Below, one piece after another: positions 1 to 64,000 of a stretch of DNA of 64,000 nucleotides; position 1 is the first letter of the stretch; each line of letters begins with the position of its first letter. Source of the DNA: Terriglobia bacterium. Lineage in GTDB: Bacteria > Acidobacteriota > Terriglobia > JAJPHL01 > JAPKYU01. The notes under the pieces were generated by a model. That model worked only from the letters and a program-made list of their open reading frames with translations. It had not been told where the DNA came from and made no database searches. The translations under genes were made by a program, and so were the position numbers. The stretch spans positions 493,075 to 557,074 of the forward strand of contig CBDCVK010000002.1 of NCBI GenBank assembly GCA_965223005.1. Direction: 5' to 3'.

Positions 1-1
1 C

Positions 2-1096
<1,095 letters not shown>

Positions 1097-1112
1097 GGAT
1101 GCCCGCCGGCCG

Positions 1113-1778
1113 ATGAACGTCGCTCTGTTCGGCGGAACGTTTGATCCTGTCCATTGTGGCCACCTTTCGGCCGCTCGGGCCGCTCGCGAGCGCTTCGGTC
1201 TGGACCGTATCTATTTCGTTCCCGCAGGACGTCCCCCGCACCGCTCCCACGATCGCCTGAGTGCCTTCGAGCATCGCTACGCCATGGTGGCGCTAGCTTG
1301 TGCAGGAGAGCGCGGCTTTGTTCCCTCCTTGGCCGAGGCACCCTCGCGCCGTGGAGTCCAATATTCAGTCCACCTGGTGCGCCGCTTTCGCCGCCAGCTT
1401 GGTCCGGGGGACCGGCTCTTTTTCCTCATTGGCGTTGACGCCTTTCTGGAATTGCCGAGCTGGCACCAGTGGCGCGCCTTGCTCAATGGAGCGGATTTCC
1501 TGATTGTCAGCCGGCCCGGTTGCCCCCTGGAGCAGGTTGCTGAAGTCTTCCCGAAGGATCTGCTCCGGGAGCGGCGCACTGTGCCAGGGCCGGAGCAGGG
1601 GCCGGAACCAGTGGAGGAGTTTCGCCTGCGCCGGACCACGGCCCGGGTGCTGTCCAACGTGTGGGAACCAATCTCGGCCACCGAGGTGCGCCGGCGAGCG
1701 CGCGACGGGGGGAGTCTGCTGGGGTTGGTGCCGCCGGCAGTCGCCGAATACATTCTGGAGCAGCGCCTCTATCAATAA
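1113..1778 (+). CDS. nadD: nicotinate-nucleotide adenylyltransferase
   Basis: GGTFDPVHCGH (HxGH) motif, ISATEVR; obg-nadD-rsfS synteny. Confidence 0.95.
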   Translation: MNVALFGGTFDPVHCGHLSAARAARERFGLDRIYFVPAGRPPHRSHDRLSAFEHRYAMVALACAGERGFVPSLAEAPSRRGVQYSVHLVRRFRRQLGPGDRLFFLIGVDAFLELPSWHQWRALLNGADFLIVSRPGCPLEQVAEVFPKDLLRERRTVPGPEQGPEPVEEFRLRRTTARVLSNVWEPISATEVRRRARDGGSLLGLVPPAVAEYILEQRLYQ

Positions 1779-1872
1779 ATGAGCAATAAATGAGCAATGA
1801 ATGGGCAATGAATCCGCAATGAATTCGGCAACAGATTCGGGAACGGATTGGGCAACGAATCCAGCAATGAAG
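1773..1872 (+). repeat. degenerate 11-12 bp tandem repeat (about 9 units, CAAT/CAAC-GAAT core)
   Basis: caataaatgag caataaatgag caatgaatggg caatgaatccg caatgaattcgg caacagattcgg gaacggattggg caacgaatccag caatgaag read directly. Confidence 0.85.
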
Positions 1873-2211
1873 CCTGAACTCCATGCTGCCGTGACCGCGG
1901 CGCTGGACAAGAAAGCCGTGGACCCGGTCGCGCTTGAGTTGAGGGACGTTTGCTCGTTCACCGACTACTTTCTGATCTGCACTGGCGCCAATTCCCGACA
2001 GGTGCAGGCCATCAGCGAAGAAATCGAGCTGTGCTTGAAGCGCGGCGGGCTGCGGCCCTACCACATCGAGGGCTACCCTCAGGCGGAGTGGATCCTGATG
2101 GACTATGTAGATTTCATGGTCCATGTTTTCTCTCCTAAGGCCCGCCTGTATTACGACCTGGAGCGGCTCTGGCGGATGGCTCCCCGCATTCGTTTGGAGG
2201 AAGCGCGCTGA
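1867..2211 (+). CDS. rsfS: ribosome silencing factor RsfS (Iojap)
   Basis: DKKA...FTDYFLICTG.NSRQVQAI...WILMDYVD...VHVF...YYDLERLW; start uncertain (1801/1819/1867). Confidence 0.93.
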   Translation: MKPELHAAVTAALDKKAVDPVALELRDVCSFTDYFLICTGANSRQVQAISEEIELCLKRGGLRPYHIEGYPQAEWILMDYVDFMVHVFSPKARLYYDLERLWRMAPRIRLEEAR

Positions 2212-2235
2212 TGGCCAGTACCGTGACCGGCTCAT

Positions 2236-3264
2236 TTGGTTTCTTCGGGAAGTCTCTGGTCTTTGGGTAGCGCTGAGGAGGCTGCGGTGGGAGGAGCAAC
2301 GGGGTCAGCCGGTCAGGGTACGCACACGGACCCGGATGCCGTCCTACTAAAACTGTGGGTGGCTCAGGACCCGCAGTCCCGCAAGGTCGCCGAGATCGCC
2401 CACAAGGTGGCCCTCACCTCCACCACCGTGCTGATCCGCGGCGAAAGCGGCACCGGCAAGGACCTGCTGGCCCAGATGATCCACTACCTGGGGCCAACTC
2501 ACGATGAGCCGATGTTGAAGATTGACTGCGCCAGCCTGCCGCCCGAGCTGGTCGAAAGCGAACTGTTCGGGCACGAGCGCGGGGCTTTCACAGGGGCCGA
2601 CGCCCAGAAGCGCGGGCGTCTGGAACTGGCCGGCGGCGGCACGATTGTGCTCGACGAGGTTGCAGCGTTGACCTTGCCGATGCAGGCCAAGCTGCTGCGT
2701 GTGATCGAAGAAAAGCAGTTCGAGCGGCTGGGGGGAGCCGCCGCCGTGCGCATTCGTGCCCGGTTGATCGCCCTGACCAACGCGGACTTGGAGCAGGCGG
2801 TCGGGCGCGGGGACTTTCGCGAAGACCTGTACTTTCGGCTGAACGTCTTCCCCATCGTCCTGCCGCCGCTGCGCGAGCGGCGCGGCGACATCCTGCCGCT
2901 GGCCGAGCACCTACTGGTCGCCCTGGCCGAAGTGCACCGCAGGCGCCCGGTTCGTCTTGCGCCCAAGGCCGCCGCGGCGCTCCAAGAATACGACTTTCCC
3001 GGGAATGTCCGCGAGCTAAGGAACCTGATGGAGCGCGCCCTCATCTTCGCGTCTGGTCAGGAGATTGGTCTGGAGCAGCTGCCCGCGCACCTGTCCGAAG
3101 GCAAGTCGGCAGTCGAGGGCAAGCCGACGCTGGCGGAACTCGAGCGGCAGTACATCGCCGAAGTGCTGGACTACACGCGCGGCCGCAAGTCCCGCGCCGC
3201 CGAAATCCTGGGTATCAGCCGCAAGACGCTGCTCGAGAAGCGCAAGCGCTACGGCCTGGACTAG
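2236..3264 (+). CDS. sigma-54-interacting AAA+ transcriptional regulator with Fis-type HTH, no obvious sensor domain
   Basis: GESGTGK Walker A, ESELFGHERGAFTGA, FREDLYFRLNV, FPGNVREL, C-terminal AAEILGISRKTL; start uncertain. Confidence 0.9.
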   Translation: MVSSGSLWSLGSAEEAAVGGATGSAGQGTHTDPDAVLLKLWVAQDPQSRKVAEIAHKVALTSTTVLIRGESGTGKDLLAQMIHYLGPTHDEPMLKIDCASLPPELVESELFGHERGAFTGADAQKRGRLELAGGGTIVLDEVAALTLPMQAKLLRVIEEKQFERLGGAAAVRIRARLIALTNADLEQAVGRGDFREDLYFRLNVFPIVLPPLRERRGDILPLAEHLLVALAEVHRRRPVRLAPKAAAALQEYDFPGNVRELRNLMERALIFASGQEIGLEQLPAHLSEGKSAVEGKPTLAELERQYIAEVLDYTRGRKSRAAEILGISRKTLLEKRKRYGLD

Positions 3265-3351
3265 TGACGAGCCGCGAGCTCCCGGTGGTTGCTTTGCTCT
3301 GCCGGCGGTTGCTTTGGCCCGAATGCAGAGTCTTGACTGCCAAGTTCTGGC

Positions 3352-3774
3352 ATGAAAATTCGCATTGCTTATGTGGGGCGGTCGCGTAACCGTGCGCTGA
3401 ATGAGGCGGCGGCTGAGTATGCGCGACGCTTGGGACATTTTTGCGATTTTGGGCAGCGAGAACTGCGCGAAGCCGACCTGGCCCGGGTGCACCAAAAATT
3501 CCCGCGGGCCATGCTGGTTGCCTTGGATGCGGCGGGCCGGCGAATGGACTCAGCCGCTTTCACGCGCTGGCTGGAGCGGTTGCGCCACGGCGGCACGCGC
3601 GAGTTGGTGATCCTGGTGGGAGGCGCCGACGGCCTCCCGACGGCCCTGCGCGCCGAGTGCGAATTGCTGTCGCTTTCCCCTCTCACCCTGCCCCACGAGT
3701 TGGCCCGCGTGGTCCTGTTGGAGCAGATTTACCGCGCTTTTGCCACGCTCCACAATCACCCCTATCCCCGATAA
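3352..3774 (+). CDS. rlmH: 23S rRNA m3Psi1915 methyltransferase RlmH
   Basis: GGADG, SLSPLTLPHELARVVLLEQIYRA...HPY. Confidence 0.93.
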   Translation: MKIRIAYVGRSRNRALNEAAAEYARRLGHFCDFGQRELREADLARVHQKFPRAMLVALDAAGRRMDSAAFTRWLERLRHGGTRELVILVGGADGLPTALRAECELLSLSPLTLPHELARVVLLEQIYRAFATLHNHPYPR

Positions 3775-3803
3775 CGGTCCTCCGCTAGAATGTTTTCTTA
3801 GAT

Positions 3804-4328
3804 ATGGGGCTGCTGATCATTTACACGGGCAACGGAAAGGGCAAGACCAGCGCCGCGCTGGGGACTGCCTTGCGCGCCATCGGCCAGGGACTGAAGGTGC
3901 TAATGGTGCAGTTCCTGAAAGGGTCCTGGCACTACGGCGAGCTGGACACAGCCGAGCTGCTGGGCGAAGAGCGCTTCCAGCTGCTGCCCATGGGGCGCGG
4001 CTTCGTCAAGGTGGGTACGGAGAAGCCGGACCCGGCGGATGTGGAGCTGGTGGAAAAGGCCTGGGAACTTGGCCGGGAAAAGGTCTTCTCGGGCGAGTAC
4101 CAGTTGGTGATTTTCGACGAGATCAACTACGCTATTCACTATGGCATGCTCGCTGCCGAAAGAGTAGCTGAAGCGTTGGCGCAACGGCCCGAGGACGTCC
4201 ACGTCATCCTGACCGGGCGTAACGCCCACCCCAGCCTGGTCGAGGTCGCTGACCTGGTCACGGAAATGAAAGAGATCAAGCACCCGTTCCAGAAAGGCAT
4301 CCTGGCGCAACGCGGCATTGATTATTAA
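3804..4328 (+). CDS. cobO: cob(I)yrinic acid a,c-diamide adenosyltransferase
   Basis: YTGNGKGKTSAALG, QFLKG, DEINYA, LTGR, KHPFQKGI.AQRGIDY. Confidence 0.93.
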   Translation: MGLLIIYTGNGKGKTSAALGTALRAIGQGLKVLMVQFLKGSWHYGELDTAELLGEERFQLLPMGRGFVKVGTEKPDPADVELVEKAWELGREKVFSGEYQLVIFDEINYAIHYGMLAAERVAEALAQRPEDVHVILTGRNAHPSLVEVADLVTEMKEIKHPFQKGILAQRGIDY

Positions 4329-4389
4329 CGGGGGATTATTGACCAGGGATTGTCGGCGAGGAAGCGCCGCTGCAAGCTCGGAGAACTGC

Positions 4390-5289
4390 ATGGCTTGGTT
4401 CAAGAGAGAAAAGAAGCCTCTGGAAGCGTCGGACGAGAAGCACGTCCGAACCGAGGGGTTGTGGACCAAGTGCAGCAACTGCCGGCAGATTATCTGGAAG
4501 AAAGACCTGGAAGCTGGTTGGAATGTCTGCCCCCGCTGCGAGTGTCATTTCCGCATTGACGCCGGCACGCGCCTCCGTCTGCTGCTGGATGGCGACTGGA
4601 CGGAGCATGATGCCAGCCTGGCCTCCACCGATCCGCTCCAGTTTGTAGACCTGAAGAGTTACCGGGACCGCTTGGCCCAGACGCAGAAACAAACCCGGCT
4701 CAAGGACGCCTTGATCACCGCCGAGGGCACGCTGGGGCAGCACCCTGTGGTGCTTTGTGCGATGGAGTACAGCTTCATCGGAGGAAGCATGGGAGCGGTG
4801 GTGGGCGAAAAAATCACCCGCGCCATCGAGCGCAGCCTGGCCAGCCGCCTGCCGCTGATCATCGTCTCGGCCTCCGGGGGCGCGCGCATGATGGAAGGGG
4901 TGGTGAGTCTGATGCAGATGGCAAAGATTAGCGCCGCCCTGGTCCGCCTGGACGAGGAGCGCATCCCCTACATCAGCGTGCTCACCGATCCCACCACCGG
5001 CGGCGTCACCGCCAGTTTCGCCATGCTGGGCGACCTGAACATCGCCGAGCCCGGCGCCTTGATCGGCTTTGCCGGGCCTCGCGTGATTGAGCAGACAATT
5101 CGCCAGAAGTTGCCCGAAGGTTTCCAGCGCAGCGAATTTCTGCTGGAGCACGGCATGCTAGACGCGGTCGTGCACCGCAAGGACCTGAAACACTACATTG
5201 CGCGGGCACTGGAGTTTTGCCTTCCGTCCAGTTCCACCAGCGGCGGCCCGAGCGGACCTGCCAGTTTCGGACCTACCAGTTCCAGATAA
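4390..5289 (+). CDS. accD: acetyl-CoA carboxylase carboxyltransferase beta subunit
   Basis: MAWFK, Zn finger CSNC..CPRC, GGSMG.VVGEKI, SGGARM, GFAGPRVIEQT. Confidence 0.97.
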   Translation: MAWFKREKKPLEASDEKHVRTEGLWTKCSNCRQIIWKKDLEAGWNVCPRCECHFRIDAGTRLRLLLDGDWTEHDASLASTDPLQFVDLKSYRDRLAQTQKQTRLKDALITAEGTLGQHPVVLCAMEYSFIGGSMGAVVGEKITRAIERSLASRLPLIIVSASGGARMMEGVVSLMQMAKISAALVRLDEERIPYISVLTDPTTGGVTASFAMLGDLNIAEPGALIGFAGPRVIEQTIRQKLPEGFQRSEFLLEHGMLDAVVHRKDLKHYIARALEFCLPSSSTSGGPSGPASFGPTSSR

Positions 5290-5298
5290 GATGCCGCC

Positions 5299-6576
5299 AT
5301 GACCTACGGGGCCGCCGTTTCCTATTTGCTTTCGGTGGGCCAGGAGCTGCGAGGAGTCAAGTTTGATCTGGCCAACATTCGCCGCTTGTTGGAGGAACTC
5401 GGCCATCCCGAGCAAGCCTGGAAGGCGGTGCAAATCGCCGGCACCAATGGCAAAGGGTCAGCGGCGGCGATGCTGGAAGCGGTGCTGCGCTCGGCCGGCT
5501 ACCGCACGGGCCTGTATACCTCGCCACACTTGGTACGCGTCAACGAGCGCATTCATGTTGCGGGCGAGGAGATTGCCGACTCCGATTTCGCTGCCGTCTC
5601 GGCCGACGTGGTGGCTGCTGTGGAGCGTCTGCTCGCGCGCCACGAGCTGCCGGCGCATCCCAGCTTCTTCGAGTCCCTCACAGCAATCGCGTTCGAACAC
5701 TTTCGCCGCGCCCACTGCGAGATTACCGCAGTCGAAGTGGGCATGGGCGGCCGGCTGGATGCCACCAGCGCGCTCACTCCGCTGCTCTCCATCATCATGC
5801 CGGTGGAGTTCGACCATGAACCTTACCTGGGCCACACCCTGGAGCAGATCGCGTTCGAGAAGGCCGGCATTATCAGGGAAGGTGGCGTGGTGGTAAGCGC
5901 GGCGCAACATCCGGAGGCGGCGTCGGTGCTGGAACGTGTCGCGCGGGAGCGCGGTGCACGCCTGGTCTACGCTCAACAGGACACCCTGCTTCGGCTGAAC
6001 GGGCAGTTGCGGCTGGCCCTGCCTGGCCGCCACCAGGCGGCCAACGCCGCCGTGGTAGCGACCGCGGTCCAGGAATTGCGCCGCCTCAGTGTCGAGGTTT
6101 CGCTCGCGGCGCTGGTCGAGGGTCTGGCAACCGTGCGCTGGCCGGGGCGCCTGGAATGGATACAGGGAAGGCCGGCGCTGCTACTGGACGGCGCCCACAA
6201 CCCGGCCGCTGCCCGCGCCCTCGGTGTCTACCTTCGCGAGTCGCTGTTGGCCTCTGATCCGGGAGCAACCGGTCAGCGGCTCGTGCTGGTGTTTAGCAGC
6301 ATGCGGGACAAGGCGGTGGCGGAGATCGCTGACCTGCTGTTTCCGCTGGCGGCGGCCGTCGTTCTGACGCGTCCGCAGCAGAGGCGCGCAGCCACACCGC
6401 AAGGCATTGCAGAGCTGACCAGCCACCTGAACGCGTGCGTGCTCGAGCGCGAGGAGCCAGGCAAGGCGCTGGAACTGGCGCGCGAGCTGGCGGGGCCAGA
6501 CGGTGTGGTAGTAGTCACCGGCTCACTCTACCTGGTGGGAGAAATCCGCCAGCTCGTGCTGGGACGCGGCCCATGA
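5299..6576 (+). CDS. folC: folylpolyglutamate/dihydrofolate synthase
   Basis: AGTNGKGS, YTSPHL, EVGMGGRLDAT, DGAHN, GSLYLVGE; follows accD. Confidence 0.95.
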   Translation: MTYGAAVSYLLSVGQELRGVKFDLANIRRLLEELGHPEQAWKAVQIAGTNGKGSAAAMLEAVLRSAGYRTGLYTSPHLVRVNERIHVAGEEIADSDFAAVSADVVAAVERLLARHELPAHPSFFESLTAIAFEHFRRAHCEITAVEVGMGGRLDATSALTPLLSIIMPVEFDHEPYLGHTLEQIAFEKAGIIREGGVVVSAAQHPEAASVLERVARERGARLVYAQQDTLLRLNGQLRLALPGRHQAANAAVVATAVQELRRLSVEVSLAALVEGLATVRWPGRLEWIQGRPALLLDGAHNPAAARALGVYLRESLLASDPGATGQRLVLVFSSMRDKAVAEIADLLFPLAAAVVLTRPQQRRAATPQGIAELTSHLNACVLEREEPGKALELARELAGPDGVVVVTGSLYLVGEIRQLVLGRGP

Positions 6577-7364
6577 GTGCGGCTCGCAACGCCCTGGGGT
6601 GGTTGCGCTCGGTGCTCGTCACCAACCCGCTGATTTGCCTCTATACCATCGTCATGGGAACGATCTCGTTGGCCAGTTCCCTGGTGGACCCCCGGGGGAT
6701 CTTTCAGCACCGTTGCGCGCAGATCTGGTCGCGCATGATCCTGGCCACCGGCCGTGTTAGGGTCCGCGTGCGGGGCTGGGAGAACGTTGAGCCTGGCCAC
6801 GCCTACATCTTTTGCGCCAACCACATGAGCTTGATTGATACCCCGGTGATTTTCGGAAAACTGCCGGTGCAGTTCACCATCCTGGCCAAGAAAAGCCTGT
6901 TTCGGATTCCGTTTATGGGTTGGCACCTCCGCCGTTCGGGACACTTGCCAGTGGATTATGAGAATCCCCGCGCAGCCCGACGCAGTTTCGAGCAGGCAGC
7001 GCAGAAACTCCGTACCGGCTCCTCGCTGTTCTTTTTCCCCGAGGGTGGACGCAGTCGCGACTCGCGCTTGCGGCCGTTCCGGGCTGGGCCGTTCCTGCTG
7101 GCCATCAAGGCACGTGTCCCGGTGGTGCCGGTAGTGATTTTGGGAACACGTGAGGTGTTGCCAGTCGGTTCCATCAACATTCGGCCGGGTCAGGTCGAAG
7201 TGGTGGTGAAGGAACCCATTCCGACTGCCGGCACGACGCGCAAGGATGCAGACCGGCTGGCAACCGAAGTTCGTGAGCAAATTGCGCGCTCTCTGCCCGG
7301 GGAGGGGGCGGATGAAGCCGGACACGGCTTATCCGCAGTGAGCGCAGGAGAGGCCGAGGACTGA
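6573..7364 (+). CDS. plsC: 1-acyl-sn-glycerol-3-phosphate acyltransferase
   Basis: NHMSLID (NHxSxxD), FPEGGRS; ATG overlaps folC stop. Confidence 0.88.
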   Translation: MSAARNALGWLRSVLVTNPLICLYTIVMGTISLASSLVDPRGIFQHRCAQIWSRMILATGRVRVRVRGWENVEPGHAYIFCANHMSLIDTPVIFGKLPVQFTILAKKSLFRIPFMGWHLRRSGHLPVDYENPRAARRSFEQAAQKLRTGSSLFFFPEGGRSRDSRLRPFRAGPFLLAIKARVPVVPVVILGTREVLPVGSINIRPGQVEVVVKEPIPTAGTTRKDADRLATEVREQIARSLPGEGADEAGHGLSAVSAGEAED

Positions 7365-7389
7365 GAGCGCGCGGCTAGGCTAACCGCCG

Positions 7390-8109
7390 ATGGCTTTTGG
7401 AGGGGTGGTGCGACCATTGATTGGCATCAGTTGCCGGCTGGAGGAAAGGCCGGCAGAGGAAAACGACTGGTTCTATTTGCAGCGTGAGTACAGCGAAGCG
7501 GTGCTGGCCGCCGGAGGCATCCCGGTCATGCTGCCGCTGCTGGGCAAGCCGGAATATGCGGTGGGGCTCGCGGAGCGGCTTGACGCTATCGTGCTGCCCG
7601 GCAGTCGCAGCGATGTGGACCCGGCGCGCTACGGCGCCAGCCCGCATTCCAAGCTGGGCCCGGTGCACCGCGAGCGGGACGAGCTGGACGCGGCCCTAAT
7701 TCGGCAGGCGTTGGAGCAGCACAAACCGCTGCTGGGCATCTGCTTCGGCACTCAGATGCTGAACGTGGCGATGGGCGGCAGCCTGGTGCAGCATCTGGAA
7801 ACCGACATTGCGCACAGTGACCGCAAGGTGTCCCACACTGTGCGGGTCGAGGCTGGGTCGTTGCTGGCGCGGCTGGGCGGGGCTGGCGACCATGAGGTCA
7901 ATACCAGCCACCACCAGGCCCTGGAGCGCGTGCCGGCAGCGCTGCGAATCACGGCGCGTACACCCGACGGCGTCATCGAGGCGGTGGAGACGACCGAGCC
8001 TGACCGCTTCTTGCTGGGTGTGCAGTGGCACCCGGAGCGAATCTGGCAGAAGAGTCCGATTTCCCGCGCCTTGTTTGAGGAACTGGTCCGCCGCGGAGTG
8101 AGACAGTAG
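7390..8109 (+). CDS. peptidase C26 / gamma-glutamyl-GABA hydrolase family (class I glutamine amidotransferase)
   Basis: DVDP..YG, LGICFG.Q, VNTSHHQA, GVQWHPE. Confidence 0.9.
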   Translation: MAFGGVVRPLIGISCRLEERPAEENDWFYLQREYSEAVLAAGGIPVMLPLLGKPEYAVGLAERLDAIVLPGSRSDVDPARYGASPHSKLGPVHRERDELDAALIRQALEQHKPLLGICFGTQMLNVAMGGSLVQHLETDIAHSDRKVSHTVRVEAGSLLARLGGAGDHEVNTSHHQALERVPAALRITARTPDGVIEAVETTEPDRFLLGVQWHPERIWQKSPISRALFEELVRRGVRQ

Positions 8110-8188
8110 ACGGTAGGCCGTAGGCAGCAGGCGGGCAGCGGAAGGAATTTAGACCTTGGGATTTCAGTGAGCCAATCGGTGAGTTAAG

Positions 8189-8983
8189 ATGAATCGCTTG
8201 CGGCTTTTGATCGCTTCTTTTCTGATTCTACTCCTACATTCCAGGGCGCTACCCGCGCAAGAAACCAGCCCGGCGGACAAGGGGCGGGCGATCTTAGAGG
8301 CGACCATTGAGAAACTGGGCGGAACAGCCTTTCTCAAGGCCCGTGATTTGAGAGCCGAGGGCCGCGCCTTCCAGTTCGGGCGCGATGAACGGCTTTCCGG
8401 GCTGGCGCGCTTCGTCGCCTACGAAAAGTTCCCCGACAAGGAACGGCAGGAGCTGGGTAAGAACAAGGATGTCATTGTGGTCTTCAACGGCGACAAGGGC
8501 TGGGACAAGACCTTTCGCGGCGTGCGAGAGTATTCCCCCGAGGAGATGCAGCGAATCCGGGAGAACAATCTGCTCAGCGTGGAGTATATCCTGCGCTCCC
8601 GGATGAAGGAGCCGGGATTACTGGTGCGCTACGCGGGCGGGGACATGATCGCACACCGCCCAGTGAACCTGGTGGAGGTGGTGGACGCCGAGAATCGCGC
8701 CGTGACCATTGCGATCGAGCGCGCCAGCAAACTGCCGGTGCGGCGCCAGTGGTCGCGTCGTAATCCCCGGACCCGGGTGCGAGAGACCGAGGTGGAAGTG
8801 CTGGGCAAGTACCGAAGCGTAAGCGGAATTTACACTCCCTACTACCGGCTGCGCGAGCGTAACGGGCAGAAAATCCTCGAAATTTTCCTCACCTCCGCCG
8901 CCTACAACGTGGAGCCGCCAGATTCGCTGTTCCAGCGCCCGCCTGGCCCGGAGCGCCACGAACCGCGCCGGCGCAAGCGCTAA
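8189..8983 (+). CDS. secreted hypothetical protein (possible LolA-like fold)
   Basis: signal peptide ending ALPA-Q; beta-rich; ends P.SLF..P as in LolA-like proteins. Confidence 0.65.
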   Translation: MNRLRLLIASFLILLLHSRALPAQETSPADKGRAILEATIEKLGGTAFLKARDLRAEGRAFQFGRDERLSGLARFVAYEKFPDKERQELGKNKDVIVVFNGDKGWDKTFRGVREYSPEEMQRIRENNLLSVEYILRSRMKEPGLLVRYAGGDMIAHRPVNLVEVVDAENRAVTIAIERASKLPVRRQWSRRNPRTRVRETEVEVLGKYRSVSGIYTPYYRLRERNGQKILEIFLTSAAYNVEPPDSLFQRPPGPERHEPRRRKR

Positions 8984-9069
8984 GCAGTGACCAGTCGGCG
9001 GTAGCTATCCTCGACCTCGACTACTGCTCCACTGCTGTCTTCCTCGAAGCTACTGTCTTGCAGTTTGGC

Positions 9070-9501
9070 TTACACTTTGGCGATCAACTTGATCTCGATC
9101 AGTTGGTTCGGAAACGCGAGACGCGGAGTCACCAGTATGGTGCTCGCCACGACGGGCGTGCCGGAATAAGCTTCCTCCCGGACCTTTCCCACTACGGCGA
9201 AAGCAGCATCCATGTCCCTCACGTACACGACTTCATCGACCGCATTGTCCAGCGTTGCGCCATACTGCGCGAGCACCTTCTTGGCGTTGACGTAGCTTTG
9301 GCGCATCTGGGTCTCCATGTTCCCGTAGTCGGTGATATTTCCTTTGTCGTCAACTGGCGCCGGGCCGACCATATTCCCCTTGTCGTCGTGGCTCAGCTGC
9401 CCGGATACATAGATGGTGTCCCCAACTTTCACAGCCTGCGAGTAGCCGTACCCCTTCTCCCACGGCATGCCTAACCCTTTTGCGTCTTTGCGGATTGTCA
9501 C
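9070..9501 (-). CDS. RidA/YjgF family protein
   Basis: GYSQAVKVGDTIYVSGQL, ASTILVTPRLA...LIEI; AAGGAGG upstream of GTG 9501. Confidence 0.88.
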   Translation of the reverse strand: MTIRKDAKGLGMPWEKGYGYSQAVKVGDTIYVSGQLSHDDKGNMVGPAPVDDKGNITDYGNMETQMRQSYVNAKKVLAQYGATLDNAVDEVVYVRDMDAAFAVVGKVREEAYSGTPVVASTILVTPRLAFPNQLIEIKLIAKV

Positions 9502-9556
9502 AGCTCCTCCTTTGGCATAAGCGTAAGTTCCAACCACGCTCTTAGCTCTTATAGAC

Positions 9557-10828
9557 TCAGTGGATGGTGCGGGTCTTGCGCGACATGTAATCCATCAGCA
9601 GGTACTGGCCCAGGTTGAAGGGGGTGGTGAAGTAGGCTTTGCCGCGGCAGATTTCTGTAACCTTGCGCACGAAATTCACCAAGCCGTAGTCGCTGGCCAG
9701 CATGAAGGTGTTAATCAGGATTCCACCACGCCGGCACTTGGCCACTTCTTTCAATGTCTCGCTGACCACCAGGGGGTCCAGGCCAAAGGCATTCTTGTAG
9801 ATGCGCCCGTCTTCCAATGTCAGCGCCGACGGCTTGCCGTCGGTGATCATGATGATTTGGCGCATGTCCTTGCCCTGGCGGGCCAGCAGGCGCTGGGACA
9901 GGCGCAGGCCCTCGCGGGTGTTGGTGTAATGAGGTCCCACCTGCACGCGGGCCAGTTGGGTCAGGGGTACTTCCTCGGCCGAGTCGTGGAACAGCACTAA
10001 CTGCAGACTGTCACCGGAATATTGCATGCGAATCAGGTGCGCCAGCGCCAGGGTCACCTGCTTGGCAGGAGTGAAGCGGTCCTCGCCGTAGAGGATCATG
10101 CTGTGGCTGCAGTCCAGCATCAGCACAGTGGCGCAAGAGGACTGGTACTCGGCCTGCTGGACCTGCAGATCCGGGTAATCCAGGTCCAACGGCAGCTTCA
10201 TCCCGGCGCGCTTCATGGCGCTGAACAGGGTTCCGCTGATGTCCAGATTGAGCGTGTCGCCAAACTCATAGGGTTTCGAGGCCCCACAGGCTTCGATGCC
10301 GGTAGCCAGATCGCGCGTGTCGTGACGACCGAAGCTGGATTTGCCCAGCGAGGCGAGCAGGTCTTTCAGGGTGCGGTAGCCGAGGAAGTCCAGGCTCTTG
10401 TCGGTCAGTTCAAACTTGACCTGGGACTGAGAGTCCATGTGGCCGGCGGCGTTGGACATCTGTGTGAGCGGCTGATTGGGAGATTGCTCGGGGTCGAAAG
10501 GCTCACTGACGGTGATGTAGCCTTCTTGCTGGAGCCGCTCGGCAAGTTGCTCCACCAACTGCTGCATCTGTTCCGGCGTCATGTTCTCCAGCCGCTCCAT
10601 CCACTCCTGGAGCTGGTCGTCGGAGAAGGCGCCGCCGCTCTCGAGCGCTTCCCGGATGGCCTCCTTGAGCTGATCCATCGAGCGCTCCGAATCGTTCTCG
10701 AAGCCGTAGTAATTCTGCATCTGGAAGCCGCTTTGTAGCAGGAAGCCGGCCAGCGCTTTCATCAGACTGTCGAGGTCAATGCCCTCCAGTTCCTCCCCGG
10801 TGAATTTCGAGTACTTGATAAATTTCAT
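9557..10828 (-). CDS. VWA domain-containing protein
   Basis: [21 protein letters not shown]; paired with upstream AAA ATPase. Confidence 0.9.
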
Positions 10829-10887
10829 AGGCTGCTAGAAATCTGCGTCGGCTAAAGAATCCCCGGGCAACCCCCTAAATTCGCAAT

Positions 10888-12357
10888 TCAGTTATAGGGC
10901 TTGCGGTAGCGGCTGCTGAAATCCTGGCGCGTCGGCATTTCCTGCTTCCTCTCCTCCGCCACGTAACCGCGCTCTTCTGAGCGGCTGATGCGGCGTTGGG
11001 CGTAGAGGCCTTCCAGCAAGAATTCGGCAGCCGAAACTGCCAGCGCCGGATCCTTCTTGGGCCGGATGCCCAGGGCGGCCACCCGCTCCAGCAGGCCCTG
11101 AATGGAACGGAGCTGCGGCAAGACCTCGCCTGTCGGTGCCGTTTCCGTAATCTTCAGCGTTCCCCCCAAATCGAACCACTGGACGATCTGTTGCATGTCG
11201 GCGCCTTCGAAGTATCGCCCGTAGACCTTGCTGACGGCGGCGCGGATCAGATCGCGCGCCATTTGCTCGGCGCCCTTCAGTTCGCCCTCATACTCCAGCT
11301 CCAGTTTTCCGGTGAGAGCGGGCAAGGCGGCATAGATATCGCAGATCCGAGGCAAGGTGCGGGCTTCGCCGTTGCGGATGGCGCGCCGTTCGGCGTTGGA
11401 AACGACGTTTTCCAGGTAGGTGATGGGTATGCGTTGAGATACCCCGGAACGCTGGTCAATCCTCTTGTCGCCGCGTGCCTGGAAAGCAATCTCCTCCACG
11501 ATCTCGCGGATATAGTGCGGGACGTGCAGGGGCATCCCGTCGCGCTCGGTGAAGGACTCCTGGGCGGTGATAGCCATGCCGTGGTCCAGGCTGGCCGGGT
11601 AGTGGGTACGGATCTCCGACCCGATGCGGTCTTTCAACGGGGTGACGATCTTGCCGCGTGCCGTGTAGTCCTCCGGATTGGCGCTAAACACCAACAGCAC
11701 GTCCAGCGGAAGGCGCACTGGGTAGCCTTTGATCTGAACGTCGCCCTCTTCCATGATGTTGAACAGGCCCACCTGGATCTTGCCGGCCAGATCCGGCAGC
11801 TCGTTGATGGCGAAGATGCAGCGGTTGGCGCGGGGGAGCAGGCCGTAGTGAATGGTCAGCTCGTCGGAGAGCTGGTGGCCGCCGCGGGCTGCCTTGATGG
11901 GGTCTACGTCGCCGATCATGTCGGCGATGGTGACATCAGGGGTCGCCAGCTTCTCCACGAACCGTTGCTCGCTGCCCAGCCAGGTCAGGGGGGTCTGGTC
12001 CCCCAGTTCATGAATTTTCTGGCGGCAGGCGCGGCAGATGGGCCGGGAGGGACTGTCGTTGATCTCGCAGCCGGCCACGACGGGGATTTCCTCCTCCAGT
12101 AATCCTGTCAAGGCCCGCAGGAGGCGGCTCTTGGCCTGTCCACGCAGGCCGAGCAGGATGAAATTGTGCCGGGAGAGAATGGCGTTGGCCAGCTGGGGTA
12201 GGACGGAATCTTCATACCCAATGATGCCGGGAAACAACGGAACCTTGCGCTTGACCTTGCAGATCAAGTTCTCTCGCATCTCGTCCTTCACGGAGCGCGG
12301 TTGCGCTTGCCAGTATTCGCTGCGGCGCAGTTCCCCCAGAGTCGTCGGTTTCTTCAT
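10888..12357 (-). CDS. Mg-chelatase ChlI-like AAA+ ATPase
   Basis: GLRGQAKS Walker A variant, INELPDL, ANPEDYT.RG, PLKDRIGS. Confidence 0.88.
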   Translation of the reverse strand: MKKPTTLGELRRSEYWQAQPRSVKDEMRENLICKVKRKVPLFPGIIGYEDSVLPQLANAILSRHNFILLGLRGQAKSRLLRALTGLLEEEIPVVAGCEINDSPSRPICRACRQKIHELGDQTPLTWLGSEQRFVEKLATPDVTIADMIGDVDPIKAARGGHQLSDELTIHYGLLPRANRCIFAINELPDLAGKIQVGLFNIMEEGDVQIKGYPVRLPLDVLLVFSANPEDYTARGKIVTPLKDRIGSEIRTHYPASLDHGMAITAQESFTERDGMPLHVPHYIREIVEEIAFQARGDKRIDQRSGVSQRIPITYLENVVSNAERRAIRNGEARTLPRICDIYAALPALTGKLELEYEGELKGAEQMARDLIRAAVSKVYGRYFEGADMQQIVQWFDLGGTLKITETAPTGEVLPQLRSIQGLLERVAALGIRPKKDPALAVSAAEFLLEGLYAQRRISRSEERGYVAEERKQEMPTRQDFSSRYRKPYN

Positions 12358-12492
12358 GGTGCGATGGCTCCCCCGAAACTTCCAGCGTGGGCGAAAAAAA
12401 TCCTCCCGTAGTCCGATTCCTGTACAAAAATTTGATTATAACAGCAGGACACCTTCGACGTTTCCAGAGATTCCTGAAGCCATGCCGTGCAG

Positions 12493-13125
12493 CTATTGGC
12501 AATGGCCGTTGCCTCCAGACTTCGTGCGCACCCAGCCGGCCCGGCGCAGTTGGGAGGGCAAGCGCTCGAAGTATTGCGCCATTCGTTCCAGCCGCTGAGT
12601 CTCTGAACGCAGCGCGAGCAACGACTGCTTGAAATCCAGTTCGAGCGGGAGCGGGCCCGTCAGGCGAAACGACAGTGGCGCCAGATCGGCCTCGGCGCTC
12701 GGCGCTTCATGCTCTTGCTCACGATCGGGGAGCAATTCAACCACTTGTCGGTGGAGTTCCAGTACGCGATTGCGCAGGACATCGGCCGCCGAACTGTCTT
12801 CATCCTGGAAGAACTGGGGCGCGCCGCGCAGGTACTCCTTACTCTGGTCTACGAACAGCACCTCGAAGCGGCGCCTGCCTTCGGTGAGGATGTCCATGCG
12901 GCCGTCGGCGTAGGAGCGGACGAGCTCGACCACCTCGGCGGTGCAGCCCACCTTGGCAATGCCATTCGGCTTGGCCAGGACAACGCCGAATTCCCGCTGC
13001 TCCTTCGCCGCCAGGTACTCGCGGATCATGACCTTATAGCGCTCCTCAAAGATATGCAGCGGAAGCGGCTGTCCGGGAAACAACACCACCTCCAGCGGGA
13101 ATAGCGGGATCAGCGAGTCCTGCAT
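12493..13125 (-). CDS. LON peptidase substrate-binding domain protein
   Basis: IPLFPL.VVLFPG..LPLHIFEERY, GRRRF. Confidence 0.9.
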   Translation of the reverse strand: MQDSLIPLFPLEVVLFPGQPLPLHIFEERYKVMIREYLAAKEQREFGVVLAKPNGIAKVGCTAEVVELVRSYADGRMDILTEGRRRFEVLFVDQSKEYLRGAPQFFQDEDSSAADVLRNRVLELHRQVVELLPDREQEHEAPSAEADLAPLSFRLTGPLPLELDFKQSLLALRSETQRLERMAQYFERLPSQLRRAGWVRTKSGGNGHCQ

Positions 13126-13194
13126 GCCTGCTCCATGGTAACACCGGGGGTATCACCGGGCGCGGAGCACCGCAGTTGAGGCAAAATAGACGAC

Positions 13195-13980
13195 ATGGAA
13201 TTAGCAGAGCGGGTGGTGTTGATTACGGGAGCCTCGATGGGGATCGGCGAAGCGCTGGCCCGCGCCTACGCCGACGAAGGAGCGCAGCTGGTGCTGGCGG
13301 CCCGCTCGGCCGAGCGGCTCGAGCAGGTGGTCTCCACGTTGCCACAAGGACGGGCGCTGGCCGTGCCCACCGACCTGACGGATCCTCGCCAGATCGCTGA
13401 GCTCGTGGACCGCGGCCTGCAGCGCTTCGGCCGCGTCGACGTCCTGGTGAACAACGCTGGTGTGGGATTATTCTCGACGCTGAGTGACATGGACCGAGTG
13501 CAGTTCCAGCGCCTGTTTGCGCTCAACGTATTTGCGCCCATCCACCTGATCCAAACCGTACTGCCTCAGATGAAGTACCGGCGTCAGGGGCAGATCGTCA
13601 ACGTCTCCTCGGTCTTGGGGTATGTGGCAATGCCGGCCATGGGCGCCTATGCGGCTAGCAAGTTCTCGTTGCGGGCCTTGACCGATGCGCTGCGCGTGGA
13701 GGTGAAACCCTTCGGCATCCACGTGCTGGGCGTCTATCCCGGCCGGATCCGCACTCCATTCGCTGACAATGCTTACTGGGGTACGGTGCCGCGGGGGTAT
13801 CGCAGCCGGAGGGGGGGCATCTCGGCCGAGCGTTGTGCGCGAGCCATCGTGGCGGCTTCCCGCAAGGAGAAGCGGGAAATCATGGTGCCGGGCGCGAAAA
13901 TGCGCGCCTTCGTTAGTTTTTCTCGCTGGTTTCCCGGCACCACCGACCGGCTGCTGGCCAGGATGTTCCGTGATTCCTAG
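13195..13980 (+). CDS. SDR family NAD(P)-dependent oxidoreductase
   Basis: TGASMGIG, NNAG, YAASK. Confidence 0.93.
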   Translation: MELAERVVLITGASMGIGEALARAYADEGAQLVLAARSAERLEQVVSTLPQGRALAVPTDLTDPRQIAELVDRGLQRFGRVDVLVNNAGVGLFSTLSDMDRVQFQRLFALNVFAPIHLIQTVLPQMKYRRQGQIVNVSSVLGYVAMPAMGAYAASKFSLRALTDALRVEVKPFGIHVLGVYPGRIRTPFADNAYWGTVPRGYRSRRGGISAERCARAIVAASRKEKREIMVPGAKMRAFVSFSRWFPGTTDRLLARMFRDS

Positions 13981-13999
13981 GAGAGGATGTGGGTGGGAC

Positions 14000-14368
14000 C
14001 TAGCCCGAGCCAGCGGGTCGGTTTAACCGCTGTAGGAGTTCGTCCAGTGCCGCCTGCATCTCGGAGCCTGCATGCTGGTTCCCCGTGCGACCGCAAACCT
14101 CGATACCGCGCTGGTACATCTGGCGCGCCTCTTCCAGGCGCTCCAAAGTCTCCAGAGCCCGGCCGCCGTGGAAGTAGGCTGCCTCATAGTCCGGGCTGAC
14201 CTCCAGCAATCGGCCAAACTCCGCGATGGCTTCCTGGAGGCACCCTGTGTTCGCGTACTCCTGGGCCAGGCCATAGCGCAGGAAAGTATTTTGCGGGTCT
14301 TGCGCGGCCATCTCCTGCAACCGTTCCAGTCGCGTTTTCGTGATCGGGGGTTCTGGCTTTGAACTCAT
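14000..14368 (-). CDS. tetratricopeptide repeat protein
   Basis: DP.N.FLRYGLAQEY, PDY.AAYFH.G TPR pattern. Confidence 0.8.
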   Translation of the reverse strand: MSSKPEPPITKTRLERLQEMAAQDPQNTFLRYGLAQEYANTGCLQEAIAEFGRLLEVSPDYEAAYFHGGRALETLERLEEARQMYQRGIEVCGRTGNQHAGSEMQAALDELLQRLNRPAGSG

Positions 14369-14503
14369 GGGCCAGCCAGCATATCATACCCGCCTCAGGG
14401 CCCGCTCCAGGGTCAACGTGCGGTGGCTGGCAGCAAGGGCCACTCAGGCTTGTGACTTTCGACTTTGGGCGACTTTGGCAACTTTGGACGATAGAGCAGT
14501 CTG

Positions 14504-14944
14504 ATGGCTTGCCCGTTCTTCTATCCGACCGAGCCTGTAGTTGGGCAACACTTAGTTGAGCAGCAGTGGCGAACTGATCGGCCCATGCCGCTCGGTGATC
14601 TCTTCCGCGGGGAGTGTCGCGCCAAAGCCGTGCCTTATCATCCCAAGGCCGAGGAACTGAAGAACCTGTGCAACCTGGGCTACGTGCGCGGCAAATGCCC
14701 GCGCTTTCCCCAGGGCTGCCAGGTTGACGCAGCGCGGTTTGCTCTGAACCGGGACACGCCCGACCGCGTGGCGATCACCTACGTACAGGAGCGTGACTAC
14801 CGCCCCTTCAGCCACGGTACGCTGGAGTACTTGACGGCCCGGCAGGGCTGGGCGACACTTCCTGCCGACCGCAACCTTCGCCGGCAAGCGCTGGTATACC
14901 TGGGTGCTTACCGGAGGCGCAAAGCTTCAGCGGCCAGCGGTTGA
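14504..14944 (+). CDS. hypothetical Cys-containing protein
   Basis: MACPFFYP...PLGDL..G.C...CNLGY..G.CPRFP; plausible coding ORF. Confidence 0.65.
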   Translation: MACPFFYPTEPVVGQHLVEQQWRTDRPMPLGDLFRGECRAKAVPYHPKAEELKNLCNLGYVRGKCPRFPQGCQVDAARFALNRDTPDRVAITYVQERDYRPFSHGTLEYLTARQGWATLPADRNLRRQALVYLGAYRRRKASAASG

Positions 14945-15016
14945 TGTCGGGACAGGTGGTCCAACCAATAGTCTGGTCTGGCGGGGCTGACCGGAACTGA
15001 GAGAAACGGAAATTCC

Positions 15017-15499
15017 TTGGCTATGCAAGAAGGCAAGCCAGTTTGCGAGTCCCAGACAGAGATGGTGGAGATGGTGCTGCCCAACGACGCCAATCCGTTG
15101 GGAGACATCTTGGGAGGCAAGGTTCTCCACTTGGTAGACATCGCGGCAGCGATCGCCGCCCACCGCCACTCCCGCAGCTACGTAGTCACCGCGTCGCTGG
15201 ACCACGTGGATTTCCGCCATCCGATCCGGGTCGGCGAGCTGGTCCTGCTGAAAGCCTCCGTGAACCGCGTCTTTCGCAGCTCGATGGAAGTAGGCGTAAA
15301 AGTGTTCAGCGAGAACCCGCTAACCGGAGAGCGCCGGCCGACCAGCTCGGCCTACGCGACGATGGTGGCTTTGGACAGGGAAGGGAAGCCGACGGCCATC
15401 CCGCCGGTGATTCCCGAAACCGAGGAACAAAAGCGGCGTTACCAGCAAGCTGAAGCTCGCCGCCGCTACCGGCTGGAGCAGCGGGACAGGCAGAGCTAG
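15017..15499 (+). CDS. acyl-CoA thioesterase (hotdog fold, YciA-like)
   Basis: VLPNDANPLG...GG..L..VD, VTAS.D, SSMEVGV.V. Confidence 0.92.
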   Translation: MAMQEGKPVCESQTEMVEMVLPNDANPLGDILGGKVLHLVDIAAAIAAHRHSRSYVVTASLDHVDFRHPIRVGELVLLKASVNRVFRSSMEVGVKVFSENPLTGERRPTSSAYATMVALDREGKPTAIPPVIPETEEQKRRYQQAEARRRYRLEQRDRQS

Positions 15500-15549
15500 C
15501 CCTAAGCGAACAGGGAACAGGCTCCGCCAGGTCACCAGACGAATGCCGT

Positions 15550-15873
15550 TTAGGCGCCTGTATTTTCTTCCGTGTTGTTCTGCTGATCTTGCTCCTTGAA
15601 GAGATACTTGATGGTCGGCTTGTAGATGAGCAGGTTCGGTCCCGTCACTCGATTCACTTTAATGCAGTTCTTGTCGTACCACTCGATCACACCTCGAATC
15701 TGTTCGCCGTCTTGCAACACGACCACCATTGATGTGTGGGCCTGCATTTGCTTGACATAGTAAAAATTTTCAGCGTTGGTGGTTTCCGGAGGCGTGGGCT
15801 TCTTGCGCAGGGGGCGGGCCGGAGACTGCTCCTTGATCTCCGTCAGGGATGGGCGGATAAGTTTGCGATTCAC
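15550..15873 (-). CDS. Hfq-like Sm-fold RNA chaperone
   Basis: [18 protein letters not shown]...LLIYK.TIKY resembles Hfq Sm1/Sm2 motifs. Confidence 0.7.
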
Positions 15874-16042
15874 CCTATTGCTCCTTGCTGGTTTTCTTTT
15901 GCACTCCGCATCCCGCCACTGACCGGCTCGGAGGGGACCAACCCGGACTCCATACTAGATTGCAGAACTTGGGATGTCGTTAAAGCCAACCTATCACAGT
16001 GGGCCGCCGCCGTGCAACAGGAACGAGTCGCGGCGCCGCAGC

Positions 16043-17161
16043 TCACAGACCTGTCCGCTCCCGGCGGAGCGATACCGCCAATGCTTCCAGGGCTACCTGC
16101 TTGTTAATGTTTCTGCGGAGCAGGCGATCCAGGCGATCCAGCCGCCCTGTGGCCCGCCTGACCCACTCCCAGTCCACCTGGCGCGCGATCCCAGCCAGTT
16201 CTTTCTCCAGATCCAGGTTGCGCAGAGGGCGACTCGGAACTCCGGTTTCCCGGCTCACGACGAGGTACAAAACGTCGTGGAACAGACTATAAAAGAGGCC
16301 CAGCAGTTTTTCAAGTTTTTCTTCCCGGGCTTGCGCCAGGCTTCGTGTGCGCGCGAACAAGCCGCCGAAGTTGCGGCGTTCGAACCCGTCGCGGACAAGT
16401 GCCAGCAGTTCTCCGCGCAGCCGCCGCGATTCCTCCAGATCCATCCGGCCGGCAATCCCGGGGCTGCCCTCGGAGAGCCGGGCCGCCAGCCGTTTCTCGG
16501 CCGGGCTCCACGGCACCGCCTCCAGCAGCCGCTCCACCTCCTCGCTGCCGAGCGGCGCCAGATGCAGGGGAAAGGCCCGCGACCGCACCGTCGGGAGCAG
16601 CTGGAAGTAGGAGATTGCAGTCAGCAGCAGCAGAGTATCGGCCGGCGGCTCTTCCAGGATTTTCAGCATGGCGCTGGCTGCAACTTCGTCGGTGCGGTCG
16701 ACATTGTCCAAAATGAACACGCGCTGCCGTGCCCGGGAAGGCCGATATTGCGCCAGGGCGATCATCCGGCGCACCTGGTGGATGGAGATTTGCTGCGTCT
16801 TGCCGTCCGGCGGCAGCACGAAGATGTCCGGGTGAGTACTCAGCAGCAGCGGGTTCTCTTTGCGTTCCTGCAGCGACAGCCGCGGCCGTTCGGCCACGAT
16901 TTTGCCCAACTCAGGGTGGTCCTCGTAAGTTTCCAGTTCAGCAATGGCCTTGCAATTCCAGCATTCGCCGCAAAAGTCGGCCCGGTCGTAGGCGGCTTCA
17001 TCCAAGCAGTTGATCGTCCGCGCCACCATGGTCGCCATCGTGTGCTTGCCCACGCCGGGCGGACCCGCTAGGGTCAAGCTGTGGGGTAGCCGTCGGCTGC
17101 GGATCATCCGCCGCACGGAGGCCACGATGGCGGTGTTACCACGAAAGCGTTCCCAACCCAT
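16043..17161 (-). CDS. holB: DNA polymerase III delta-prime subunit
   Basis: LPHS..LAGPPGVGK, CGECWNC, HPD, LKILEEPP, LLPTVRSR; downstream of tmk. Confidence 0.9.
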   Translation of the reverse strand: MGWERFRGNTAIVASVRRMIRSRRLPHSLTLAGPPGVGKHTMATMVARTINCLDEAAYDRADFCGECWNCKAIAELETYEDHPELGKIVAERPRLSLQERKENPLLLSTHPDIFVLPPDGKTQQISIHQVRRMIALAQYRPSRARQRVFILDNVDRTDEVAASAMLKILEEPPADTLLLLTAISYFQLLPTVRSRAFPLHLAPLGSEEVERLLEAVPWSPAEKRLAARLSEGSPGIAGRMDLEESRRLRGELLALVRDGFERRNFGGLFARTRSLAQAREEKLEKLLGLFYSLFHDVLYLVVSRETGVPSRPLRNLDLEKELAGIARQVDWEWVRRATGRLDRLDRLLRRNINKQVALEALAVSLRRERTGL

Positions 17162-17278
17162 CTCAGTGACTTCGGATTTCGGATTTCGGATCTACGATTG
17201 AAGAACACCTGCAGGTGGAAGATCAGCCCCCAACGCCGTCAGTTCCAAGACACAACGCCCGAGCCGGTTTCACACCTT

Positions 17279-17944
17279 TCAATCTGAAATTCCTAGCAGC
17301 CGCCTCGCCCGCTGCCAGATGTCAGCGTGAATCGCCTGGGGGGTGCGCTCGCCGTGGACCACCACCACGCGGCCGGATTCGCGGGCGGCGATGTCCAGGT
17401 AGCCGCGGCGGACGCGCTCAAAAAACTCCGGGTTTTCTTGTTCGAACCGGCTCTCATCTTGCTGGCCGGCCGCCGTGCTGCTTCGATTTCGCTCCAGCGC
17501 CCGCGCCACACTCGTGCCGGGCTCGATGTCCAGCAGAAAGGTCAGGTCGGGCTTCAGGCCGCCGCAGGCAATCCGCTCCACCTCGGAGACCAGTTCCGTG
17601 CCCAGGCCGCGCCCACACCCCTGATAAGCAGCCGAGGCATCCACGTAACGGTCACAGAGTACCACTCGCCTCGCCTCGAGCGCCGGCCGGATGATTTCGT
17701 CCAGGTTCTGCGTCCGGGAGGCGAAATAAAGCAGCAGCTCGGCTAAAGGCGACAGGCGCGCCGTCGCTGAATCCAGCAGGATGCAACGTATGGCCGCGCC
17801 GACCGGCGTGCCTCCTGGCTCCTTTGCCGTGGTCACCGCAATGTCGTGAGCTCGAAGGCGTTCGGCCAGCATCTCCAGTTGAGTGGTCTTTCCTGAGCCG
17901 TCAATGCCTTCGAAGGTAATGAATGTACCGCGGCTATCCGACAT
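17279..17944 (-). CDS. tmk: thymidylate kinase
   Basis: FITFEGIDGSGKTTQ, EPGGT, CDRY.DAS.AYQG, PDLTFLLD. Confidence 0.95.
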   Translation of the reverse strand: MSDSRGTFITFEGIDGSGKTTQLEMLAERLRAHDIAVTTAKEPGGTPVGAAIRCILLDSATARLSPLAELLLYFASRTQNLDEIIRPALEARRVVLCDRYVDASAAYQGCGRGLGTELVSEVERIACGGLKPDLTFLLDIEPGTSVARALERNRSSTAAGQQDESRFEQENPEFFERVRRGYLDIAARESGRVVVVHGERTPQAIHADIWQRARRLLGISD

Positions 17945-17994
17945 GGCAGAGCGCCCATCATAGCATGATAGAATTTTCGGTTTGCCGGGCAGGC

Positions 17995-18714
17995 GTGTCT
18001 TCCATCCGTGAAAACCTGGCTGCGGTACGAGCGCGCATCGAACGCGCGCAGGAGAACGCCGGACGCGCCGGCGGGCCACGCCGGGAGGTGCTGCTGGTGG
18101 CGGTGACCAAGACCCAGCCGCCCGAGCGCATCCGCGAGGCCTATGAGGCCGGCCAGCGGCATTTCGGCGAAAATCGCATCCAGGAGTTCGAGCAGAAGCG
18201 CCCACGGCTCGAGCTCGCCGGTGCCGAGTGGCACCTGGTGGGACATCTGCAATCGAACAAAGCCCGGCGTGCGGTCCAGCTGTTCCGCGTCATTGAGACC
18301 GTGGACAGCACGCACCTGGCACACCGCTTGAACGAGGCGGTGGCGAGCGGCAGTCCGAATGCCGACGAGGTGGGCGCACTTCCGGTGTTCCTTCAGGTGA
18401 AGCTGAGCCCGGAGCTCGCGAAGGCCGGCTGTCCGGAAGAGGCACTGCCGGAACTTGCGCGTGAGGTAGCGGCGCTGCCCCACCTGGAACTGCGCGGGCT
18501 GATGACTATGCCGCCTTTCACTGAGGATCCAGAAGCGGCACGGCCTTACTTCCGGCGGCTGCGCCAGTGGGCCGAGCGGCTGAGCCTGGAAGAGCTGTCT
18601 ATGGGCATGAGCCACGACTTCGAAGTGGCAGTCGAAGAGGGAGCCACGGTGGTGCGCGTGGGCACCGCGATTTTCGGAGAAAGACCGCGACCCGCACGGC
18701 CGGCTCCGGGATGA
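17995..18714 (+). CDS. yggS: PLP homeostasis protein YggS
   Basis: LVAVTK, FGENRIQE, WH.VGHLQSNK, GLMTM, LSMGMS.DF..AVEEGAT.VRVGTAIFG; start approximate. Confidence 0.93.
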   Translation: MSSIRENLAAVRARIERAQENAGRAGGPRREVLLVAVTKTQPPERIREAYEAGQRHFGENRIQEFEQKRPRLELAGAEWHLVGHLQSNKARRAVQLFRVIETVDSTHLAHRLNEAVASGSPNADEVGALPVFLQVKLSPELAKAGCPEEALPELAREVAALPHLELRGLMTMPPFTEDPEAARPYFRRLRQWAERLSLEELSMGMSHDFEVAVEEGATVVRVGTAIFGERPRPARPAPG

Positions 18715-18992
18715 ACGTGATGCGGCTGCGCGTCAAAGTTCGCGCTGGCGCGCGACGCTCGAGCGTGGCGGGAAAACTGGGAGAGGAGTGGAAAATGGAG
18801 ATCGCCGCGCCGGCAGTGGACGGCAAAGCCAACCGCGCACTCGTCGAGTTTCTCGCTACCATGTGGCGCGTGCCGCGCTCAGCCGTCCAGATCGTCTCCG
18901 GGCACCGTTCGCCGCATAAAGTCGTGGAAGTGGAGGCAGCGGGAGGCGAAGAGTTACTGCTGTTCCAGAAAATCGAGAACAAGAAGACCTAG
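18711..18992 (+). CDS. DUF167/YggU family protein
   Basis: APAVDGKANRAL..FLA, IVSG..S..K; follows yggS. Confidence 0.85.
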   Translation: MNVMRLRVKVRAGARRSSVAGKLGEEWKMEIAAPAVDGKANRALVEFLATMWRVPRSAVQIVSGHRSPHKVVEVEAAGGEELLLFQKIENKKT

Positions 18993-18994
18993 TC

Positions 18995-20458
18995 GTGCTC
19001 TACATCATTGTCCTGGTCCTGATCGTAACCACCCTGCTGGTGGTCAGCCTGGCGCAGGCGCGCACGGTGAAGACGCAGGCTGATTTCACGGTGGCTGGGC
19101 GCAGTCTGGCGTGGCCGGTGTTGGTCTTCACGCTGCTGTCGTCCTGGATTGGGGCGGGTACGCTGTTTGCCGGCGGGGAAAACGCCTTTCGCAACGGGCT
19201 ATCTGCGCTATGGCTGCCGGCCGGTGGCTGGGCCGGGTTGCTGGTGATCGCGATGATTGCCGGACGCGCCCGCCGCTTCGCTCAATTCACCGTGCCGGAC
19301 TTGCTGGAGACGCGCTTCAATGTCACGGCGCGGGTCGCGGCCACGATCGCCATCCTGCTGGCTTACACGGCCATCACCAGTTACCAGTTCCGCGGCGGGG
19401 GCGAGGTGCTGCACCTGATCTTCCCCGAAGTACCAGCACGCACCGGAATGTATATCGTCGCCGGCTTCGTGATTCTGTTCACCGCGCTGGCCGGGATGTC
19501 CTCGGTAGCCTATCTGGACCTGGTGATCGGCCTGCTGGTGAGCATTTCGGCAGTGATTGCCCTCCCGTTGCTGCTGGGCCGGGTCGGCGGTTGGGAGGGC
19601 TTGCAGGCGGCTCTGCCTGCCGAGCACTTCACGCCCATGGGACGGCTGTCGTTGCGGAATGCTCTGGGGTTCTTCCTGCCCAGCATGCTGCTGTTGCTTG
19701 GCAACCAGAGCATGTACCAGAAGTTCTTCTCGGCTCGAAGCGAGCGCGACGCCCGGCTCTCAGTGGTGGGCTGGATCGTGGGCACGATCTTGCTGGAGAC
19801 GATCATCCTGCTGATTGCCGTGGTAGGCAGCGCCCTGTACCGCGACGTCAACCCGCACGACATCATCCCGGTCACGGTTCGGCGAGGCCTGCCGGCGCTG
19901 CTAGGGGCGGTCATGCTGGGCGGCATTTTCGCCAAGGTCATGGCGACGGCCAACAACTACCTGTTTTCTCCAGCCACCAACCTGGTACACGACATTTACC
20001 AGCGCTTTATCAACCCCAGCGCGGGACAGGCGCGGCTCATCTGGGTGTCGCGCGCAATGGTTCTCCTGCTGGGTCTTTTCGCTGTAGGCTTGCAGAGTTT
20101 CCTGCCCTCAATCCTGGCCATGGCCCTCTATGCGTACACTGTCTACAGCGCCGGCATTACTCCGGTGGTGATGGCTGTATTTTTCTGGAAGCGGGCCAAT
20201 GGGGCCGGCGCGGTCTCCTCCATAGCGGTTGGCACCGTCATCACGGTGGGCTGGAACCTGACGGCGCGGCTGGCCAACCCGGCCGCGGCCGCCGAGGGTT
20301 TACAGGCGGTAGCGCAGTTCGTGGCCGGCATCGAGGCGATCTATCCCGCGTTGCTCGGCTCGCTGCTTTGCCTGGTGCTGGTCAGCTTGGCGACGCCGCC
20401 CCCGCGCGAGGAGCAGTGGCGGCCGTTCTTCCAGGCCGCGGAGGGTGCGAGCGCATGA
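18995..20458 (+). CDS. sodium:solute symporter family transporter
   Basis: DF.VAGRSL, many TM helices, FTVPDLLETRF, AGM.SVAY.D. Confidence 0.92.
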   Translation: MLYIIVLVLIVTTLLVVSLAQARTVKTQADFTVAGRSLAWPVLVFTLLSSWIGAGTLFAGGENAFRNGLSALWLPAGGWAGLLVIAMIAGRARRFAQFTVPDLLETRFNVTARVAATIAILLAYTAITSYQFRGGGEVLHLIFPEVPARTGMYIVAGFVILFTALAGMSSVAYLDLVIGLLVSISAVIALPLLLGRVGGWEGLQAALPAEHFTPMGRLSLRNALGFFLPSMLLLLGNQSMYQKFFSARSERDARLSVVGWIVGTILLETIILLIAVVGSALYRDVNPHDIIPVTVRRGLPALLGAVMLGGIFAKVMATANNYLFSPATNLVHDIYQRFINPSAGQARLIWVSRAMVLLLGLFAVGLQSFLPSILAMALYAYTVYSAGITPVVMAVFFWKRANGAGAVSSIAVGTVITVGWNLTARLANPAAAAEGLQAVAQFVAGIEAIYPALLGSLLCLVLVSLATPPPREEQWRPFFQAAEGASA

Positions 20459-21651
20459 CTGATCTCAACCGGATGGCGCTCATCCAGCAGGCGCTGCGGG
20501 AGCGGAAACTGGACGGGTGGCTCTTCTACGACCACCATCACCGCGACCCGATCGCCTACCGGGTGCTGGGGCTGGATGAAAACGCTCTGGCTACCCGGCG
20601 CTGGTTCTACCTGGTGCCGTGCGAAGGTGAGCCTCTCAAGCTGGTTCACCGTATCGAGGCCGCACAACTGGACGCGCTGCCCGGACGCGCGCGGTCCTAC
20701 TCCTCCTGGCAGGAACTGGGCAGCGGCGTGGAGGAGATGGTGCGCGGGCGGCGCCGGGTGGCGATGCAGTATTCTCCCAACAACCTGCTGCCTTTGGTGG
20801 GGCTGGTGGATGCGGGCACGGTGGAGATGGTGCGCAGCTTCGGGGCCGAAGTGGTTTCCTCCGCGGACCTGGTGCAGATGTTCGAAGCCTGCTGGACTCC
20901 GGAAGCGCTGGAATCACACCTGGCGGCTGGACGCGCCATTGACGAGATTGTGCCGCTTGCTTTCGCCGAAATCGGCCGCCGCGTTCCCACCGACGAGTTC
21001 GCCATCCAGCAATATATTCTTGAGAAATTCCAGGCTGCCGGGCTGGTTACGGGCGAGGTGCCGATTGTGGCCGTGAACCAGAACAGCGGCAACCCGCACT
21101 ACGAGCCGCCCCGCGAGGGCTCGGCGACGATCCGCCGCGGCGATTTCGTGCTGCTCGATGTGTGGGGCAAGCAGAACCGGCCCGGGGCCGTCTATTACGA
21201 TGTCACCTGGATGGGGTATGTGGGCCGCAGCTCGGCAGACAACGAGCCGCCGGAAAAGTTTCTCCGGATTTTTGAGATCGTACGCGATGCGCGCGACCTG
21301 GGGGTGGAATTCGTCACTTCAGCGGTCCGACAGAAGCGCCCGGTACGCGGCTGGGAGGTGGACCAGGCCGTCCGGAGCTTCATTGCCGCGCGGGGCTACG
21401 GTGAGTATTTTCTCCACCGCACCGGCCACTCCCTGGGAGAGTCGGTGCACGGCAACGGTGCTAACCTCGACAATTTGGAGACGAAGGACGAACGCGAAAT
21501 CTTTCCGCGAACCTGTTTTTCTGTCGAGCCGGGCATCTACCTGCCTGAATTCGGCGTGCGTAGCGAGGTCAACGTGTACGTGGATGAGCAAGATGCCCGA
21601 GTGACTGGCGCCATCCAACGGGAAATTGTCCGGATTACGCCCGGGTCATGA
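20455..21651 (+). CDS. M24 family (Xaa-Pro) metallopeptidase
   Basis: PHY, LLDVWG...YYDVTW, HRTGHSLG..VH, FSVEPGIY, GVRSE; ATG overlaps symporter stop. Confidence 0.9.
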   Translation: MTDLNRMALIQQALRERKLDGWLFYDHHHRDPIAYRVLGLDENALATRRWFYLVPCEGEPLKLVHRIEAAQLDALPGRARSYSSWQELGSGVEEMVRGRRRVAMQYSPNNLLPLVGLVDAGTVEMVRSFGAEVVSSADLVQMFEACWTPEALESHLAAGRAIDEIVPLAFAEIGRRVPTDEFAIQQYILEKFQAAGLVTGEVPIVAVNQNSGNPHYEPPREGSATIRRGDFVLLDVWGKQNRPGAVYYDVTWMGYVGRSSADNEPPEKFLRIFEIVRDARDLGVEFVTSAVRQKRPVRGWEVDQAVRSFIAARGYGEYFLHRTGHSLGESVHGNGANLDNLETKDEREIFPRTCFSVEPGIYLPEFGVRSEVNVYVDEQDARVTGAIQREIVRITPGS

Positions 21652-22055
21652 TGAGCAAGAAATCTGAAACAACCGAGCGCGCAAAAAGAAACTACGCCGC
21701 TTATTTGCCAGTGTTGGCGGGCTGGCTCGTGCCCGGCGGCGGGCACTTCTGGCAGCGGAAATGGGGACGCGGCGCGCTGCTGCTGGTTTCGGTCGTCACA
21801 ATGTTCTTGCTGGGACTGGCGATGCGCGGCAAGATGTATCGCTACAACCCCGGCGACATCGTGGACACGCTGGCCTGGCTGGCGGACCTGGGGGCCGGCG
21901 GTCTCTACCTGGTGGCCAAATTCTTCAGCTATGACATGCCGGAACCACCCTCTGCCGCCGCCGACTACGGCACCAAGTTCCTGTTGACGGCAGGCTTGCT
22001 CAACGCCCTGGCCATGCTTGACGCCTATGACATCGCGATGAGGAGAAAGGATTGA
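21648..22055 (+). CDS. membrane protein (DUF6677-like)
   Basis: WLVPGGGH...RG, YG..FL..AGLLN.LA.LDAYDIA. Confidence 0.75.
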   Translation: MMSKKSETTERAKRNYAAYLPVLAGWLVPGGGHFWQRKWGRGALLLVSVVTMFLLGLAMRGKMYRYNPGDIVDTLAWLADLGAGGLYLVAKFFSYDMPEPPSAAADYGTKFLLTAGLLNALAMLDAYDIAMRRKD

Positions 22056-22087
22056 CCTGCCGGTAAAGGTTTGATGGAAGTTGGCCG

Positions 22088-22267
22088 ATGCTCGACCTGA
22101 CTCATCTTCAGGCAGCGACGATTTTCGCCTTCTTTACCTCCGTCGTGTTCGCGGTGATCAGCAAGAACACGATCCGCGAGCGCCTGATCTACGGAGCTTG
22201 GTGCTTTGCCGCTTTCCTGGGCGTGGTGTTCGGCCTGGGCTGGTTGATGAGATTCGGCCACGGCTAG
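22088..22267 (+). CDS. small 59-aa two-TM membrane protein (absent from ORF track)
   Basis: MLDLTHLQAATIFAFFTSVVFAVISKNTIRERLIYGAWCFAAFLGVVFGLGWLMRFGHG*; two hydrophobic helices with a basic loop. Confidence 0.75.
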   Translation: MLDLTHLQAATIFAFFTSVVFAVISKNTIRERLIYGAWCFAAFLGVVFGLGWLMRFGHG

Positions 22268-22416
22268 TCCAAGCGATGCCTGCTCCGCCGGCTGATCTCC
22301 TGGCGCGCACATACATTTTCTTGATCCTGGTTTCTGCGGAAATCTGCGTATCTGGGGATGACTCTTTTGAAAAAGTCGCTGATTCAAGTGACGAATGTCT
22401 GGGACTGCATGCCAAC

Positions 22417-23421
22417 CTAGATGTGGAGCTCGAGGATGTCTCCGTCAGCCAGCACGTAGTCCCGCTGGACCATCTGACCTACGAACTTGCCGTGTCCCCA
22501 GATGCGGGCGAATTTGAGCTGGGAAGCAAAATCCTTGTGCACGTGCTGGGCGGCTTCGAACACAGTGGAGCCGCGCTTCAGTACATAAGGCGCCGCAAGG
22601 TCGGGCTTCTTCCCGGGAGCCTTGGTGAAGACGCGGATCACTTCCAGCAGGTCGAACACGGCGCGCTTGAACGTCTCCAAGCCGCCGGCCGTTTCCGCCG
22701 ATACTGCTACCGTGGGGACGGCGCGCCAGCCGGTTGAACTTTCCTCCAACAGTTCGCGGAGCGCGGCGAAATTTTCCTCAGCACCGGGTTGGTCGACCTT
22801 GTTGCCCACCAACAGCGTGCGCTTCACGGCCGCCCCCGACGCGGGGGCGGCCGTGGTCGGCACTCCAATGCGGACGTTTTGCTTCCCTAGAAGCAGTTGC
22901 GTGGTTTCCACCTCCTCCAGCAGGTCGTCGGCAGACAAGTCCACTACCAGAGCCGTTGCGTCGGACTGCCGCACCAGCGTGGGCACCCAGCTCTCCATGA
23001 ACTGGTCCGACACCGGAGGCAGGTCCACCAGTTGGAACTGCACGTTTTCAAACGGCATCATGCCGGGGGTGGGCAGACGGGTGGTGAACGGGTAATCAGC
23101 CACTTCGGGCCGGGCGTGGGTCAGCCGGCGCACCAGCTGTGACTTGCCTACATTAGGCGCACCGACCAGGGCGACCTGGCCGGCGCCCTCTCGCTCGACG
23201 TGGTAAATCGGCAGCGTTCGTGCTGTGCCGCCCTTTTTCTGCGCCTCGCCCCGGAGCTTGGAGAGGCGCCGTTTCAGGTCGGCCTGCATCTTTTCCGTCC
23301 CCTTGTGCTTGGGGATGGCGGACAGCATCTCCTCCAACGCCTCAATTTTCTCCGGGATGCTCCTGGCCGCTTTGAACCGCTGTTCGGCTGCAAAGTATTC
23401 GGGGCTTAGGTTGGCCGGCAT
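22417..23421 (-). CDS. DRG/Rbg-like OBG-family GTPase with C-terminal TGS domain
   Basis: MPANL..EY, PKHKGTE, GAPNVGKS, YPFTT, NKVD, IRVFTK.PG, GQ.V.RDY.L.DGDILELH. Confidence 0.9.
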   Translation of the reverse strand: MPANLSPEYFAAEQRFKAARSIPEKIEALEEMLSAIPKHKGTEKMQADLKRRLSKLRGEAQKKGGTARTLPIYHVEREGAGQVALVGAPNVGKSQLVRRLTHARPEVADYPFTTRLPTPGMMPFENVQFQLVDLPPVSDQFMESWVPTLVRQSDATALVVDLSADDLLEEVETTQLLLGKQNVRIGVPTTAAPASGAAVKRTLLVGNKVDQPGAEENFAALRELLEESSTGWRAVPTVAVSAETAGGLETFKRAVFDLLEVIRVFTKAPGKKPDLAAPYVLKRGSTVFEAAQHVHKDFASQLKFARIWGHGKFVGQMVQRDYVLADGDILELHI

Positions 23422-23484
23422 GACAAGACAGGGGTCAGGTTTTCAATCTCCAGTCTTCAGTCTTAAGGTCGTAAGCCTCATGCC

Positions 23485-24078
23485 TTATCGGTTGACCAGA
23501 AGCGTCACCTTCTCCAGAGGCAAGATGCGGATGCGCTCTTCGGTGCGGGGCGCGCGCAGCAGGGTCGCTGCTCCGCGCAGGCGCTCGACATCCTCCTGCG
23601 TGGGCTCGAACGCGTAGACGTCGGCGCGGTTGCGGTAGGAGTAGGACTGGTAGCGCGGCGCGCGCGCTGCCGCCACTTCCATGAGTGTTTCCCAAAAGCT
23701 GCTCTTCTGGAGCCAGCGGCGGCGGGCCACCTGCTCGCGCCGCAGTTCGATCGTTTCTACGCCTGTGTGGACGGTAGCATAGACGCATCGTTCAACCTGA
23801 AAGGGCCGGTCCGGCTCAGGGTCGGGGAAGCGGGCCAGCAACGGCGCCAGGTCTGTGGCGTCAGCCTCTAGTGGCTCCCAGCGGTAGCGATACTGGCCCA
23901 GCACCATGCTGCCTGCCCGCAGGATTTGGTGCAGGCGCTCGGGATTCTTGCCGCCCACAGCCACCACCACCTCCAGCAGCTCCGCCATGGGAAAGTCGCG
24001 CTGCATCACGCGTGTCATGCTGATGTCCTCGGCTGCGTCCGACATCAGCTTCACACGCACCCGCTCAGGGAGCGCCAT
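23485..24078 (-). CDS. hypothetical protein
   Basis: 197-aa ORF with host-like codon usage, upstream of the GTPase. Confidence 0.7.
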   Translation of the reverse strand: MALPERVRVKLMSDAAEDISMTRVMQRDFPMAELLEVVVAVGGKNPERLHQILRAGSMVLGQYRYRWEPLEADATDLAPLLARFPDPEPDRPFQVERCVYATVHTGVETIELRREQVARRRWLQKSSFWETLMEVAAARAPRYQSYSYRNRADVYAFEPTQEDVERLRGAATLLRAPRTEERIRILPLEKVTLLVNR

Positions 24079-24168
24079 GCTCTCATGGTACCGCTTTCCT
24101 AATGTTGGGTAGTGGGTCTGTTTCCGGCAAGGGCGTTTTACGGCCGTGTGGGCTGCGTGGCAGCATAG

Positions 24169-24191
24169 GTAAACGCTAACCGACTAGTGGG
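24169..24191 (+). repeat. 23-bp repeat, copy 1 (GTAAACGCTAACCGACTAGTGGG)
   Basis: identical to 26250-26272; diverged inverted copy at about 26181-26225. Confidence 0.9.
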
Positions 24192-24437
24192 ACCTATCTG
24201 CCGAATCTGAGGCAACTTTTGCTGTTTCAGAGAATTACTGCCGCCTGAGAAAGCATTAGCAGCGAGGCAGGTTGGAGGCGGGAAAACGGACCGGACAAAT
24301 CCGCTGAATGGCCCCAAACGGCCCTGGCGCCTCCAAAAGAGGCTTGAGCATTCGAGCTTGACGCGGCAGGGCAGCTACCGTAGGCTTCGGGCGAAGAGGA
24401 AGCTCAGGTCGGAAATCCTGGTTAGAGGAGGCACGGA

Positions 24438-25577
24438 ATGAGTCGTTCGATTCGGTCCCGTCGTACCACTCGCACCTTCGCCAGCATCGTAGCGTTGGTT
24501 ATGGTCGTGTCCCTGTTTGTGACGACATTTGCGGCGACCCCGCCCAGTTCGCATGGTGGGAAGTCGAAACCTAGCTTCACCGCGGACGGTAAACTCATGC
24601 GACCCACAGGCTACCGGGAGTGGGTCTATATCGGGACGCCGATTACCCCGAACGACATGAATCCGCCTGAAGCTGCTTTCCCCGATTTCCACAATGTATA
24701 CATCCATCCCGACGATTTTGCAGCTTACAAAAAGACAGGAAAATTCCCCCAGGGCACGATCCTGGTCAAGGAGTTGGTCAGTGTGGGCTCGAAGGCGGCC
24801 ACCAGCGGCAAGGGCTATTTCATGGGCGAGTTCATCGGATTGGAGGCCACCATCAAGGACTCCAAACGCTTCCCGGATGAGCCCGGCAACTGGGCCTACT
24901 TCAGCTTTGGTCACTCCTATCCGCTGGCCGACACCGCAGAAAAGTTTCCCGCGGGGGCTTGCAACGCCTGTCACGCAGCCAGCGCTGCGGAGGATTTTGT
25001 CTTCACACAATACTACCCGGTGCTCCGAGCAGCCAAGGGGGCAAAGAGCGGTCGGGCCATGGACAGCCGCTCGGAGGAATTCAAGAAGATGGCAGGCGCC
25101 ATGTCCGGTGCAATGGCTACCGCCCTGGAGCCCACCGCGGAGGGCGCCAGTGTGGATAGCCTGGTTCCGACCGACAAAGACCGTCTGTTCAAGTACTTGC
25201 AGGACGGCTCATACAAGCAATTCGCTAAGGAATCAGCCGCGCACCCCACGCGTGGCCCGCACACGAAGTTTGGCTGGCCGGTACGGGTGTTCTTGGACCC
25301 CAAGCTCGATGCGTCGCTGAGGGCGGGTAGCACCTCCCACCCCGTTGGCTCCGCCTCTGTGAAGGAAATGTACGACGGGAATGGCAAGCTTCAGGGCTGG
25401 GCGGTCATGGTAAAAACGCAAGCCGAGAATGACAGGGGCAAGGGTTGGTTTTGGTACGAGGTCGTCAGCACTACCTCTGGTGCCAATCCAGTGGCGGCTG
25501 GTAACGGCGTCCCACTCTGCTTTGGCTGCCATTTTCCCGGCAAGGATTTTGTGCTGAGCGCCTACCCGCTTCAGTAG
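24438..25577 (+). CDS. secreted tandem two-domain cytochrome P460 family protein
   Basis: signal peptide; domain 1 PTGYREW...GTILVKEL...GLEA..KD...GNW.YF...CNACH...DFVF; domain 2 SVKEM...AVMVK...GWFWYE...CFGCH...DFV. Confidence 0.88.
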   Translation: MSRSIRSRRTTRTFASIVALVMVVSLFVTTFAATPPSSHGGKSKPSFTADGKLMRPTGYREWVYIGTPITPNDMNPPEAAFPDFHNVYIHPDDFAAYKKTGKFPQGTILVKELVSVGSKAATSGKGYFMGEFIGLEATIKDSKRFPDEPGNWAYFSFGHSYPLADTAEKFPAGACNACHAASAAEDFVFTQYYPVLRAAKGAKSGRAMDSRSEEFKKMAGAMSGAMATALEPTAEGASVDSLVPTDKDRLFKYLQDGSYKQFAKESAAHPTRGPHTKFGWPVRVFLDPKLDASLRAGSTSHPVGSASVKEMYDGNGKLQGWAVMVKTQAENDRGKGWFWYEVVSTTSGANPVAAGNGVPLCFGCHFPGKDFVLSAYPLQ

Positions 25578-25668
25578 CAAGAACCGAAGTAGATAGCGTA
25601 CAACCGTGCCAGCAGGGAACGGGAAATCAGAAACGGCCAAAAAGGAAATCTTGGACAAGGAGAAAGAC

Positions 25669-26154
25669 ATGCACACCATTCCAGACCAATCAAGGAACTC
25701 TGCTTTTTTCGGCGTGACGGTGGCGGCGCTTTTCTTGCTGCTCGCGGTACCAGTCTTGACAAAAGCTGAGAGCCACACGAAGTCGCTCTACGAAAGACTC
25801 GGCGGCTACGGAGCGATCTCAGCGGTCGTGAACGACTTCGCCGAGAAGCTCTTCACCGATCCCAAGGTCGGACCTTTTTTCAAAGGGATGGGTACGGACA
25901 CCCGGAAGTCATTCATCCAGAAGAACATCAATCTTGTCTGCAACGTCACGGGTGGGCCGTGCAAGGTCATCAGCCGAGATGCCAAGACCGTTCACGCAGG
26001 GCTGGGCATCACAGAGAAAGAGTTCAACGTCGTTGTGAACCACCTGGTGGATACCCTGGACAAGTTCAAGGTACCCGCCAAGGAGAAGGAAGAGCTACTC
26101 ACGATCATCGGCAAGCTCAAGCCGGACATCGTTGAAGAGAACCCGTCGAAGTGA
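25669..26154 (+). CDS. group I truncated hemoglobin with N-terminal signal peptide
   Basis: SLYERLGG..AI.AVV, GGP, proximal His in TVHAGLGIT, EF..VV.HL..TL; AGGAG RBS before ATG 25669. Confidence 0.9.
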   Translation: MHTIPDQSRNSAFFGVTVAALFLLLAVPVLTKAESHTKSLYERLGGYGAISAVVNDFAEKLFTDPKVGPFFKGMGTDTRKSFIQKNINLVCNVTGGPCKVISRDAKTVHAGLGITEKEFNVVVNHLVDTLDKFKVPAKEKEELLTIIGKLKPDIVEENPSK

Positions 26155-26180
26155 CCTGCCGCCTTGTCACCAGCGTTGCC

Positions 26181-26272
26181 GGATAGGTCCACACTAACGG
26201 GCGAGCGTTTACCAATGTTCTGCCGGCCTGGGTGGTGCGACGTGGATAAGTAAACGCTAACCGACTAGTGGG
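26181..26272. repeat. palindromic site: inverted copy plus direct copy 2 of the 23-bp repeat
   Basis: gataggtccacactaacgggcgagcgtttac...gtaaacgctaaccgactagtggg. Confidence 0.8.
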
Positions 26273-26411
26273 GATTTGTTCAGCGACACTTGGCCAACTG
26301 ACTCCGGCTGATACACTTGATGCCGCTATGGCGTCTGACAAACGGACGAATCAATTCGTTGCCAGATGCGGTATCATGGTCCGCATGCAGCCTTGTTCCA
26401 CGGGAGGATTC

Positions 26412-26650
26412 ATGAATCGCAGAACTTTTGTGGGTAGCGCGCTGGCTGGCGTCGCCGTCCTCGGGACTTCGGCTCGGGCGAGCAAGCTCGAAGCGGGCGA
26501 CATTCCGACCAGGGTCTTTGGCAAAACCGGCGAAAAGCTCACCATCGTCGGCCAGGCCGGGGGACGTTTCCCGCTGATCTCGTTCGAGGAGGCCAAGCAA
26601 GTCACTCTGCGAGCCCACAAGTTGGGCATCAACTACTTCGATACCGCGCG
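26412..26650 (+). pseudogene. truncated Tat-signal aldo/keto reductase (N-terminus only)
   Basis: GGAGG RBS, MNRRTF twin-Arg signal, IPTRVFGKTG, GINYFDTAR; similarity then stops abruptly. Confidence 0.8.
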
Positions 26651-26754
26651 ACCTGTCGGCATTGACGATCAGTTCGCTCTTCTCTCCGTTCACGAACACG
26701 ACTCGGAATGTACCCATGCCTTCAAGTCTAACACCCTCAAAAGGAGAAAGTTCA

Positions 26755-27759
26755 ATGAAGAAGATCGCAATCACCGTCACCCTGTTTTCCTCAATCCTGC
26801 TTTACGCCGCTACGCCGACTCTCGTTGCACAGGGGGTCACCGCTGAACCACTGTCTTGCGCGGATCACCCCATCACTGCCCCTGCTGTGCGTACACTGGA
26901 GGACGTTCAGGCGTTCGTTCAATGCGCCTACGAGTTCGTCCAAGAGGTCGGGTTCGAGGAGTCCCGCCGGGCCTTCAACGAGGACGAGCGTTGGAAAAGC
27001 GGACCCACCTATGTCTTCGTCGACGAAATGACGCCGGTTCCTGGGGCGTCTCGACCGTTTGTCTATCCACCCGACCCGTCGAGGGAAGGGGTGCCGTGGG
27101 GAGAACTAGTCGACATCTTCGGCAACGACATCGTTTTGGAATTCGTTCGTCTCCTGAATAGCTTCGACGAGGGTTGGACCTACTACGACTTCACAAACCC
27201 AGCGTCGGAAAAGAGTGAGCCGAAGGCTGCCTACGTCAAGGCCATCGACTGGAACGGGGTGCCGGCGGCGATCGGCGCGGGGATCTATCAGCGCGACATT
27301 CCGGGCACATGCAACAAGGACGATGTCAACGCCACGGTGCTCGCCGCCGATCCTTCCAACTCGAGGTTGAGGGAGTTTGTCCGTTGTGCCGCAATGGAGC
27401 TGGAATCGCAGGGGTACTTCGCCACCCGGACGCTGTCGAGCGATCCGCGCTGGAGTAGCCGCTCGATCTACGTGTTCGGCCTGGATACCTACGGCTACAC
27501 GCTGTTCAGCGGCGATCCCTACAGCCAGTGGTATGGCATCATTGCTCCCGAGTTGAACGACCATCTGGACGGGCCCTTCGGCGGCCGGGATGTGGTGAGC
27601 GTCGGCGATGCGTTCGGGGAAATCTTCCTGTACTACTCGACGCGCAATCCCGCCAGCGGAATGCTGCAGCGCAAGGTGACTTTCGTCAAGAGGGTAGTGG
27701 TCTATGGTCTGCCGGTCCTGGTCGGCTCCGGCTACTATCAGCCGGATGAGGCCCCGTAG
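26755..27759 (+). CDS. secreted protein with two Cache-like domains
   Basis: signal peptide; repeated unit FV.CA...W.S...YVF...YY...NPAS....K..YVK/FVK.......G.G.Y; no TM or output domain. Confidence 0.75.
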   Translation: MKKIAITVTLFSSILLYAATPTLVAQGVTAEPLSCADHPITAPAVRTLEDVQAFVQCAYEFVQEVGFEESRRAFNEDERWKSGPTYVFVDEMTPVPGASRPFVYPPDPSREGVPWGELVDIFGNDIVLEFVRLLNSFDEGWTYYDFTNPASEKSEPKAAYVKAIDWNGVPAAIGAGIYQRDIPGTCNKDDVNATVLAADPSNSRLREFVRCAAMELESQGYFATRTLSSDPRWSSRSIYVFGLDTYGYTLFSGDPYSQWYGIIAPELNDHLDGPFGGRDVVSVGDAFGEIFLYYSTRNPASGMLQRKVTFVKRVVVYGLPVLVGSGYYQPDEAP

Positions 27760-27924
27760 GCCGGGTCATGGTGCTTCAACAGCGAGTGGCGCAAAGGTGA
27801 CCGAATCAGGACATCGCTAAAGTGTAACAGAAGGTATTGGACTCAACTCTGAGGCCGGCTTTAGAATGCCACAATTTAAGGGATTATAAGGAACGCTTGA
27901 CCGGCCAGGGGAGGATGCTCGTGC

Positions 27925-28198
27925 CTACTGAATCAAGTCGGACTCAGGGTCGTCGAAAACCACTTTCGATTCTGGAACGTTACGGAACTCCAGGAGGGCT
28001 GCTGCCAGAGATCCGTAAGAATCCTTCTCTGCTGAAGACAATTTTGGATGCGCAAGGGTCTTCAGTGAAGCTTTCTCGAAAATTGCAAAAAAAGCTTCAG
28101 CTGTCCGATCGATCGGTTCTAGTTCTTGAAGCGCTGTTACTGATCCGACAATGTTTCCGACAAATAAGACTAGAGTCCTTCAACTCAGACAATGGCAT
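27925..28198 (-). pseudogene. hypothetical protein with a +1 frameshift
   Basis: AAAGGAG RBS before ATG 28198; MPLSELKDSS then shifts to LFVGNIVGSVTALQELEPIDRTAEAFF...DLIQ*; span is 3n+1. Confidence 0.5.
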
Positions 28199-28208
28199 GA
28201 TCTCCTTT

Positions 28209-28526
28209 CTAGTTGATCCTTACAGGAGGCACTGATGAATCACCGAAAAAGTCAAGCAAAGAAAAATCACGGTTATTCTCCAGATAATCGGCGACGAGTT
28301 TCAGGTCGTCGGAAACGTAAGGCTCTTCGTGCGGAGCGTGGCGAAGATAATAAATCAAAGGATCTAAAAGAGGGTGCTCGTCGGAATCCTTCATTTTCTG
28401 TTCAATCGTCTGCAGCATGGACACAATGGTTAAGAGAAGCAGCTGAAGAGTTTGAGAGGATATCGGCGGCAGCGTTTGGTCGATCCGTCCAATCCAGTTA
28501 GCTGTCATCGCGCAGTCCTCCCTCAA
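28209..28526 (-). CDS. hypothetical protein (lower GC)
   Basis: ORF with GAGGGAGG upstream of an internal ATG; next gene's RBS directly follows the stop. Confidence 0.5.
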   Translation of the reverse strand: MREDCAMTANWIGRIDQTLPPISSQTLQLLLLTIVSMLQTIEQKMKDSDEHPLLDPLIYYLRHAPHEEPYVSDDLKLVADYLENNRDFSLLDFFGDSSVPPVRIN

Positions 28527-28546
28527 GAATTTTCCTTGCTTATCGG

Positions 28547-28640
28547 TTGACAGTGTAGGGCTAACGGTGGGAGAATGCTCTTGGACTTACCGTTAGACCC
28601 TCCTGTCAGACCAGTTCAACCGTTTGCACCGGTCGAACTG
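28547..28640. promoter_or_regulatory. TTGACA promoter-like element within an inverted repeat, followed by a second hairpin
   Basis: TTGACA-18-GAGAAT; arms tgacagtgtagggctaacggt / accgttagaccctcctgtca; then cagttcaaccg / cggtcgaactg. Confidence 0.5.
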
Positions 28641-28643
28641 CGC

Positions 28644-28982
28644 CTATCGTACCATCGCTGGGAGCGTGGTGAACACTTGGCCTGTGAATTTCAGACCGAT
28701 TGTGTAAACCGACCGGGGCGCCGATATCCGAGCAAGGCCGACATGATTCTCTGGGATCGTTCCCAACTCATTCAAAACGAAAGCCCTAGCGGAGTTTGCT
28801 GGAATGTTCACGGTCGTGTCCAAGACGCTACTCCCAGGAACATTCCGATACGACACCACCCGCACGGCAAGCGGCTGGTCTGAGGGATTTGCCAGCGCCA
28901 GAGCAAGCAGCGCACCATCTCGGTAATCGGCAAAGAAATACGCGGCTTTGTCGGGCGTGATCTCTTCGGCAGGTTCGACCAA
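28644..28982 (-). pseudogene. C-terminal fragment of a secreted beta-rich protein
   Basis: ALALANP...IGLKFTGQVFTTLP; no signal peptide or RBS, abuts an unrelated segment. Confidence 0.5.
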
Positions 28983-29037
28983 GGCTTCACCGACCGAAAG
29001 TCAAGAGGCCCAGCAATGAACGTGGTAGGATGGCAAT

Positions 29038-29295
29038 ATGAAACGGCACCGAAAGCTGATTCGCCTGATCCTGGAGTACGCCGAGCTGAATGCTACCGGT
29101 TCCGAGGCGTTGGACCCGCCCAAGATAGACGGTTTCACTCCGGCTGAGGTCAACTACCACATAGGTTTGTGCGACGAGGCTAAGTTCCTGCATGTCAATA
29201 GCACTAAAAGTCCAGATGACCCCCGCCAGTACACAATCGTAAACCTTACCTGGGCTGGACACGAGGTTCTTGACCCTAACGGGGTTGCCCCCTAA
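29038..29295 (+). CDS. DUF2513-like protein
   Basis: MKR...LIR.IL...E, V.YH..L..EA.F, LTW.GHE.LD. Confidence 0.8.
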   Translation: MKRHRKLIRLILEYAELNATGSEALDPPKIDGFTPAEVNYHIGLCDEAKFLHVNSTKSPDDPRQYTIVNLTWAGHEVLDPNGVAP

Positions 29296-29365
29296 GCGGT
29301 CCACTTCAGAGTCCAGGCGAGAATCCGTTTACGCACAAACCGATCCAGCACCATCCCGATACGGT

Positions 29366-30577
29366 TCAACGTTTCAATCTCTGTAACTCTTTAAGTGACC
29401 TGGAACCAATTCCCGGCGCCGAGGATCCTGATCTTGGTGTTATCCGATTTGTTCTTGTTCCAGTCATTTGGACACAAGGTGGCAAGCTGGTGGCGCCAGG
29501 TGGAACGCGGGGATACATGCAACCCGCGATAGAATCCGGCCCCGTGAGAGTGAACCGGAAGAAATGGTTATACGCTGCATACTCGATCAGCATGGCATAG
29601 CTTTGCCGCTCCTCTTGCCACAAAGCCAGAACTTCTGCTCCTGACAGGGCAGTTCCAGTGATGGCCAGCGTTCCGTCCGGGCCGCTCAAGAATCGGTCCA
29701 GTGAGAAGAGTTCGCCATACCTTGCTCCCACGGCTCTCACATCCCATGTTCCGGCGATCTGTTCAAGCCGTTGCCGTTCCGAGAGGGTTGGCATTGGCTG
29801 TGGCGGTGTAGGTGTCGGTGGTTCTGGGTTCCCAATCTGAGACCCGGGCATAGGCCGCGCCAAGCGGGAAAATTGAAGATTGCCATCGCAGATAGAGAAT
29901 CCAACGGCGCTCACGTTCCCGTTGATGCGAACCGTTCCAAATTCTCCTCTGGCCTCAGGGAACCGCTCGCTCATCATGAAGTTATCATGCAGGTGGAAGA
30001 GGTTTCCGATGTATTTCAAATCCCCGAGTCTTTCGCCGGCCGTGTTGAACGCCTCCATGGTGGCTGCGCCGGGGGCGTCACTGGCGATCACGATTTGGGA
30101 ATCGCAGCCCTCGAAGTTGAGGAAGGGGACGATGACTCCTGATTTCGCTCCAGACAGGGGTTGGGCTTGAGTGATAACGTACCAAGTCGTATTGTCTGGA
30201 GAGTGCTGTACGTGGAAGACTTCTATGGCAACGCAGCCGTCGTCGTTTTCAACTATGGCGTATCCGCTTCGCTTCTCCCCCACATTTCCAAAGTAGCCAG
30301 ACTGCATTTCCAGCGCGGGAAGTTCCGCGTCGCCAAAACCCCTCCATTCTTTGCCATCGGCGGAAAGATATAGCGTGTCGCCTGAGGAATCATAAAAGTT
30401 GACGGTGTAGGAAGAAGTGGTCGAGCAGAGGTTGAAAATGTGGAAGGCGGTGCTCCATCCACCACCTTGGGAGATGTGCGGAATGAAGCTGGTTTTAGAA
30501 GAAGCATGCGGCGCCAGGATTGACGCCGCCAGAAACACCAATGCCAACAGCAGGCTTCTTTGCAGGCGTGAAAGCAT
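29366..30577 (-). CDS. secreted hypothetical protein with Pro-rich linker
   Basis: AAGGAG RBS, signal peptide, PHI..GGGWST.F, PEPPTPTPPQP linker. Confidence 0.75.
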   Translation of the reverse strand: MLSRLQRSLLLALVFLAASILAPHASSKTSFIPHISQGGGWSTAFHIFNLCSTTSSYTVNFYDSSGDTLYLSADGKEWRGFGDAELPALEMQSGYFGNVGEKRSGYAIVENDDGCVAIEVFHVQHSPDNTTWYVITQAQPLSGAKSGVIVPFLNFEGCDSQIVIASDAPGAATMEAFNTAGERLGDLKYIGNLFHLHDNFMMSERFPEARGEFGTVRINGNVSAVGFSICDGNLQFSRLARPMPGSQIGNPEPPTPTPPQPMPTLSERQRLEQIAGTWDVRAVGARYGELFSLDRFLSGPDGTLAITGTALSGAEVLALWQEERQSYAMLIEYAAYNHFFRFTLTGPDSIAGCMYPRVPPGATSLPPCVQMTGTRTNRITPRSGSSAPGIGSRSLKELQRLKR

Positions 30578-30646
30578 AGAATCTCCTTAGGCGTGGTTCC
30601 GGTCAGCCATTAGGGGCCACCGGGCTAATCGCCAACGATCCTAAGT

Positions 30647-31684
30647 TGGGCTTGATCCGGTTTCGTGGACACGTTCCGAAAGGCGGATACGATGTCCAGA
30701 ATGGGATCAACGAAGGCAGGGAGACGGGCGCGACGACAGTTCAGTGAGGAGTTCCGGATCGGAGCCGTTCGGCTGGTCTTGGATGCGGGCAAGACGGTCG
30801 GCGCCGTCGCGCGCGAGTTGGATCTGACGCCATCGGCCCTGGCGCAGTGGGTGAAGCAGGCACGTGCCGATCGGACGAAGGGCAAGACGGGGCTGACGAC
30901 CGAGGAGCGCGCCGAGCTGGCGCGCCTACGCAAAGACAATCGCGAGCTGCGGATGGAGCGCGACGTCCTAAAAAAAGCCACGGCCTTCTTCGCGAAGGAC
31001 CACCTGTGAAGTTCGCGTGGATCCAGGCGGAGAAGGCCACCTACCCGCTCACGAAGCTCTGCCGCTGGCTCGACGTCACGCGGAGTGGCTTTTACGCCTG
31101 GCGCGCGCGTCCAGAATCAACGCATGCACGCGAGGATCGCCGGCTGACCGTGCTGGTGCGGGCGTCGTTTGAGGCGAGCAAGCAGCGCTACGGCAGCCCG
31201 CGCGTTCACGAGGATCTCCTTGAGCAGGAGGAGCACGTCAGCCGCAAACGGGTCGTGCGCCTGATGCAGAAAGACGGGCTGAAGGCGCGGCGGCGCAAGC
31301 GGTACAAGCTCACCACGATGAGTGATCACGATCAACCGGTGGCGGCCAATCTCCTGGACCGACACTTTGAGGCGGCCGCGCCGAATCAACGGTGGGTCGG
31401 CGACACGACGGAGTTCGTCATCGGCGGCAGCGGGAAGCTCTACCTTGCGGCGATCTTGGATCTGTTCTCCCGGTTCATCGTGGGATGGGCCGTGAGCGCC
31501 GTCAACGACCGCCATCTGACCATCAAGGCGCTCCAGATGGCGCTGAAGCGCCGCTGCCCCGACGCCGGTCTGCTGCACCATTCCGACCAGGGCGGCACCT
31601 ATGCGAGCGAGGACTACCAAGACGTGCTCGACACACACGGTATCATCTGTAGCATGAGCCGCCGGGGCAATTGCTACGACAATG
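30647..31684 (+). mobile_element. IS3 family insertion sequence, 3'-truncated (orfA 30692-31009, orfB via -1 frameshift)
   Basis: TG...TGGACAC left end; orfA RRQFSEEFR..AV, VARELDL; A7G slippery site 30970-30977; orfB YGSPR, WVGDTT, HHSDQG, SMSRRGNCYDNA then cut before the catalytic Glu. Confidence 0.92.
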
Positions 31685-31834
31685 CACCGCATCCGGCAAG
31701 CGTGGTCCAAATCCGACAACGGAACTCCACTGTCGGGACCGGTAGAAATTGACGAGACCTATGTGGGCGGGAGGCGACGCAACATGCCAAGGTCGAAGCG
31801 CAAGGAGCTTGCAGGTCGTGGCCCGGTCGGAAAG
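31682..31834 (+). mobile_element. internal fragment of an IS1595-family transposase
   Basis: HRIRQAW...LSGPVEIDETYVGG...GRGPVGK. Confidence 0.8.
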
Positions 31835-34168
31835 GTCGGGGGAGCTACCTGGATCAGCTCCAACGGCTGGGATTCCGAGCGCAACAAGCCCCAATTCCGT
31901 CTTGGAACCACGCCTCGGATCTTGCTGCATCCGGACGACCCCCAAACTATTTTCCTGGCGCGCAGCTCGGGACTGTGGCGCTCCACGGACGGCGGCGATA
32001 GCTGGTTCCGGCTGGTGGGCGGTGTGGCCACCGACGTCGCCATCCATCCCGACAACCCCAGTCGCATGTTCCTCGCTCTGGGGCGGAACCTGGGAAGCGC
32101 GGGGAATGGGGTCTACCGCTCCGACGACGGCGGCAACACCTGGGGGCGCGTGGCGGGCCTGCCCTTTGGCGAGGAGATCGGCCGGATCAGCCTGGCTGTA
32201 GCACCCAGCAATGGGGCCGTGGTTTACGCGGTGCTGGTCCGTTCCCAGAACCAGCAGCTTCGCGGAGTTTACCGCAGCGTGGACGGGGGGGACTCCTGGA
32301 ATGGGCTGCCTGCGCCACTCTCTCTGTTCGACTCCAACGGTCGCGGCCACGGGTTTTTCGACAATTTTGTCGCTGTGGACCCGCGCGACGCCAACGTGGC
32401 GTATCTGGGCGGCGTGGAGCTTTGGAAAACCATCAACGGCGGGCTGGTCTGGGTCCTGCTGAGCCTGGTGGATCAGCGCATCATCCACGAAGATCAATTC
32501 TCGATTGCCTTCAAACCGGCCGACCCTGATACCGTCTACATCGGCAACGACGGAGGCATCTATAAGACCACCGACGGCGGCGCCACTTGGGCCAGCCTGA
32601 ACAGCGGCTTGCCCATCACCCAGATCAACAGTGTCGCGGTGCATCCGCAAGACCCGCAGATCGCGCTGGCCGGTACCCAGGATCAGGGACTGATCCGCTT
32701 CGCAGGAAGCAGCACTTGGGAGCAGTTGTTCCGCGGCGATGCTGGAGCGGTCATGTTCGACCCGGTCAATCCCAACATCATCCTGACCACAAAGAACCTG
32801 ATGCGGCCACGGCGGTCAGTGGACGGCGGAGCTAGTTTTTCGGACATCAGCGCTGGCATTGATCCTCGCGACCGGGGGGCGTTTTATCCTCCCGTGGTCG
32901 CCTCGCCAGAGAGTCCCGGATTCCTCTACTTCGGAACGCACCGGGTGTGGAATTCCATCGACGGGGGTGCGACCTGGGTGCCGATCAGTCCCGACCTGAC
33001 CGACGGCGGCGCGCTGACCGCGCTGGCGGTCTCTCCTGGTTCCTCCTCCACAATTTGGGCGGGCAGCAGCGATGGGCGGGTCCATGTGTCGACCGGCCTG
33101 GGCTTTTGGCACAGCATCACCGGTCTCCCTAGGCGTTGGGTTACCTCCATCCTGCCTGATCCGCGCAACCCTGGTGTCGTCTACCTCACCGTTTCTGGCT
33201 TCGGCACCGGACACATCTTCAAGATCACCGGAACGGGAAATACCTTGACGGACATCAGCGGCAACCTGCCAAATGCGCCAGCCAACGCGGTGGCGATCGA
33301 CGAGCGCGGCCCGCTTTACGTGGCCACCGACGTGGGCGTATTTCGCAGCGAAGATGGCACCTCGTGGGCTTCGTTCAACGCCGGTTTGCCCAACGCCTTT
33401 GTGACGTCGCTGGCCCTGGACACCAGCTCTGGCACCCTGACGGCCGGCACCTTCGGGCGCAGTGCCTACCGTGGCCAACTGCAGGCCCCCGAGAGCGGGC
33501 CGAACGTGCTGGCGCAAGGTGTGGTCAACTCCGCCACCTATCAGTCGCTGTTGGCGCCGGGCGGCATCGCTTCGCTGTTTGGCACGCAACTGGCGGCGAC
33601 CACCGCGCACAGTTCCGAGCAGCCCCTGCCGACCTCGTTGGAAGGTGTCAGCGTCACGGTCAATGGGGAGCCGGCACCGCTGTTCGTGGTGAGCCCGCTC
33701 CAGATCAATTTCCAGGTCCCGTTTAAGATTGTCGACTCGCAGGCATTGGTTCAGGTAAGCACTACGGAAGGGACGGCGGCCGGTCGGGCTCCGGTACTGT
33801 CGACGAGTCCGGGAATCTTCGACGGCACGATAGCCCATGGCGCCACGGGCACTCCGGTGGATGGAAGCAACCCTGCGGCTCGAGGTGAAATCCTGGTGCT
33901 GTTTGCCACCGGTCTGGGAGCCACTCAGCCGGAGGTGGCCAGCGGCTCCCCCGCACCATCCGATCCCCTCGCCAGAACAGCGATTCCAGTCACTGCCCGC
34001 TTCGGAGACCAACAGGCGCCTGTCCACTTCGCCGGCTTGGCACCGGGCTTTGTCGGCCTCTATCAGGTGAATATTCAGGTTCCGGAAGGTGTGAGCGGCG
34101 ACGTGCCGCTAACCATTCAGGCAGGTGGGCGAAGCAGCAACGCAGTGATCGTTTCCATCCGGCCATGA
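31835..34168 (+). pseudogene. 5'-truncated BNR/Asp-box beta-propeller protein with TIGR03437-like C-terminal domain
   Basis: many S.DGG.SW/TW repeats; GVVNSA.Y...APG.IASLFG...QINFQVP...FAGLAPGFVGLYQVN; native N-terminus replaced by a transposase fragment. Confidence 0.8.
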
Positions 34169-34232
34169 CAAGTTGCGGAGGTTATGTTCTTGCGGCGAAT
34201 CCTGGGGTCTGATACAGTGCGGCTCTAACTCC

Positions 34233-34857
34233 ATGCTTTGGCGGTCAAGCAGCGGAAAGGCAGCGCTGCGGGTCTTGTGTGCGGTGGCGTTTCTGCTGAG
34301 CGCGCCGGGAGCCACGCTGGCTGCCGACCTAGTGGCGGCGCGTGTCCTCAGCGTGAGCGGGCGGGTGTCGCTGGAACGTAAGCCGGATCTATGGGCGGTT
34401 CGCACCGATCAGTTCATCCAACCGGGTGAGGTGATTGTCTCCGGTCCGGACGGCCACGCGGTGCTGGAGTTGGAGGACGGGAGCAATGGCGGTCGAGGAA
34501 GGTCTGCTGGCGGTAGCCCATAAGTTGCTCCCCAGAGGGCGCGAAGTACTGGTGAAGACGGGTGAAGTGCTCGTCGTGCGGCCCACCGAGCCACTCACTT
34601 CCGTTTCGGTCAACAAGGGGCGGCTGGCGGTGCGCATCTTGAGAGTGGCTGTGGAGGCCGCTCTGCGGACAGGGCGCTTAGGCGGAGGCGGTCGCGGGTC
34701 TGCACCCAGCGGCGGTGGCGGTGGTGGCGGCAGCAGCGGGGGCGGGGACTTGGGCCAGGCGCCTCCCCCACCTCCCGATGTGCCCGATGATGACAGCGGC
34801 CCGGGAGCAGGGCAGCCTTTCCAAGCTCCTCCGCCAAAACCAAAAATCAACAAGTAG
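34233..34857 (+). pseudogene. FecR-domain-like secreted protein with internal deletion/frameshift
   Basis: signal peptide, VSG.V, GE.IVSGPDG.A.LELEDGS, then jumps frame at about 34485 to VEEG...V; Gly/Pro tail. Confidence 0.65.
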
Positions 34858-34904
34858 TCCCTGAAGCTACCTCTGCGACCAAGACACCCTCTACTGCTTC
34901 GACA

Positions 34905-35477
34905 TCAGCCGCTCCCAGTGACCGGGAGCGGGCAGTAGGCGTCTTCGGAGAAGCCCTGGGACTCGATGGCCAGGGCATGGTCGAAGCGAGCCCTAAAGTT
35001 CTCCCAGGCGATGGCCGCAGTCAGCTCCACTAGCTGGGCCTCGTTGAACTCGCGGCTCAGTGCGGCGAACAGCGCATCGGGAACCTCAACCGGCGTTTTC
35101 GTCATCGCCACGGCGTATTCGATCACCAGTTTTTCCAGCGGGGAAAATGTGGGGCTGTCTTTGTAGACCGCCAAGTCGCGGAGCTGCTCCTCGGTGATCC
35201 CGGCCGCCCTGCCCACGGCAGAGCCGATGTCAATTCAAAAGGGACAGCCGACCAGCGTCGCCGCCTTGACTTGGGCCAGCGATTTCAACCGCTCCTCCAC
35301 CAGGCGGGAGCGTTCCAGGGCATACTCAAATGCGCCATAGCCATTGAGCAACCAGGTGTGGCGCGCGTACACCGTCAGCGGCTCAGGCACTTTGCCGACC
35401 CGCCGACGCGCGAACCAGTAGGCCAGGCGGGCCAGCAAGCCGGCTTTATCTTCCGCGATTCCGTCAATCCTTGCCAT
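34905..35477 (-). CDS. AhpD/carboxymuconolactone decarboxylase family protein, probable selenoprotein (CxxU)
   Basis: two ORFs in the same frame joined by TGA 35237-35235: LVGCPF*IDIGSAVG; C-terminal LVELTAAIAWENFRARF. Confidence 0.88.
35206..35224 (-). promoter_or_regulatory. candidate bacterial SECIS hairpin
   Basis: GCUCUGCC-GUG-GGCAGGGC stem-loop; loop starts with G, 18 nt after UGA. Confidence 0.7.
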
Positions 35478-35555
35478 TTTCTACCAGGCCATTTTCTACC
35501 AGGGAAGTTGCTTAAACTCCCTTTTATGAAATCGATTTAGGAAATCGATTGAACG

Positions 35556-36885
35556 TCAAATGGTAATAGCTAATTTGTCGCGATCTCTTTCTAGAAGAGT
35601 AAAGCGAATCCTCCTATTTGATCGCCGGTTGATGTCGCGCATCTTCTCTTCGACATCCTTCATGTGGTTCCTTCGGGACGACTTGGAGTTTGGGTTGGAC
35701 GAGGAGGAACTGAACCAGAATCGGCAGCGGCTGCCTGCCTTAGGGTGCGAGCTACGCTCACTGTTCGATCCAATGCGGGACTTTGCGATCGCCTCCAAAA
35801 TCTCAAGATCAGGATTGTGGTGAGCACCATCACCACAGAATACATAGTCGTCCGCGATAACTTTGCGATAAAACTGTTCATCGGTATTATGCTCGGAGCC
35901 ATGGTGGGGAATCTTGAGAAGATTTACGTGCAGAGAGTCGTCCTCATGCCTGCCGATGCGCCTGAAGTGCTTCAGGCCAGCCAGGATGTCTTCCCCATGA
36001 CCGTCACCTGTTAGTAGAAGCGTCTTGTCGTTTTCCTCAACCAGGAACATGAGAGAAGCGAGATTCTGGGTTGTGACAGCGGTGCGCGCGCCCAGTGCAT
36101 TTCCCATTAAAGTACGAGCAGCTTGTAACCCTTCCAGGCTCGACGAGGCCAAAGCCTCTTCATCTCTGCGATGGCGCCTTCGAATCCTATTAAGGTGCTG
36201 CTCAGTGGAATGCTTCTGCAGCCATGCGTTCCACCTCGTCCCGGAGCTTCTGGAGGTCGGCCTCGGACGGACCAAGAATCTGAAAGGCCATACCGCCTAA
36301 CGACAAAGTGCTGCGAGTCCTCGGTCGAAGCATGACCTTGTTGTTTGCCGGCGCGTTTACAGGTATTTTCAACTGCTTGCCACCGACTCGCTTGGTGACC
36401 TCGATGGCATCGGCCATACTTGACGCCAATTCCTGGTACCCATCTGCCAACTCGCCTAGCTTACCGCTAGAAAATCCTCGGAGGACACGTGCGGTCGCCG
36501 CCGAGTTGGCTGCGAATCCGGCCACTGTTCGCGCCAAGTTGCTCGTGAAAGGCATTGTGCCAGATGCCCAGGATCTCCGGCGGGCGCTCAACCTTTGGCT
36601 TGCGGTTCCGCCGTCAGGACTCGGATTCGTTCGGAAGTGTTCATGGACCCGCCACTCGACGAAATCCTCAAGCATCTGGAGAATACCGAAGACGTGATCG
36701 CGATCGACATGTGAAATATAGACTACATCTAGCGGAAGTTTGTCGCGTCGCATTCGTCTCAAGTGTAGGAGCTACGTGGCGTGTATAGGAATCGCGCATG
36801 CCGCCGTCGATTAGCATGTGCTTGCCGTCCGCCCCTTCGAGCAGAAGGCAATCACCCTTATCCGATTGAAAAACTCTAATTTCAC
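35556..36885 (-). pseudogene. MBL-fold (ComEC/Avs1a-like) metallo-hydrolase, multiple frameshifts
   Basis: reassembled across frames: KGDCLLL, LIDGG, SHVDRDH, IWHNAF, NLASLMF, LLTGDG, KIPHHGS, DGAHHNPD; GGAGGTG RBS, GTG 36885. Confidence 0.8.
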
Positions 36886-38960
36886 GGCTCCACCTCCTGC
36901 CGTTTCAGAGCCTCGCTCGCTTGCCGCACACACTCTGCGGGATCAACCTTCCGAAACCAGCGTCGTTCGTCCAGTCGAAATCATCGTTCGGCAGTGGCTG
37001 GGCGGTTCGCTTGATGATTCCGGCGATCTGTGCCGCGGTTAGTCGCGGTTCGGCAGCCAACATAAGGGCGATCACCCCGGCTACAAAGGGGCTGGCCATG
37101 CTGGTGCCCGTCATGCTAATCCATTCCTCCCCCGGATCACCGAAGCCGTTAGCGGCTATGATGTCTGTACCCGGTGCGGCGACCTCTGGTTTAGTTCTGC
37201 CGTCTCGGGTCGGTCCTTGACTGCTGGTGACGTTGATTGTTTCGGTCTGTTCGTCGAGGTTGGCAACCGACACGATCCGCTGGCCGCAGGCTAGTGAGCT
37301 GACGGAAGAGTTGTCAACGTTCGAGGATCCGGCGAAGAACGATGGGAAGCGCCAAAGACTGGTGTCGCCGATTTGCCCTGGATCGTCGCGTTCAATCCAG
37401 CCATGAAACCGGCCATCTCGAATCTCATCCCCGTGCAATCGCACAGTCCAGACTCCTGCTTTTACTCCTATAACCTCGTCCGGCGTGTCGACTTCGAGGA
37501 ATGGACTCAAGTAAATCGACATGTAGTTTGAGCCGTTGGCAGGATAATACAGTTCACTATAGATGCTAACCAGGCTCCCGTCATCGAGAATATGGTTCTC
37601 TAGAAACTCTTGTGGCTTGATCGGCCCAATCCAGTCCCCGCCGGGCGGCCTGATCGATATGGATATACGGTCTTGCGCTTCGTACCAAATCTCGAGTTCG
37701 TTCTCAGAAATGTCTTCCAGGCCGTCACCCACCACGAGCCATCGGATATCGTGATCCAGGCCCGCTGCCTGAATCCGCCCGCTGGTATGAATGCGGCCCA
37801 TGATGAAGCCCAAATCCCCCTCTTCCATTGGACCCTCTTGACCTGAGTTGCCAGCGGCTACGCAAATACTGCGTCCAGGAACCGCGAGCGCGGAGTCGGC
37901 CCAGCGACTCAACGCGCTGCTGGCGTCGTGCGCATGCGAATTCGTCCCGAGGCTGATGTTGATCGAAGCCGGAACGCCCAACTCATCCGCGATGCGGAAC
38001 AGATAGTCGATGGCGTGTGCAAGCCTCGTGGAATCGTAGAACGATCTTCTACGATCATTGTCCTCAGGTGGTAGATCGATTAAGACCGCCGCAAGAATCG
38101 CTCTGGGACAGACCCCGCTGTTCCCACCGGCAATGCTTGCTACGTGGGTCCCGTGCGACCCGGCAAAACTCTGCGACTGAGGTTCGAGATCAACCGGAGA
38201 AACGCCGATGTTAGCCGTCAAAGCGGCGTTCAAATGGTTCGCAGTCAGCTCGGAGCCATAGTCGTAGGGGGCGTTTTCATTGGCTTTTGGCGTCGAGCGG
38301 TGGGTTCCTCCTTGATCCCATATGCGAAAGAACCGCGTATGCCCTTGTTGGTCGAGAAAATCCGGACGGCTGAAGTCGAAACCATCTACATCGATCACAC
38401 CAATTAGAACAGGCTTCCCGTTGTCTAGGAGCCCGCCTCGGTGCAAATTGCGGGTCTCCGCAAGAGCCTGGACAGTGATTTCCGAGTGGGAATTCCCGGC
38501 GACTCCACTAACAAAGGAGGTCGCGAATCTGGGTCGGCGTAGAGGATCGCCCTGACTAACAAAACTGACATCACTACGTCCTGCGATCTCTCCGATTTCT
38601 GCCAGGGGCACCTGCGCTGTAACAATGTTGCCTAATCGTCCTGTTTCAAGACCAAGTTTCGCCGGGGATTTGATGCGGCCATCAAACTCGACAAAGACGT
38701 TTACCCTTGTCTGGCTCTCCACCTCATCCAGGGATTTTGGTCGCTTCTTCCGCCTTTTCTGCGTGAGCAGGATTTCTGGGGCCGCCTGTACGAGTGGTGT
38801 TTCATCCAGCAATTTGACCTGATCGGTAGCCAGGCAAGCGCACTGTTGCGACCGAGCCAAATTTAACGCGCCCGCTGCTGTTGCGCATCATGCGAAGCTT
38901 AGGATGTATCACCTGATCATGCTCGGTGTGAGAGACCGACCGTTTGGCTAAGATTTTCAT
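36882..38960 (-). CDS. S8 (subtilisin-like) serine peptidase, frameshifts near both ends
   Basis: triad IGVIDVDG, HGTHVASIAGG, GTSMASP; AAGNSG; KPEVAAPG; AGGAGG RBS before ATG 38960. Confidence 0.9.
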
Positions 38961-39066
38961 TTGAGCCTCCTGACTGGGCCACATCTTACATGAGGTATAT
39001 CCCTTAGATTACGACCTACAATCTCCGGCTTTGTATAGTGAGCAATCTAAGAATTTGCAACGTTTA

Positions 39067-39729
39067 TTAGAAACCTTCTTGGATCAGACGCTTAACGGTG
39101 AGAGTTTCAGCGGGGCGCTCAACGTTTGCCAGCAGGCGTTCCAGGTGGCGGGCCAGCAGATCGCACTCCAGGTTAAGCTGGTCACCCGGCTGGCAGGCGT
39201 GCAGGTTGGTGTGCTTGTGCGTGAGGGGGACAACAGCCACCCCTAACGCGTCGCCTTCGAGCGAGGCTACCGTGAGGCTGATGCCATTCAGGGCCACAGA
39301 GCCCTTCCAGGCCACGTAGCGGAGCAGCTCCGCCGACACACGCGCTTCTAACCAGTAGTTGCCTTCAGCGTCCAGAGATCGGTAGCAGAGCACTTCGGCC
39401 ACGCCGTCCACGTGTCCCTGGACCAGATGCCCGCCCAGAGGCGAGTTTAGCGTCAGCGGGCGCTCTAGATTCACCAGTGAACCGGGCACTAGCGCGCCCA
39501 GGTTGGTGCGGGCTACGGTTTCCGGCGAAAGGTCGCAGCGGAACGACTTGCTGTCAGCGGCAAGCACGGTGAGGCAGACGCCATTGACAGCAATGCTGTC
39601 GGAGGTATGCAATTCTGATGCCAGCGGCGCGCGGACCACGAGCCGACGCCCGGCCGCTTCCAAAACAGGGCCAGCCGGGGCGGTCAACTCCGCCACCTGT
39701 CCGCCCGCTTCAATGATCCCTGTAAACAT
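39067..39729 (-). CDS. ribE: riboflavin synthase alpha chain
   Basis: MFTGII, SIAVNGVCLTV, VNLER, GGHLVQGHVDG, KGSVALNGISLTV. Confidence 0.96.
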   Translation of the reverse strand: MFTGIIEAGGQVAELTAPAGPVLEAAGRRLVVRAPLASELHTSDSIAVNGVCLTVLAADSKSFRCDLSPETVARTNLGALVPGSLVNLERPLTLNSPLGGHLVQGHVDGVAEVLCYRSLDAEGNYWLEARVSAELLRYVAWKGSVALNGISLTVASLEGDALGVAVVPLTHKHTNLHACQPGDQLNLECDLLARHLERLLANVERPAETLTVKRLIQEGF

Positions 39730-39731
39730 TG

Positions 39732-40910
39732 TCAATCCTCGTCGAAGATCGAGCGCAGGTAGCCCTCTACCAGGAAATCTTGGCCGATGCGGCGCAGCTC
39801 AGTGATACGAACGGGCAGGGCGTCCCGCAGCGAGCGGAGGCCACGGCCGCCAAAGAGTGAAACGGCATCCTGGCCGCCCAGCAGCTTTGGCGCGTAGAAG
39901 AGCATCACCTTGTCCGCAACGCCGCTTTCCAAGGCAGTGGCGTTCAGGGTTGCGCCGGCTTCAAGCAACACGCTGGTGACCTCGCGTTGACGCAACGCAG
40001 CCAGCACGGCTGCCCAGGCCGGCCGTGCGCTGCTTCCGCTTTCGCCGAGCCGAAGGATTTCCACCCCGCGCCGCTCGAGCGCCCGCGCGCGAGCTTGGGG
40101 CGGATCGGTTGCGCAGACGACCAGCACATCGTCGCGCGCCGATTGAGCCAGCTGGCTTTCGGGTGGCAGGCGCAGCGCCGAGTCCAGCACCACCCGCAGC
40201 AGTGGGCGGCGCCGGTGCCGGCCGCTGCGGTCGGTCAGCAGCGGGTCGTCGGCCAGCACCGTTCCCACGCCGGTCACCAGCGCATCGTGGCGGTGGCGCA
40301 GCTGCTGTACGCAGGCGCGCGCTTCCCCGCCGGTGATCCAGCCGGGCCGCTTGTCGCCGGCTTCGGGAGCGGCGATCCGACCGTCCAGCGTCATCGCCCC
40401 CTTCAGGGTGACGAATACGCCGCCTCGGATGTATCGAGCGAAGTGTTCATTTAGGCCCTGGCACAGCTCGGCGAGCACGGGCTCCTCGACCGCGATGCCG
40501 GCCGCCCGCAACCGGGCGAATCCTTTTCCGCACACCTGCGGGTTGGGGTCGCGCATGCCCGCAACTACGCGCGCCACGCCCGCCTGGATCAGCGCTTCGG
40601 TGCAGGCTCCGGTGCGTCCCTGGTGGCAGCAGGGCTCCAGATTCACGTAGAGCGTGGAGCCACGTGCCGCGTCGCCAGCCTGCTTCAGAGCCAGCACCTC
40701 GGCGTGGCGCAGGCCGTCGTAAGTGTAGCTGCCTTCGCCGCAGACGCGCCCGTCGCGCACTACGACGGCGCCCACCATCGGATTGGGGCTCGTCAACCCC
40801 TCGCAGGCCTCGGCTAGCTCCAGAGCCCGTCGGAGAAACGCTAGGTTAGTCGGAGAAGCAGCAGCGGGGGGGACGGTGGCTGAGAACGCAGGCTGCGATG
40901 GAAAACCCAT
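39732..40910 (-). CDS. ribD: riboflavin biosynthesis deaminase/reductase
   Basis: PNPMVGAV, HAE, LEPCCH.GRT..C, TLDGRIA, GTVLADDP.LT. Confidence 0.96.
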   Translation of the reverse strand: MGFPSQPAFSATVPPAAASPTNLAFLRRALELAEACEGLTSPNPMVGAVVVRDGRVCGEGSYTYDGLRHAEVLALKQAGDAARGSTLYVNLEPCCHQGRTGACTEALIQAGVARVVAGMRDPNPQVCGKGFARLRAAGIAVEEPVLAELCQGLNEHFARYIRGGVFVTLKGAMTLDGRIAAPEAGDKRPGWITGGEARACVQQLRHRHDALVTGVGTVLADDPLLTDRSGRHRRRPLLRVVLDSALRLPPESQLAQSARDDVLVVCATDPPQARARALERRGVEILRLGESGSSARPAWAAVLAALRQREVTSVLLEAGATLNATALESGVADKVMLFYAPKLLGGQDAVSLFGGRGLRSLRDALPVRITELRRIGQDFLVEGYLRSIFDED

Positions 40911-41881
40911 CAGGACGCCTTTTCCGAAAGCTTGTCCTGGAACAAGGACTCAATGAACTGCTCGGGATCGAAGGGTATCAGGTCGTCTTTTTTCTCGCCG
41001 ATGCCCACGTAGTGAATGGGCAGCTTCAATTCGCGGGCGATGGCCACGGCCACGCCGCCTTTGGCCGTACCGTCCAGCTTGGCCAGCACCAAGCCGGTGA
41101 CTCCGGCCGAGTGTGTGAACTGGCGTGCCTGCTGGAGGCCATTCTGGCCGGTGGTGGCGTCCAGAACCAGCAACACTTCGTGCGGCGCCCCAGGGATGAC
41201 GCGGGCGGCGGTGCGGCGCATCTTTTCCAGCTCTGCCATCAGGTTACTTTTGGTGTGCAGCCTGCCAGCGGTATCTACCAACACGCAGTCCAAGCCACGA
41301 GCCCGGGCTGCCTGAAGCGCGTCGAAGAGCACGGCACTGGGATCGGCGCCTGGCTTTTGCTTCACCAGGTCACAACCGGTGCGCTCAGCCCAGATTTCCA
41401 GTTGCTCGATGGCGGCCGCGCGGAACGTGTCGGCCGCGCACAGAAGCACCCGTTTCTGGTCGGACCGAAGCTGGTGGGCCAGCTTGCCAATCGTGGTTGT
41501 CTTGCCGGTCCCGTTCACTCCCACGATCAGAACCACGGTCGGCGGAGGTGGATGGCGGACGCCGTCGACGGCCGTGCGTTTCAGGATCGCCAGCAGTTGC
41601 TGCTTAACCAGTTCCCTCACTTGCGCGGCGTCGGCAACCTGGTTGCGGTCCACCTGCTCCCGAACCACTTCCAGGACCTCGCCCGTGGTCGTCACACCCA
41701 GGTCGGCTCCGATCAAGGCGGCTTCGAGTTGCTCCAGCAGCTCGGGATCAATTTCCGTGTGGCTACGAAATACCTCGTCGAGCCGGCCAGTCAGGTTTTC
41801 CTTGGTGGAGCTGACGGCCTGCTGTAGGCGCTCGAAGACACCGGCAGGTGGCTGTGGCCCGAACAGCGTCTGGATTGGCAT
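40910..41881 (-). CDS. ftsY: signal recognition particle receptor FtsY
   Basis: GVNGTGKTTTIGKLA, DTFRAAA, DTAGRLH, KLDGTAKGG. Confidence 0.97.
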   Translation of the reverse strand: MPIQTLFGPQPPAGVFERLQQAVSSTKENLTGRLDEVFRSHTEIDPELLEQLEAALIGADLGVTTTGEVLEVVREQVDRNQVADAAQVRELVKQQLLAILKRTAVDGVRHPPPPTVVLIVGVNGTGKTTTIGKLAHQLRSDQKRVLLCAADTFRAAAIEQLEIWAERTGCDLVKQKPGADPSAVLFDALQAARARGLDCVLVDTAGRLHTKSNLMAELEKMRRTAARVIPGAPHEVLLVLDATTGQNGLQQARQFTHSAGVTGLVLAKLDGTAKGGVAVAIARELKLPIHYVGIGEKKDDLIPFDPEQFIESLFQDKLSEKAS

Positions 41882-41968
41882 ACGAAACCGCCCGGCTAAA
41901 TGATAGCACGCGCCCTGCAGTCGAGCCGGCCCAGCTCGACTTCCGATGTTGGGCTTTGGATGTTGGAC

Positions 41969-43738
41969 TTAGACGACCAGAGCTGCGCGGGTGGCCCGCA
42001 ACTGGCCGCTTTCGATCAATTGCTGCAGCGCCTCGGTACAGCGGGAGTCAAATCTTTTGTTGGCCTGCGAGAGGATGTACTTCAGCGCCACCTCGGGTTG
42101 CATGGCCGCCTGGTAGGGCCGGTGGGTGGTCATGGCGTCGAAGGTGTCGGCCACGCTGATGATGCGCGCAATCAGCGGAATCTCGTCGCCCTTCACTCCG
42201 TGCGGATAGCCGCGGCCGTCCAGCGATTCATGGTGCAGCTCCACCCCGGGGATCATCTCTTGCAGCTTCTCGATCGGCCGCAGGATGGTGGCTCCCTTGC
42301 TGGTGTGCTGCTTCATGATCGCGAATTCTTCCGGCGTCAGGGCCCCGGGTTTTTTCAGGATGCGGTCCTCGATGCCGATCTTGCCCACGTCATGAAGTAG
42401 CCCGGCGATCTTGACCTTGTAAAGCTCCTCCTCGGCAAGGCCCATTTGGGTGCCAATCAGCACCGAGTAGCGAGTAACACGCTCGGCGTGGCCGTGGGTA
42501 TAGGGGTCCTTTTCGTCCACCGCGGCGGCAATCGTGCGGATCGAGGAGAGGAACAGCTCGTGGTTCTCCTCAGCCGCCCGCTTCAACCGCGCCACATACT
42601 GCTCCAGCTCACCGGTCATCTGGTTGAAGGTGGCCGCCAGCTCACCGATTTCGGTGCGACTCTCGAGCTGGATGCGCTGGCTGAAGTCGCCGCGGGCGAT
42701 GGCCCGGCTGGAACGGGTCAGCACGTTGATGGGGGTGGTGATCCGCAGTGCAGAGAAGTAAGCCACTACCAGACTAATCACCAGCGCCACCACGCCCCAC
42801 AGCGTGGTGACCAGCGCCATTTGCGAGGCGGAATAATAAGCGGCTTTCTGAGGCTTCTGCGCGATGACTGCCCAACTCAAGCTCCGCGCCGCAGAGTACG
42901 TTCCCAGCATGGGCATTTTTCTCCCGTCCTCGCTGATCTCGTACTCAATGGTCGGGCCCCGTTCCGGGGCATCTTTCTGCAAAAACTCTCCGACGATCCG
43001 CAGCCCCGACATGTCCTGTCCGATGGTGTGCTCGGAAAGGTCGTGGTGCAGCATCAGGCGCCCCGCGGAATTCACCACGAACACCTCCAGGCCGTGCCTG
43101 CTGGAAGCCCCCAAGCGCTGGACCAGCGGCTCTAGGTCCACAACTCCCGCCAGCATCCCGCGGAAGCGGTCGCGCCGCATCACTGGCAGGGAATCCACCA
43201 TCACTGGCAGGTGCATGGGCCCGCGTTGTACCAGCACTGGGTCGCTCTGCATGGGCTGGTTCTGCTGGGCAGCGGTAAAAGCCGCCCCCAGAGCCTTGCC
43301 TAGGAAGGGATCGCGTTCCGCATCGTAGCTGGGGGGATACTGGATGCCGGTCGCCTGCTCGTTCAGCAGGGTGACGTAGAGCAGATTCGGATTGGAATCG
43401 TAAAACTGCTTCAGGGTGCTGCGAATGTAGGGCAAATCCCAGAACGGCGCCTTTGGATCAGTCGGTTCCAGCGTCTTCAGCAGGGTTTGGAGCTGCTGCC
43501 GCTGGCTGGAGTCATACAGCTTGATCTCCTCGGCCACCGAATAGGTGATCGTGTTCTGTAGTTCTTGCTCGTTAGTCTCCAGCGCGTTCCGGTTTATACC
43601 GATGACCATCCAGCCGTAGATGAGCAAGGGCGCCACGCTGACCAGCAGCAGCACGGCGAAAATCACCGAGAGAATGGGAATGCGTTTCAGGGTAGGAGTG
43701 GGAATGCGCTTCAGTAAACGAACGAGAACGCGTGTCAT
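41969..43738 (-). CDS. membrane HD-GYP phosphodiesterase with extracytoplasmic sensor and HAMP domain
   Basis: two TMs, HAMP EIGELAATFNQM, KDPYT.GH, LHDVGKIG, HHE..DGRGYP.G. Confidence 0.9.
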   Translation of the reverse strand: MTRVLVRLLKRIPTPTLKRIPILSVIFAVLLLVSVAPLLIYGWMVIGINRNALETNEQELQNTITYSVAEEIKLYDSSQRQQLQTLLKTLEPTDPKAPFWDLPYIRSTLKQFYDSNPNLLYVTLLNEQATGIQYPPSYDAERDPFLGKALGAAFTAAQQNQPMQSDPVLVQRGPMHLPVMVDSLPVMRRDRFRGMLAGVVDLEPLVQRLGASSRHGLEVFVVNSAGRLMLHHDLSEHTIGQDMSGLRIVGEFLQKDAPERGPTIEYEISEDGRKMPMLGTYSAARSLSWAVIAQKPQKAAYYSASQMALVTTLWGVVALVISLVVAYFSALRITTPINVLTRSSRAIARGDFSQRIQLESRTEIGELAATFNQMTGELEQYVARLKRAAEENHELFLSSIRTIAAAVDEKDPYTHGHAERVTRYSVLIGTQMGLAEEELYKVKIAGLLHDVGKIGIEDRILKKPGALTPEEFAIMKQHTSKGATILRPIEKLQEMIPGVELHHESLDGRGYPHGVKGDEIPLIARIISVADTFDAMTTHRPYQAAMQPEVALKYILSQANKRFDSRCTEALQQLIESGQLRATRAALVV

Positions 43739-43834
43739 GGGACTAGTCCCACTATTGTCTCCGAATCGAGTTCCATCTGCATAGCCTGCACCAGCCGGAC
43801 CGGTGGCTCGTGGGACACATGCTAGAATAGCGCG

Positions 43835-45076
43835 ATGGCCGAAATCCGGCGCAGAAAATCGGTGGTGGCAGAGGTCGGCGGCGTGAAGGTCGGTGGTCCG
43901 CACCCGATCGTCGTGCAATCCATGACCAACACCGACACCGTCGACGTGAACGCTACGGTCGAGCAGGCGGCGGCGCTGGCCAAGGCCGGCTCGGAGCTCG
44001 TGCGGATCACCGTCAACACCGAGGCTGCCGCGGCGGCAGTGCCCGCTATCGCCGACGGCCTGGAAGCCAGAGGGGTGAGCGTTCCCCTGATCGGCGACTT
44101 CCATTACAACGGACACTTGCTGCTGAGCCGCTATCCGGAGTGCGCCCGGCGGCTGGCCAAGTACCGCATCAATCCCGGCAATGTGGATATCGGCAAGAAA
44201 CAGGATGAGAATTTCCGCACCATGATCCGAGTGGCGCTCGAGCACGGGAAGCCGGTGCGGATCGGTGTGAATTGGGGCTCGCTGGACCAGGCGCTGCTGA
44301 CCCAGTTGATGGATGAAAACGCGCGCCAGGCCCGGCCGCGCGGCGCCGAGGAAGTGACCGAGGAGGCGATGGTCGAGAGCGCGCTACGCTCAGCCCGCCG
44401 GGCCGAGGAATACGGGCTTCCCAACAGCGACATCATCCTCAGCGCCAAGGTCTCCAGCGCGCAGAGCCTGATTGACACCTACCGCACGCTGGCCGCCCGT
44501 TGCGAGTACCCGCTGCACCTGGGCTTGACCGAAGCTGGCCTGGGCGTCAAAGGTATCGTGGCCAGCACTGCGGCCTTGGCCATTCTGCTGCAGGAGGGCA
44601 TCGGCGACACCATCCGGGTCTCGCTGACCCCGGCGCCCGGCGGCGACCGTACCGAGGAGGTCCTGGTGGCCCAGCAGATCCTGCAGTCGCTCGGGCTTCG
44701 CAGCTTCACCCCGCAGGTCAGCGCCTGCCCAGGCTGCGGCCGCACCACCAGCACCTTCTTCCAGGAGATGGCTGAGCAGATTCAGACTTACCTGCGCGAG
44801 CAGATGCCGGTGTGGCGCGAGCGACACTCCGGCGTGGAAGAGCTGCGCGTGGCGGTGATGGGCTGCGTAGTCAACGGGCCGGGCGAGTCCAAGCACGCGC
44901 ACATCGGCATCTCTCTGCCCGGCACCTTCGAGGAACCCAAGGCGCCTGTCTACGCCGACGGCCGGCTGCTGCTCACCCTGAAAGGCTCCACCATCGTCGC
45001 GGACTTCATCCGCATCCTGGAGAACTACGTGGCCACCCATTACGACGCCACGCGCGAAGTGCCGGCCGCAAAATAG
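43835..45076 (+). CDS. ispG: HMBPP synthase IspG (GcpE)
   Basis: [60 protein letters not shown]. Confidence 0.97.
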
Positions 45077-45118
45077 CTGGCGCTAGGGATGACATGGTAG
45101 CCGGGCCGGTGCGCCACT

Positions 45119-47106
45119 CTACGGGTTATCGAGCAACCAGAGCTGGCGCTCTTCACGCTTGAGGGTGAAGGCGAGCGACTTGCCGTCCGGGGACCACTGG
45201 AGTTCCGACTCAACGTCGTCGTCCTCAGTAAGCCGCCCAAAGCCGCCTGTGCGCACGTCCAGGGTGAAAATGTCCACCGGGCCTCGGCGCCAGGACCAGA
45301 AGGCCAGCCGGCTGCCGTCAGGCGACCACACTGGATTCCACCCCGCGGTATTCAGGGATTGTGACTGGCCGGTTCCCAGGTCGAGACTCCAGAGCCGCTC
45401 GCCATGCGCACTATCTACTTTTGTGTAAACCAGCGTCTTGCCATCCGGCGAGCAGGCCATGGAGCAGTGGTAAAGTTTCGAATCGCTGGTGACATTCTTC
45501 GGCGAGCCGCCGGCAGAGGGAATCCTATAAATGTCCGCCTTAGAGCCGCGCTTGTAGGCAGTGTAGAAGATGGAACTTCCGTCCGGGGACCACACCAGAT
45601 CGGTATCAAACTTCTGTTCCGAGATAAGAACCTGGGGCTGCCCTCCAGTCGCGGGCACGACGAGCAGCTTGTCCCCGCTGAACACGGCGATTCGAGAGGA
45701 GTCCGGCGACCAGGCAATCACGCCACCTTCTTCGATCTTCAGCAGCTCGAACTCCTTGCCACCTGCGGTAGGGATCACGTGCAAAGTTTTTCTCGCTTCC
45801 GGAACTCCAGCTTTCCCACCGACGTTGTCCCCGACGGCTGCTGCTGACCACCTTGTTGCAACTGGGAGGTGTCTACAGCCAGGAACGCGATGGAGGCCCG
45901 GTCCGGCGCGACACGGAACAAAACGACATCGCCGCGCTCGGTAATCTTCTTCCCTCCACCCGTTGCGATGTTTTGGGCAACCAAGTCCCCGTGGCCCCGA
46001 ACTAAAGTGGGAGCTTCTCTCGAACCTCCTGTGAGGTAGAGCAGTCTCTGGCTGTCGAGCCACTGGGGTTGGCTTCCTTCGACCAGTACTCTCTTGGTTC
46101 TGCCGTTGTCAATATCCATCAGGGCTATACGGAAGCTGTCCTTCCTCAACTGCAGGGCCATCGTTCGGCAATCGGGGGTCTGGACAGCCCGGGCAACCTC
46201 CAACTGCTGGAAGTGTGTCACCTGAACCGGGTCGCCAACGGGCAGACCGGTTTGCTCGGAAATAGCCGATTTCCAAAGCTGGAAGGTGCCGCCACGGTTG
46301 GAGATGAAATAGGAGTAGCGACCGTCGGAGGACCAGCCAGCCGGGAAATCAAAGGCGGAATCGGTCGTAATTCGCACTTTTGTCTCGCGCTCGACGTCAT
46401 AGTAGTAGGCGTCAAAGTTGGCGCCGGTTCCCCACCAGTAGGCAATCTTCTTGCTATCGGCCGACCAGTGCAGGCCATAGCGTCCCCAGGCCTCAGTGAG
46501 GGAGCGCGGGGTACCTCCTGCGGAGGGGATCAGGCGCAGGTCAGGTCCTACAAAGGCGATAGATTTTCCGTCGGGCGACCAAGCCGGGGCTTCCGCTTCG
46601 CCCTGAGAAAGCTGGTATTCGGCGCCGTCGCTTAGAGAAGTCACCCACAATCCCGTCCGGTCGCCTCCGCGGAAGGAAGCGTAGACCAGCTGCGCCTCGT
46701 CGGGAGACCACGCCGGCCACAAATGCGCGCCTCGCCCCAGTTCAATCTTCCGAGCATCTAACCCGGAGAAATCAGAGATCCAGATGCTGGGACTGCCGCG
46801 TTTGCTGTATGCGATGCGGCCTCCATCCGGCGCCAATCGCAACGATCTCTCCAAGGCGCCTCGCGCCTCTAGTGCGCCCATAACGAAGCGCAAGTTGGCC
46901 GGCGCCAATTCCGGACCTCCTGGTTGGAGTGGAGCCCGGTTGAGCCACCATCTGGCAGTCACCCCCAGAAGAGCGAGCACGACTCCCAGAGCCGCCCACC
47001 GCAACCTTCTCCGGGAGGCCTTCCGGACTTTTTCCCGCACTTCCAGCCTCTCGCTCGCCCCTTTGGGAGATTCCTGAGAGGAGGGCGGCAACTCATCTGT
47101 CGCCAT
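45119..47106 (-). CDS. membrane-anchored TolB-like/PD40 beta-propeller protein, frameshifted at about 45.8 kb
   Basis: N-terminal TM, many WSPDG repeats across two overlapping ORFs. Confidence 0.8.
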
Positions 47107-48613
47107 GGTTGTTACTCCTTATGTGGTCCGGCGCCTGCGGCTGGAGACGTCCGTCCGGGGTCAGCACGTAGGGAGCCGAGGTGCCACGCGATAGCGGATG
47201 GTCCAGGTAGAACTCCAGGCCGTACTCGATGTGGCGGCGCACGCCGGGGCTCAGGGTGAGCTGGGAGGCAGGAATGCCGCGGGCCTGGATCTGGCGAGCC
47301 AGCGGTCGAGCGGAGGCCCGTTGGTCCACAGGGGCCGCCACCAGGGCAAGCAGACGGACGAAGGTGGCCGCAGTCAGCGCGGTGGCCAGCACGGTCGCAC
47401 CCAGGCGACGCCCGCGCCAGGCGACGGTGACCAGCACAATGGCTCCAACCAACGTCAGGGCAACCAGCGACCGGTCCAGCGACTGTGCCCCCACCTCGGC
47501 GAGGGCGGAACGTGCTCCCTCAGCAAGCGCCAGCGGTAGCACTCCGACGAGTACCGCCGTGGCCGGCAGCAGCAGCGCCTGCCCCAGGAATACCCAGCGC
47601 AGTCGGCTGGCCGGGGCGCGCGCCAGTTCCTCGCCGATCCAAATAGCCATCGCTGGCACGGTCACCAGCACATATCCGGGCAGCTTGGCTTGCGAGGCGG
47701 AAAAGAACACCACAACGGGAACGATCCAGGCCAGCAAGAAAAGCCGGCGCTGATCATTGCGCAGCCCTCGCCAGCCCAATCCTGCCATGTTGACCACGAT
47801 CAGGGCCAAGTGTGCGCTCCAGGGAAACATCCCCGCCAGCAGCACCGGCAGGTAGTACCACCAGGGCCCCGGGTGTTTCAGTTCCGAAGTCAGGTAGCGG
47901 CTGAAGTGGTGCTTGAGGATAAACTCCTCGACAAAGCGGTCGCCATTATAAGAGTAGACGGCGAGGTACCAGGGCAGCGTGAGCAGCAGGAATAGTAGCA
48001 GCGGCCAAGGCGCCAGCACGCGCAGTAGCCATCGGTATTCGCCGGTGGCGAGGCAATAGCTGAGCAGCACCAGCGCGCTCAAGACGATGGCGACCGGCCC
48101 CTTGGCCAGCACAGCAATCGCCAGCAGCGCGTAGAACCCGTACAGCAGCGAATCATGCCCCTGCCAAACCCAGACCGCCAGCAGGCCCAACGCGCCCGCC
48201 AGCGCTGCGCTGAAAAAAATGTCCGGGCTGACCCCGCGGGCAAACCCCAGCCAGCCAAGCGATGAGGCCAACACCAGCAGCGCATAGCGGGACGTTTCCC
48301 CGCGGAACAGCCGACGCACCACCCACCCAAACAGCGGCAGGAAGGCGGCAGCGGCCAATGCTGAAGGCAGTCGTGCGGACCACTCCGTGACCCCGAAGAG
48401 GCGGAAGGAGGCGGCTGCCAGCCAGTAGTACAGTGGCGGTTTTTCCAGCCAGGGTTCTCCGTTCAGGTGCGGCGTGATGTAATCGCCGCTGCGGAGCATC
48501 TCGCGGGCCACCTGTGCGTAACGGGGCTCATCGGGGCCCAATAGCCCCACGTCTCCCAGGCCGTAGAAGAAGAGCAGCCAAACCGCGCACGCCAGGAAAA
48601 TCGCAAAGCCCAT
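47093..48613 (-). CDS. ArnT-like GT39/GT83 glycosyltransferase
   Basis: DEPRYAQVAREM, EKPPLYYW, ARLPSA, LAKGP, KLPGY. Confidence 0.9.
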   Translation of the reverse strand: MGFAIFLACAVWLLFFYGLGDVGLLGPDEPRYAQVAREMLRSGDYITPHLNGEPWLEKPPLYYWLAAASFRLFGVTEWSARLPSALAAAAFLPLFGWVVRRLFRGETSRYALLVLASSLGWLGFARGVSPDIFFSAALAGALGLLAVWVWQGHDSLLYGFYALLAIAVLAKGPVAIVLSALVLLSYCLATGEYRWLLRVLAPWPLLLFLLLTLPWYLAVYSYNGDRFVEEFILKHHFSRYLTSELKHPGPWWYYLPVLLAGMFPWSAHLALIVVNMAGLGWRGLRNDQRRLFLLAWIVPVVVFFSASQAKLPGYVLVTVPAMAIWIGEELARAPASRLRWVFLGQALLLPATAVLVGVLPLALAEGARSALAEVGAQSLDRSLVALTLVGAIVLVTVAWRGRRLGATVLATALTAATFVRLLALVAAPVDQRASARPLARQIQARGIPASQLTLSPGVRRHIEYGLEFYLDHPLSRGTSAPYVLTPDGRLQPQAPDHIRSNNHGDR

Positions 48614-48754
48614 TCGCTGATGAGTGTATCGCGAACCCCGGCCTGGTGAACTTGCGTCCCGATAAGGTCCATGGGTATGCCCATGGTACGAGGGGAGCTA
48701 GTTCGGCAGCAGAGGAGGGCCGGGCGCTCAAGAATCGGGGTGTACAATGCGTAG

Positions 48755-49660
48755 TTGCTTCAACACAAAGTTGAATACGCGCTGGCCAGGATCATTCTGG
48801 GGATTCTGAGACCGCTGCCGAGGGTGCTGGCTCGCCTGGCGGCGGAGCTTCTCGCCTTCCTGGTGTACTTGCTGGCGGGCCGGTTCCGGTGGGTAGCGCA
48901 CCGCAACCTGCAGCTGGCACTTCCGGAGCTCAGCGCCGGCGAGCGGCGCCGTATCGTTCGCGGTGTCTATAGAAACCTCGGACGAATGCTGGCTGAGTTC
49001 GCGCACTTCCCGCGCTACACCCGGCAGAATGTGGCCCAAGTGATCCCCTACGATGGCTTCGAGAATTATGAGGAGGCGGTGCGCCGCGGGCGGGGCGTGA
49101 TCTATTTGACCGGACACCTGGGAGCCTGGGAGCTGGGCGCATTTGCTCACTCAGTTTACGGCCACCCGCTTCACGTGCTGATCCGACCGCTGGACAATCC
49201 CTACTTGAACGAGCTGGTAAATCGCCGCCGCACCCTGGCTGGTAACCGCATCCTCGAAAAACGCGACTTCCTCCGCGGCATCCTGGAAGCGCTGAGGAAG
49301 AACGAAGCCGTGGGCATCCTGGCAGACCAGAATGCCTCCCCGCAGGACGGCGTCTTTATCGAGTTCTTTGGCGTGCCGGCCTGCACCGCGAGCGGACTGG
49401 CAAAGATCGCAGCGCACGCAGAAGCCGCCGTGGTGCCTGCTTTCGCCTTCTGGGATGCCGCGCAGGGCCACTATCGGTTGCGGTTTGACCCGCCGCTGGA
49501 GCTGGTGCGCACAACAGACGCGGACCAGGACGTGGTGGCCAACACCCAGCTTCTTGCCAGCGTTCTGGAGCAGCACATACGCCGCCATCCCGACCAGTGG
49601 CTGTGGATTCACCGGCGCTGGAAAACCCGACCCCCCGGCGAGTCGCCGCTGTATGAGTGA
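48755..49660 (+). CDS. lipid A late acyltransferase (LpxL/HtrB family)
   Basis: GHLGAWE, ILADQ, FFG, PDQWLWIHRRWK. Confidence 0.92.
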   Translation: MLQHKVEYALARIILGILRPLPRVLARLAAELLAFLVYLLAGRFRWVAHRNLQLALPELSAGERRRIVRGVYRNLGRMLAEFAHFPRYTRQNVAQVIPYDGFENYEEAVRRGRGVIYLTGHLGAWELGAFAHSVYGHPLHVLIRPLDNPYLNELVNRRRTLAGNRILEKRDFLRGILEALRKNEAVGILADQNASPQDGVFIEFFGVPACTASGLAKIAAHAEAAVVPAFAFWDAAQGHYRLRFDPPLELVRTTDADQDVVANTQLLASVLEQHIRRHPDQWLWIHRRWKTRPPGESPLYE

Positions 49661-49688
49661 AGGGCAGCGCTGTGTAACAATGAAGTGC

Positions 49689-50750
49689 ATGACGGAGTGG
49701 ACACCCGGTTATCTGCGCCTTTCAGCGACCGGCGAGCTGGCCGAGCGCGGGGCGCGTCTGGAAGCGTTGCTGGCCTCCTGTACGGTCTGCCCGTGGGATT
49801 GCCGGGTGAACCGTCTGGAGAACCAAGCCAAAGTCTGCGCCGCCGGTTACCTCCCGATTATTTCTTCCTACGGGCCACACTTCGGAGAAGAACCGGCTCT
49901 GAGCGGGACCCACCTGCCGAGCGGGCAGGCGCGTGGCGCCGGCAACATCTTTCTCGGTCACTGCAACATGCGCTGCGTCTACTGCCAGAACTGGCAAATC
50001 AGCCAAGACCTGCGGACGCAGCGACCCACTCGGGAAACAAGTCTGGAGCGGCTGGCCGAGATCATGCTGGAACTCCAGCAGCAGGGCTGCCACAACATCG
50101 GCCTGGTCTCGCCCACGCATTTTGCGCCGCAGCTCGCGCGGGCCGTGGAGATCGCTGCCCGGCGCGGGCTCCGCCTCCCCCTCGTCTACAACACCAACGC
50201 CTACGACAGCGTGGAAGTGCTGCGCCTGCTGGAAGGAATCGTTGACGTTTACCTGCCCGACCTGAAGTACAGCGACGAGGAAACGGCGCGTACCTACTCC
50301 CGGGTCCCACACTACGTGGCCAGCGCGCGGGCCGCGGTCAAGGAAATGCACCGGCAGATGGGAGACGAGCTGGTCATGGACGAGCGGGGGTTGTTGCGGC
50401 GTGGCTTGGTGATTCGCCTGCTCGTGCTCCCCAACGACCTGGGCGGGCTGCGAGAAACGCTGGAGTGGATCGGCGCGGAGCTTTCCCCGCGCGTCACCGT
50501 GAGCGTGATGTCGCAGTATTACCCCACCAATAAGGTGGGTCGCGCTGATCCGAGTGGCGCCGAGGAGTTGTTCCCCTTGCTGAACCGCAGGGTCCGGCCG
50601 CGAGAATGGGAGCGCGTGCTGGAATGGCTGGAGGAATTCGGTTTCGAGAACGGGTGGGTTCAGCCCCTGGGAGAAGAAGCGGCGGAATATTACCGCCCCG
50701 ATTTTTCAGACCGGCTCATGCCTTTTGTTGACGCCTGCGATTTCCGCTAG
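49689..50750 (+). CDS. PflX-like radical SAM protein
   Basis: C.VCP..C.VNR, HFGEEP.LSG, CNMRCVYCQN, HNI.LVSPTH, YLPDLKY. Confidence 0.9.
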   Translation: MTEWTPGYLRLSATGELAERGARLEALLASCTVCPWDCRVNRLENQAKVCAAGYLPIISSYGPHFGEEPALSGTHLPSGQARGAGNIFLGHCNMRCVYCQNWQISQDLRTQRPTRETSLERLAEIMLELQQQGCHNIGLVSPTHFAPQLARAVEIAARRGLRLPLVYNTNAYDSVEVLRLLEGIVDVYLPDLKYSDEETARTYSRVPHYVASARAAVKEMHRQMGDELVMDERGLLRRGLVIRLLVLPNDLGGLRETLEWIGAELSPRVTVSVMSQYYPTNKVGRADPSGAEELFPLLNRRVRPREWERVLEWLEEFGFENGWVQPLGEEAAEYYRPDFSDRLMPFVDACDFR

Positions 50751-50805
50751 CTCTGCTCGACGTCCTGCTGCCCTCAAGGGCCAGCTCTACAGCTTGAAGG
50801 AGAGC

Positions 50806-51540
50806 TCAAAGCTCCAAATTGCCCTTGAACAGCATGTCCTTGAGTTTGAACTTTTTCTTGATCTTGAACTGGCCAACCTCAGTGAAGAATTCCACGGACT
50901 TCTGCCGGAGCTCGATGGGAGTTGCCCGCGGAAAGGAAAAATACAAGTCGGGGACTCGTCCCGCGGCTATGCTCTCCTCGGGCAACTGGGATATGCGCAC
51001 GTCTTGCGCCATGATTCGCTGCTTGTCGCCTGTCTTCAGGTAAGTGCTGGCCTTGACTTCTTCTAAAGTCCCGCCGGTCATCTCGACCCTCGGCATACCG
51101 CCGAGCACCACCACATACTCGCTGGGCGCCTGCTCAAAATACTGCTCGGCCTGTTCGGGGGTCATCATTTCGGCCTGGACTTGCCGGCGCTCACGCGCCC
51201 GGCGGACGGGTAGGGCGCTGTCCCAGCGAACCAGAACCAGCCGGCTGGCTGTACGCGGGCCGCCGCTGCTGCCCGAGATTGGAGGGCCGCCTCTACCAGC
51301 GCTCGTGACCTGGTTGGGCTGGTCATCCAGGGGTTGCCTGCCCCCCGCGCCCTGACCGGACCCCGATTCGGCAAGGAACGTCAGCGTGATAGTCTTAGCC
51401 CACGGCGACTTTTCCAAGACCTTTCGGATCTCTTTCTCGGACCACTCGGTGTACTTCTTATTTGATTTCCAGGGATCAGCCGCCCAGAGCGAGCCGCCGC
51501 TGAGCGCTCCAAGAAGAACAAGGCAGAGTATATGTCTCAT
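50806..51540 (-). CDS. secreted hypothetical protein, tandem paralog 3
   Basis: signal peptide, AADPWK..KYTEWS, SPWAK, VRW.SALPVR, KKFKLKDM..G.LEL. Confidence 0.8.
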   Translation of the reverse strand: MRHILCLVLLGALSGGSLWAADPWKSNKKYTEWSEKEIRKVLEKSPWAKTITLTFLAESGSGQGAGGRQPLDDQPNQVTSAGRGGPPISGSSGGPRTASRLVLVRWDSALPVRRARERRQVQAEMMTPEQAEQYFEQAPSEYVVVLGGMPRVEMTGGTLEEVKASTYLKTGDKQRIMAQDVRISQLPEESIAAGRVPDLYFSFPRATPIELRQKSVEFFTEVGQFKIKKKFKLKDMLFKGNLEL

Positions 51541-51620
51541 GCCAACCCTGTACCCTTTCTCGACACCCACTGGCTGCCGTAGTGCCGCCCGCAAGGGGCG
51601 ACGCTGCTCCCTGTGCGTGT

Positions 51621-52346
51621 TCAAAGCTCCAGTTTGCCGCCGACCAGCATGTCCTTGAGCTTAAACTTTTTCTTGATCTTAAACTGGCCAACCTCTGTGA
51701 AGAACTCCACGGACTTCTGTCGGAGCTCGATGGGAGTCGCCCGCGGAAAGGAGAAATAGAAGTCGGGAACTCGTCCCGCGGCTATGCTCTCCTCGGGCAA
51801 CTGGGATAGGCGCACGTCTTGCGCCATGATTCGCTGCTTATCACCCGTCTTCAGGTAGGTGCTGGCCTTGACTTCTTCTAAAGTCCCGCCGGTCATCTCG
51901 ACCATCGGCATACCGCCGAGCACCACCACATACTCGCTGGGCGCCTGCTCAAAATACTGCTGGGCCTGTTCGGGGGTCATCATTTCGGCCTGGACTTGCC
52001 GGCGCTCACGCGCCCGGCGGACGGGTAGGGCGCTGTCCCAGCGCACCAGCACCGGCCGGCTGTCTGTACGCGGGCCGCCGCCGCTGCTGTCATAGATTGG
52101 AGGGCCGCCTCTACCACTGCCCCCGACCTCGTTGGGCTGGGGGCTGTCCCCCGCGCCCTGACCGGACCCCGATTTGGCAAGGAGCAGCAGCGTGACAGTC
52201 TTAGCCCACGGCGACTTTTCCAAGACCTTTCGGATCTCTTTCTCGGACCACTCGGTGTACTTTTTGTTTGATTTCCAGGGATCGGCCGCCCAGAGCGAAC
52301 CGCCGCTGAGCGCTCCAAGAAGAACAAGCAAGAGTATATGTCTCAT
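51621..52346 (-). CDS. secreted hypothetical protein, tandem paralog 2
   Basis: near-identical to 50806-51540. Confidence 0.8.
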   Translation of the reverse strand: MRHILLLVLLGALSGGSLWAADPWKSNKKYTEWSEKEIRKVLEKSPWAKTVTLLLLAKSGSGQGAGDSPQPNEVGGSGRGGPPIYDSSGGGPRTDSRPVLVRWDSALPVRRARERRQVQAEMMTPEQAQQYFEQAPSEYVVVLGGMPMVEMTGGTLEEVKASTYLKTGDKQRIMAQDVRLSQLPEESIAAGRVPDFYFSFPRATPIELRQKSVEFFTEVGQFKIKKKFKLKDMLVGGKLEL

Positions 52347-52426
52347 GCCAACCCTGTGCCCTTTCTCGACACCAACTGGCTGCCGTAGTGCCGCCCGCAA
52401 GGGGCGACGCTGCTCCCTGTGTGTGT

Positions 52427-53233
52427 TTAAAGCTCCAGTTTGCCTCCGAATAGCATGTCCTTGAGCTTAAATTTTTTCTTGATCTTAACTTGGCCGAGTT
52501 CGGTAACGAATTCCACGGACTTGTGGCGGAGTTCGATGGGCATCGCCCGCGGGAAGACGAAAAACATGTCGGGAACCTGGGCCTCGGACTTGCTCGTGCT
52601 GGGTGCCTGGCCCTGGGACATGCGCATTTCTTGCACCATGATCCGCTGTTTATCCCCTGTCTTCAGGTAGGTGCGAGCCTTGACTTTCTCTTCAGTCGTG
52701 CCGCCCATCGCGGCCCTCGACATGCCACCGACCATCACCACATACTCGTCGGGGGTCTGCTTGACAAGCTGTTCGGCCTGTTCGGGCGTTATTCTTTCGA
52801 CCTGAATTTGCCGACGCGCAAACGCTTGGCGGACGGGCAGGGCGTTCTGCCAGCGCACCAGCACTTGCAGATAGCGGTTGCCCCCGCCGCCGAATCCTCC
52901 CTGATCGCCGAACCCTCCCTGGCCAGGGTTGCTGCCCCCGCCCGGAGTTGTGGGCTGGCCGCCACCGGCTGCACCGCCGGGCGTGGACCCGCCACTTGGG
53001 GGCGACCCATAGTCCCCTCCGCCTGCCTGGCCCGTGCCGAATCCCGAGCCGGCAAAGATGGTGATGGTGACGGTCTTGGCCCACGGCGACTTTTGCAAGA
53101 CCTTGCGGACCTCTTTCTCGGACCAGTCGGTGTACTTCTTTTTTGATTTCCAGGGATCGGCCGCCCAGAGCGTGCCGCCGCTGAGCGCCCCCATGACTAC
53201 AACTGTGACTACAAGTGAAAGTATGCGTTTCAT
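52427..53233 (-). CDS. secreted hypothetical protein, tandem paralog 1
   Basis: same motifs, longer Gly-rich linker; GAGG RBS. Confidence 0.8.
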   Translation of the reverse strand: MKRILSLVVTVVVMGALSGGTLWAADPWKSKKKYTDWSEKEVRKVLQKSPWAKTVTITIFAGSGFGTGQAGGGDYGSPPSGGSTPGGAAGGGQPTTPGGGSNPGQGGFGDQGGFGGGGNRYLQVLVRWQNALPVRQAFARRQIQVERITPEQAEQLVKQTPDEYVVMVGGMSRAAMGGTTEEKVKARTYLKTGDKQRIMVQEMRMSQGQAPSTSKSEAQVPDMFFVFPRAMPIELRHKSVEFVTELGQVKIKKKFKLKDMLFGGKLEL

Positions 53234-53454
53234 AGCGACCTCAGCCACCCTCGTCGAGTTAATTAGCCGGGACGTACCCTGAGACCAGCGTGGTGACGGT
53301 TCATCATTCACTGCACGCTCCACCGGCACTGCGCTCCCCACCAACCGCGGTTTCTGCGTCGGCAGTAGCTCATAACAAGATATCACGGCTTGAGGAGCGA
53401 GCTGCGTGCTTCCGTGACCCCGTGACCATCAACTGGTCATGTCCCGCACTTTCA

Positions 53455-56400
53455 CTATTGCGTCACGAAAATGGTTACAGTGTTGCTGGCCACTCCCTGC
53501 TGCGTCAGCACCAGCTCAATCTCGCCGCTGCTCACCCCCGCGGGAATCTGCACGTTCACCTGGTAGAGGCCGACGAACCCCGGCGCCAGACCGCCGAACG
53601 ACACCGGGGCGTCGAGGCCGTCCACCGTGGCGGTGACCGGGGTGACCACGGTGGCCGGTGGCGAGCTGGGAGAAAGTTCGCCGCTCGAGACCGGCGGGCT
53701 GGTTGCGCCCAACCCGGTGCAGAAGATCTGGATCACGTCTCCCGCGCGGACCGGGTTGCTGGAACTGACCAGAGCGAAGTTGGCGTCCAGGATGGCGCCA
53801 GGCCCGGAGCCGCTCTGGTTCACGGTGAAGATCCCTGGCTGTACGGCGCTCAGGTTGATAGTTTCGGGAACCGTGAAGGCTTCGCCCACTTTCACCACGA
53901 GTTGCGAACTACTGTCGGGGGGCAGGTCAAACGGCACCTGCGCATTCACCTGGCCGCCGCTGGTGAAGAAGAGCGGGACGTCGAAGTTGCCCAGTGTCGC
54001 GGAAAGCCCGCCCAATTCCTTTGGCAGGGGCACGTCCTGTGCGAAAAACTGGTCGGCGGCGAGGTTGGTGCCGAAAATGGAAAAAATCGAGCCCGGCGGC
54101 AGCGGCGCTCCGTTGCTGAAACTGGCAGCATGCACAGCGCCGCCGCTGAACACCTGTGGCACGGCATTGGCTCCGATCGCGCCACTGATCTGGGTTGTGG
54201 CTTGTTCCAAGCCGATGGCCACGGCCGTGCTGGTGATGGTCACGACGGAAGCCGCCGAGGCTGGTGTCCAGGTGCCGCTGTACAGGCCGTTCTTCAGGTT
54301 TGTCATGACGACCGCCGGGTCCCCGCTGGAAAAGGTGGTGATCACGGCGGCGTTTGCCTGCTCCGTTCCGCAGTCATCCGTGACCTGCACCACCAGCGGG
54401 ACTGGCCAGCCCACAGGAGACGCGAAGTTGCCCACCAGCCCGGTATGCACCATGGCCAGCTTGCTCGGCGTACAGCTCTCCTGGGTCGGGCGGGGTGGCT
54501 CGAGCTTTGCCGTAAGAGCGCCGCTGGGCGGCGTGCCCGAGGTGCCGAAGGTGCCGGGCGGAGCCACCACCAGCAGTACGTTCACTGAGCGCGTGCTGCC
54601 ATCCGACAGTGCGACGTTCACCAGCCCGCGATAGGCTCCTGTGGCCAGGGCGCTCGGATCCACCCGGACGCTGAGTTGGCCCGGAGTCGTGGCCGAAGCC
54701 GTGCCGTTGCTGGGGCTCACCCTCAGCCAGCCCTCATCGTCAATCGCGGTGGTGGAGGCACTGAAGTTGACGGCGGCATCCCCGCCCGCGAATACACGAA
54801 CCTGCTGGGCTGCAGGGGGCGCGCCGCCGGCGTTGGCCAGGAACAGGAGCCCGGAAGGAGAGAGTTGCAGCGGCGCTGTAGAGCCTGCCGGTAAGACGTT
54901 CAGCACCGCATGCACGGGCCGCGCCAGGCGCCCGGATTCGCACGATTGCGTTGTAGCTGCCTGCCGCCAGGCCGGTGGCGTCCGCATTAAAGGAAACGCT
55001 GGGGGGCGCCTGGCCGGCGGTGCTGATGCCGTCTGTGGGCGACACCGTCAGCCAATTCCCGCCGGAGATGGAACGAATCTCCACCATCCACATCATGTCG
55101 CCGGAACCGGCATTGGCGATGCTGAAGTCGCGCGACGGCAACGCGCCGGATCCCGCGACAGCCTCGAAGATCAGCCCTGACTGGCTGGTTCGCAGCACGG
55201 CAATAGCCGGCGTCACCTGCACCAGGACCGGAATAACGCGGCTGGCAAAGGGTGCGCTGGTGGTTCTGACAAAGATCGCGGCCTGGTAAGAACCCGGTCC
55301 GACGCCGCTGGCATCCACCGACACGCGAACCGGAGTCGCGCCGATGCCAGCGGTGGCGGAGAGGTTGATCTGCGGGAATGGTCCCGCCGCCCCTGCACTC
55401 GCCGGCAGAAACACATCTGCCGTCCAATCAAGCGTCCCGCCGCCTGCATTGCTGATGCCCAGCACCTGCGGCGGGGGATTGCTGCCCTGCATGGTGGAAA
55501 AAGCCAGGCGATCGGGCGCCACGGCCAGGGCCGGCGGTTCGTCGGTGATGGTCAAGGTCACCGGGACGGTCACGGGTGAATTGGTGGCCTGGGCAACCGC
55601 AAAAGTGACCGAGCCCTGGTAGAACCCGGCAGGCAGGTTCCCAGACTTGGCAAAGACGGGAAGGGCGCTGGGCGCAAAGCCAATGAGCGGGCGCACAACC
55701 AGCCAGTCTCCGCCCGAAATCGTGGACGCCTCTGCCCGGAAAGCAAACTCCGACAAGTCCGGACTGAACAGAACCAAGCCCTGGGGAGCAGGCAACTCGC
55801 CCCCCAGTTTGGCCTCGAAGTCCAGCCGGGAGGGTTGCACGGTCACCGTGCCCGGGGTCGCGAAGACCCCTGGCGCTGTGAGCACCCGGTTGTTGTCGGT
55901 GTCCGCAATAAACACACCGCGGGGGACGGTCAGAATTCCGGCCGGGGCCGCCAGAATCACGTCGGTGGAAAAGTCAGCGTCGTCGGGATTGCTCATGCCT
56001 CCCCCGGCCACGGTGCTTATGGTCCCATCAGGCGCGACCCGGCGGATTCGGTCGTTGCCGCTGTCAGCGATGTAAAGAGCACCGGCGGTGTCCACGGCCA
56101 CACCCACGGGGAGCCGCAAGAAGCCAGAGGTCGCCGGGCCGCCATCGCCGCCAAAGCCGCCGGTGCTGCTGCCCGCTACGGTGGAAATGATTCCCAACGA
56201 GTTGATGCGGCGCACTCGGTGGTTGCCCGTATCGGAAAAGTAAAGGTTGCCTAGCCCATCCGCGGCGAGCGTTCCGGCTGGGTCCTTCAGTGAGGCCTGA
56301 GTCGAAGGCCCGCCGTCCCCGCTGAATCCACGCTGGCCGGTGCCGGCTACGGTGGTGATTACGCCGTTAAGATCAATTCTGCGGATGCGCTGGTTTTGGA

Positions 56401-56968
56401 TGTCGGTCAGGAAGAGGGCGACCCCAGTCCACAGCAAGCCCGCCGGGCCGCCGCCGGGGTTGATGCTCGCCGCCGTGGCCGGTCCGCCGTCCCCGGCGAA
56501 GATCGTCCGGCCGTCTCCGGCCACGGTGGTGATTATGCCGTTCGACGCCACCTTTCGGACTCGGTTGTTTCCCGAATCCATGATGTAGAGGTCTCCGGTG
56601 AGCGGGTCGAAAGCCACCGAAGTTGGCGAACTGAAACTCGCCTGGAGCGCCGGGCCCCCATCACCGGAAAAGCCGGTAGTCCCGTTGCCGGCAAAAGTAC
56701 TGATGATGCCCCCGGGGGTGATCCTGCGCACGCGTTTGTTGAGCGTGTCGGCGATGTAAAGATTACCGTTGCTATCGGCCGTCATCCCGCGGGGCAGTCG
56801 CAGGCAGGAGTCGGGCGAGCGCCCGCCGTCGCCACAGAAGCCGGTCGGACCGCCGCCAGCCAGGGTCTCGATCAACCCCTGGCTCCAGCCCACCCGGCCA
56901 GTGAGCCCCCAAACCAGTACCAGAAAGAGAAGCGGGCGCAGGAAAGGCTTTGTCGGTTTCATCGCCAA
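53455..56968 (-). CDS. large secreted NHL-repeat/BACON-like/TIGR03437-like protein, frameshift at about 54915
   Basis: GFSGDGGPA..A and GNLYIAD..N.RVR repeats; WL.VSP..G Ig-like units; GLAPGFVGLYQVN C-terminus in the second frame. Confidence 0.85.
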
Positions 56969-57022
56969 GGCGTATTCTATCTCATGAGAGCAACTTTCTC
57001 TGGCGATCCTCGACCGGGTTTA

Positions 57023-57862
57023 ATGATGGCCAGCCGCCTGCTGATCATTGACGATGACCCGCTCATCCTGAAAGTGTTGCAGGCAGGACTGCGCGACTAC
57101 TCCGTAGTGACCGCCTCTTCCGCGGAAGAGGGCCTGGGGCTGCACGCCGCGCAGCCCTTTGACGCCGTCATCTGCGATCTGGTCCTGCCGGGCATGCAGG
57201 GGTTAGAGGTGATCCGGCGCATCCGGGAGAGAGATCCGGCGGCCCGCGTGCTGATCATTACCGGGCAAGACACTCAGGCCCGGCTGCTCGCTGCACTCCG
57301 CGAGAATATCATCGACTTTCTCGCCAAGCCCTTCGCGATGGACGACCTGCGGGGGGCGGTGGCCAATCTGCTCGCCTGTGAGGAGGCCATCAAGGTCATT
57401 TCGGCCACGCCCCAGTGGATCGAACTGCACGTGCCGGCCAGTTTTCAGGTCGTGGCGCGGCTAGGGAAGTTTTTTGAGCAACTGCATGCGGAGATCGACA
57501 CCGAGACCCGAAGCGAGATCAGCATCGCCTTCCGCGAGCTGCTCAACAACGCCATCGAGCACGGTTGCGAGAGCGAAGCCCACCGGCGGATCACTGTCTG
57601 CTATCTGCGACTGAGCCAGCTCATTCTTTACCGCATCAACGATCCGGGCCGCGGCTTCCGCCTCGAGGAGCTGTTGCACGCCGCCATCACCAACCCGGAC
57701 GAGGAGCCTTTCCAGCACCTCGAGGTGCGGGAGGCCAGCGGAAAGCGCCCGGGCGGCTTTGGCATTCTGCTAACACGAGGTATCGCCGACGAGCTGATTT
57801 ACAATCAGCAAGGCAATGAAGTCGTGTTTGCCCGTTACTTGAACCGCCCCCCGAAGGGTTGA
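57023..57862 (+). CDS. response regulator receiver fused to an RsbW-like HATPase domain
   Basis: LIIDDD, CDLVLPG, KPF; FRELLNNAIEHG, DPG.GF, GGFGI, YNQ.GNEV. Confidence 0.88.
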   Translation: MMASRLLIIDDDPLILKVLQAGLRDYSVVTASSAEEGLGLHAAQPFDAVICDLVLPGMQGLEVIRRIRERDPAARVLIITGQDTQARLLAALRENIIDFLAKPFAMDDLRGAVANLLACEEAIKVISATPQWIELHVPASFQVVARLGKFFEQLHAEIDTETRSEISIAFRELLNNAIEHGCESEAHRRITVCYLRLSQLILYRINDPGRGFRLEELLHAAITNPDEEPFQHLEVREASGKRPGGFGILLTRGIADELIYNQQGNEVVFARYLNRPPKG

Positions 57863-58073
57863 TGCGGCAGGGTTGATGCGGCGAGGGTGGCTTCGTCACT
57901 TTCCCGCCAAGGACCGCAAAACTTCTCACCGGACAACCGCAGGCTGCGAGATAGCGGGTCGCTGGGCCCTTATGACAGAGGACCCGCGACAGGACTCCCT
58001 TGCCAGCGCACGGCGTTGAAGTATATTGAGAAGTATACTGGTCGGGTGTGGCTCAGGCTGGTGAGTTAGAGCG

Positions 58074-58934
58074 ATGCATTCACGGATCGTGCACAACGGC
58101 GTTTTAAGACCGATGGAAGCGTGCCTGTCGCCCGGGCAAGTCGGCCTGCTGACAGGCTGGGGCGTCTTCACCACCCTCCGCATTTACGGGGGTGTCCCGT
58201 TTGCCTTTGGGCTCCACTGGGAGCGTGTGAGCCATGACGCCCAGCGCCTGCGGATGCAGCTGGACTTTGAGCCCGAACAGATCCGACAGCAGTTACTGCA
58301 GCTGATTGCGGCCAATGGCGCGCGCGAAGCCGCCGCGCGGCTTTCCTTCGTGAGGAATCGAGCAGGGATGTGGAGCGTCAAAACCGGGTGCGAGACCGAT
58401 TACCTGTTGTTCACCGCCGAGCTGCCCCCCTGGCCGTCTTCGGCGCGCCTGACGGTATCGCCGCACGCCCGCCATGCCGCTTCGGCACTGGCGGGCGCTA
58501 AGATGCTCTCCTGGGTTGCCAATGTAGCCACGCTAGAGGAGGTGCGGGAGCGAGGCTTTGACGAAACGGTGCTGCTGAACGAGCGTGGCGAGGTCAGCGA
58601 GTGCACCGCAGCCAACCTGTTCGCCGTACGGCAGGGAAAGCTGCTGACCTCGTCGTTGGACTCCGGCTGCCTGCCGGGAATCACTCGTCGCATTGTGCTC
58701 AAGCTCGGGCCTCAATTGGGGCTGGAGACGCGGGAGCAGGTTCTGCGCCTCGACGATCTGCACACGGCCGACGAAGTGTTTCTCTCTTCCACTACCCGCG
58801 AACTGATGCCGGTGCGCGAACTGGACGGTAGTCCCCTTCCGCAAGGTCCGGTGACAGCGCGCCTGCAAACTGCCTTCCAGGCCTACGTCCGCAACTACGT
58901 GGAGTCCCACCAGCGGGTGCCGGCCCAGGCCTGA
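58074..58934 (+). CDS. class IV aminotransferase (IlvE/PabC-like)
   Basis: G.GVFTTLR, H.ER, E...ANLF, LPGITR, ADEVFL.ST. Confidence 0.9.
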   Translation: MHSRIVHNGVLRPMEACLSPGQVGLLTGWGVFTTLRIYGGVPFAFGLHWERVSHDAQRLRMQLDFEPEQIRQQLLQLIAANGAREAAARLSFVRNRAGMWSVKTGCETDYLLFTAELPPWPSSARLTVSPHARHAASALAGAKMLSWVANVATLEEVRERGFDETVLLNERGEVSECTAANLFAVRQGKLLTSSLDSGCLPGITRRIVLKLGPQLGLETREQVLRLDDLHTADEVFLSSTTRELMPVRELDGSPLPQGPVTARLQTAFQAYVRNYVESHQRVPAQA

Positions 58935-58972
58935 AACGGCCAAGTTGCTGCCCTGCCGCCGGGGTTCCTCTA

Positions 58973-59000
58973 TTGACGCAAGGTGCAGTTGCAGTATAAT
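58973..59000 (+). promoter_or_regulatory. sigma-70-type promoter
   Basis: TTGACG-16 nt-TATAAT, about 60 nt upstream of ATG 59062. Confidence 0.7.
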
Positions 59001-59061
59001 TGGCCCACTTTTCTAGTCCTCGGGGATCGGCTCAACTGATGCGCCGAAACCTGGAGGCGCC

Positions 59062-59340
59062 ATGTCAGACATTCGCCTAGGTGATATTATTGACGACTAT
59101 TGCACTCGGTGCCGGCTGCTGACAAATCACTCCTTGGTTTCCATGATGGAGGGGGCAGTCAGCAGGGTGCGCTGCCGCACCTGCCAGCACGAGCATGAAT
59201 ACCGGCGGGGTAAAGGGGGCGCCAAGAAACAAAAGCTGTCGGCCTACGAGCAGGTGCTGGCTTCCCTTAACGCCCAGCGGGTAGGCGCACTCCCCGACGA
59301 GACAAAACCCAAGCGGACCCGCAAGAGTCGCGCCGAGTAG
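59062..59340 (+). CDS. small Zn-ribbon hypothetical protein
   Basis: GGAGG RBS; CTRC...CRTC..EH; basic tail. Confidence 0.8.
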   Translation: MSDIRLGDIIDDYCTRCRLLTNHSLVSMMEGAVSRVRCRTCQHEHEYRRGKGGAKKQKLSAYEQVLASLNAQRVGALPDETKPKRTRKSRAE

Positions 59341-59578
59341 CCTAGCTGCGCGAAAATCCATCCTGCGGCAGCATTTGCTCCACAGAGACCCGCAGACTCC
59401 TGCTTCTGCTGCGGGCCTTCCTACCTGTGCCCTGCCGTTCGGGCTCTCAAAAGGAGTTTTCAGCAGTCTGCCAGGCTAGAGGTTGGGCTGCAAGGAAGGG
59501 CAACACGGCCTCCGGAGAGGCCAACGCCGCACACCGCTAGATAGCCACCTCTTGGCTAACGCGTGCAGAGGCCCTCGG

Positions 59579-59923
59579 CTAGGAAAAGCTTCCAACTGCC
59601 GCCGTTTCGTCGTCGTGAACGTCAAACACGGTGTACAGCTTGGTAATCTGCAACAGATCGTGCACCTTCTTGGTGAGACTCAGCAGTTTGAGCTGACCGC
59701 CCTGGTTGGTGACCGTGGTAAAACCGCTCACTAGCTCGCCAATCCCGGAACTGTCAATGTAGGTGACATCACCCAGGTTCAACAGGATTTTCTTTTGCCC
59801 GCGGTTGAGCAAATCGCGGACTGTCTCGCGCAGAGTGGCCGAACCCTCGCCCAGCGTAATCCGACCGCTGACGTCCACCACCGTGACCCCGTTGACCTGG
59901 CGCGTATTGGCTTTGATCGACAC
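59579..59923 (-). CDS. STAS-domain anti-sigma factor antagonist (RsbV/SpoIIAA-like)
   Basis: LLNL.DV.YIDSSGIGELV, LLQITKL..VF. Confidence 0.93.
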   Translation of the reverse strand: MSIKANTRQVNGVTVVDVSGRITLGEGSATLRETVRDLLNRGQKKILLNLGDVTYIDSSGIGELVSGFTTVTNQGGQLKLLSLTKKVHDLLQITKLYTVFDVHDDETAAVGSFS

Positions 59924-59925
59924 CG

Positions 59926-60366
59926 CTAATCCTCCTTGCCGTTGCTCGGCGATGGGTGCTTCACCATTCGTATCTCGGTTCCCGCCGGTGACACACGCCG
60001 CACAGAAACCTCATCCATGAGTGTCCGTATCAGAAAAACACCGCGGCCGGACTGCTTGAGCAGGTTCTCCTCTGCCAGAGGGTCGGGAACCAGCGAAAGT
60101 TCGAAGCCCGGCCCCTGGTCGGTCACGGTGACCACCAGCTCGCGGGCTTCGAGTTCCATGCGCAGGCAGGCCTTCTTCTGCGGGTCGTACTGATTTCCAT
60201 GGTGCACGGCATTGACCATGGATTCCCGCACAGCCATACCAATCCGAAACTGATCGTCCTCGTGAAAGCCGGCGGAGCGGGCAAACTCCTTGGCCAATTC
60301 CTCGGCCTGCTCCACACTCTCCAGCTTGCTCTCCAGTGTTACCTCTACGCGGTTCGTTGAAGGCAT
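59926..60366 (-). CDS. anti-sigma factor Ser/Thr kinase (RsbW-like)
   Basis: AVRE..VNAV.HGN, DQG.GF, SGRGVFLI..LMDEV. Confidence 0.92.
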   Translation of the reverse strand: MPSTNRVEVTLESKLESVEQAEELAKEFARSAGFHEDDQFRIGMAVRESMVNAVHHGNQYDPQKKACLRMELEARELVVTVTDQGPGFELSLVPDPLAEENLLKQSGRGVFLIRTLMDEVSVRRVSPAGTEIRMVKHPSPSNGKED

Positions 60367-60509
60367 CCGTCTCGTCTGAATGATATGACTCCCGAGCAGA
60401 GGTTTCACTCCGAAAACGAGTGCCTAAAATGACACAGCGAAACAGGCTTGTCAACGTGTTGCCGTGCTTTGGCACCCGCAGGTTCGGGAGAAACGTCAGA
60501 AGTGAATCC

Positions 60510-60639
60510 TCCGCACAGTCGAGACCCGCCGGCCACGAGGTCGCAACCGCCGGATGAGCCGGCAGCGAACATCCGGGTAGCTCAGGCTCCGGGTTGGGTT
60601 GCGATTGCTGAGTCAGGCGGGGCGAGAGCGGGCTGCGGA
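60510..60639. ncRNA. candidate structured RNA (long rod-like hairpin)
   Basis: nested complementary blocks TCCGCA/TGCGGA, CCCGCC/GGCGGG, TCGCAACC/GGTTGCGA, CCGGA/TCCGG, TGAGC/GCTCA. Confidence 0.45.
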
Positions 60640-60673
60640 CAGGGCAAGGAGCCTGTCCCACCACAGCAGCACG

Positions 60674-61925
60674 CTATGCTTTTAGCAGACCTGGAAAGTT
60701 CGCGCGTAGCGCGTCAAAGCCCGGGAAGACGGCGCTCAGGTTCTGGTTGCCGAGGTGGCTGGCGATCAGTTCGGCAAACACGTCGCGGAAGTCGGTGCTT
60801 AGAGCCAGGTCACGGCCCTCGTAGAGTTGTTCGCGAGCCAGCCCCGGCCATTTGCCGTACACCCTGCCGCCGCGTACTATCCCGCCCATCACAAACATCG
60901 CGTTGGCGTGGCCATGGTCGGTGCCGCGGTTGCCGTTTTCCGCCACTGTGCGCCCAAACTCCGACATGGTCAGAATCACCACGTCTTCCATGCGGTCGCC
61001 CAGGTCGGCGTACAGGGCGGCGATTCCACGGCCGAAATCGGCCAGGCGGTTCGGGAGCTGACCGTTCAGAGAGCCCTGCCTGGCGTGGGTGTCCCAGCCA
61101 CCAAGGTCAGCGAAAGCCACCTCCAGCCCTATGCCGGCCTTGATGAGCTGGGCAATCTGCCGAAGGCTTTGCCCAAAACGGCTGCGAGGATACTCGATGC
61201 CAGAGTCGGGCCGGTATTGCTCAGGGTTGGCACGCCGCAGGAACTCGATCGCACCGAGCATCTCCCTGCCCGGTACCGTAGAGGAAATCAGAGCCATCCC
61301 CACCGTACAAAGTCCGGAATCGCTCCTCCCCGGCGAGCACGCGAAATTCCCGGATGCTGCTCATGGCCAGGGCAGGAGCGCGTCCCCGCAGTGTGCGAGG
61401 CAGCGACGACCCCAGAGCCACGGCGCGGAACGGTGTCGCGTTGGCCTCCGACTGCGACGACAGGTGTCGATTCAGCCAGCCGTCGGTGGTGGACTTCACT
61501 CCGGGTGTGGCTGTCTCCATGAAATCCTGGGCGTCGAAATGAGACCGGGTGTTGTGAGGTGATCCTGCCGCATTAACGATGGCCAGGTGTCCCTGCTGGT
61601 ACAGGCGATAGAGGGGAGCCAGCGCCGGGTGCAGGGCGAAGAAGCCGTCCAAATCCATGGAGGCCTCGCCGTTCCCTGACTGAGAGGAACCCCGCCGGGG
61701 TGGGGGTATGGCGATTGAGGGTCGCAGGTTGTAATAGGTGCGCTCGGCGAAGGGCACCACCATGTTCAACCCGTCGGCCGCACCGCGCTGGAAGATCGAA
61801 ATCAGGATCTTATTTTTCCGCCGGCTGCGGTTGGTCGCCGCCGCCCGCGCCAGAAAGGACGGCAACAAACCCAGGCCGGCAACGGCGATCCCACCATCCT
61901 TAAGGAAGAAGCGTCGAGTGAGCAT
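60674..61925 (-). CDS. DUF1501 family Tat-exported protein, +1 frameshift at about 61270
   Basis: TRRFFLK, RGAADGLN.VVP, RSHFDAQ, GGWDTH, SEFGRT..ENG..GTDHG, DFRDV; extra G in a GGG run. Confidence 0.88.
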
Positions 61926-61931
61926 GGCCCT

Positions 61932-63536
61932 TCATCTCCTTTGAAATTCCGGCGACCCGAGAAGCAGTCCAGCCATTCCGACCGGCTCGCTTTCCTTGCT
62001 GAGCGCCGCCTGGGTCCGCTGGCTGAGGTTCGGCAGGCGCACTGCCTGGGGCCGGACTCGCACACGGGGGAGCCGGTTGGCAGCCAGGGCGGTGGCAAAG
62101 TTAACTCGGTTGAGCATCAACCCGGTATTGACCCAAGCCTGGGCCACGTCGGGGTAGCCGGTGGGAGGCTCGCACAAATACAGAGGTTCCCCCATCCGCG
62201 CCACGGCTTGCAACAATGGCGGCGAGAAGCCGACCTCGGCGCCGGAGGCGCGCAGCGCGCTGGCCACCAGCTCCACCGGCTTCTTGACTTTGGCCCGATA
62301 CGCCTCAGCGGACAAGAACTCCCGGGAGCGGAAGATGGTGCGCAGGGTCTGGCGGATGTCGCCTCCGCTCCGCCGGAACGTGGCGGCGGTCCGCTGTACC
62401 AATGCCTCCGGAGGCTCGTCGGCAACGAAGCGGCGCACCAGCTTGGTAGCGATGAATCGCGCGGTCGAGGGGTGATTCACCAGCAGGTCAATCACCTGAA
62501 TACCCTCCCGCTCTCCGCCGCCGCGAATCTTGACCCCCAACACCCTCTTTTCGCCGCGGTCGTGCATGCGAGAGTGGAAGAGGTATTCCGCGCCCCGGCG
62601 CGGCCGGAATGTCCAGCCGGTGAAGCAGCGCGCCACTTCCACCACGTCTTTCTGGGTGTATCCGCCGTCTACGCCCAGTGTGTGCAGCTCCATCAACTCG
62701 CGCGCGTAGTTCTCGTTCAGCCCGCGTCTGCGGTTCCGCTCACGTCCGCCGCCGCTGTTGGGCGCCGAGCTCTGGAAGTTGTCGAGATAAAAAAGCATGG
62801 CCGGGTGGCGGGCGGTGGCCAGAACCAGGTCGCGGAACTTGCCCAGCGCGCGCGGGCGAATGGCGTCGCGCTCATAGCTGGTCACCAGCCAGCGGCCCAT
62901 TCCTTTGCCCATGTGGACGTTGAAGTGGTTCATCCAGAAGTCCACCATTTGCTCCTGAAGCTGGCGCTTGCTGTAGACGGCGCGAAGCAGCTTGGCCTGT
63001 TGCAGCTCGACCACGATGCGCCGCGGCGAGTGCGTCCGGAAGAAGCGTCGCTGCTCAGGGCTCATCTGCTCCATCATGGCGCGGCGGTCCGTGCCTTTCT
63101 CCATCATGGGCATGTCCTTCATAGGCGAGTCCTTGAGGAAGCGATCATAGAGCTCGCGGAGGTGAGGTGGCACGCGCCGGCCCTCACGGATGGCCTGCGC
63201 CACACGAAGCAGTTGGCCGGGCCTTGGGTATCGCTGGAACAATTCCCCGCTTGAGAGGCGCAGCGTCCCCATCGGCTCAAGGCGTTCTTCCAGCGCGCTG
63301 TCGTTTATCTTTTCCGGGTTCAACTGCTGGTCGATGTAAGCCTGAACCCCCATTTTGCGAATACGCTCGATGTCACCCGGCCGCGGACCGTAGCCCAGCC
63401 GGTTCAGCACGTGCTCCGCTTTCTGCTCCGCGCTCAGGGGAGTCCCCGGCTCCGTGTCCGCCGAAGTCAACTGCGTCCGAGGGAAAAGAAACATCAGGGC
63501 TAATAAGAGATGGCAAAAAGTGCGAGAGTGTCTCAC
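61932..63536 (-). CDS. DUF1800 family protein
   Basis: HVLNRLGYGP, QLQE.MVDFW.NHFNV, AML.YLDN, NENYARELMELHTLG, SPEFQRR. Confidence 0.92.
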   Translation of the reverse strand: MRHSRTFCHLLLALMFLFPRTQLTSADTEPGTPLSAEQKAEHVLNRLGYGPRPGDIERIRKMGVQAYIDQQLNPEKINDSALEERLEPMGTLRLSSGELFQRYPRPGQLLRVAQAIREGRRVPPHLRELYDRFLKDSPMKDMPMMEKGTDRRAMMEQMSPEQRRFFRTHSPRRIVVELQQAKLLRAVYSKRQLQEQMVDFWMNHFNVHMGKGMGRWLVTSYERDAIRPRALGKFRDLVLATARHPAMLFYLDNFQSSAPNSGGGRERNRRRGLNENYARELMELHTLGVDGGYTQKDVVEVARCFTGWTFRPRRGAEYLFHSRMHDRGEKRVLGVKIRGGGEREGIQVIDLLVNHPSTARFIATKLVRRFVADEPPEALVQRTAATFRRSGGDIRQTLRTIFRSREFLSAEAYRAKVKKPVELVASALRASGAEVGFSPPLLQAVARMGEPLYLCEPPTGYPDVAQAWVNTGLMLNRVNFATALAANRLPRVRVRPQAVRLPNLSQRTQAALSKESEPVGMAGLLLGSPEFQRR

Positions 63537-64000
63537 CTTTAGTTGAAAGTCGAGCGGCGGTTCGCTGACTTGGTTCCGCAGAATCGGGTTGGGAAACTTT
63601 CTGGAAAGGGGAACCGCCGTGCAGAGAAGCTACCACATCCTAGGCCGGAGCGATAGCCGAAGCTCCCGCAAACTGGCTGCCTACCTGGCTCGCCACGGGC
63701 AGTTTCTGCTGCCCTGGGTGGAGTTGATCGAACAATCGCGGTTAGCCGTCGACGAGCTGATCGACGTGGTGGGTAGGGCGGCGATTGAAGCGGTGCTGGA
63801 GTTGTCGGCCGCGCAGGTGGCCGGTCCACGCCGTCAGGGCCGGCGGCGCCGTGGGGTAGGCTGGTATGGGCGCCAGCGGGGACGGGTGCGCCTGAAGGAG
63901 AGAAAGCTGGCCGTGCACAGGCCACGGCTCCGGCGGCCAGGCCGGGGAGCGGGGAAAGAAGTTCCCCTCCCGGCCTACGAAGCCATGCAGGAGGGCGAGG
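63524..64000 (+). mobile_element. IS256 family element, left end and transposase N-terminus (GTG 63619, runs off the window)
   Basis: left-end-like GAGAGTGTCTCACCTTTAGTTGAAAGT; ORF LLP.VELIEQ...VDELID..GRA.IEAVL..SA..VAG...G...G.V.L..RK..V.RPRLR...EVP.PAYE. Confidence 0.8.

Follow-up and report, generated by a model that had tools for sequence, protein, structure and literature searches.

A minus-strand AhpD/CMD-family gene with an in-frame UGA in a Terriglobia genome very probably encodes a selenoprotein read through with the help of an in-gene hairpin

Within the 64,000-nucleotide stretch of Terriglobia bacterium DNA analysed here (the window), the minus-strand interval 35477..34905 is very probably one functional gene that encodes a selenoprotein of 190 residues from the AhpD/CMD fold family, in which the UGA at codon 81 is recoded as selenocysteine (Sec) by means of a hairpin. 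If TGA is translated as U, the interval is one reading frame of 190 codons closed by a terminal TGA. The earlier note on this DNA had described two open reading frames lying in the same frame and parted only by a TGA and six sense codons, which together give a 190-residue protein containing GCPF-U-IDIGSA. All of these elements are present, and they lie on the minus strand, which that note did not state. The two listed frames, 35477..35235 (80 residues) and 35216..34905 (103 residues), are separated by the TGA at 35237..35235 and by codons for I-D-I-G-S-A, and the GTG listed as the start of the second frame is the codon for Val87 as well as the loop of the hairpin.

The read-through protein carries the motif G-C-P-F-U-I-D-I-G, in which the CxxU redox motif takes the form C-P-F-U, its first residue being Cys78 (TGT, 35244..35246, minus strand) and its last being encoded by the TGA. 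The ATG start codon at 35475..35477 on the minus strand has an in-frame TAG two codons upstream, and the homologue consensus likewise opens with M-A-R-I. The terminal TGA (34905..34907, minus strand) is a true stop, where homologues end as well, and it is followed by a weak, G.U-rich hairpin of 6 bp alone. Standard gene callers split this gene into its 80-residue and 103-residue pieces, and the same miscall has probably been made in many genomes of Acidobacteriota, Myxococcota, Planctomycetota and other groups.

The column opposite the in-frame TGA (35235..35237, minus strand) was examined in homologues from several sources. When 5.8 billion protein clusters were searched, 1794 matches were obtained, of which 120 full-length ones were listed and aligned; these are 54-68% identical to the window protein and mostly 185-212 residues long. 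Among the 120 listed matches this column holds Cys in 118 and Trp in two, and the Cys78 column holds Cys in 117. Sec forms are under-represented in this database, as it consists of called proteins and gene callers truncate Sec forms. In a search of 60 related genomes, all nine orthologues, which are 45-90% identical to the window protein, have TGA within the same motif. With each species represented by one genome, a scan yielded 80 loci, 76 of them with the family motif, which comprise 57 with TGA and 19 with TGC or TGT, a ratio that is not a prevalence, the scan patterns having been derived from the window's own protein. The remaining four loci consist of two with a Cys codon outside the motif, one with another codon and one in which the column is uncovered. 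The expectation of the earlier note that homologues would have either Cys or TGA at this column is thus borne out. TGA occurs at the column in 66 loci, which according to the genome records belong to Acidobacteriota, Myxococcota, Planctomycetota, Spirochaetota, Pseudomonadota, Actinomycetota (Acidimicrobiia) and Candidatus Tectimicrobiota, seven named phyla, and to relatives.

Some of the copies found in related genomes are of a different character. The orthologue in genome G002 (L028, G002:C179) spans two frames, owing to a frameshift or to an assembly error in a genome that is 62% complete, and the copy in genome G017 (L033, G017:C4), with two TGA codons and one TAA, looks like a pseudogene. 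The relatives also encode a more distant AhpD-type paralogue family (27-32% identical), in which L036, L037, L039 and L041 have TGA at the CxxU position and the canonical His after it; two copies with Cys in its stead (L034 and L035) read C-x-x-C-x-x-x-H there. These relatives thus possess no fewer than two distinct AhpD-like families that contain Sec.

A hairpin at 35224..35206 of the minus strand, within codons 85-91 (G-S-A-V-G-R-A), is the candidate for the bacterial SECIS element. Its 5' arm (35224..35217) and 3' arm (35213..35206) form eight pairs, including one U.G, around a GUG loop (35216..35214) that begins 18 nt after the UGA, in agreement with the 8-bp stem and G-initiated loop described in the earlier note; the hairpin alone has a predicted energy of -14.2 kcal/mol. 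The published bacterial SECIS model has a loop of 3-9 nt, a stem of 4-16 bp, a distance of 16-37 nt from the UGA, a G in the first two loop positions and a minimum free energy of -7.5 kcal/mol or lower (PMC13188914). The window hairpin lies within all of these constraints, with a loop of 3 nt that starts with G and then U, a stem of 8 bp, a spacing of 18 nt and the energy given above.

The hairpin by itself was rejected as evidence for recoding, as 2741 of the 82061 TGA trinucleotides in the genome (3.3%) have behind them a hairpin of this geometry with 8 bp or more. The fold of the surrounding 76 nt is no better than that of shuffled sequences (z-score -0.2), a measure that is uninformative in this GC-rich DNA. 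No Rfam family reaches its gathering score anywhere in the window, a result of little weight, since no bacterial SECIS match was seen. It is the comparison of homologues, rather than the hairpin alone, that raises the observation above chance.

For this comparison we used two gap-free alignments of 57 nt around the codon, one of 66 Sec forms (A1) and one of 19 Cys forms (A2). The cells of the eight-pair stem are in a standard pair in 80.9% of cases in the Sec forms versus 38.2% in the Cys forms, and the observed share of pairing was matched by none of 500 shuffles for the former and by 127 of 500 for the latter, so that pairing in the Cys forms is at chance level. As a control, the 3' partner was slid by 1-3 columns, upon which 36-47% of cells were paired in the Sec forms and 35-47% in the Cys forms. 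Five core pairs of the Sec forms hold in 57-64 of the 64 distinct rows, and 23 cells show changes on both sides; only 16 of the 64 rows keep the outermost pair, and 45 keep the pair closing the loop. Conservation of the stem partly reflects that of the peptide S-A-V-G-R, which the stem encodes. The loop starts with GT in 58 of the 66 Sec forms.

In terms of codon choice, Ser86 is encoded by TCT together with Arg90 by AGA or AGG in 51 of the 66 Sec forms and in none of the 23 Cys forms, a set which here includes four loci of the neighbouring CxxCxDMH subfamily. The peptide S-A-V-G-R is nearly fixed in the Sec forms and variable in the Cys forms, so that the RNA element constrains the protein. 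The covariation and the contrast between Sec and Cys forms support a reading of the hairpin as a SECIS element. The 66 Sec and 19 Cys forms thereby amount to a natural experiment, which shows how a SECIS element located inside a gene constrains both codon choice and protein sequence.

The Sec forms of a subgroup of Acidimicrobiales loci (L108, L110-L113, L115 and L116), which have the motif G-C-x-W-U-[HQ]-D, are without the UCUGCC/GGCAGR hairpin, and their downstream sequences, which differ, fold otherwise. This subgroup may possess a second type of SECIS within the family.

Public sequencing runs provide a further view of the codon. Of 22 listed runs, eight, which come from three studies, contain half or more of the sampled words of the stretch, and we examined assembled contigs from one run of each study and from one RNA run; one of the three studies may have supplied the assembly to which the window belongs. 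In all three studies the TGA codon is spanned by contigs that match the window without a difference (X1 record 1, X4 record 12 and X6 record 21). A contig from a variant strain (X4 record 13) has seven differences, all at listed positions and none of them at 35235-35237. One listed variant, at 35208, turns the U.G pair of the stem into U-A, and a further 20 poorly supported differences in the comparison were not itemised. According to the earlier note, reads showing TGC, TGT or TGG would refute the recoding; in the contigs of the three studies TGA is kept, with no listed difference at the codon. The RNA-library run (X9) yielded a single contig of 162 nt, which covers 34859-35009 only and may be DNA carry-over.

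The DNA on the 5' side of the gene appears to have a different history from the gene itself in this strain. Similarity to a genome of the same genus (G003) ends exactly at 35477/35478, and the window's upstream DNA is common to G002. A 15-nt tandem direct repeat occupies 35503-35489 and 35488-35474 of the minus strand, and its second copy contains the ATG of the gene. These observations suggest that the 5' flank was replaced through a rearrangement or an insertion that reaches as far as the start codon. G003 and the variant strain of the public runs have a GGAGG-type ribosome-binding site at this place, while the window's strain is without GGAGG, and a promoter scan of 34700-35800 found no sigma-70-like promoter. 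The expression level of the gene in this strain is therefore uncertain.

In-frame stops usually mark broken genes, and one could accordingly regard this locus as a pseudogene, or the TGA as a sequencing or assembly error of a Cys codon (TGC or TGT), in which case fragments at most would be made. The rearranged surroundings, with synteny broken at the start codon and possibly frameshifted ORFs upstream, and the damaged copies in G002 and G017 would fit with such decay. Against this, the same TGA is found at the same column in the 66 loci from seven named phyla and relatives, and the contigs of three studies have no listed change at the codon. Both halves of the gene are also 45-90% identical to the orthologues of relatives over the full length with no other stops, and the hairpin with its compensatory changes follows the TGA in TGA forms only. 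We consequently consider decay or error highly improbable, and retain the reading of the locus as a functional selenoprotein gene.

The earlier note had implied that the machinery for Sec insertion would be encoded elsewhere in the genome, and selA, selB, selD and tRNA-Sec were all found. The three protein genes score above their curated cut-offs: selB (C2:349211-351118) at 341 bits, selA (C6:40038-41372) at 551 bits and selD (C10:916629-917552, L010) at 357 bits. The tRNA-Sec gene (C10:520412-520506) matches Rfam RF01852 at 78.5 bits, likewise above cut-off, and aragorn reports the anticodon TCA. The selD gene has one in-frame TGA, located in its N-terminal glycine-rich stretch, at the usual Sec/Cys site of SelD, and this indicates that selD is itself a selenoprotein gene. 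The gene described here would add one more selenoprotein to an acidobacterial genome with a complete Sec system.

A second way to account for an open frame across TGA is that the codon is read outside the Sec system, either under an alternative code as Trp or Gly or by leaky read-through by a near-cognate tRNA (Cys or Trp). The Trp recorded at this column in two of the 120 homologues shows that some gene callers have applied such a code. In this genome, however, 538 of the 1176 open frames with 400 or more codons end in TGA, which indicates that TGA is an ordinary stop elsewhere, and it closes this gene too. The presence of a complete Sec system, the fact that the aligned residue in homologues is a redox-active Cys, and a SECIS-type hairpin that appears to be selected for in TGA forms only also argue against this reading, to which we assign very little probability. 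The proposal of the earlier note that UGA is recoded as Sec thus finds support from several directions, namely the homologue column, the covariation of the hairpin in Sec forms only, the Sec machinery and the contigs.

We assigned the protein to a family by profile and structure comparisons. It matches the Pfam CMD domain (PF02627) at residues 59-120 with 30.9 bits, against a gathering cut-off of 23. The best NCBIfam match is NF053654, 'GroundWater_YciW, YciW-related (seleno)protein', over residues 1-175 of 190 (125.3 bits, E 2.1e-36), which is below the curated cut-off of 310 bits. TIGR01926 (peroxidase-related enzyme; 25.2 bits, cut-off 81.8), NF041047 (GSU3128 family (seleno)protein, 'distant AhpD homolog'; 25.4 bits, cut-off 110) and TIGR00778 (AhpD-core) all score 21-25 bits, below their cut-offs, and no NCBIfam selenoprotein model attains its cut-off on the 190-residue protein.

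The AlphaFold model, built from an alignment of 119 sequences, is all-helical with nine helices and has a mean pLDDT of 93.8. Foldseek matches it with probability 1.00 and TM scores of 0.66-0.83 to AhpD-core proteins, 'peroxidase-related' proteins, the debrominase Bmp8 and PA0269/Atu0492. The top matches are 2prr, 2pfx, 6k40 and Bmp8, of the AhpD-core/peroxidase-related type (query-normalised TM 0.79-0.83, with 0.83 for 2prr), and the closest solved chains by sequence are Atu0492, Pseudomonas aeruginosa AhpD and PA0269 (E about 1e-11). A helix comprising residues 79-91 starts directly after Cys78 in the model, so that the Cys78/Sec81 pair is placed at a helix N-terminus.

It is noticeable that the protein lacks the His with which the canonical CxxCxxxH motif ends. 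The His of Atu0492 aligns with Gly85 of the window protein, and this column holds Gly in 111 and His in three of the 120 homologues. The mechanism of AhpD-like peroxidases is for this reason not simply transferable. Asp83 is invariant in all 120 homologues, and a third cysteine near the C-terminus, Cys182 (34932-34934, minus strand), is kept in at least 90% of the 119 aligned members, although it sits in the less confident tail of the model. Asp83 and Cys182 may take part in place of the canonical His, and Cys182 could be a resolving or relay cysteine.

We propose the following course of events, in line with the established bacterial mechanism of Sec insertion. During translation the UGA at codon 81 would escape being read as a stop. 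The hairpin 18 nt downstream, a UCUGCC/GGCAGR stem extended to 8 bp with a GUG loop, would act as the bacterial SECIS and, by analogy with that mechanism, would recruit SelB-GTP-Sec-tRNA(Sec), so that selenocysteine is inserted. In the folded protein the Cys78-x-x-Sec81 redox pair would then occupy the place of the AhpD-type CxxC pair at the N-terminal end of the helix, with Sec81 as the probable attacking nucleophile and Cys78 presumably resolving the selenenylsulfide. Judging from the fold and from the position of CxxU at the helix N-terminus, the protein is most likely a thiol/selenol oxidoreductase that reduces a peroxide, a peroxiredoxin partner or some other oxidised or halogenated substrate.

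The Sec reading could be right and the enzyme nonetheless not be an antioxidant of the alkylhydroperoxidase type, acting instead in reductive dehalogenation like Bmp8, or as a dedicated disulfide or metalloid reductase. The absence of the canonical AhpD His in nearly all homologues is consistent with such a role, as are the presence of Bmp8 among the best structural matches (TM 0.79-0.81, sequence E 7.5e-5) and the location of the invariant Asp83 and the near-invariant Cys182 outside the classical AhpD site. In addition, a peroxiredoxin gene is not a conserved neighbour. On the other hand, Atu0492, PA0269 and P. aeruginosa AhpD, whose solved structures come nearest in sequence, carry annotations as AhpD or antioxidant proteins, and so do the structural matches 6k40, 7xw1 and 6e8l. 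Nothing in the analysis speaks for any specific substrate, halogenated or otherwise. We therefore regard such a role as rather unlikely, though it deserves consideration, and the wider description as a thiol/selenol oxidoreductase is the one we prefer.

The genomic neighborhood was examined both in the window and across the family. Six neighbouring ORFs in the window comprise one Sortilin/BNR protein, one subtilase S8 and four without a Pfam match; they have no functional link to the gene, and no Pfam match related to aromatic catabolism was seen among these six, such as a pca operon around 4-carboxymuconolactone decarboxylase (CMD), the enzyme after which the Pfam family is called, would have given. 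Across 85 family loci, an all-against-all BLAST comparison of stop-to-stop ORFs within 2.5 kb, which is a crude method, revealed neither a neighbour conserved throughout the family nor a peroxiredoxin gene among conserved neighbours. One neighbour cluster with members at 81 loci was judged an artefact, made up of antisense frames over or near the gene and of spurious ORFs in GC-rich DNA. The next-largest cluster covers 14 loci and is confined to Myxococcota and deltaproteobacterial bins.

Several of the ORFs near the gene show features of their own. The minus-strand ORFs at 35556-36275 (239 residues) and 36202-36762 (186 residues) overlap in different frames and have no Pfam match, and they give the impression of a single gene broken by a frameshift. 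Their H-x-D-x-D-H-like and H-H-G-S-E-H motifs are reminiscent of metallo-beta-lactamase-fold proteins. The plus-strand ORF at 31682-34168 encodes an 828-residue protein with Sortilin/Vps10 (BNR-type) repeats, the first 50 or so residues of which resemble a fragment of an ISXO2-like transposase at 22.7 bits, short of the cut-off of 27. The start as annotated may therefore be chimeric and include what is left of a transposase. Immediately 3' of the selenoprotein gene, the ORFs at 34173-34857 (plus strand) and 34389-34853 (minus strand) overlap each other, have Gly- and Pro-rich low-complexity tails and are without a Pfam match.

The distribution of Sec and Cys forms was followed on a quick, unrooted maximum-likelihood phylogeny from IQ-TREE (LG+G4, 114 rows) that included every fourth database homologue and left out L028, which spans two frames, and L038, L040, L042 and L043, which belong to the CxxCxDMH subfamily. 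The Sec/Cys label requires eight changes on this tree, and seven when residues 78-92 are removed, against a mean of 37 for shuffled labels; the branches marked by a star force at least three changes. Sec forms with the same hairpin are found on both sides of the midpoint root. This suggests that Sec is the old state and that the family reverted to Cys more than once, where the direction from Sec to Cys is inferred from an unrooted tree.

Taken further, these observations could describe a distinct and as yet unnamed clade of AhpD-fold selenoproteins of about 190 residues, characterised by CxxU with an invariant Asp, the lack of the catalytic His and an extra C-terminal Cys. The SECIS of this clade, UCUGCC-GUN-GGCAGR, would be almost frozen across at least seven phyla and would dictate the peptide S-A-V-G-R; Sec would be ancestral, and the Cys clades would be repeated reversions followed by decay of the SECIS. 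We offer this broader scenario tentatively, as plausible but somewhat short of what we would favour.

Compared with bacterial AhpD, PA0269 and Atu0492 (PDB 1knc, 7xw1, 2ijc and 2gmy), the window protein shares the helical AhpD core and the placement of the redox motif, CxxC in those proteins, at a helix start. The similarity to the Atu0492/PA0269 type is the closer one (sequence E about 1e-11, target-normalised TM 0.87-0.92), while Mycobacterium tuberculosis AhpD is a weak match (E 0.75, TM 0.43). These proteins have C-x-x-C-x-x-x-H, whereas the window protein has Gly at the His position and Sec as the second Cys. The SECIS element of Escherichia coli fdhF is a hairpin that follows the UGA immediately within the coding region, and its apical loop, some 20 nt away from that codon, contains a G-U step. 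The window hairpin likewise lies in the coding region after the UGA and has G-U in its loop, but it has no sequence similarity to the fdhF element and differs from it in a loop of only 3-5 nt and in having no evident bulged U.

The statement of the earlier note that Sec-containing AhpD-like proteins were already on record is correct, as they have been catalogued since 2005 in two metagenomic surveys (PMC1088965, PMC2398784). In the Sargasso Sea data, 27 AhpD-like sequences (COG2128, CxxU) and four CMD-domain sequences (PF02627, CxxU) are given (PMC1088965). The GOS survey gives 299 selenoproteins and 902 Cys homologues for AhpD-like 1, which is placed among the most abundant marine selenoprotein families, and 70 for AhpD-like 2 (PMC2398784). 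AhpD-like and CMD selenoproteins are also listed in later reviews and in a database paper (PMC9312934, PMC13188914, PMC13326102), and TIGR01926 serves to define the 'AhpD-like protein' in a 2026 review (PMC13188914).

With the AhpD-like (COG2128/YciW type) and CMD-like selenoproteins the window gene has in common the CMD/AhpD fold, a CxxU motif whose Sec replaces the second Cys, the existence of Cys homologues, and a SECIS just 3' of the UGA with a G in a small apical loop. The clade considered here, which has C-P/V-F-U-[IL]-D-I-G-S-A-V-G-R in proteins of about 190 residues without the His, was compared with the catalogued subfamilies by their descriptions in those papers and may be among them. 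NF053654 is itself a model for selenoproteins of the same fold, and the window protein is a relative of that family rather than a member. The gene thus opens no new question, AhpD-like CxxU selenoproteins having long been catalogued. It is almost certainly a Sec gene that adds to this known group, and its further interest lies in an unusually clear contrast between the SECIS region of Sec and Cys forms and in its place within a clade that lacks the His and escapes the current NCBIfam models.

Follow-up and report, generated by a model that had tools for sequence, protein, structure and literature searches.

What might a subtilisin-family (S8) protease do when its gene runs directly into that of an MBL-fold hydrolase? 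The question is raised by a block on the minus strand (38960-35556) of the window, the 64,000-nt stretch of DNA analysed here, which holds two genes, one for an S8 subtilase (692 aa) and one for an MBL-fold hydrolase (442 aa), both of which carry merely generic names from annotation pipelines. We consider it probable that the S8 protease unlocks the MBL as a DNase by cleavage and that the two form a self-contained protease-pronuclease module, most likely for abortive defence. On this reading, the pair is a scarcely explored branch of a self-destruct defence recently described in bacteria.

The two genes and their products

Directly upstream of the block, and on its strand, are ribE (39067-39735), ribD and ftsY. 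The GC content of the block is 0.49-0.59 in 500-nt windows (35250-39249), against 0.62-0.72 on both flanks, in agreement with a preliminary description of the region as a lower-GC two-gene block just downstream of ribE. That description also placed a GTGA stop/start overlap at 36885-36882 once the reading frames are corrected, and the overlap is indeed there (Table 1). A search for direct repeats bounding the block gave only pairs of 12-19 nt, often due to chance, promoter-like sites (2 vs 1.9 in shuffled sequence) and terminator-like sites (4 vs 3.7) were at shuffle level, and Rfam and tRNA scans of the whole window returned no match.

Read through its frame breaks, the S8 protein has a conserved N-terminal peptide, then a beta-alpha-beta unit resembling a prodomain, and then the catalytic domain, in which a beta-rich insertion separates the catalytic Asn from the Ser. 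Its main ORF (36905-38860, 651 aa) matches Pfam Peptidase_S8 (E 5e-28). The catalytic triad, described earlier as an intact D/H/S, is present in the window copy together with the Asn, and D190, H269, N371 and S620 are kept in 67/67 related loci. In the first 60 residues the top Kyte-Doolittle 11-residue mean is 0.92, and values of at least 2.0 occur in only 2/119 family members; by this hydropathy test, which is a crude one and not a dedicated predictor, the protease has no signal peptide, as had been claimed, and a secreted-protease reading is rejected. The top 19-residue hydropathy mean of the MBL family (1.64) is that of a soluble protein, and both S8 and MBL are predicted, judged by hydrophobicity, to be cytoplasmic.

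Among solved structures, those nearest to the S8 protein are the clostridial Csp germination subtilases. In a structure search with a moderate model (pLDDT 64), CspC, CspA and CspB were the top fold matches (E 1e-28 to 1e-26, ~630 columns, ~20% identity), with the next non-Csp match at 2e-10, and a sequence profile search gave the same ranking, with the Csp proteins first (E 7e-33 to 5e-26). Csp proteins are intracellular subtilases that keep their prodomain and carry an inserted beta domain, an architecture that the S8 protein here resembles. CspB activates the cortex hydrolase zymogen pro-SleC; to our knowledge, the hosts of the S8-MBL pair (Acidobacteriota, rhizobia and the like) are not spore formers. 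The likeness is one of fold and architecture only, as the S8 protein scores 120 bits against the 1250 of the NCBIfam CspBA model and 102 against the 675 of CspC, and its partner here is an MBL nuclease.

For the MBL-fold hydrolase, the HxDxDH, GD, HHGS and H.NP motifs named earlier were all located in the window copy, and D12, D27, H59, D61, D63, H64, D294, H327 and H328 occur in 67/67 loci. The closest solved relatives of the MBL core, by both sequence (4.6e-10 and 2.8e-9) and fold (9ic4, E 4e-9), are ComEC nuclease domains. The protein is nevertheless no ComEC/Rec2, with 19.3 bits against a TIGR00361 cut-off of 190 and no membrane competence domain. In PADLOC, intact MBL relatives matched LmuA of the MBL type (1.5e-45 to 1.8e-48), Avs1a (1e-26 to 1e-30) and the DRT-associated MBL (1e-24 to 1e-28); for one intact relative, 93% identical, the values were LmuA 1.5e-45, Avs1a 4.5e-29 and RTasMBL 3.5e-24, and the window fragments matched the same models. 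By sequence, then, the MBL belongs with the defence-associated MBL nucleases. MBL homologues were absent from phage records at E <= 1e-10, and a search of a viral fold library yielded two matches at 1e-7, both unnamed.

The long insertions that the preliminary description saw in the MBL resolve into two. The chain is ~175 residues longer than the ComEC MBL domain (442 vs 266), and its structure model (mean pLDDT 81, pTM 0.84) has low confidence solely at residues ~111-150 and ~221-270; owing to the frame breaks, their DNA coordinates in Table 1 are approximate. Insertion 1 contains strongly conserved stretches (IWHNAFH.Q and MLAA), and this segment may therefore be structural and not a disposable gate.

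Table 1. Features of the S8-MBL block, by position in the window
Feature	Position	Strand	Basis or remark
S8 (subtilisin-family) protease gene, 692 aa read through	36882..38960	-	690/692 residues as in the intact protein P0246
S8 catalytic Asp motif VIDVDGFDF	38372..38398	-	
S8 catalytic His motif SHGTHVAS	38135-38158	-	
S8 oxyanion Asn motif AAGNSGQ	37838-37858	-	
S8 catalytic Ser motif GTSMASPF	37085-37108	-	
GTGA: MBL start GTG (36885-36883) overlapping S8 stop TGA (36884-36882)	36882..36885	-	Sequence
MBL-fold hydrolase gene, predicted latent DNase, 442 aa read through, six frame pieces	35556..36885	-	
MBL metal-binding motif SHVDRDH (HxDxDH)	36694..36714	-	
MBL insertion 1, residues ~111-150, candidate gating loop	~36436..36555	-	Block pLDDT 49-59
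MBL insertion 2, residues ~221-270, candidate gating loop	~36077..36225	-	Block pLDDT 42-56
MBL motif LLTGDGH	35997-36017	-	
MBL motif IPHHGSEHN	35886-35912	-	
MBL motif FCGDGAHHNP	35811-35840	-	
S8 frame break 1: run AAATTT with an extra base	38861..38867	-	Inserted base interpreted from comparison with intact P0246
S8 frame break 2: one base missing	36945..36946	-	
MBL frame break 1: one base missing; base 36874 common to VKLE and VFQSDKGDC	36874	-	
MBL frame break 2: one extra base	36760..36770	-	
MBL frame break 3: one base missing	36614	-	
MBL frame break 4: one extra base	36502	-	
MBL frame break 5: one extra base	36234	-	

Pairing, spread and published relatives

Within a set of 185,579 species genomes, a relative was encoded in 332/389 candidate stretches. 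At every one of the 80 genome loci encoding the S8 protease, the MBL gene lies directly downstream on the same strand, so the pair is more than a chance arrangement. S8 stop and MBL start overlap in 68/80 loci, by 4 nt at 53 of them, by 1 nt at 13 and by 11 nt at 2, and S8 and MBL distances are strongly correlated (Mantel r = 0.87, with 0/2000 permutations as high) across 67 loci, the other 13/80, in which one gene was partial, having been left out. Conservation does not extend to a third gene: the largest neighbour cluster is present in 10/80 loci, at scattered positions. The S8-MBL pair is a strictly conserved, translationally coupled two-gene unit. It is also accessory and mobile in character: the window copy is a lower-GC insert, phyla are mixed on the tree of the pair (20 label changes vs a minimum of 9), and intact pairs were found on rhizobial plasmids, among them pRle248d of Rhizobium leguminosarum bv. 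viciae 248.

This pairing bears on a reading in which S8 and MBL are simply co-expressed hydrolases that share a role in processing or catabolism, with a non-DNA phosphoester or a small molecule as the substrate of the MBL and with no zymogen step. Pfam gives just a generic, N-terminal Lactamase_B match for the MBL, further fold matches include a phosphorylcholine esterase (2.5e-7), an arylsulfatase and cyclic-nucleotide phosphodiesterases, and the insertions are partly conserved, all of which would suit such enzymes. We nevertheless regard this as highly improbable, considering that ComEC nuclease domains and defence MBL models are the best sequence and fold matches, that both proteins look cytoplasmic, that conserved transporter, precursor-peptide or pathway genes are absent nearby, and that strict pairing with a stop/start overlap over many phyla is what interacting partners usually show. 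A RiPP or secondary-metabolite reading, with the S8 protein as leader peptidase, was rejected, as no conserved precursor or modification genes lie nearby.

The preferred reading, cleavage of a latent DNase by its partner protease, has published precedents. Trypsin- and caspase-paired MBLs are described in two reports as pronucleases activated by cleavage (Tuck et al., PMC12799240; Evans et al., PMC12642450). PflHamM is cut at I118/I218, after which plasmid DNA is degraded, and the caspase-paired CanC behaves alike (Tuck et al., Science 2025, PMC12799240); VcMBL is cut at I133/I232 and becomes a Zn-dependent dsDNA nuclease (Evans et al., bioRxiv 2025.11.14.688446). The latter study lists S8-associated MBLs as one of three protease-associated MBL clades ('Clade 3'), with neither a name nor a test (Evans et al., PMC12642450), and its supplementary tables contain 0 rows with 'subtilisin' or 'clade 3'. 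A literature search returned no experiment on any S8-paired MBL. The window pair, matched by description, fits this clade in that an MBL-fold hydrolase adjoins an S8 protease, whereas Clade 3 is reported with 'distinct sensor associations' and the subfamily here lacks a conserved sensor gene and, on weak evidence, fused longer forms. The combination had been put forward as one not recognised as a named system; it is unnamed, as stated, but an S8-MBL clade is already in print (Evans et al., 2025.11.14.688446).

Among the better-known systems, the trypsin-paired class comprises HamM-HamAB, Avs1a (AVAST type 1), LmuA-H (Lamassu), VcMBL-Avs2 and AtMBL-Avs4. The S8-MBL pair shares with it a homologous MBL nuclease and an adjacent protease gene, here with S8 and MBL co-diverging, and the two MBL insertions occupy chain positions comparable to the cut sites reported for PflHamM and VcMBL. 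It differs in that the protease is S8 and not trypsin-like and is unfused to a STAND, Hachiman, Lamassu or RT sensor, in that the MBL is longer (413 aligned residues vs the 345-position LmuA model), and in gene order, with the protease first here and the nuclease upstream in the trypsin class according to Tuck et al. (PMC12799240). Compared with AVAST type 1, which has a trypsin-like protease and a STAND neighbour, the protease is again S8, an nSTAND neighbour occurs once in 74 loci, and NCBIfam Avs1a scores are 59.9, 27.8 and 21.4 bits (three window fragments only) against a cut-off of 420. For Lamassu, the LmuA MBL model is matched, but LmuB and LmuC are not conserved beside the MBL, and LmuB- or LmuC-like genes were found neither among 260 neighbours (Pfam) nor among 140 (PADLOC). 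Canu (CanABC) resembles the pair in having a non-trypsin protease upstream of a gated MBL nuclease, and in its tested example both catalytic activities are needed for defence (Tuck et al., PMC12799240). As described there, its protease is a caspase-like cysteine protease with Ig-like/TPR partners and a third gene, in defence islands, while the S8-MBL pair has two genes only and lies mostly outside such islands.

The preliminary description had also linked the protease to IetAS, which is reportedly a defence pair of an ATPase and an S8 protease. PADLOC presumably includes an IetS model, yet at E <= 0.1 the S8 protein matched only the 'subtilase' model PDLC03014 (E 6e-20). What remains of the likeness is an S8 protease within a two-gene candidate defence unit; an ATPase partner is not conserved here, and the proposed link is not supported.

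Activation of a DNase by proteolysis was demonstrated in 2025 for MBLs that are paired with trypsin or caspase proteases and attached to large sensors; the S8 branch is only mentioned in print. Having no separate sensor, the subfamily here is a minimal system in which to ask how a protease by itself chooses the moment to act. It is common in soil phyla, of which defence catalogues have poor coverage.

Proposed activation and genomic context

The scheme we favour would start from a downstream gene encoding a ComEC-type MBL-fold, metal-dependent DNase, produced as a proenzyme that two insertions keep inactive by blocking the active site, and from an upstream, translationally coupled gene encoding a cytoplasmic, Csp-like subtilase that has a prodomain-like unit of its own and a beta-rich insertion. 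Once activated by a cue, the protease would cut both MBL insertions, and the freed DNase would degrade cellular and invading DNA, resulting in growth arrest or cell death. Its most likely role would be to defend abortively against phage or other incoming DNA. By analogy with the published sister clades, S8 is expected to cleave the MBL, with DNase activity and cell death as the result; the anti-phage role and the trigger are more conjectural.

No infection sensor encoded with the S8 protease is conserved among the 80 loci, and a search for fused sensors found only 1 longer homologue at E <= 1e-20, an amidase fusion; this second search is weak evidence. The N-terminal 133 residues of S8, searched with phmmer against 1.84 billion representatives, gave 18 weak matches (best 2e-10, 145-1700 aa) that are uninformative on other architectures. 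The earlier statement that the pair has no separate sensor ATPase holds, as neither an ATPase nor another third gene is conserved. If there is no separate sensor, then the subtilase itself must, we conjecture, hold the switch, which would lie in its N-terminal peptide, prodomain or inserted domain. In its full form, this idea makes the subtilase the sensor, a Csp-like zymogen shut by its prodomain and conserved N-terminal peptide that fires on a cue from infection or damage, without NTPase, helicase or nucleotide signal, and next unlocks its pronuclease, and we hold it to be doubtful. If true, the pair would be the smallest self-contained protease-to-nuclease death circuit known, a bare two-gene cassette spread across at least 10 phyla that inserts between housekeeping genes and not in defence islands, and it may be costly enough to be broken repeatedly within a single natural population.

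Genomic context lends the anti-phage role little help. A defence- or mobility-type Pfam domain occurs within two genes of the pair in only 9/74 loci, the classification of these neighbours (+/-2 genes) being the analyst's judgement. In PADLOC, 140 neighbours gave 5 matches at E <= 1e-12, of which only AbiEii was specific, and the 36 ORFs around the window copy gave none except a generic P-loop match in FtsY. Most copies are placed between housekeeping genes, for example between yebC and ruvC in loci L015, L052 and L066. Enrichment in defence islands, which the preliminary description had proposed as a check, was therefore not seen in either the neighbourhood or the PADLOC check (9/74 loci; 1/140 neighbours specific). 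Of its proposal of an S8-activated MBL nuclease pair, the architecture stands, with coupling, active sites and insertions all in place, and the association with defence islands does not.

These same observations would fit the same chemistry serving a purpose other than anti-phage defence, such as a selfish addiction or stress-suicide module or regulated DNA degradation, triggered from within the cell by, for instance, damage, starvation or protein misfolding. At most loci the pair stands alone among housekeeping genes, and this, the few defence neighbours, the lack of a sensor gene and the wide horizontal spread, plasmids included, are all in line with it. The pair has moreover been broken repeatedly within one natural population, a sign that it may be costly, and Evans et al. 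raise stress responses for another protease-effector module (bioRxiv 2025.11.14.688446). Against it, every tested relative of the MBL acts in phage defence, and the pair has no conserved antitoxin-like or regulator gene next to it. On balance, we think a purpose of this kind unlikely and retain abortive defence as the working assignment.

Frame breaks in the window copy

The window copy contains seven single-base frame breaks, two in S8 and five in MBL (Table 1). The first cuts the N-terminal 31 residues of S8 (MKILAKRS..., 38960-38865) off the main ORF, and beyond the second the true S8 C-terminus reads ...DPAECVRQASEALKRQEVEP and ends at TGA 36884-36882. A codon-usage scan of the window for frame switches was too noisy to help: it flagged either none or ones that were ordinary gene boundaries (one checked).

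If the seven breaks are real, the window copy is non-functional, and it could be a dead relic of a pair that is being lost from this lineage. This reading, which concerns the state of the window copy and not the function of the family, is a serious possibility that falls short of probable. Several observations speak for it. Near-identical copies, clustered at 90%, are full length (692 aa) in only 2/15 listed members for S8 (of 19 in the cluster) and in 4/10 members for MBL (442 aa), whereas control genes from contigs of the same lengths are nearly always complete: ribD in 14/14, ftsY in 10/11 and a membrane glycosyltransferase (506-513 aa) in 11/11. The ribD result (intact in 14/14 cluster members) also led us to reject genome-wide sequencing error as the source of the breaks. 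Two cluster members have one common frameshift at residue 413. Deletions or insertions are indicated for four (P0001, P0245, P0247 and P0262), whose terminal sequence has no counterpart in the island DNA, and split genes also occur in 6/80 other loci.

The pattern of changes argues the other way. Seven 1-nt indels stand beside at most 2 amino-acid differences in 692 (S8) and 0-1 (MBL) from the intact allele, which is unlike neutral decay, and no in-frame stops occur within the corrected frames. Break sites also vary between assemblies of near-identical protein sequence, as random consensus errors would, and such errors are possible if the island is thinly covered and carried by a minority of cells. 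The island-specific breakage may thus record the cost of a latent nuclease, or it may warn about consensus quality in strain-variable islands.

Cultured rhizobia, Bradyrhizobium and Mesorhizobium strains among them, hold intact copies of the pair, some on plasmids, so that activation of a latent DNase by the S8 protease can be tested directly.

A subtilase–MBL pair downstream of ribE

The preliminary description had reported a lower-GC block of two genes just downstream of ribE, and this is borne out by the gene calls and by GC content in 500-nt windows. On the minus strand, downstream of ftsY, ribD and ribE, the block holds exactly two genes, encoding a subtilase (S8) and an MBL-fold hydrolase (MBL), and its GC (35250 to 39249) is 0.49–0.59, compared with 0.62–0.72 in both flanks. 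The noted stop/start overlap was also found, as the MBL start GTG (from 36885) sits within the S8 stop (GTGA; TGA at 36884–36882), and every motif that had been named is in the sequence; the initial observation is confirmed.

The first 31 residues of S8 (MKILAKRS...) and its last 20 (...RQEVEP) lie in frames other than that of the main ORF, and frameshift-aware alignment places breaks of +1 base near 38861–38867 and −1 base at 36945–36946. Read through, the protein is identical at 690 of 692 residues to P0246, an unbroken 692-aa protein of a different assembly. Five one-base breaks (near 36874, 36760–36770, 36614, 36502 and 36234) divide MBL into six pieces; these aside, it is essentially identical to 442-aa proteins in its 90% cluster. 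As had been claimed, S8 appears to have no signal peptide: by hydropathy, a crude measure, its N-terminus is hydrophilic (highest 11-residue mean 0.92 within residues 1–60), and 2 of 119 family members reach a mean of 2.0. On hydropathy alone, S8 is therefore likely to be cytoplasmic.

Features of the window and parts of the S8 protein
Feature	Position	Strand	Details
ftsY	40910–41881	−	
ribD	39732–40910	−	
ribE	39067–39735	−	
S8 gene, read through	36882–38960	−	692 aa
S8 main ORF	36905–38860	−	651 aa; Pfam Peptidase_S8, E 5e-28
S8 part 1	N-terminal 80 residues		Poorly predicted; conserved motif KLRM..N.S..VN..R..QC
S8 part 2	residues 85–136		Beta-alpha-beta unit (model)
S8 part 3			Catalytic domain (model)
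S8 part 4	residues about 390–524		Beta-rich insertion (model)
MBL gene	35556–36885	−	442 aa
13-nt tandem repeat	35523–35548		Directly past MBL stop
15-nt tandem repeat	35473–35502		Exact, GCCATTTTCTACCAG twice; overlaps CMD-family ATG (35475–35477)
CMD/AhpD-family gene	34905–35477	−	In-frame TGA at 35235–35237
Two overlapping ORFs	34173–34857	+	116 and 140 aa, different frames
IS3-type transposase	30847–31752	+	rve, HTH_21
IS1595-type transposase fragment	31682–31840	+	Fused in frame with start of BNR/sortilin-repeat ORF
Lowered GC	30000–30750		
Five ORFs	27837–30577		
846-aa ORF	19111–21651	+	Rejected: spurious 5′ extension
512-aa membrane-transporter-like ORF	18920–20458	+	Apparent gene
M24 peptidase	from near 20470	+	Apparent gene

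Conservation, spread and neighbourhood

The S8 family is large and tight: of 7997 proteins scored, 2397 reach E <= 1e-3, and the matches listed (120) are 53–97% identical and 601–744 aa long. With the MBL C-terminal piece as query, 528 longer proteins were found, the 120 listed being 432–471 aa. A species scan, using one genome each, gave 389 candidate stretches, 332 with an S8 relative, and the best 80 loci were kept. At 80/80, an MBL homologue lies directly 3′ of S8 on the same strand; the genes overlap by 4 nt at 53 loci, 1 nt at 13 and 11 nt at 2, and are separated by 1–44 nt at the remaining 12. Distances within the two families co-vary closely (Mantel r 0.87, with 0/2000 permutations as high), as computed on 67 loci after leaving out 13 with partial genes. 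The claim of intact active sites holds throughout this set, as the catalytic residues of both proteins are retained in 67/67. The suggestion that the pair has no separate sensor ATPase is also supported by gene content: the 986 ORFs around the pairs fall into 835 clusters, none of which is a conserved third gene, the largest cluster occurring at 10/80 loci in scattered positions. Among longer, fused S8 forms at E <= 1e-20 there was one protein, an amidase fusion (weak evidence).

On the S8 tree, phylum labels require 20 changes against a minimum possible 9, with several strongly supported phylum-mixing pairs (e.g., Solibacteraceae with Ilumatobacteraceae, and Armatimonadota with Planctomycetaceae), although the labels come from MAG titles, so that mis-binning may account for some of them. 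Rhizobial plasmids also carry intact pairs: 26 plasmid records match, 14 with at least 80% query coverage, and 13 are predicted to be conjugative. On pRle248d of R. leguminosarum bv. viciae 248, the genes overlap by 4 nt and both are named only generically.

The proposed association with defence islands was not borne out, the pair lying mostly outside them at the loci scanned. Within two genes on either side, a defence- or mobility-type domain occurs at 9 of 74 loci (260 proteins, classed by our own judgement; L053, with no neighbour ORF of at least 100 aa, and L076–L080, with 20 proteins, were left out). These domains are a resolvase, nSTAND1-WD40, HEPN, AbiEii with HEPN, a transposase, an S24 peptidase, patatin (twice) and TPR-S. 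PADLOC at E <= 1e-12 matched 5 of 140 neighbours (40 loci), AbiEii being the sole specific match. Of 36 ORFs around the window copy, none matched except FtsY, by a generic P-loop. The usual neighbours are housekeeping genes. For instance, yebC and ruvC, which are usually adjacent in bacteria, flank the pair at three loci (L015, L052 and L066). This setting was seen in several Acidobacteriota, also including L042 and L062; a pair between the two genes would be a clean, bare two-gene insertion, useful for defining the ends of the cassette.

Relatives and a proposed mechanism

Intact MBL relatives match the PADLOC models for MBL-type LmuA (1.5e-45 to 1.8e-48), Avs1a and DRT-associated MBL, as do the window fragments; against NCBIfam Avs1a, the fragments, the sole form scanned, score far under the cut-off. 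The nearest solved relatives, by sequence and also by fold (9ic4, E 4e-9), are ComEC nuclease domains. For the intact 442-aa protein the predicted structure is good (mean pLDDT 81, pTM 0.84) except at residues about 111–150, parts of which are well conserved, and about 221–270. Together with surrounding helices, these stretches make up ~175 residues beyond ComEC's 266-residue domain.

Tuck et al (Science 2025, PMC12799240) show that MBL nucleases paired with trypsin-like proteases in Hachiman, AVAST type 1, Lamassu and DRT loci are made as proenzymes, held back by two gating insertions. HamM is cleaved by HamA after I118 and I218 and then clears plasmid DNA. They also describe a caspase-paired clade, canu, that protects E. 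coli from T4. Evans et al (bioRxiv 2025.11.14.688446), in the parts available, list three protease-associated MBL clades, with trypsin-like, caspase-like and S8 subtilisin-like partners, and work solely on the first, in which cleavage of VcMBL at I133 and I232 turns it into a nuclease that is Zn-dependent and acts on dsDNA. No 'subtilisin' or 'clade 3' entries occur in their readable supplementary tables; the figures and supplementary PDF may hold more. Full-text literature searches found no further papers on an S8–MBL pair. The combination, not recognised as a named system in the preliminary description, has thus been listed in print: the pair is of a recently described kind and fits a branch that one preprint names, and we found no published functional work on this branch.

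Confidence in the S8 model, which has four parts, is moderate (pLDDT 64). Among solved proteins, S8 is closest by a wide margin to the clostridial germination subtilases CspC, CspA and CspB, and the profile alignment takes in one Csp chain from as early as residue 31, which lies inside the Csp prodomain. In Csp proteases, the prodomain keeps the protease inactive until it is displaced by a cue.

Considering homology, anatomy and strict pairing, we think it rather probable that S8 unlocks MBL as a DNase. S8 would cut both inserted segments, and the freed, non-specific DNase would arrest the cell or cause its death, abortive defence being the most probable role; for an anti-phage role as such, we would give about even odds. 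Two observations count against this reading: defence genes are scarce around the pair, and parts of the first inserted segment (residues about 111–150) are well conserved. The earlier interpretation is partly supported. As no other gene is conserved, the switch would have to sit in S8 itself, and the simplest conjecture, by analogy with Csp proteases, is a prodomain that holds S8 inactive until displaced. If S8 were a sensor in its own right, the pair would be of greater interest.

State of the window copy and adjoining features

The window copy carries seven one-base indels within 3.4 kb (by our reading, four insertions and three deletions). Genome-wide error is ruled out as their source, as ribD, ftsY and several further proteins of the window have exact counterparts in the protein collection and their 90% clusters are almost entirely full-length (ribD 14/14, ftsY 10/11, a GTPase 7/9, a membrane glycosyltransferase 11/11 at 506–513 aa, another protein 11/15 listed). 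In the S8 cluster (19 members), 2 of 15 listed reach 692 aa, and in the MBL cluster 4 of 10 reach 442 aa; their contigs have the same lengths as those of the intact proteins, yet these genes are mostly broken. The near-identical copies show frameshifts, truncations and junctions to unrelated sequence, with ribD, ftsY and other genes intact. Break sites vary (a frameshift at residue 413 is common to two, others fall at 630, or at 400 in MBL), and four members (P0001, P0245, P0247, P0262) end in sequence absent from the island DNA. Real decay of the window copy is possible but somewhat doubtful, as it has at most two amino-acid changes relative to the intact allele and its corrected frames have no internal stop; otherwise the breaks would be consensus errors, in an island that differs between members of the population. 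Across assemblies, the varied breakage means either that a costly module is being lost repeatedly or that a strain-variable island assembles badly, and both readings imply a locus of unusual instability or heterogeneity in this species.

Split genes also occur at 6 of the 80 other loci. Both genes are split on the Mesorhizobium sp. AaZ16 chromosome (NZ_CP171729.1, titled complete genome), another decayed copy, where a DDE transposase lies two genes 3′ of the pair.

Beside the island, the two overlapping plus-strand ORFs gave no family match and might be one frame-broken gene, widening the error-prone or decaying zone. The tandem repeats beside the MBL and CMD genes may have a regulatory function or may be the scar of an insertion. 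The in-frame TGA of the CMD/AhpD-family gene (G-C-P-F-[TGA]-I-D) occupies the second Cys position of a CxxC-type motif and, read as U, is spanned by Pfam CMD (PF02627; 30.9 bits, E 2.7e-7). A downstream hairpin was no better than shuffles (z −0.38) and an Rfam scan of the window gave nothing; the gene is either a candidate selenoprotein or carries a nonsense mutation. GC is also lowered next to the transposase genes, and the five ORFs there had no Pfam or PADLOC matches. In the region 18920–21651, the 846-aa ORF was rejected, and the actual genes appear to be the transporter-like ORF and the M24 peptidase.
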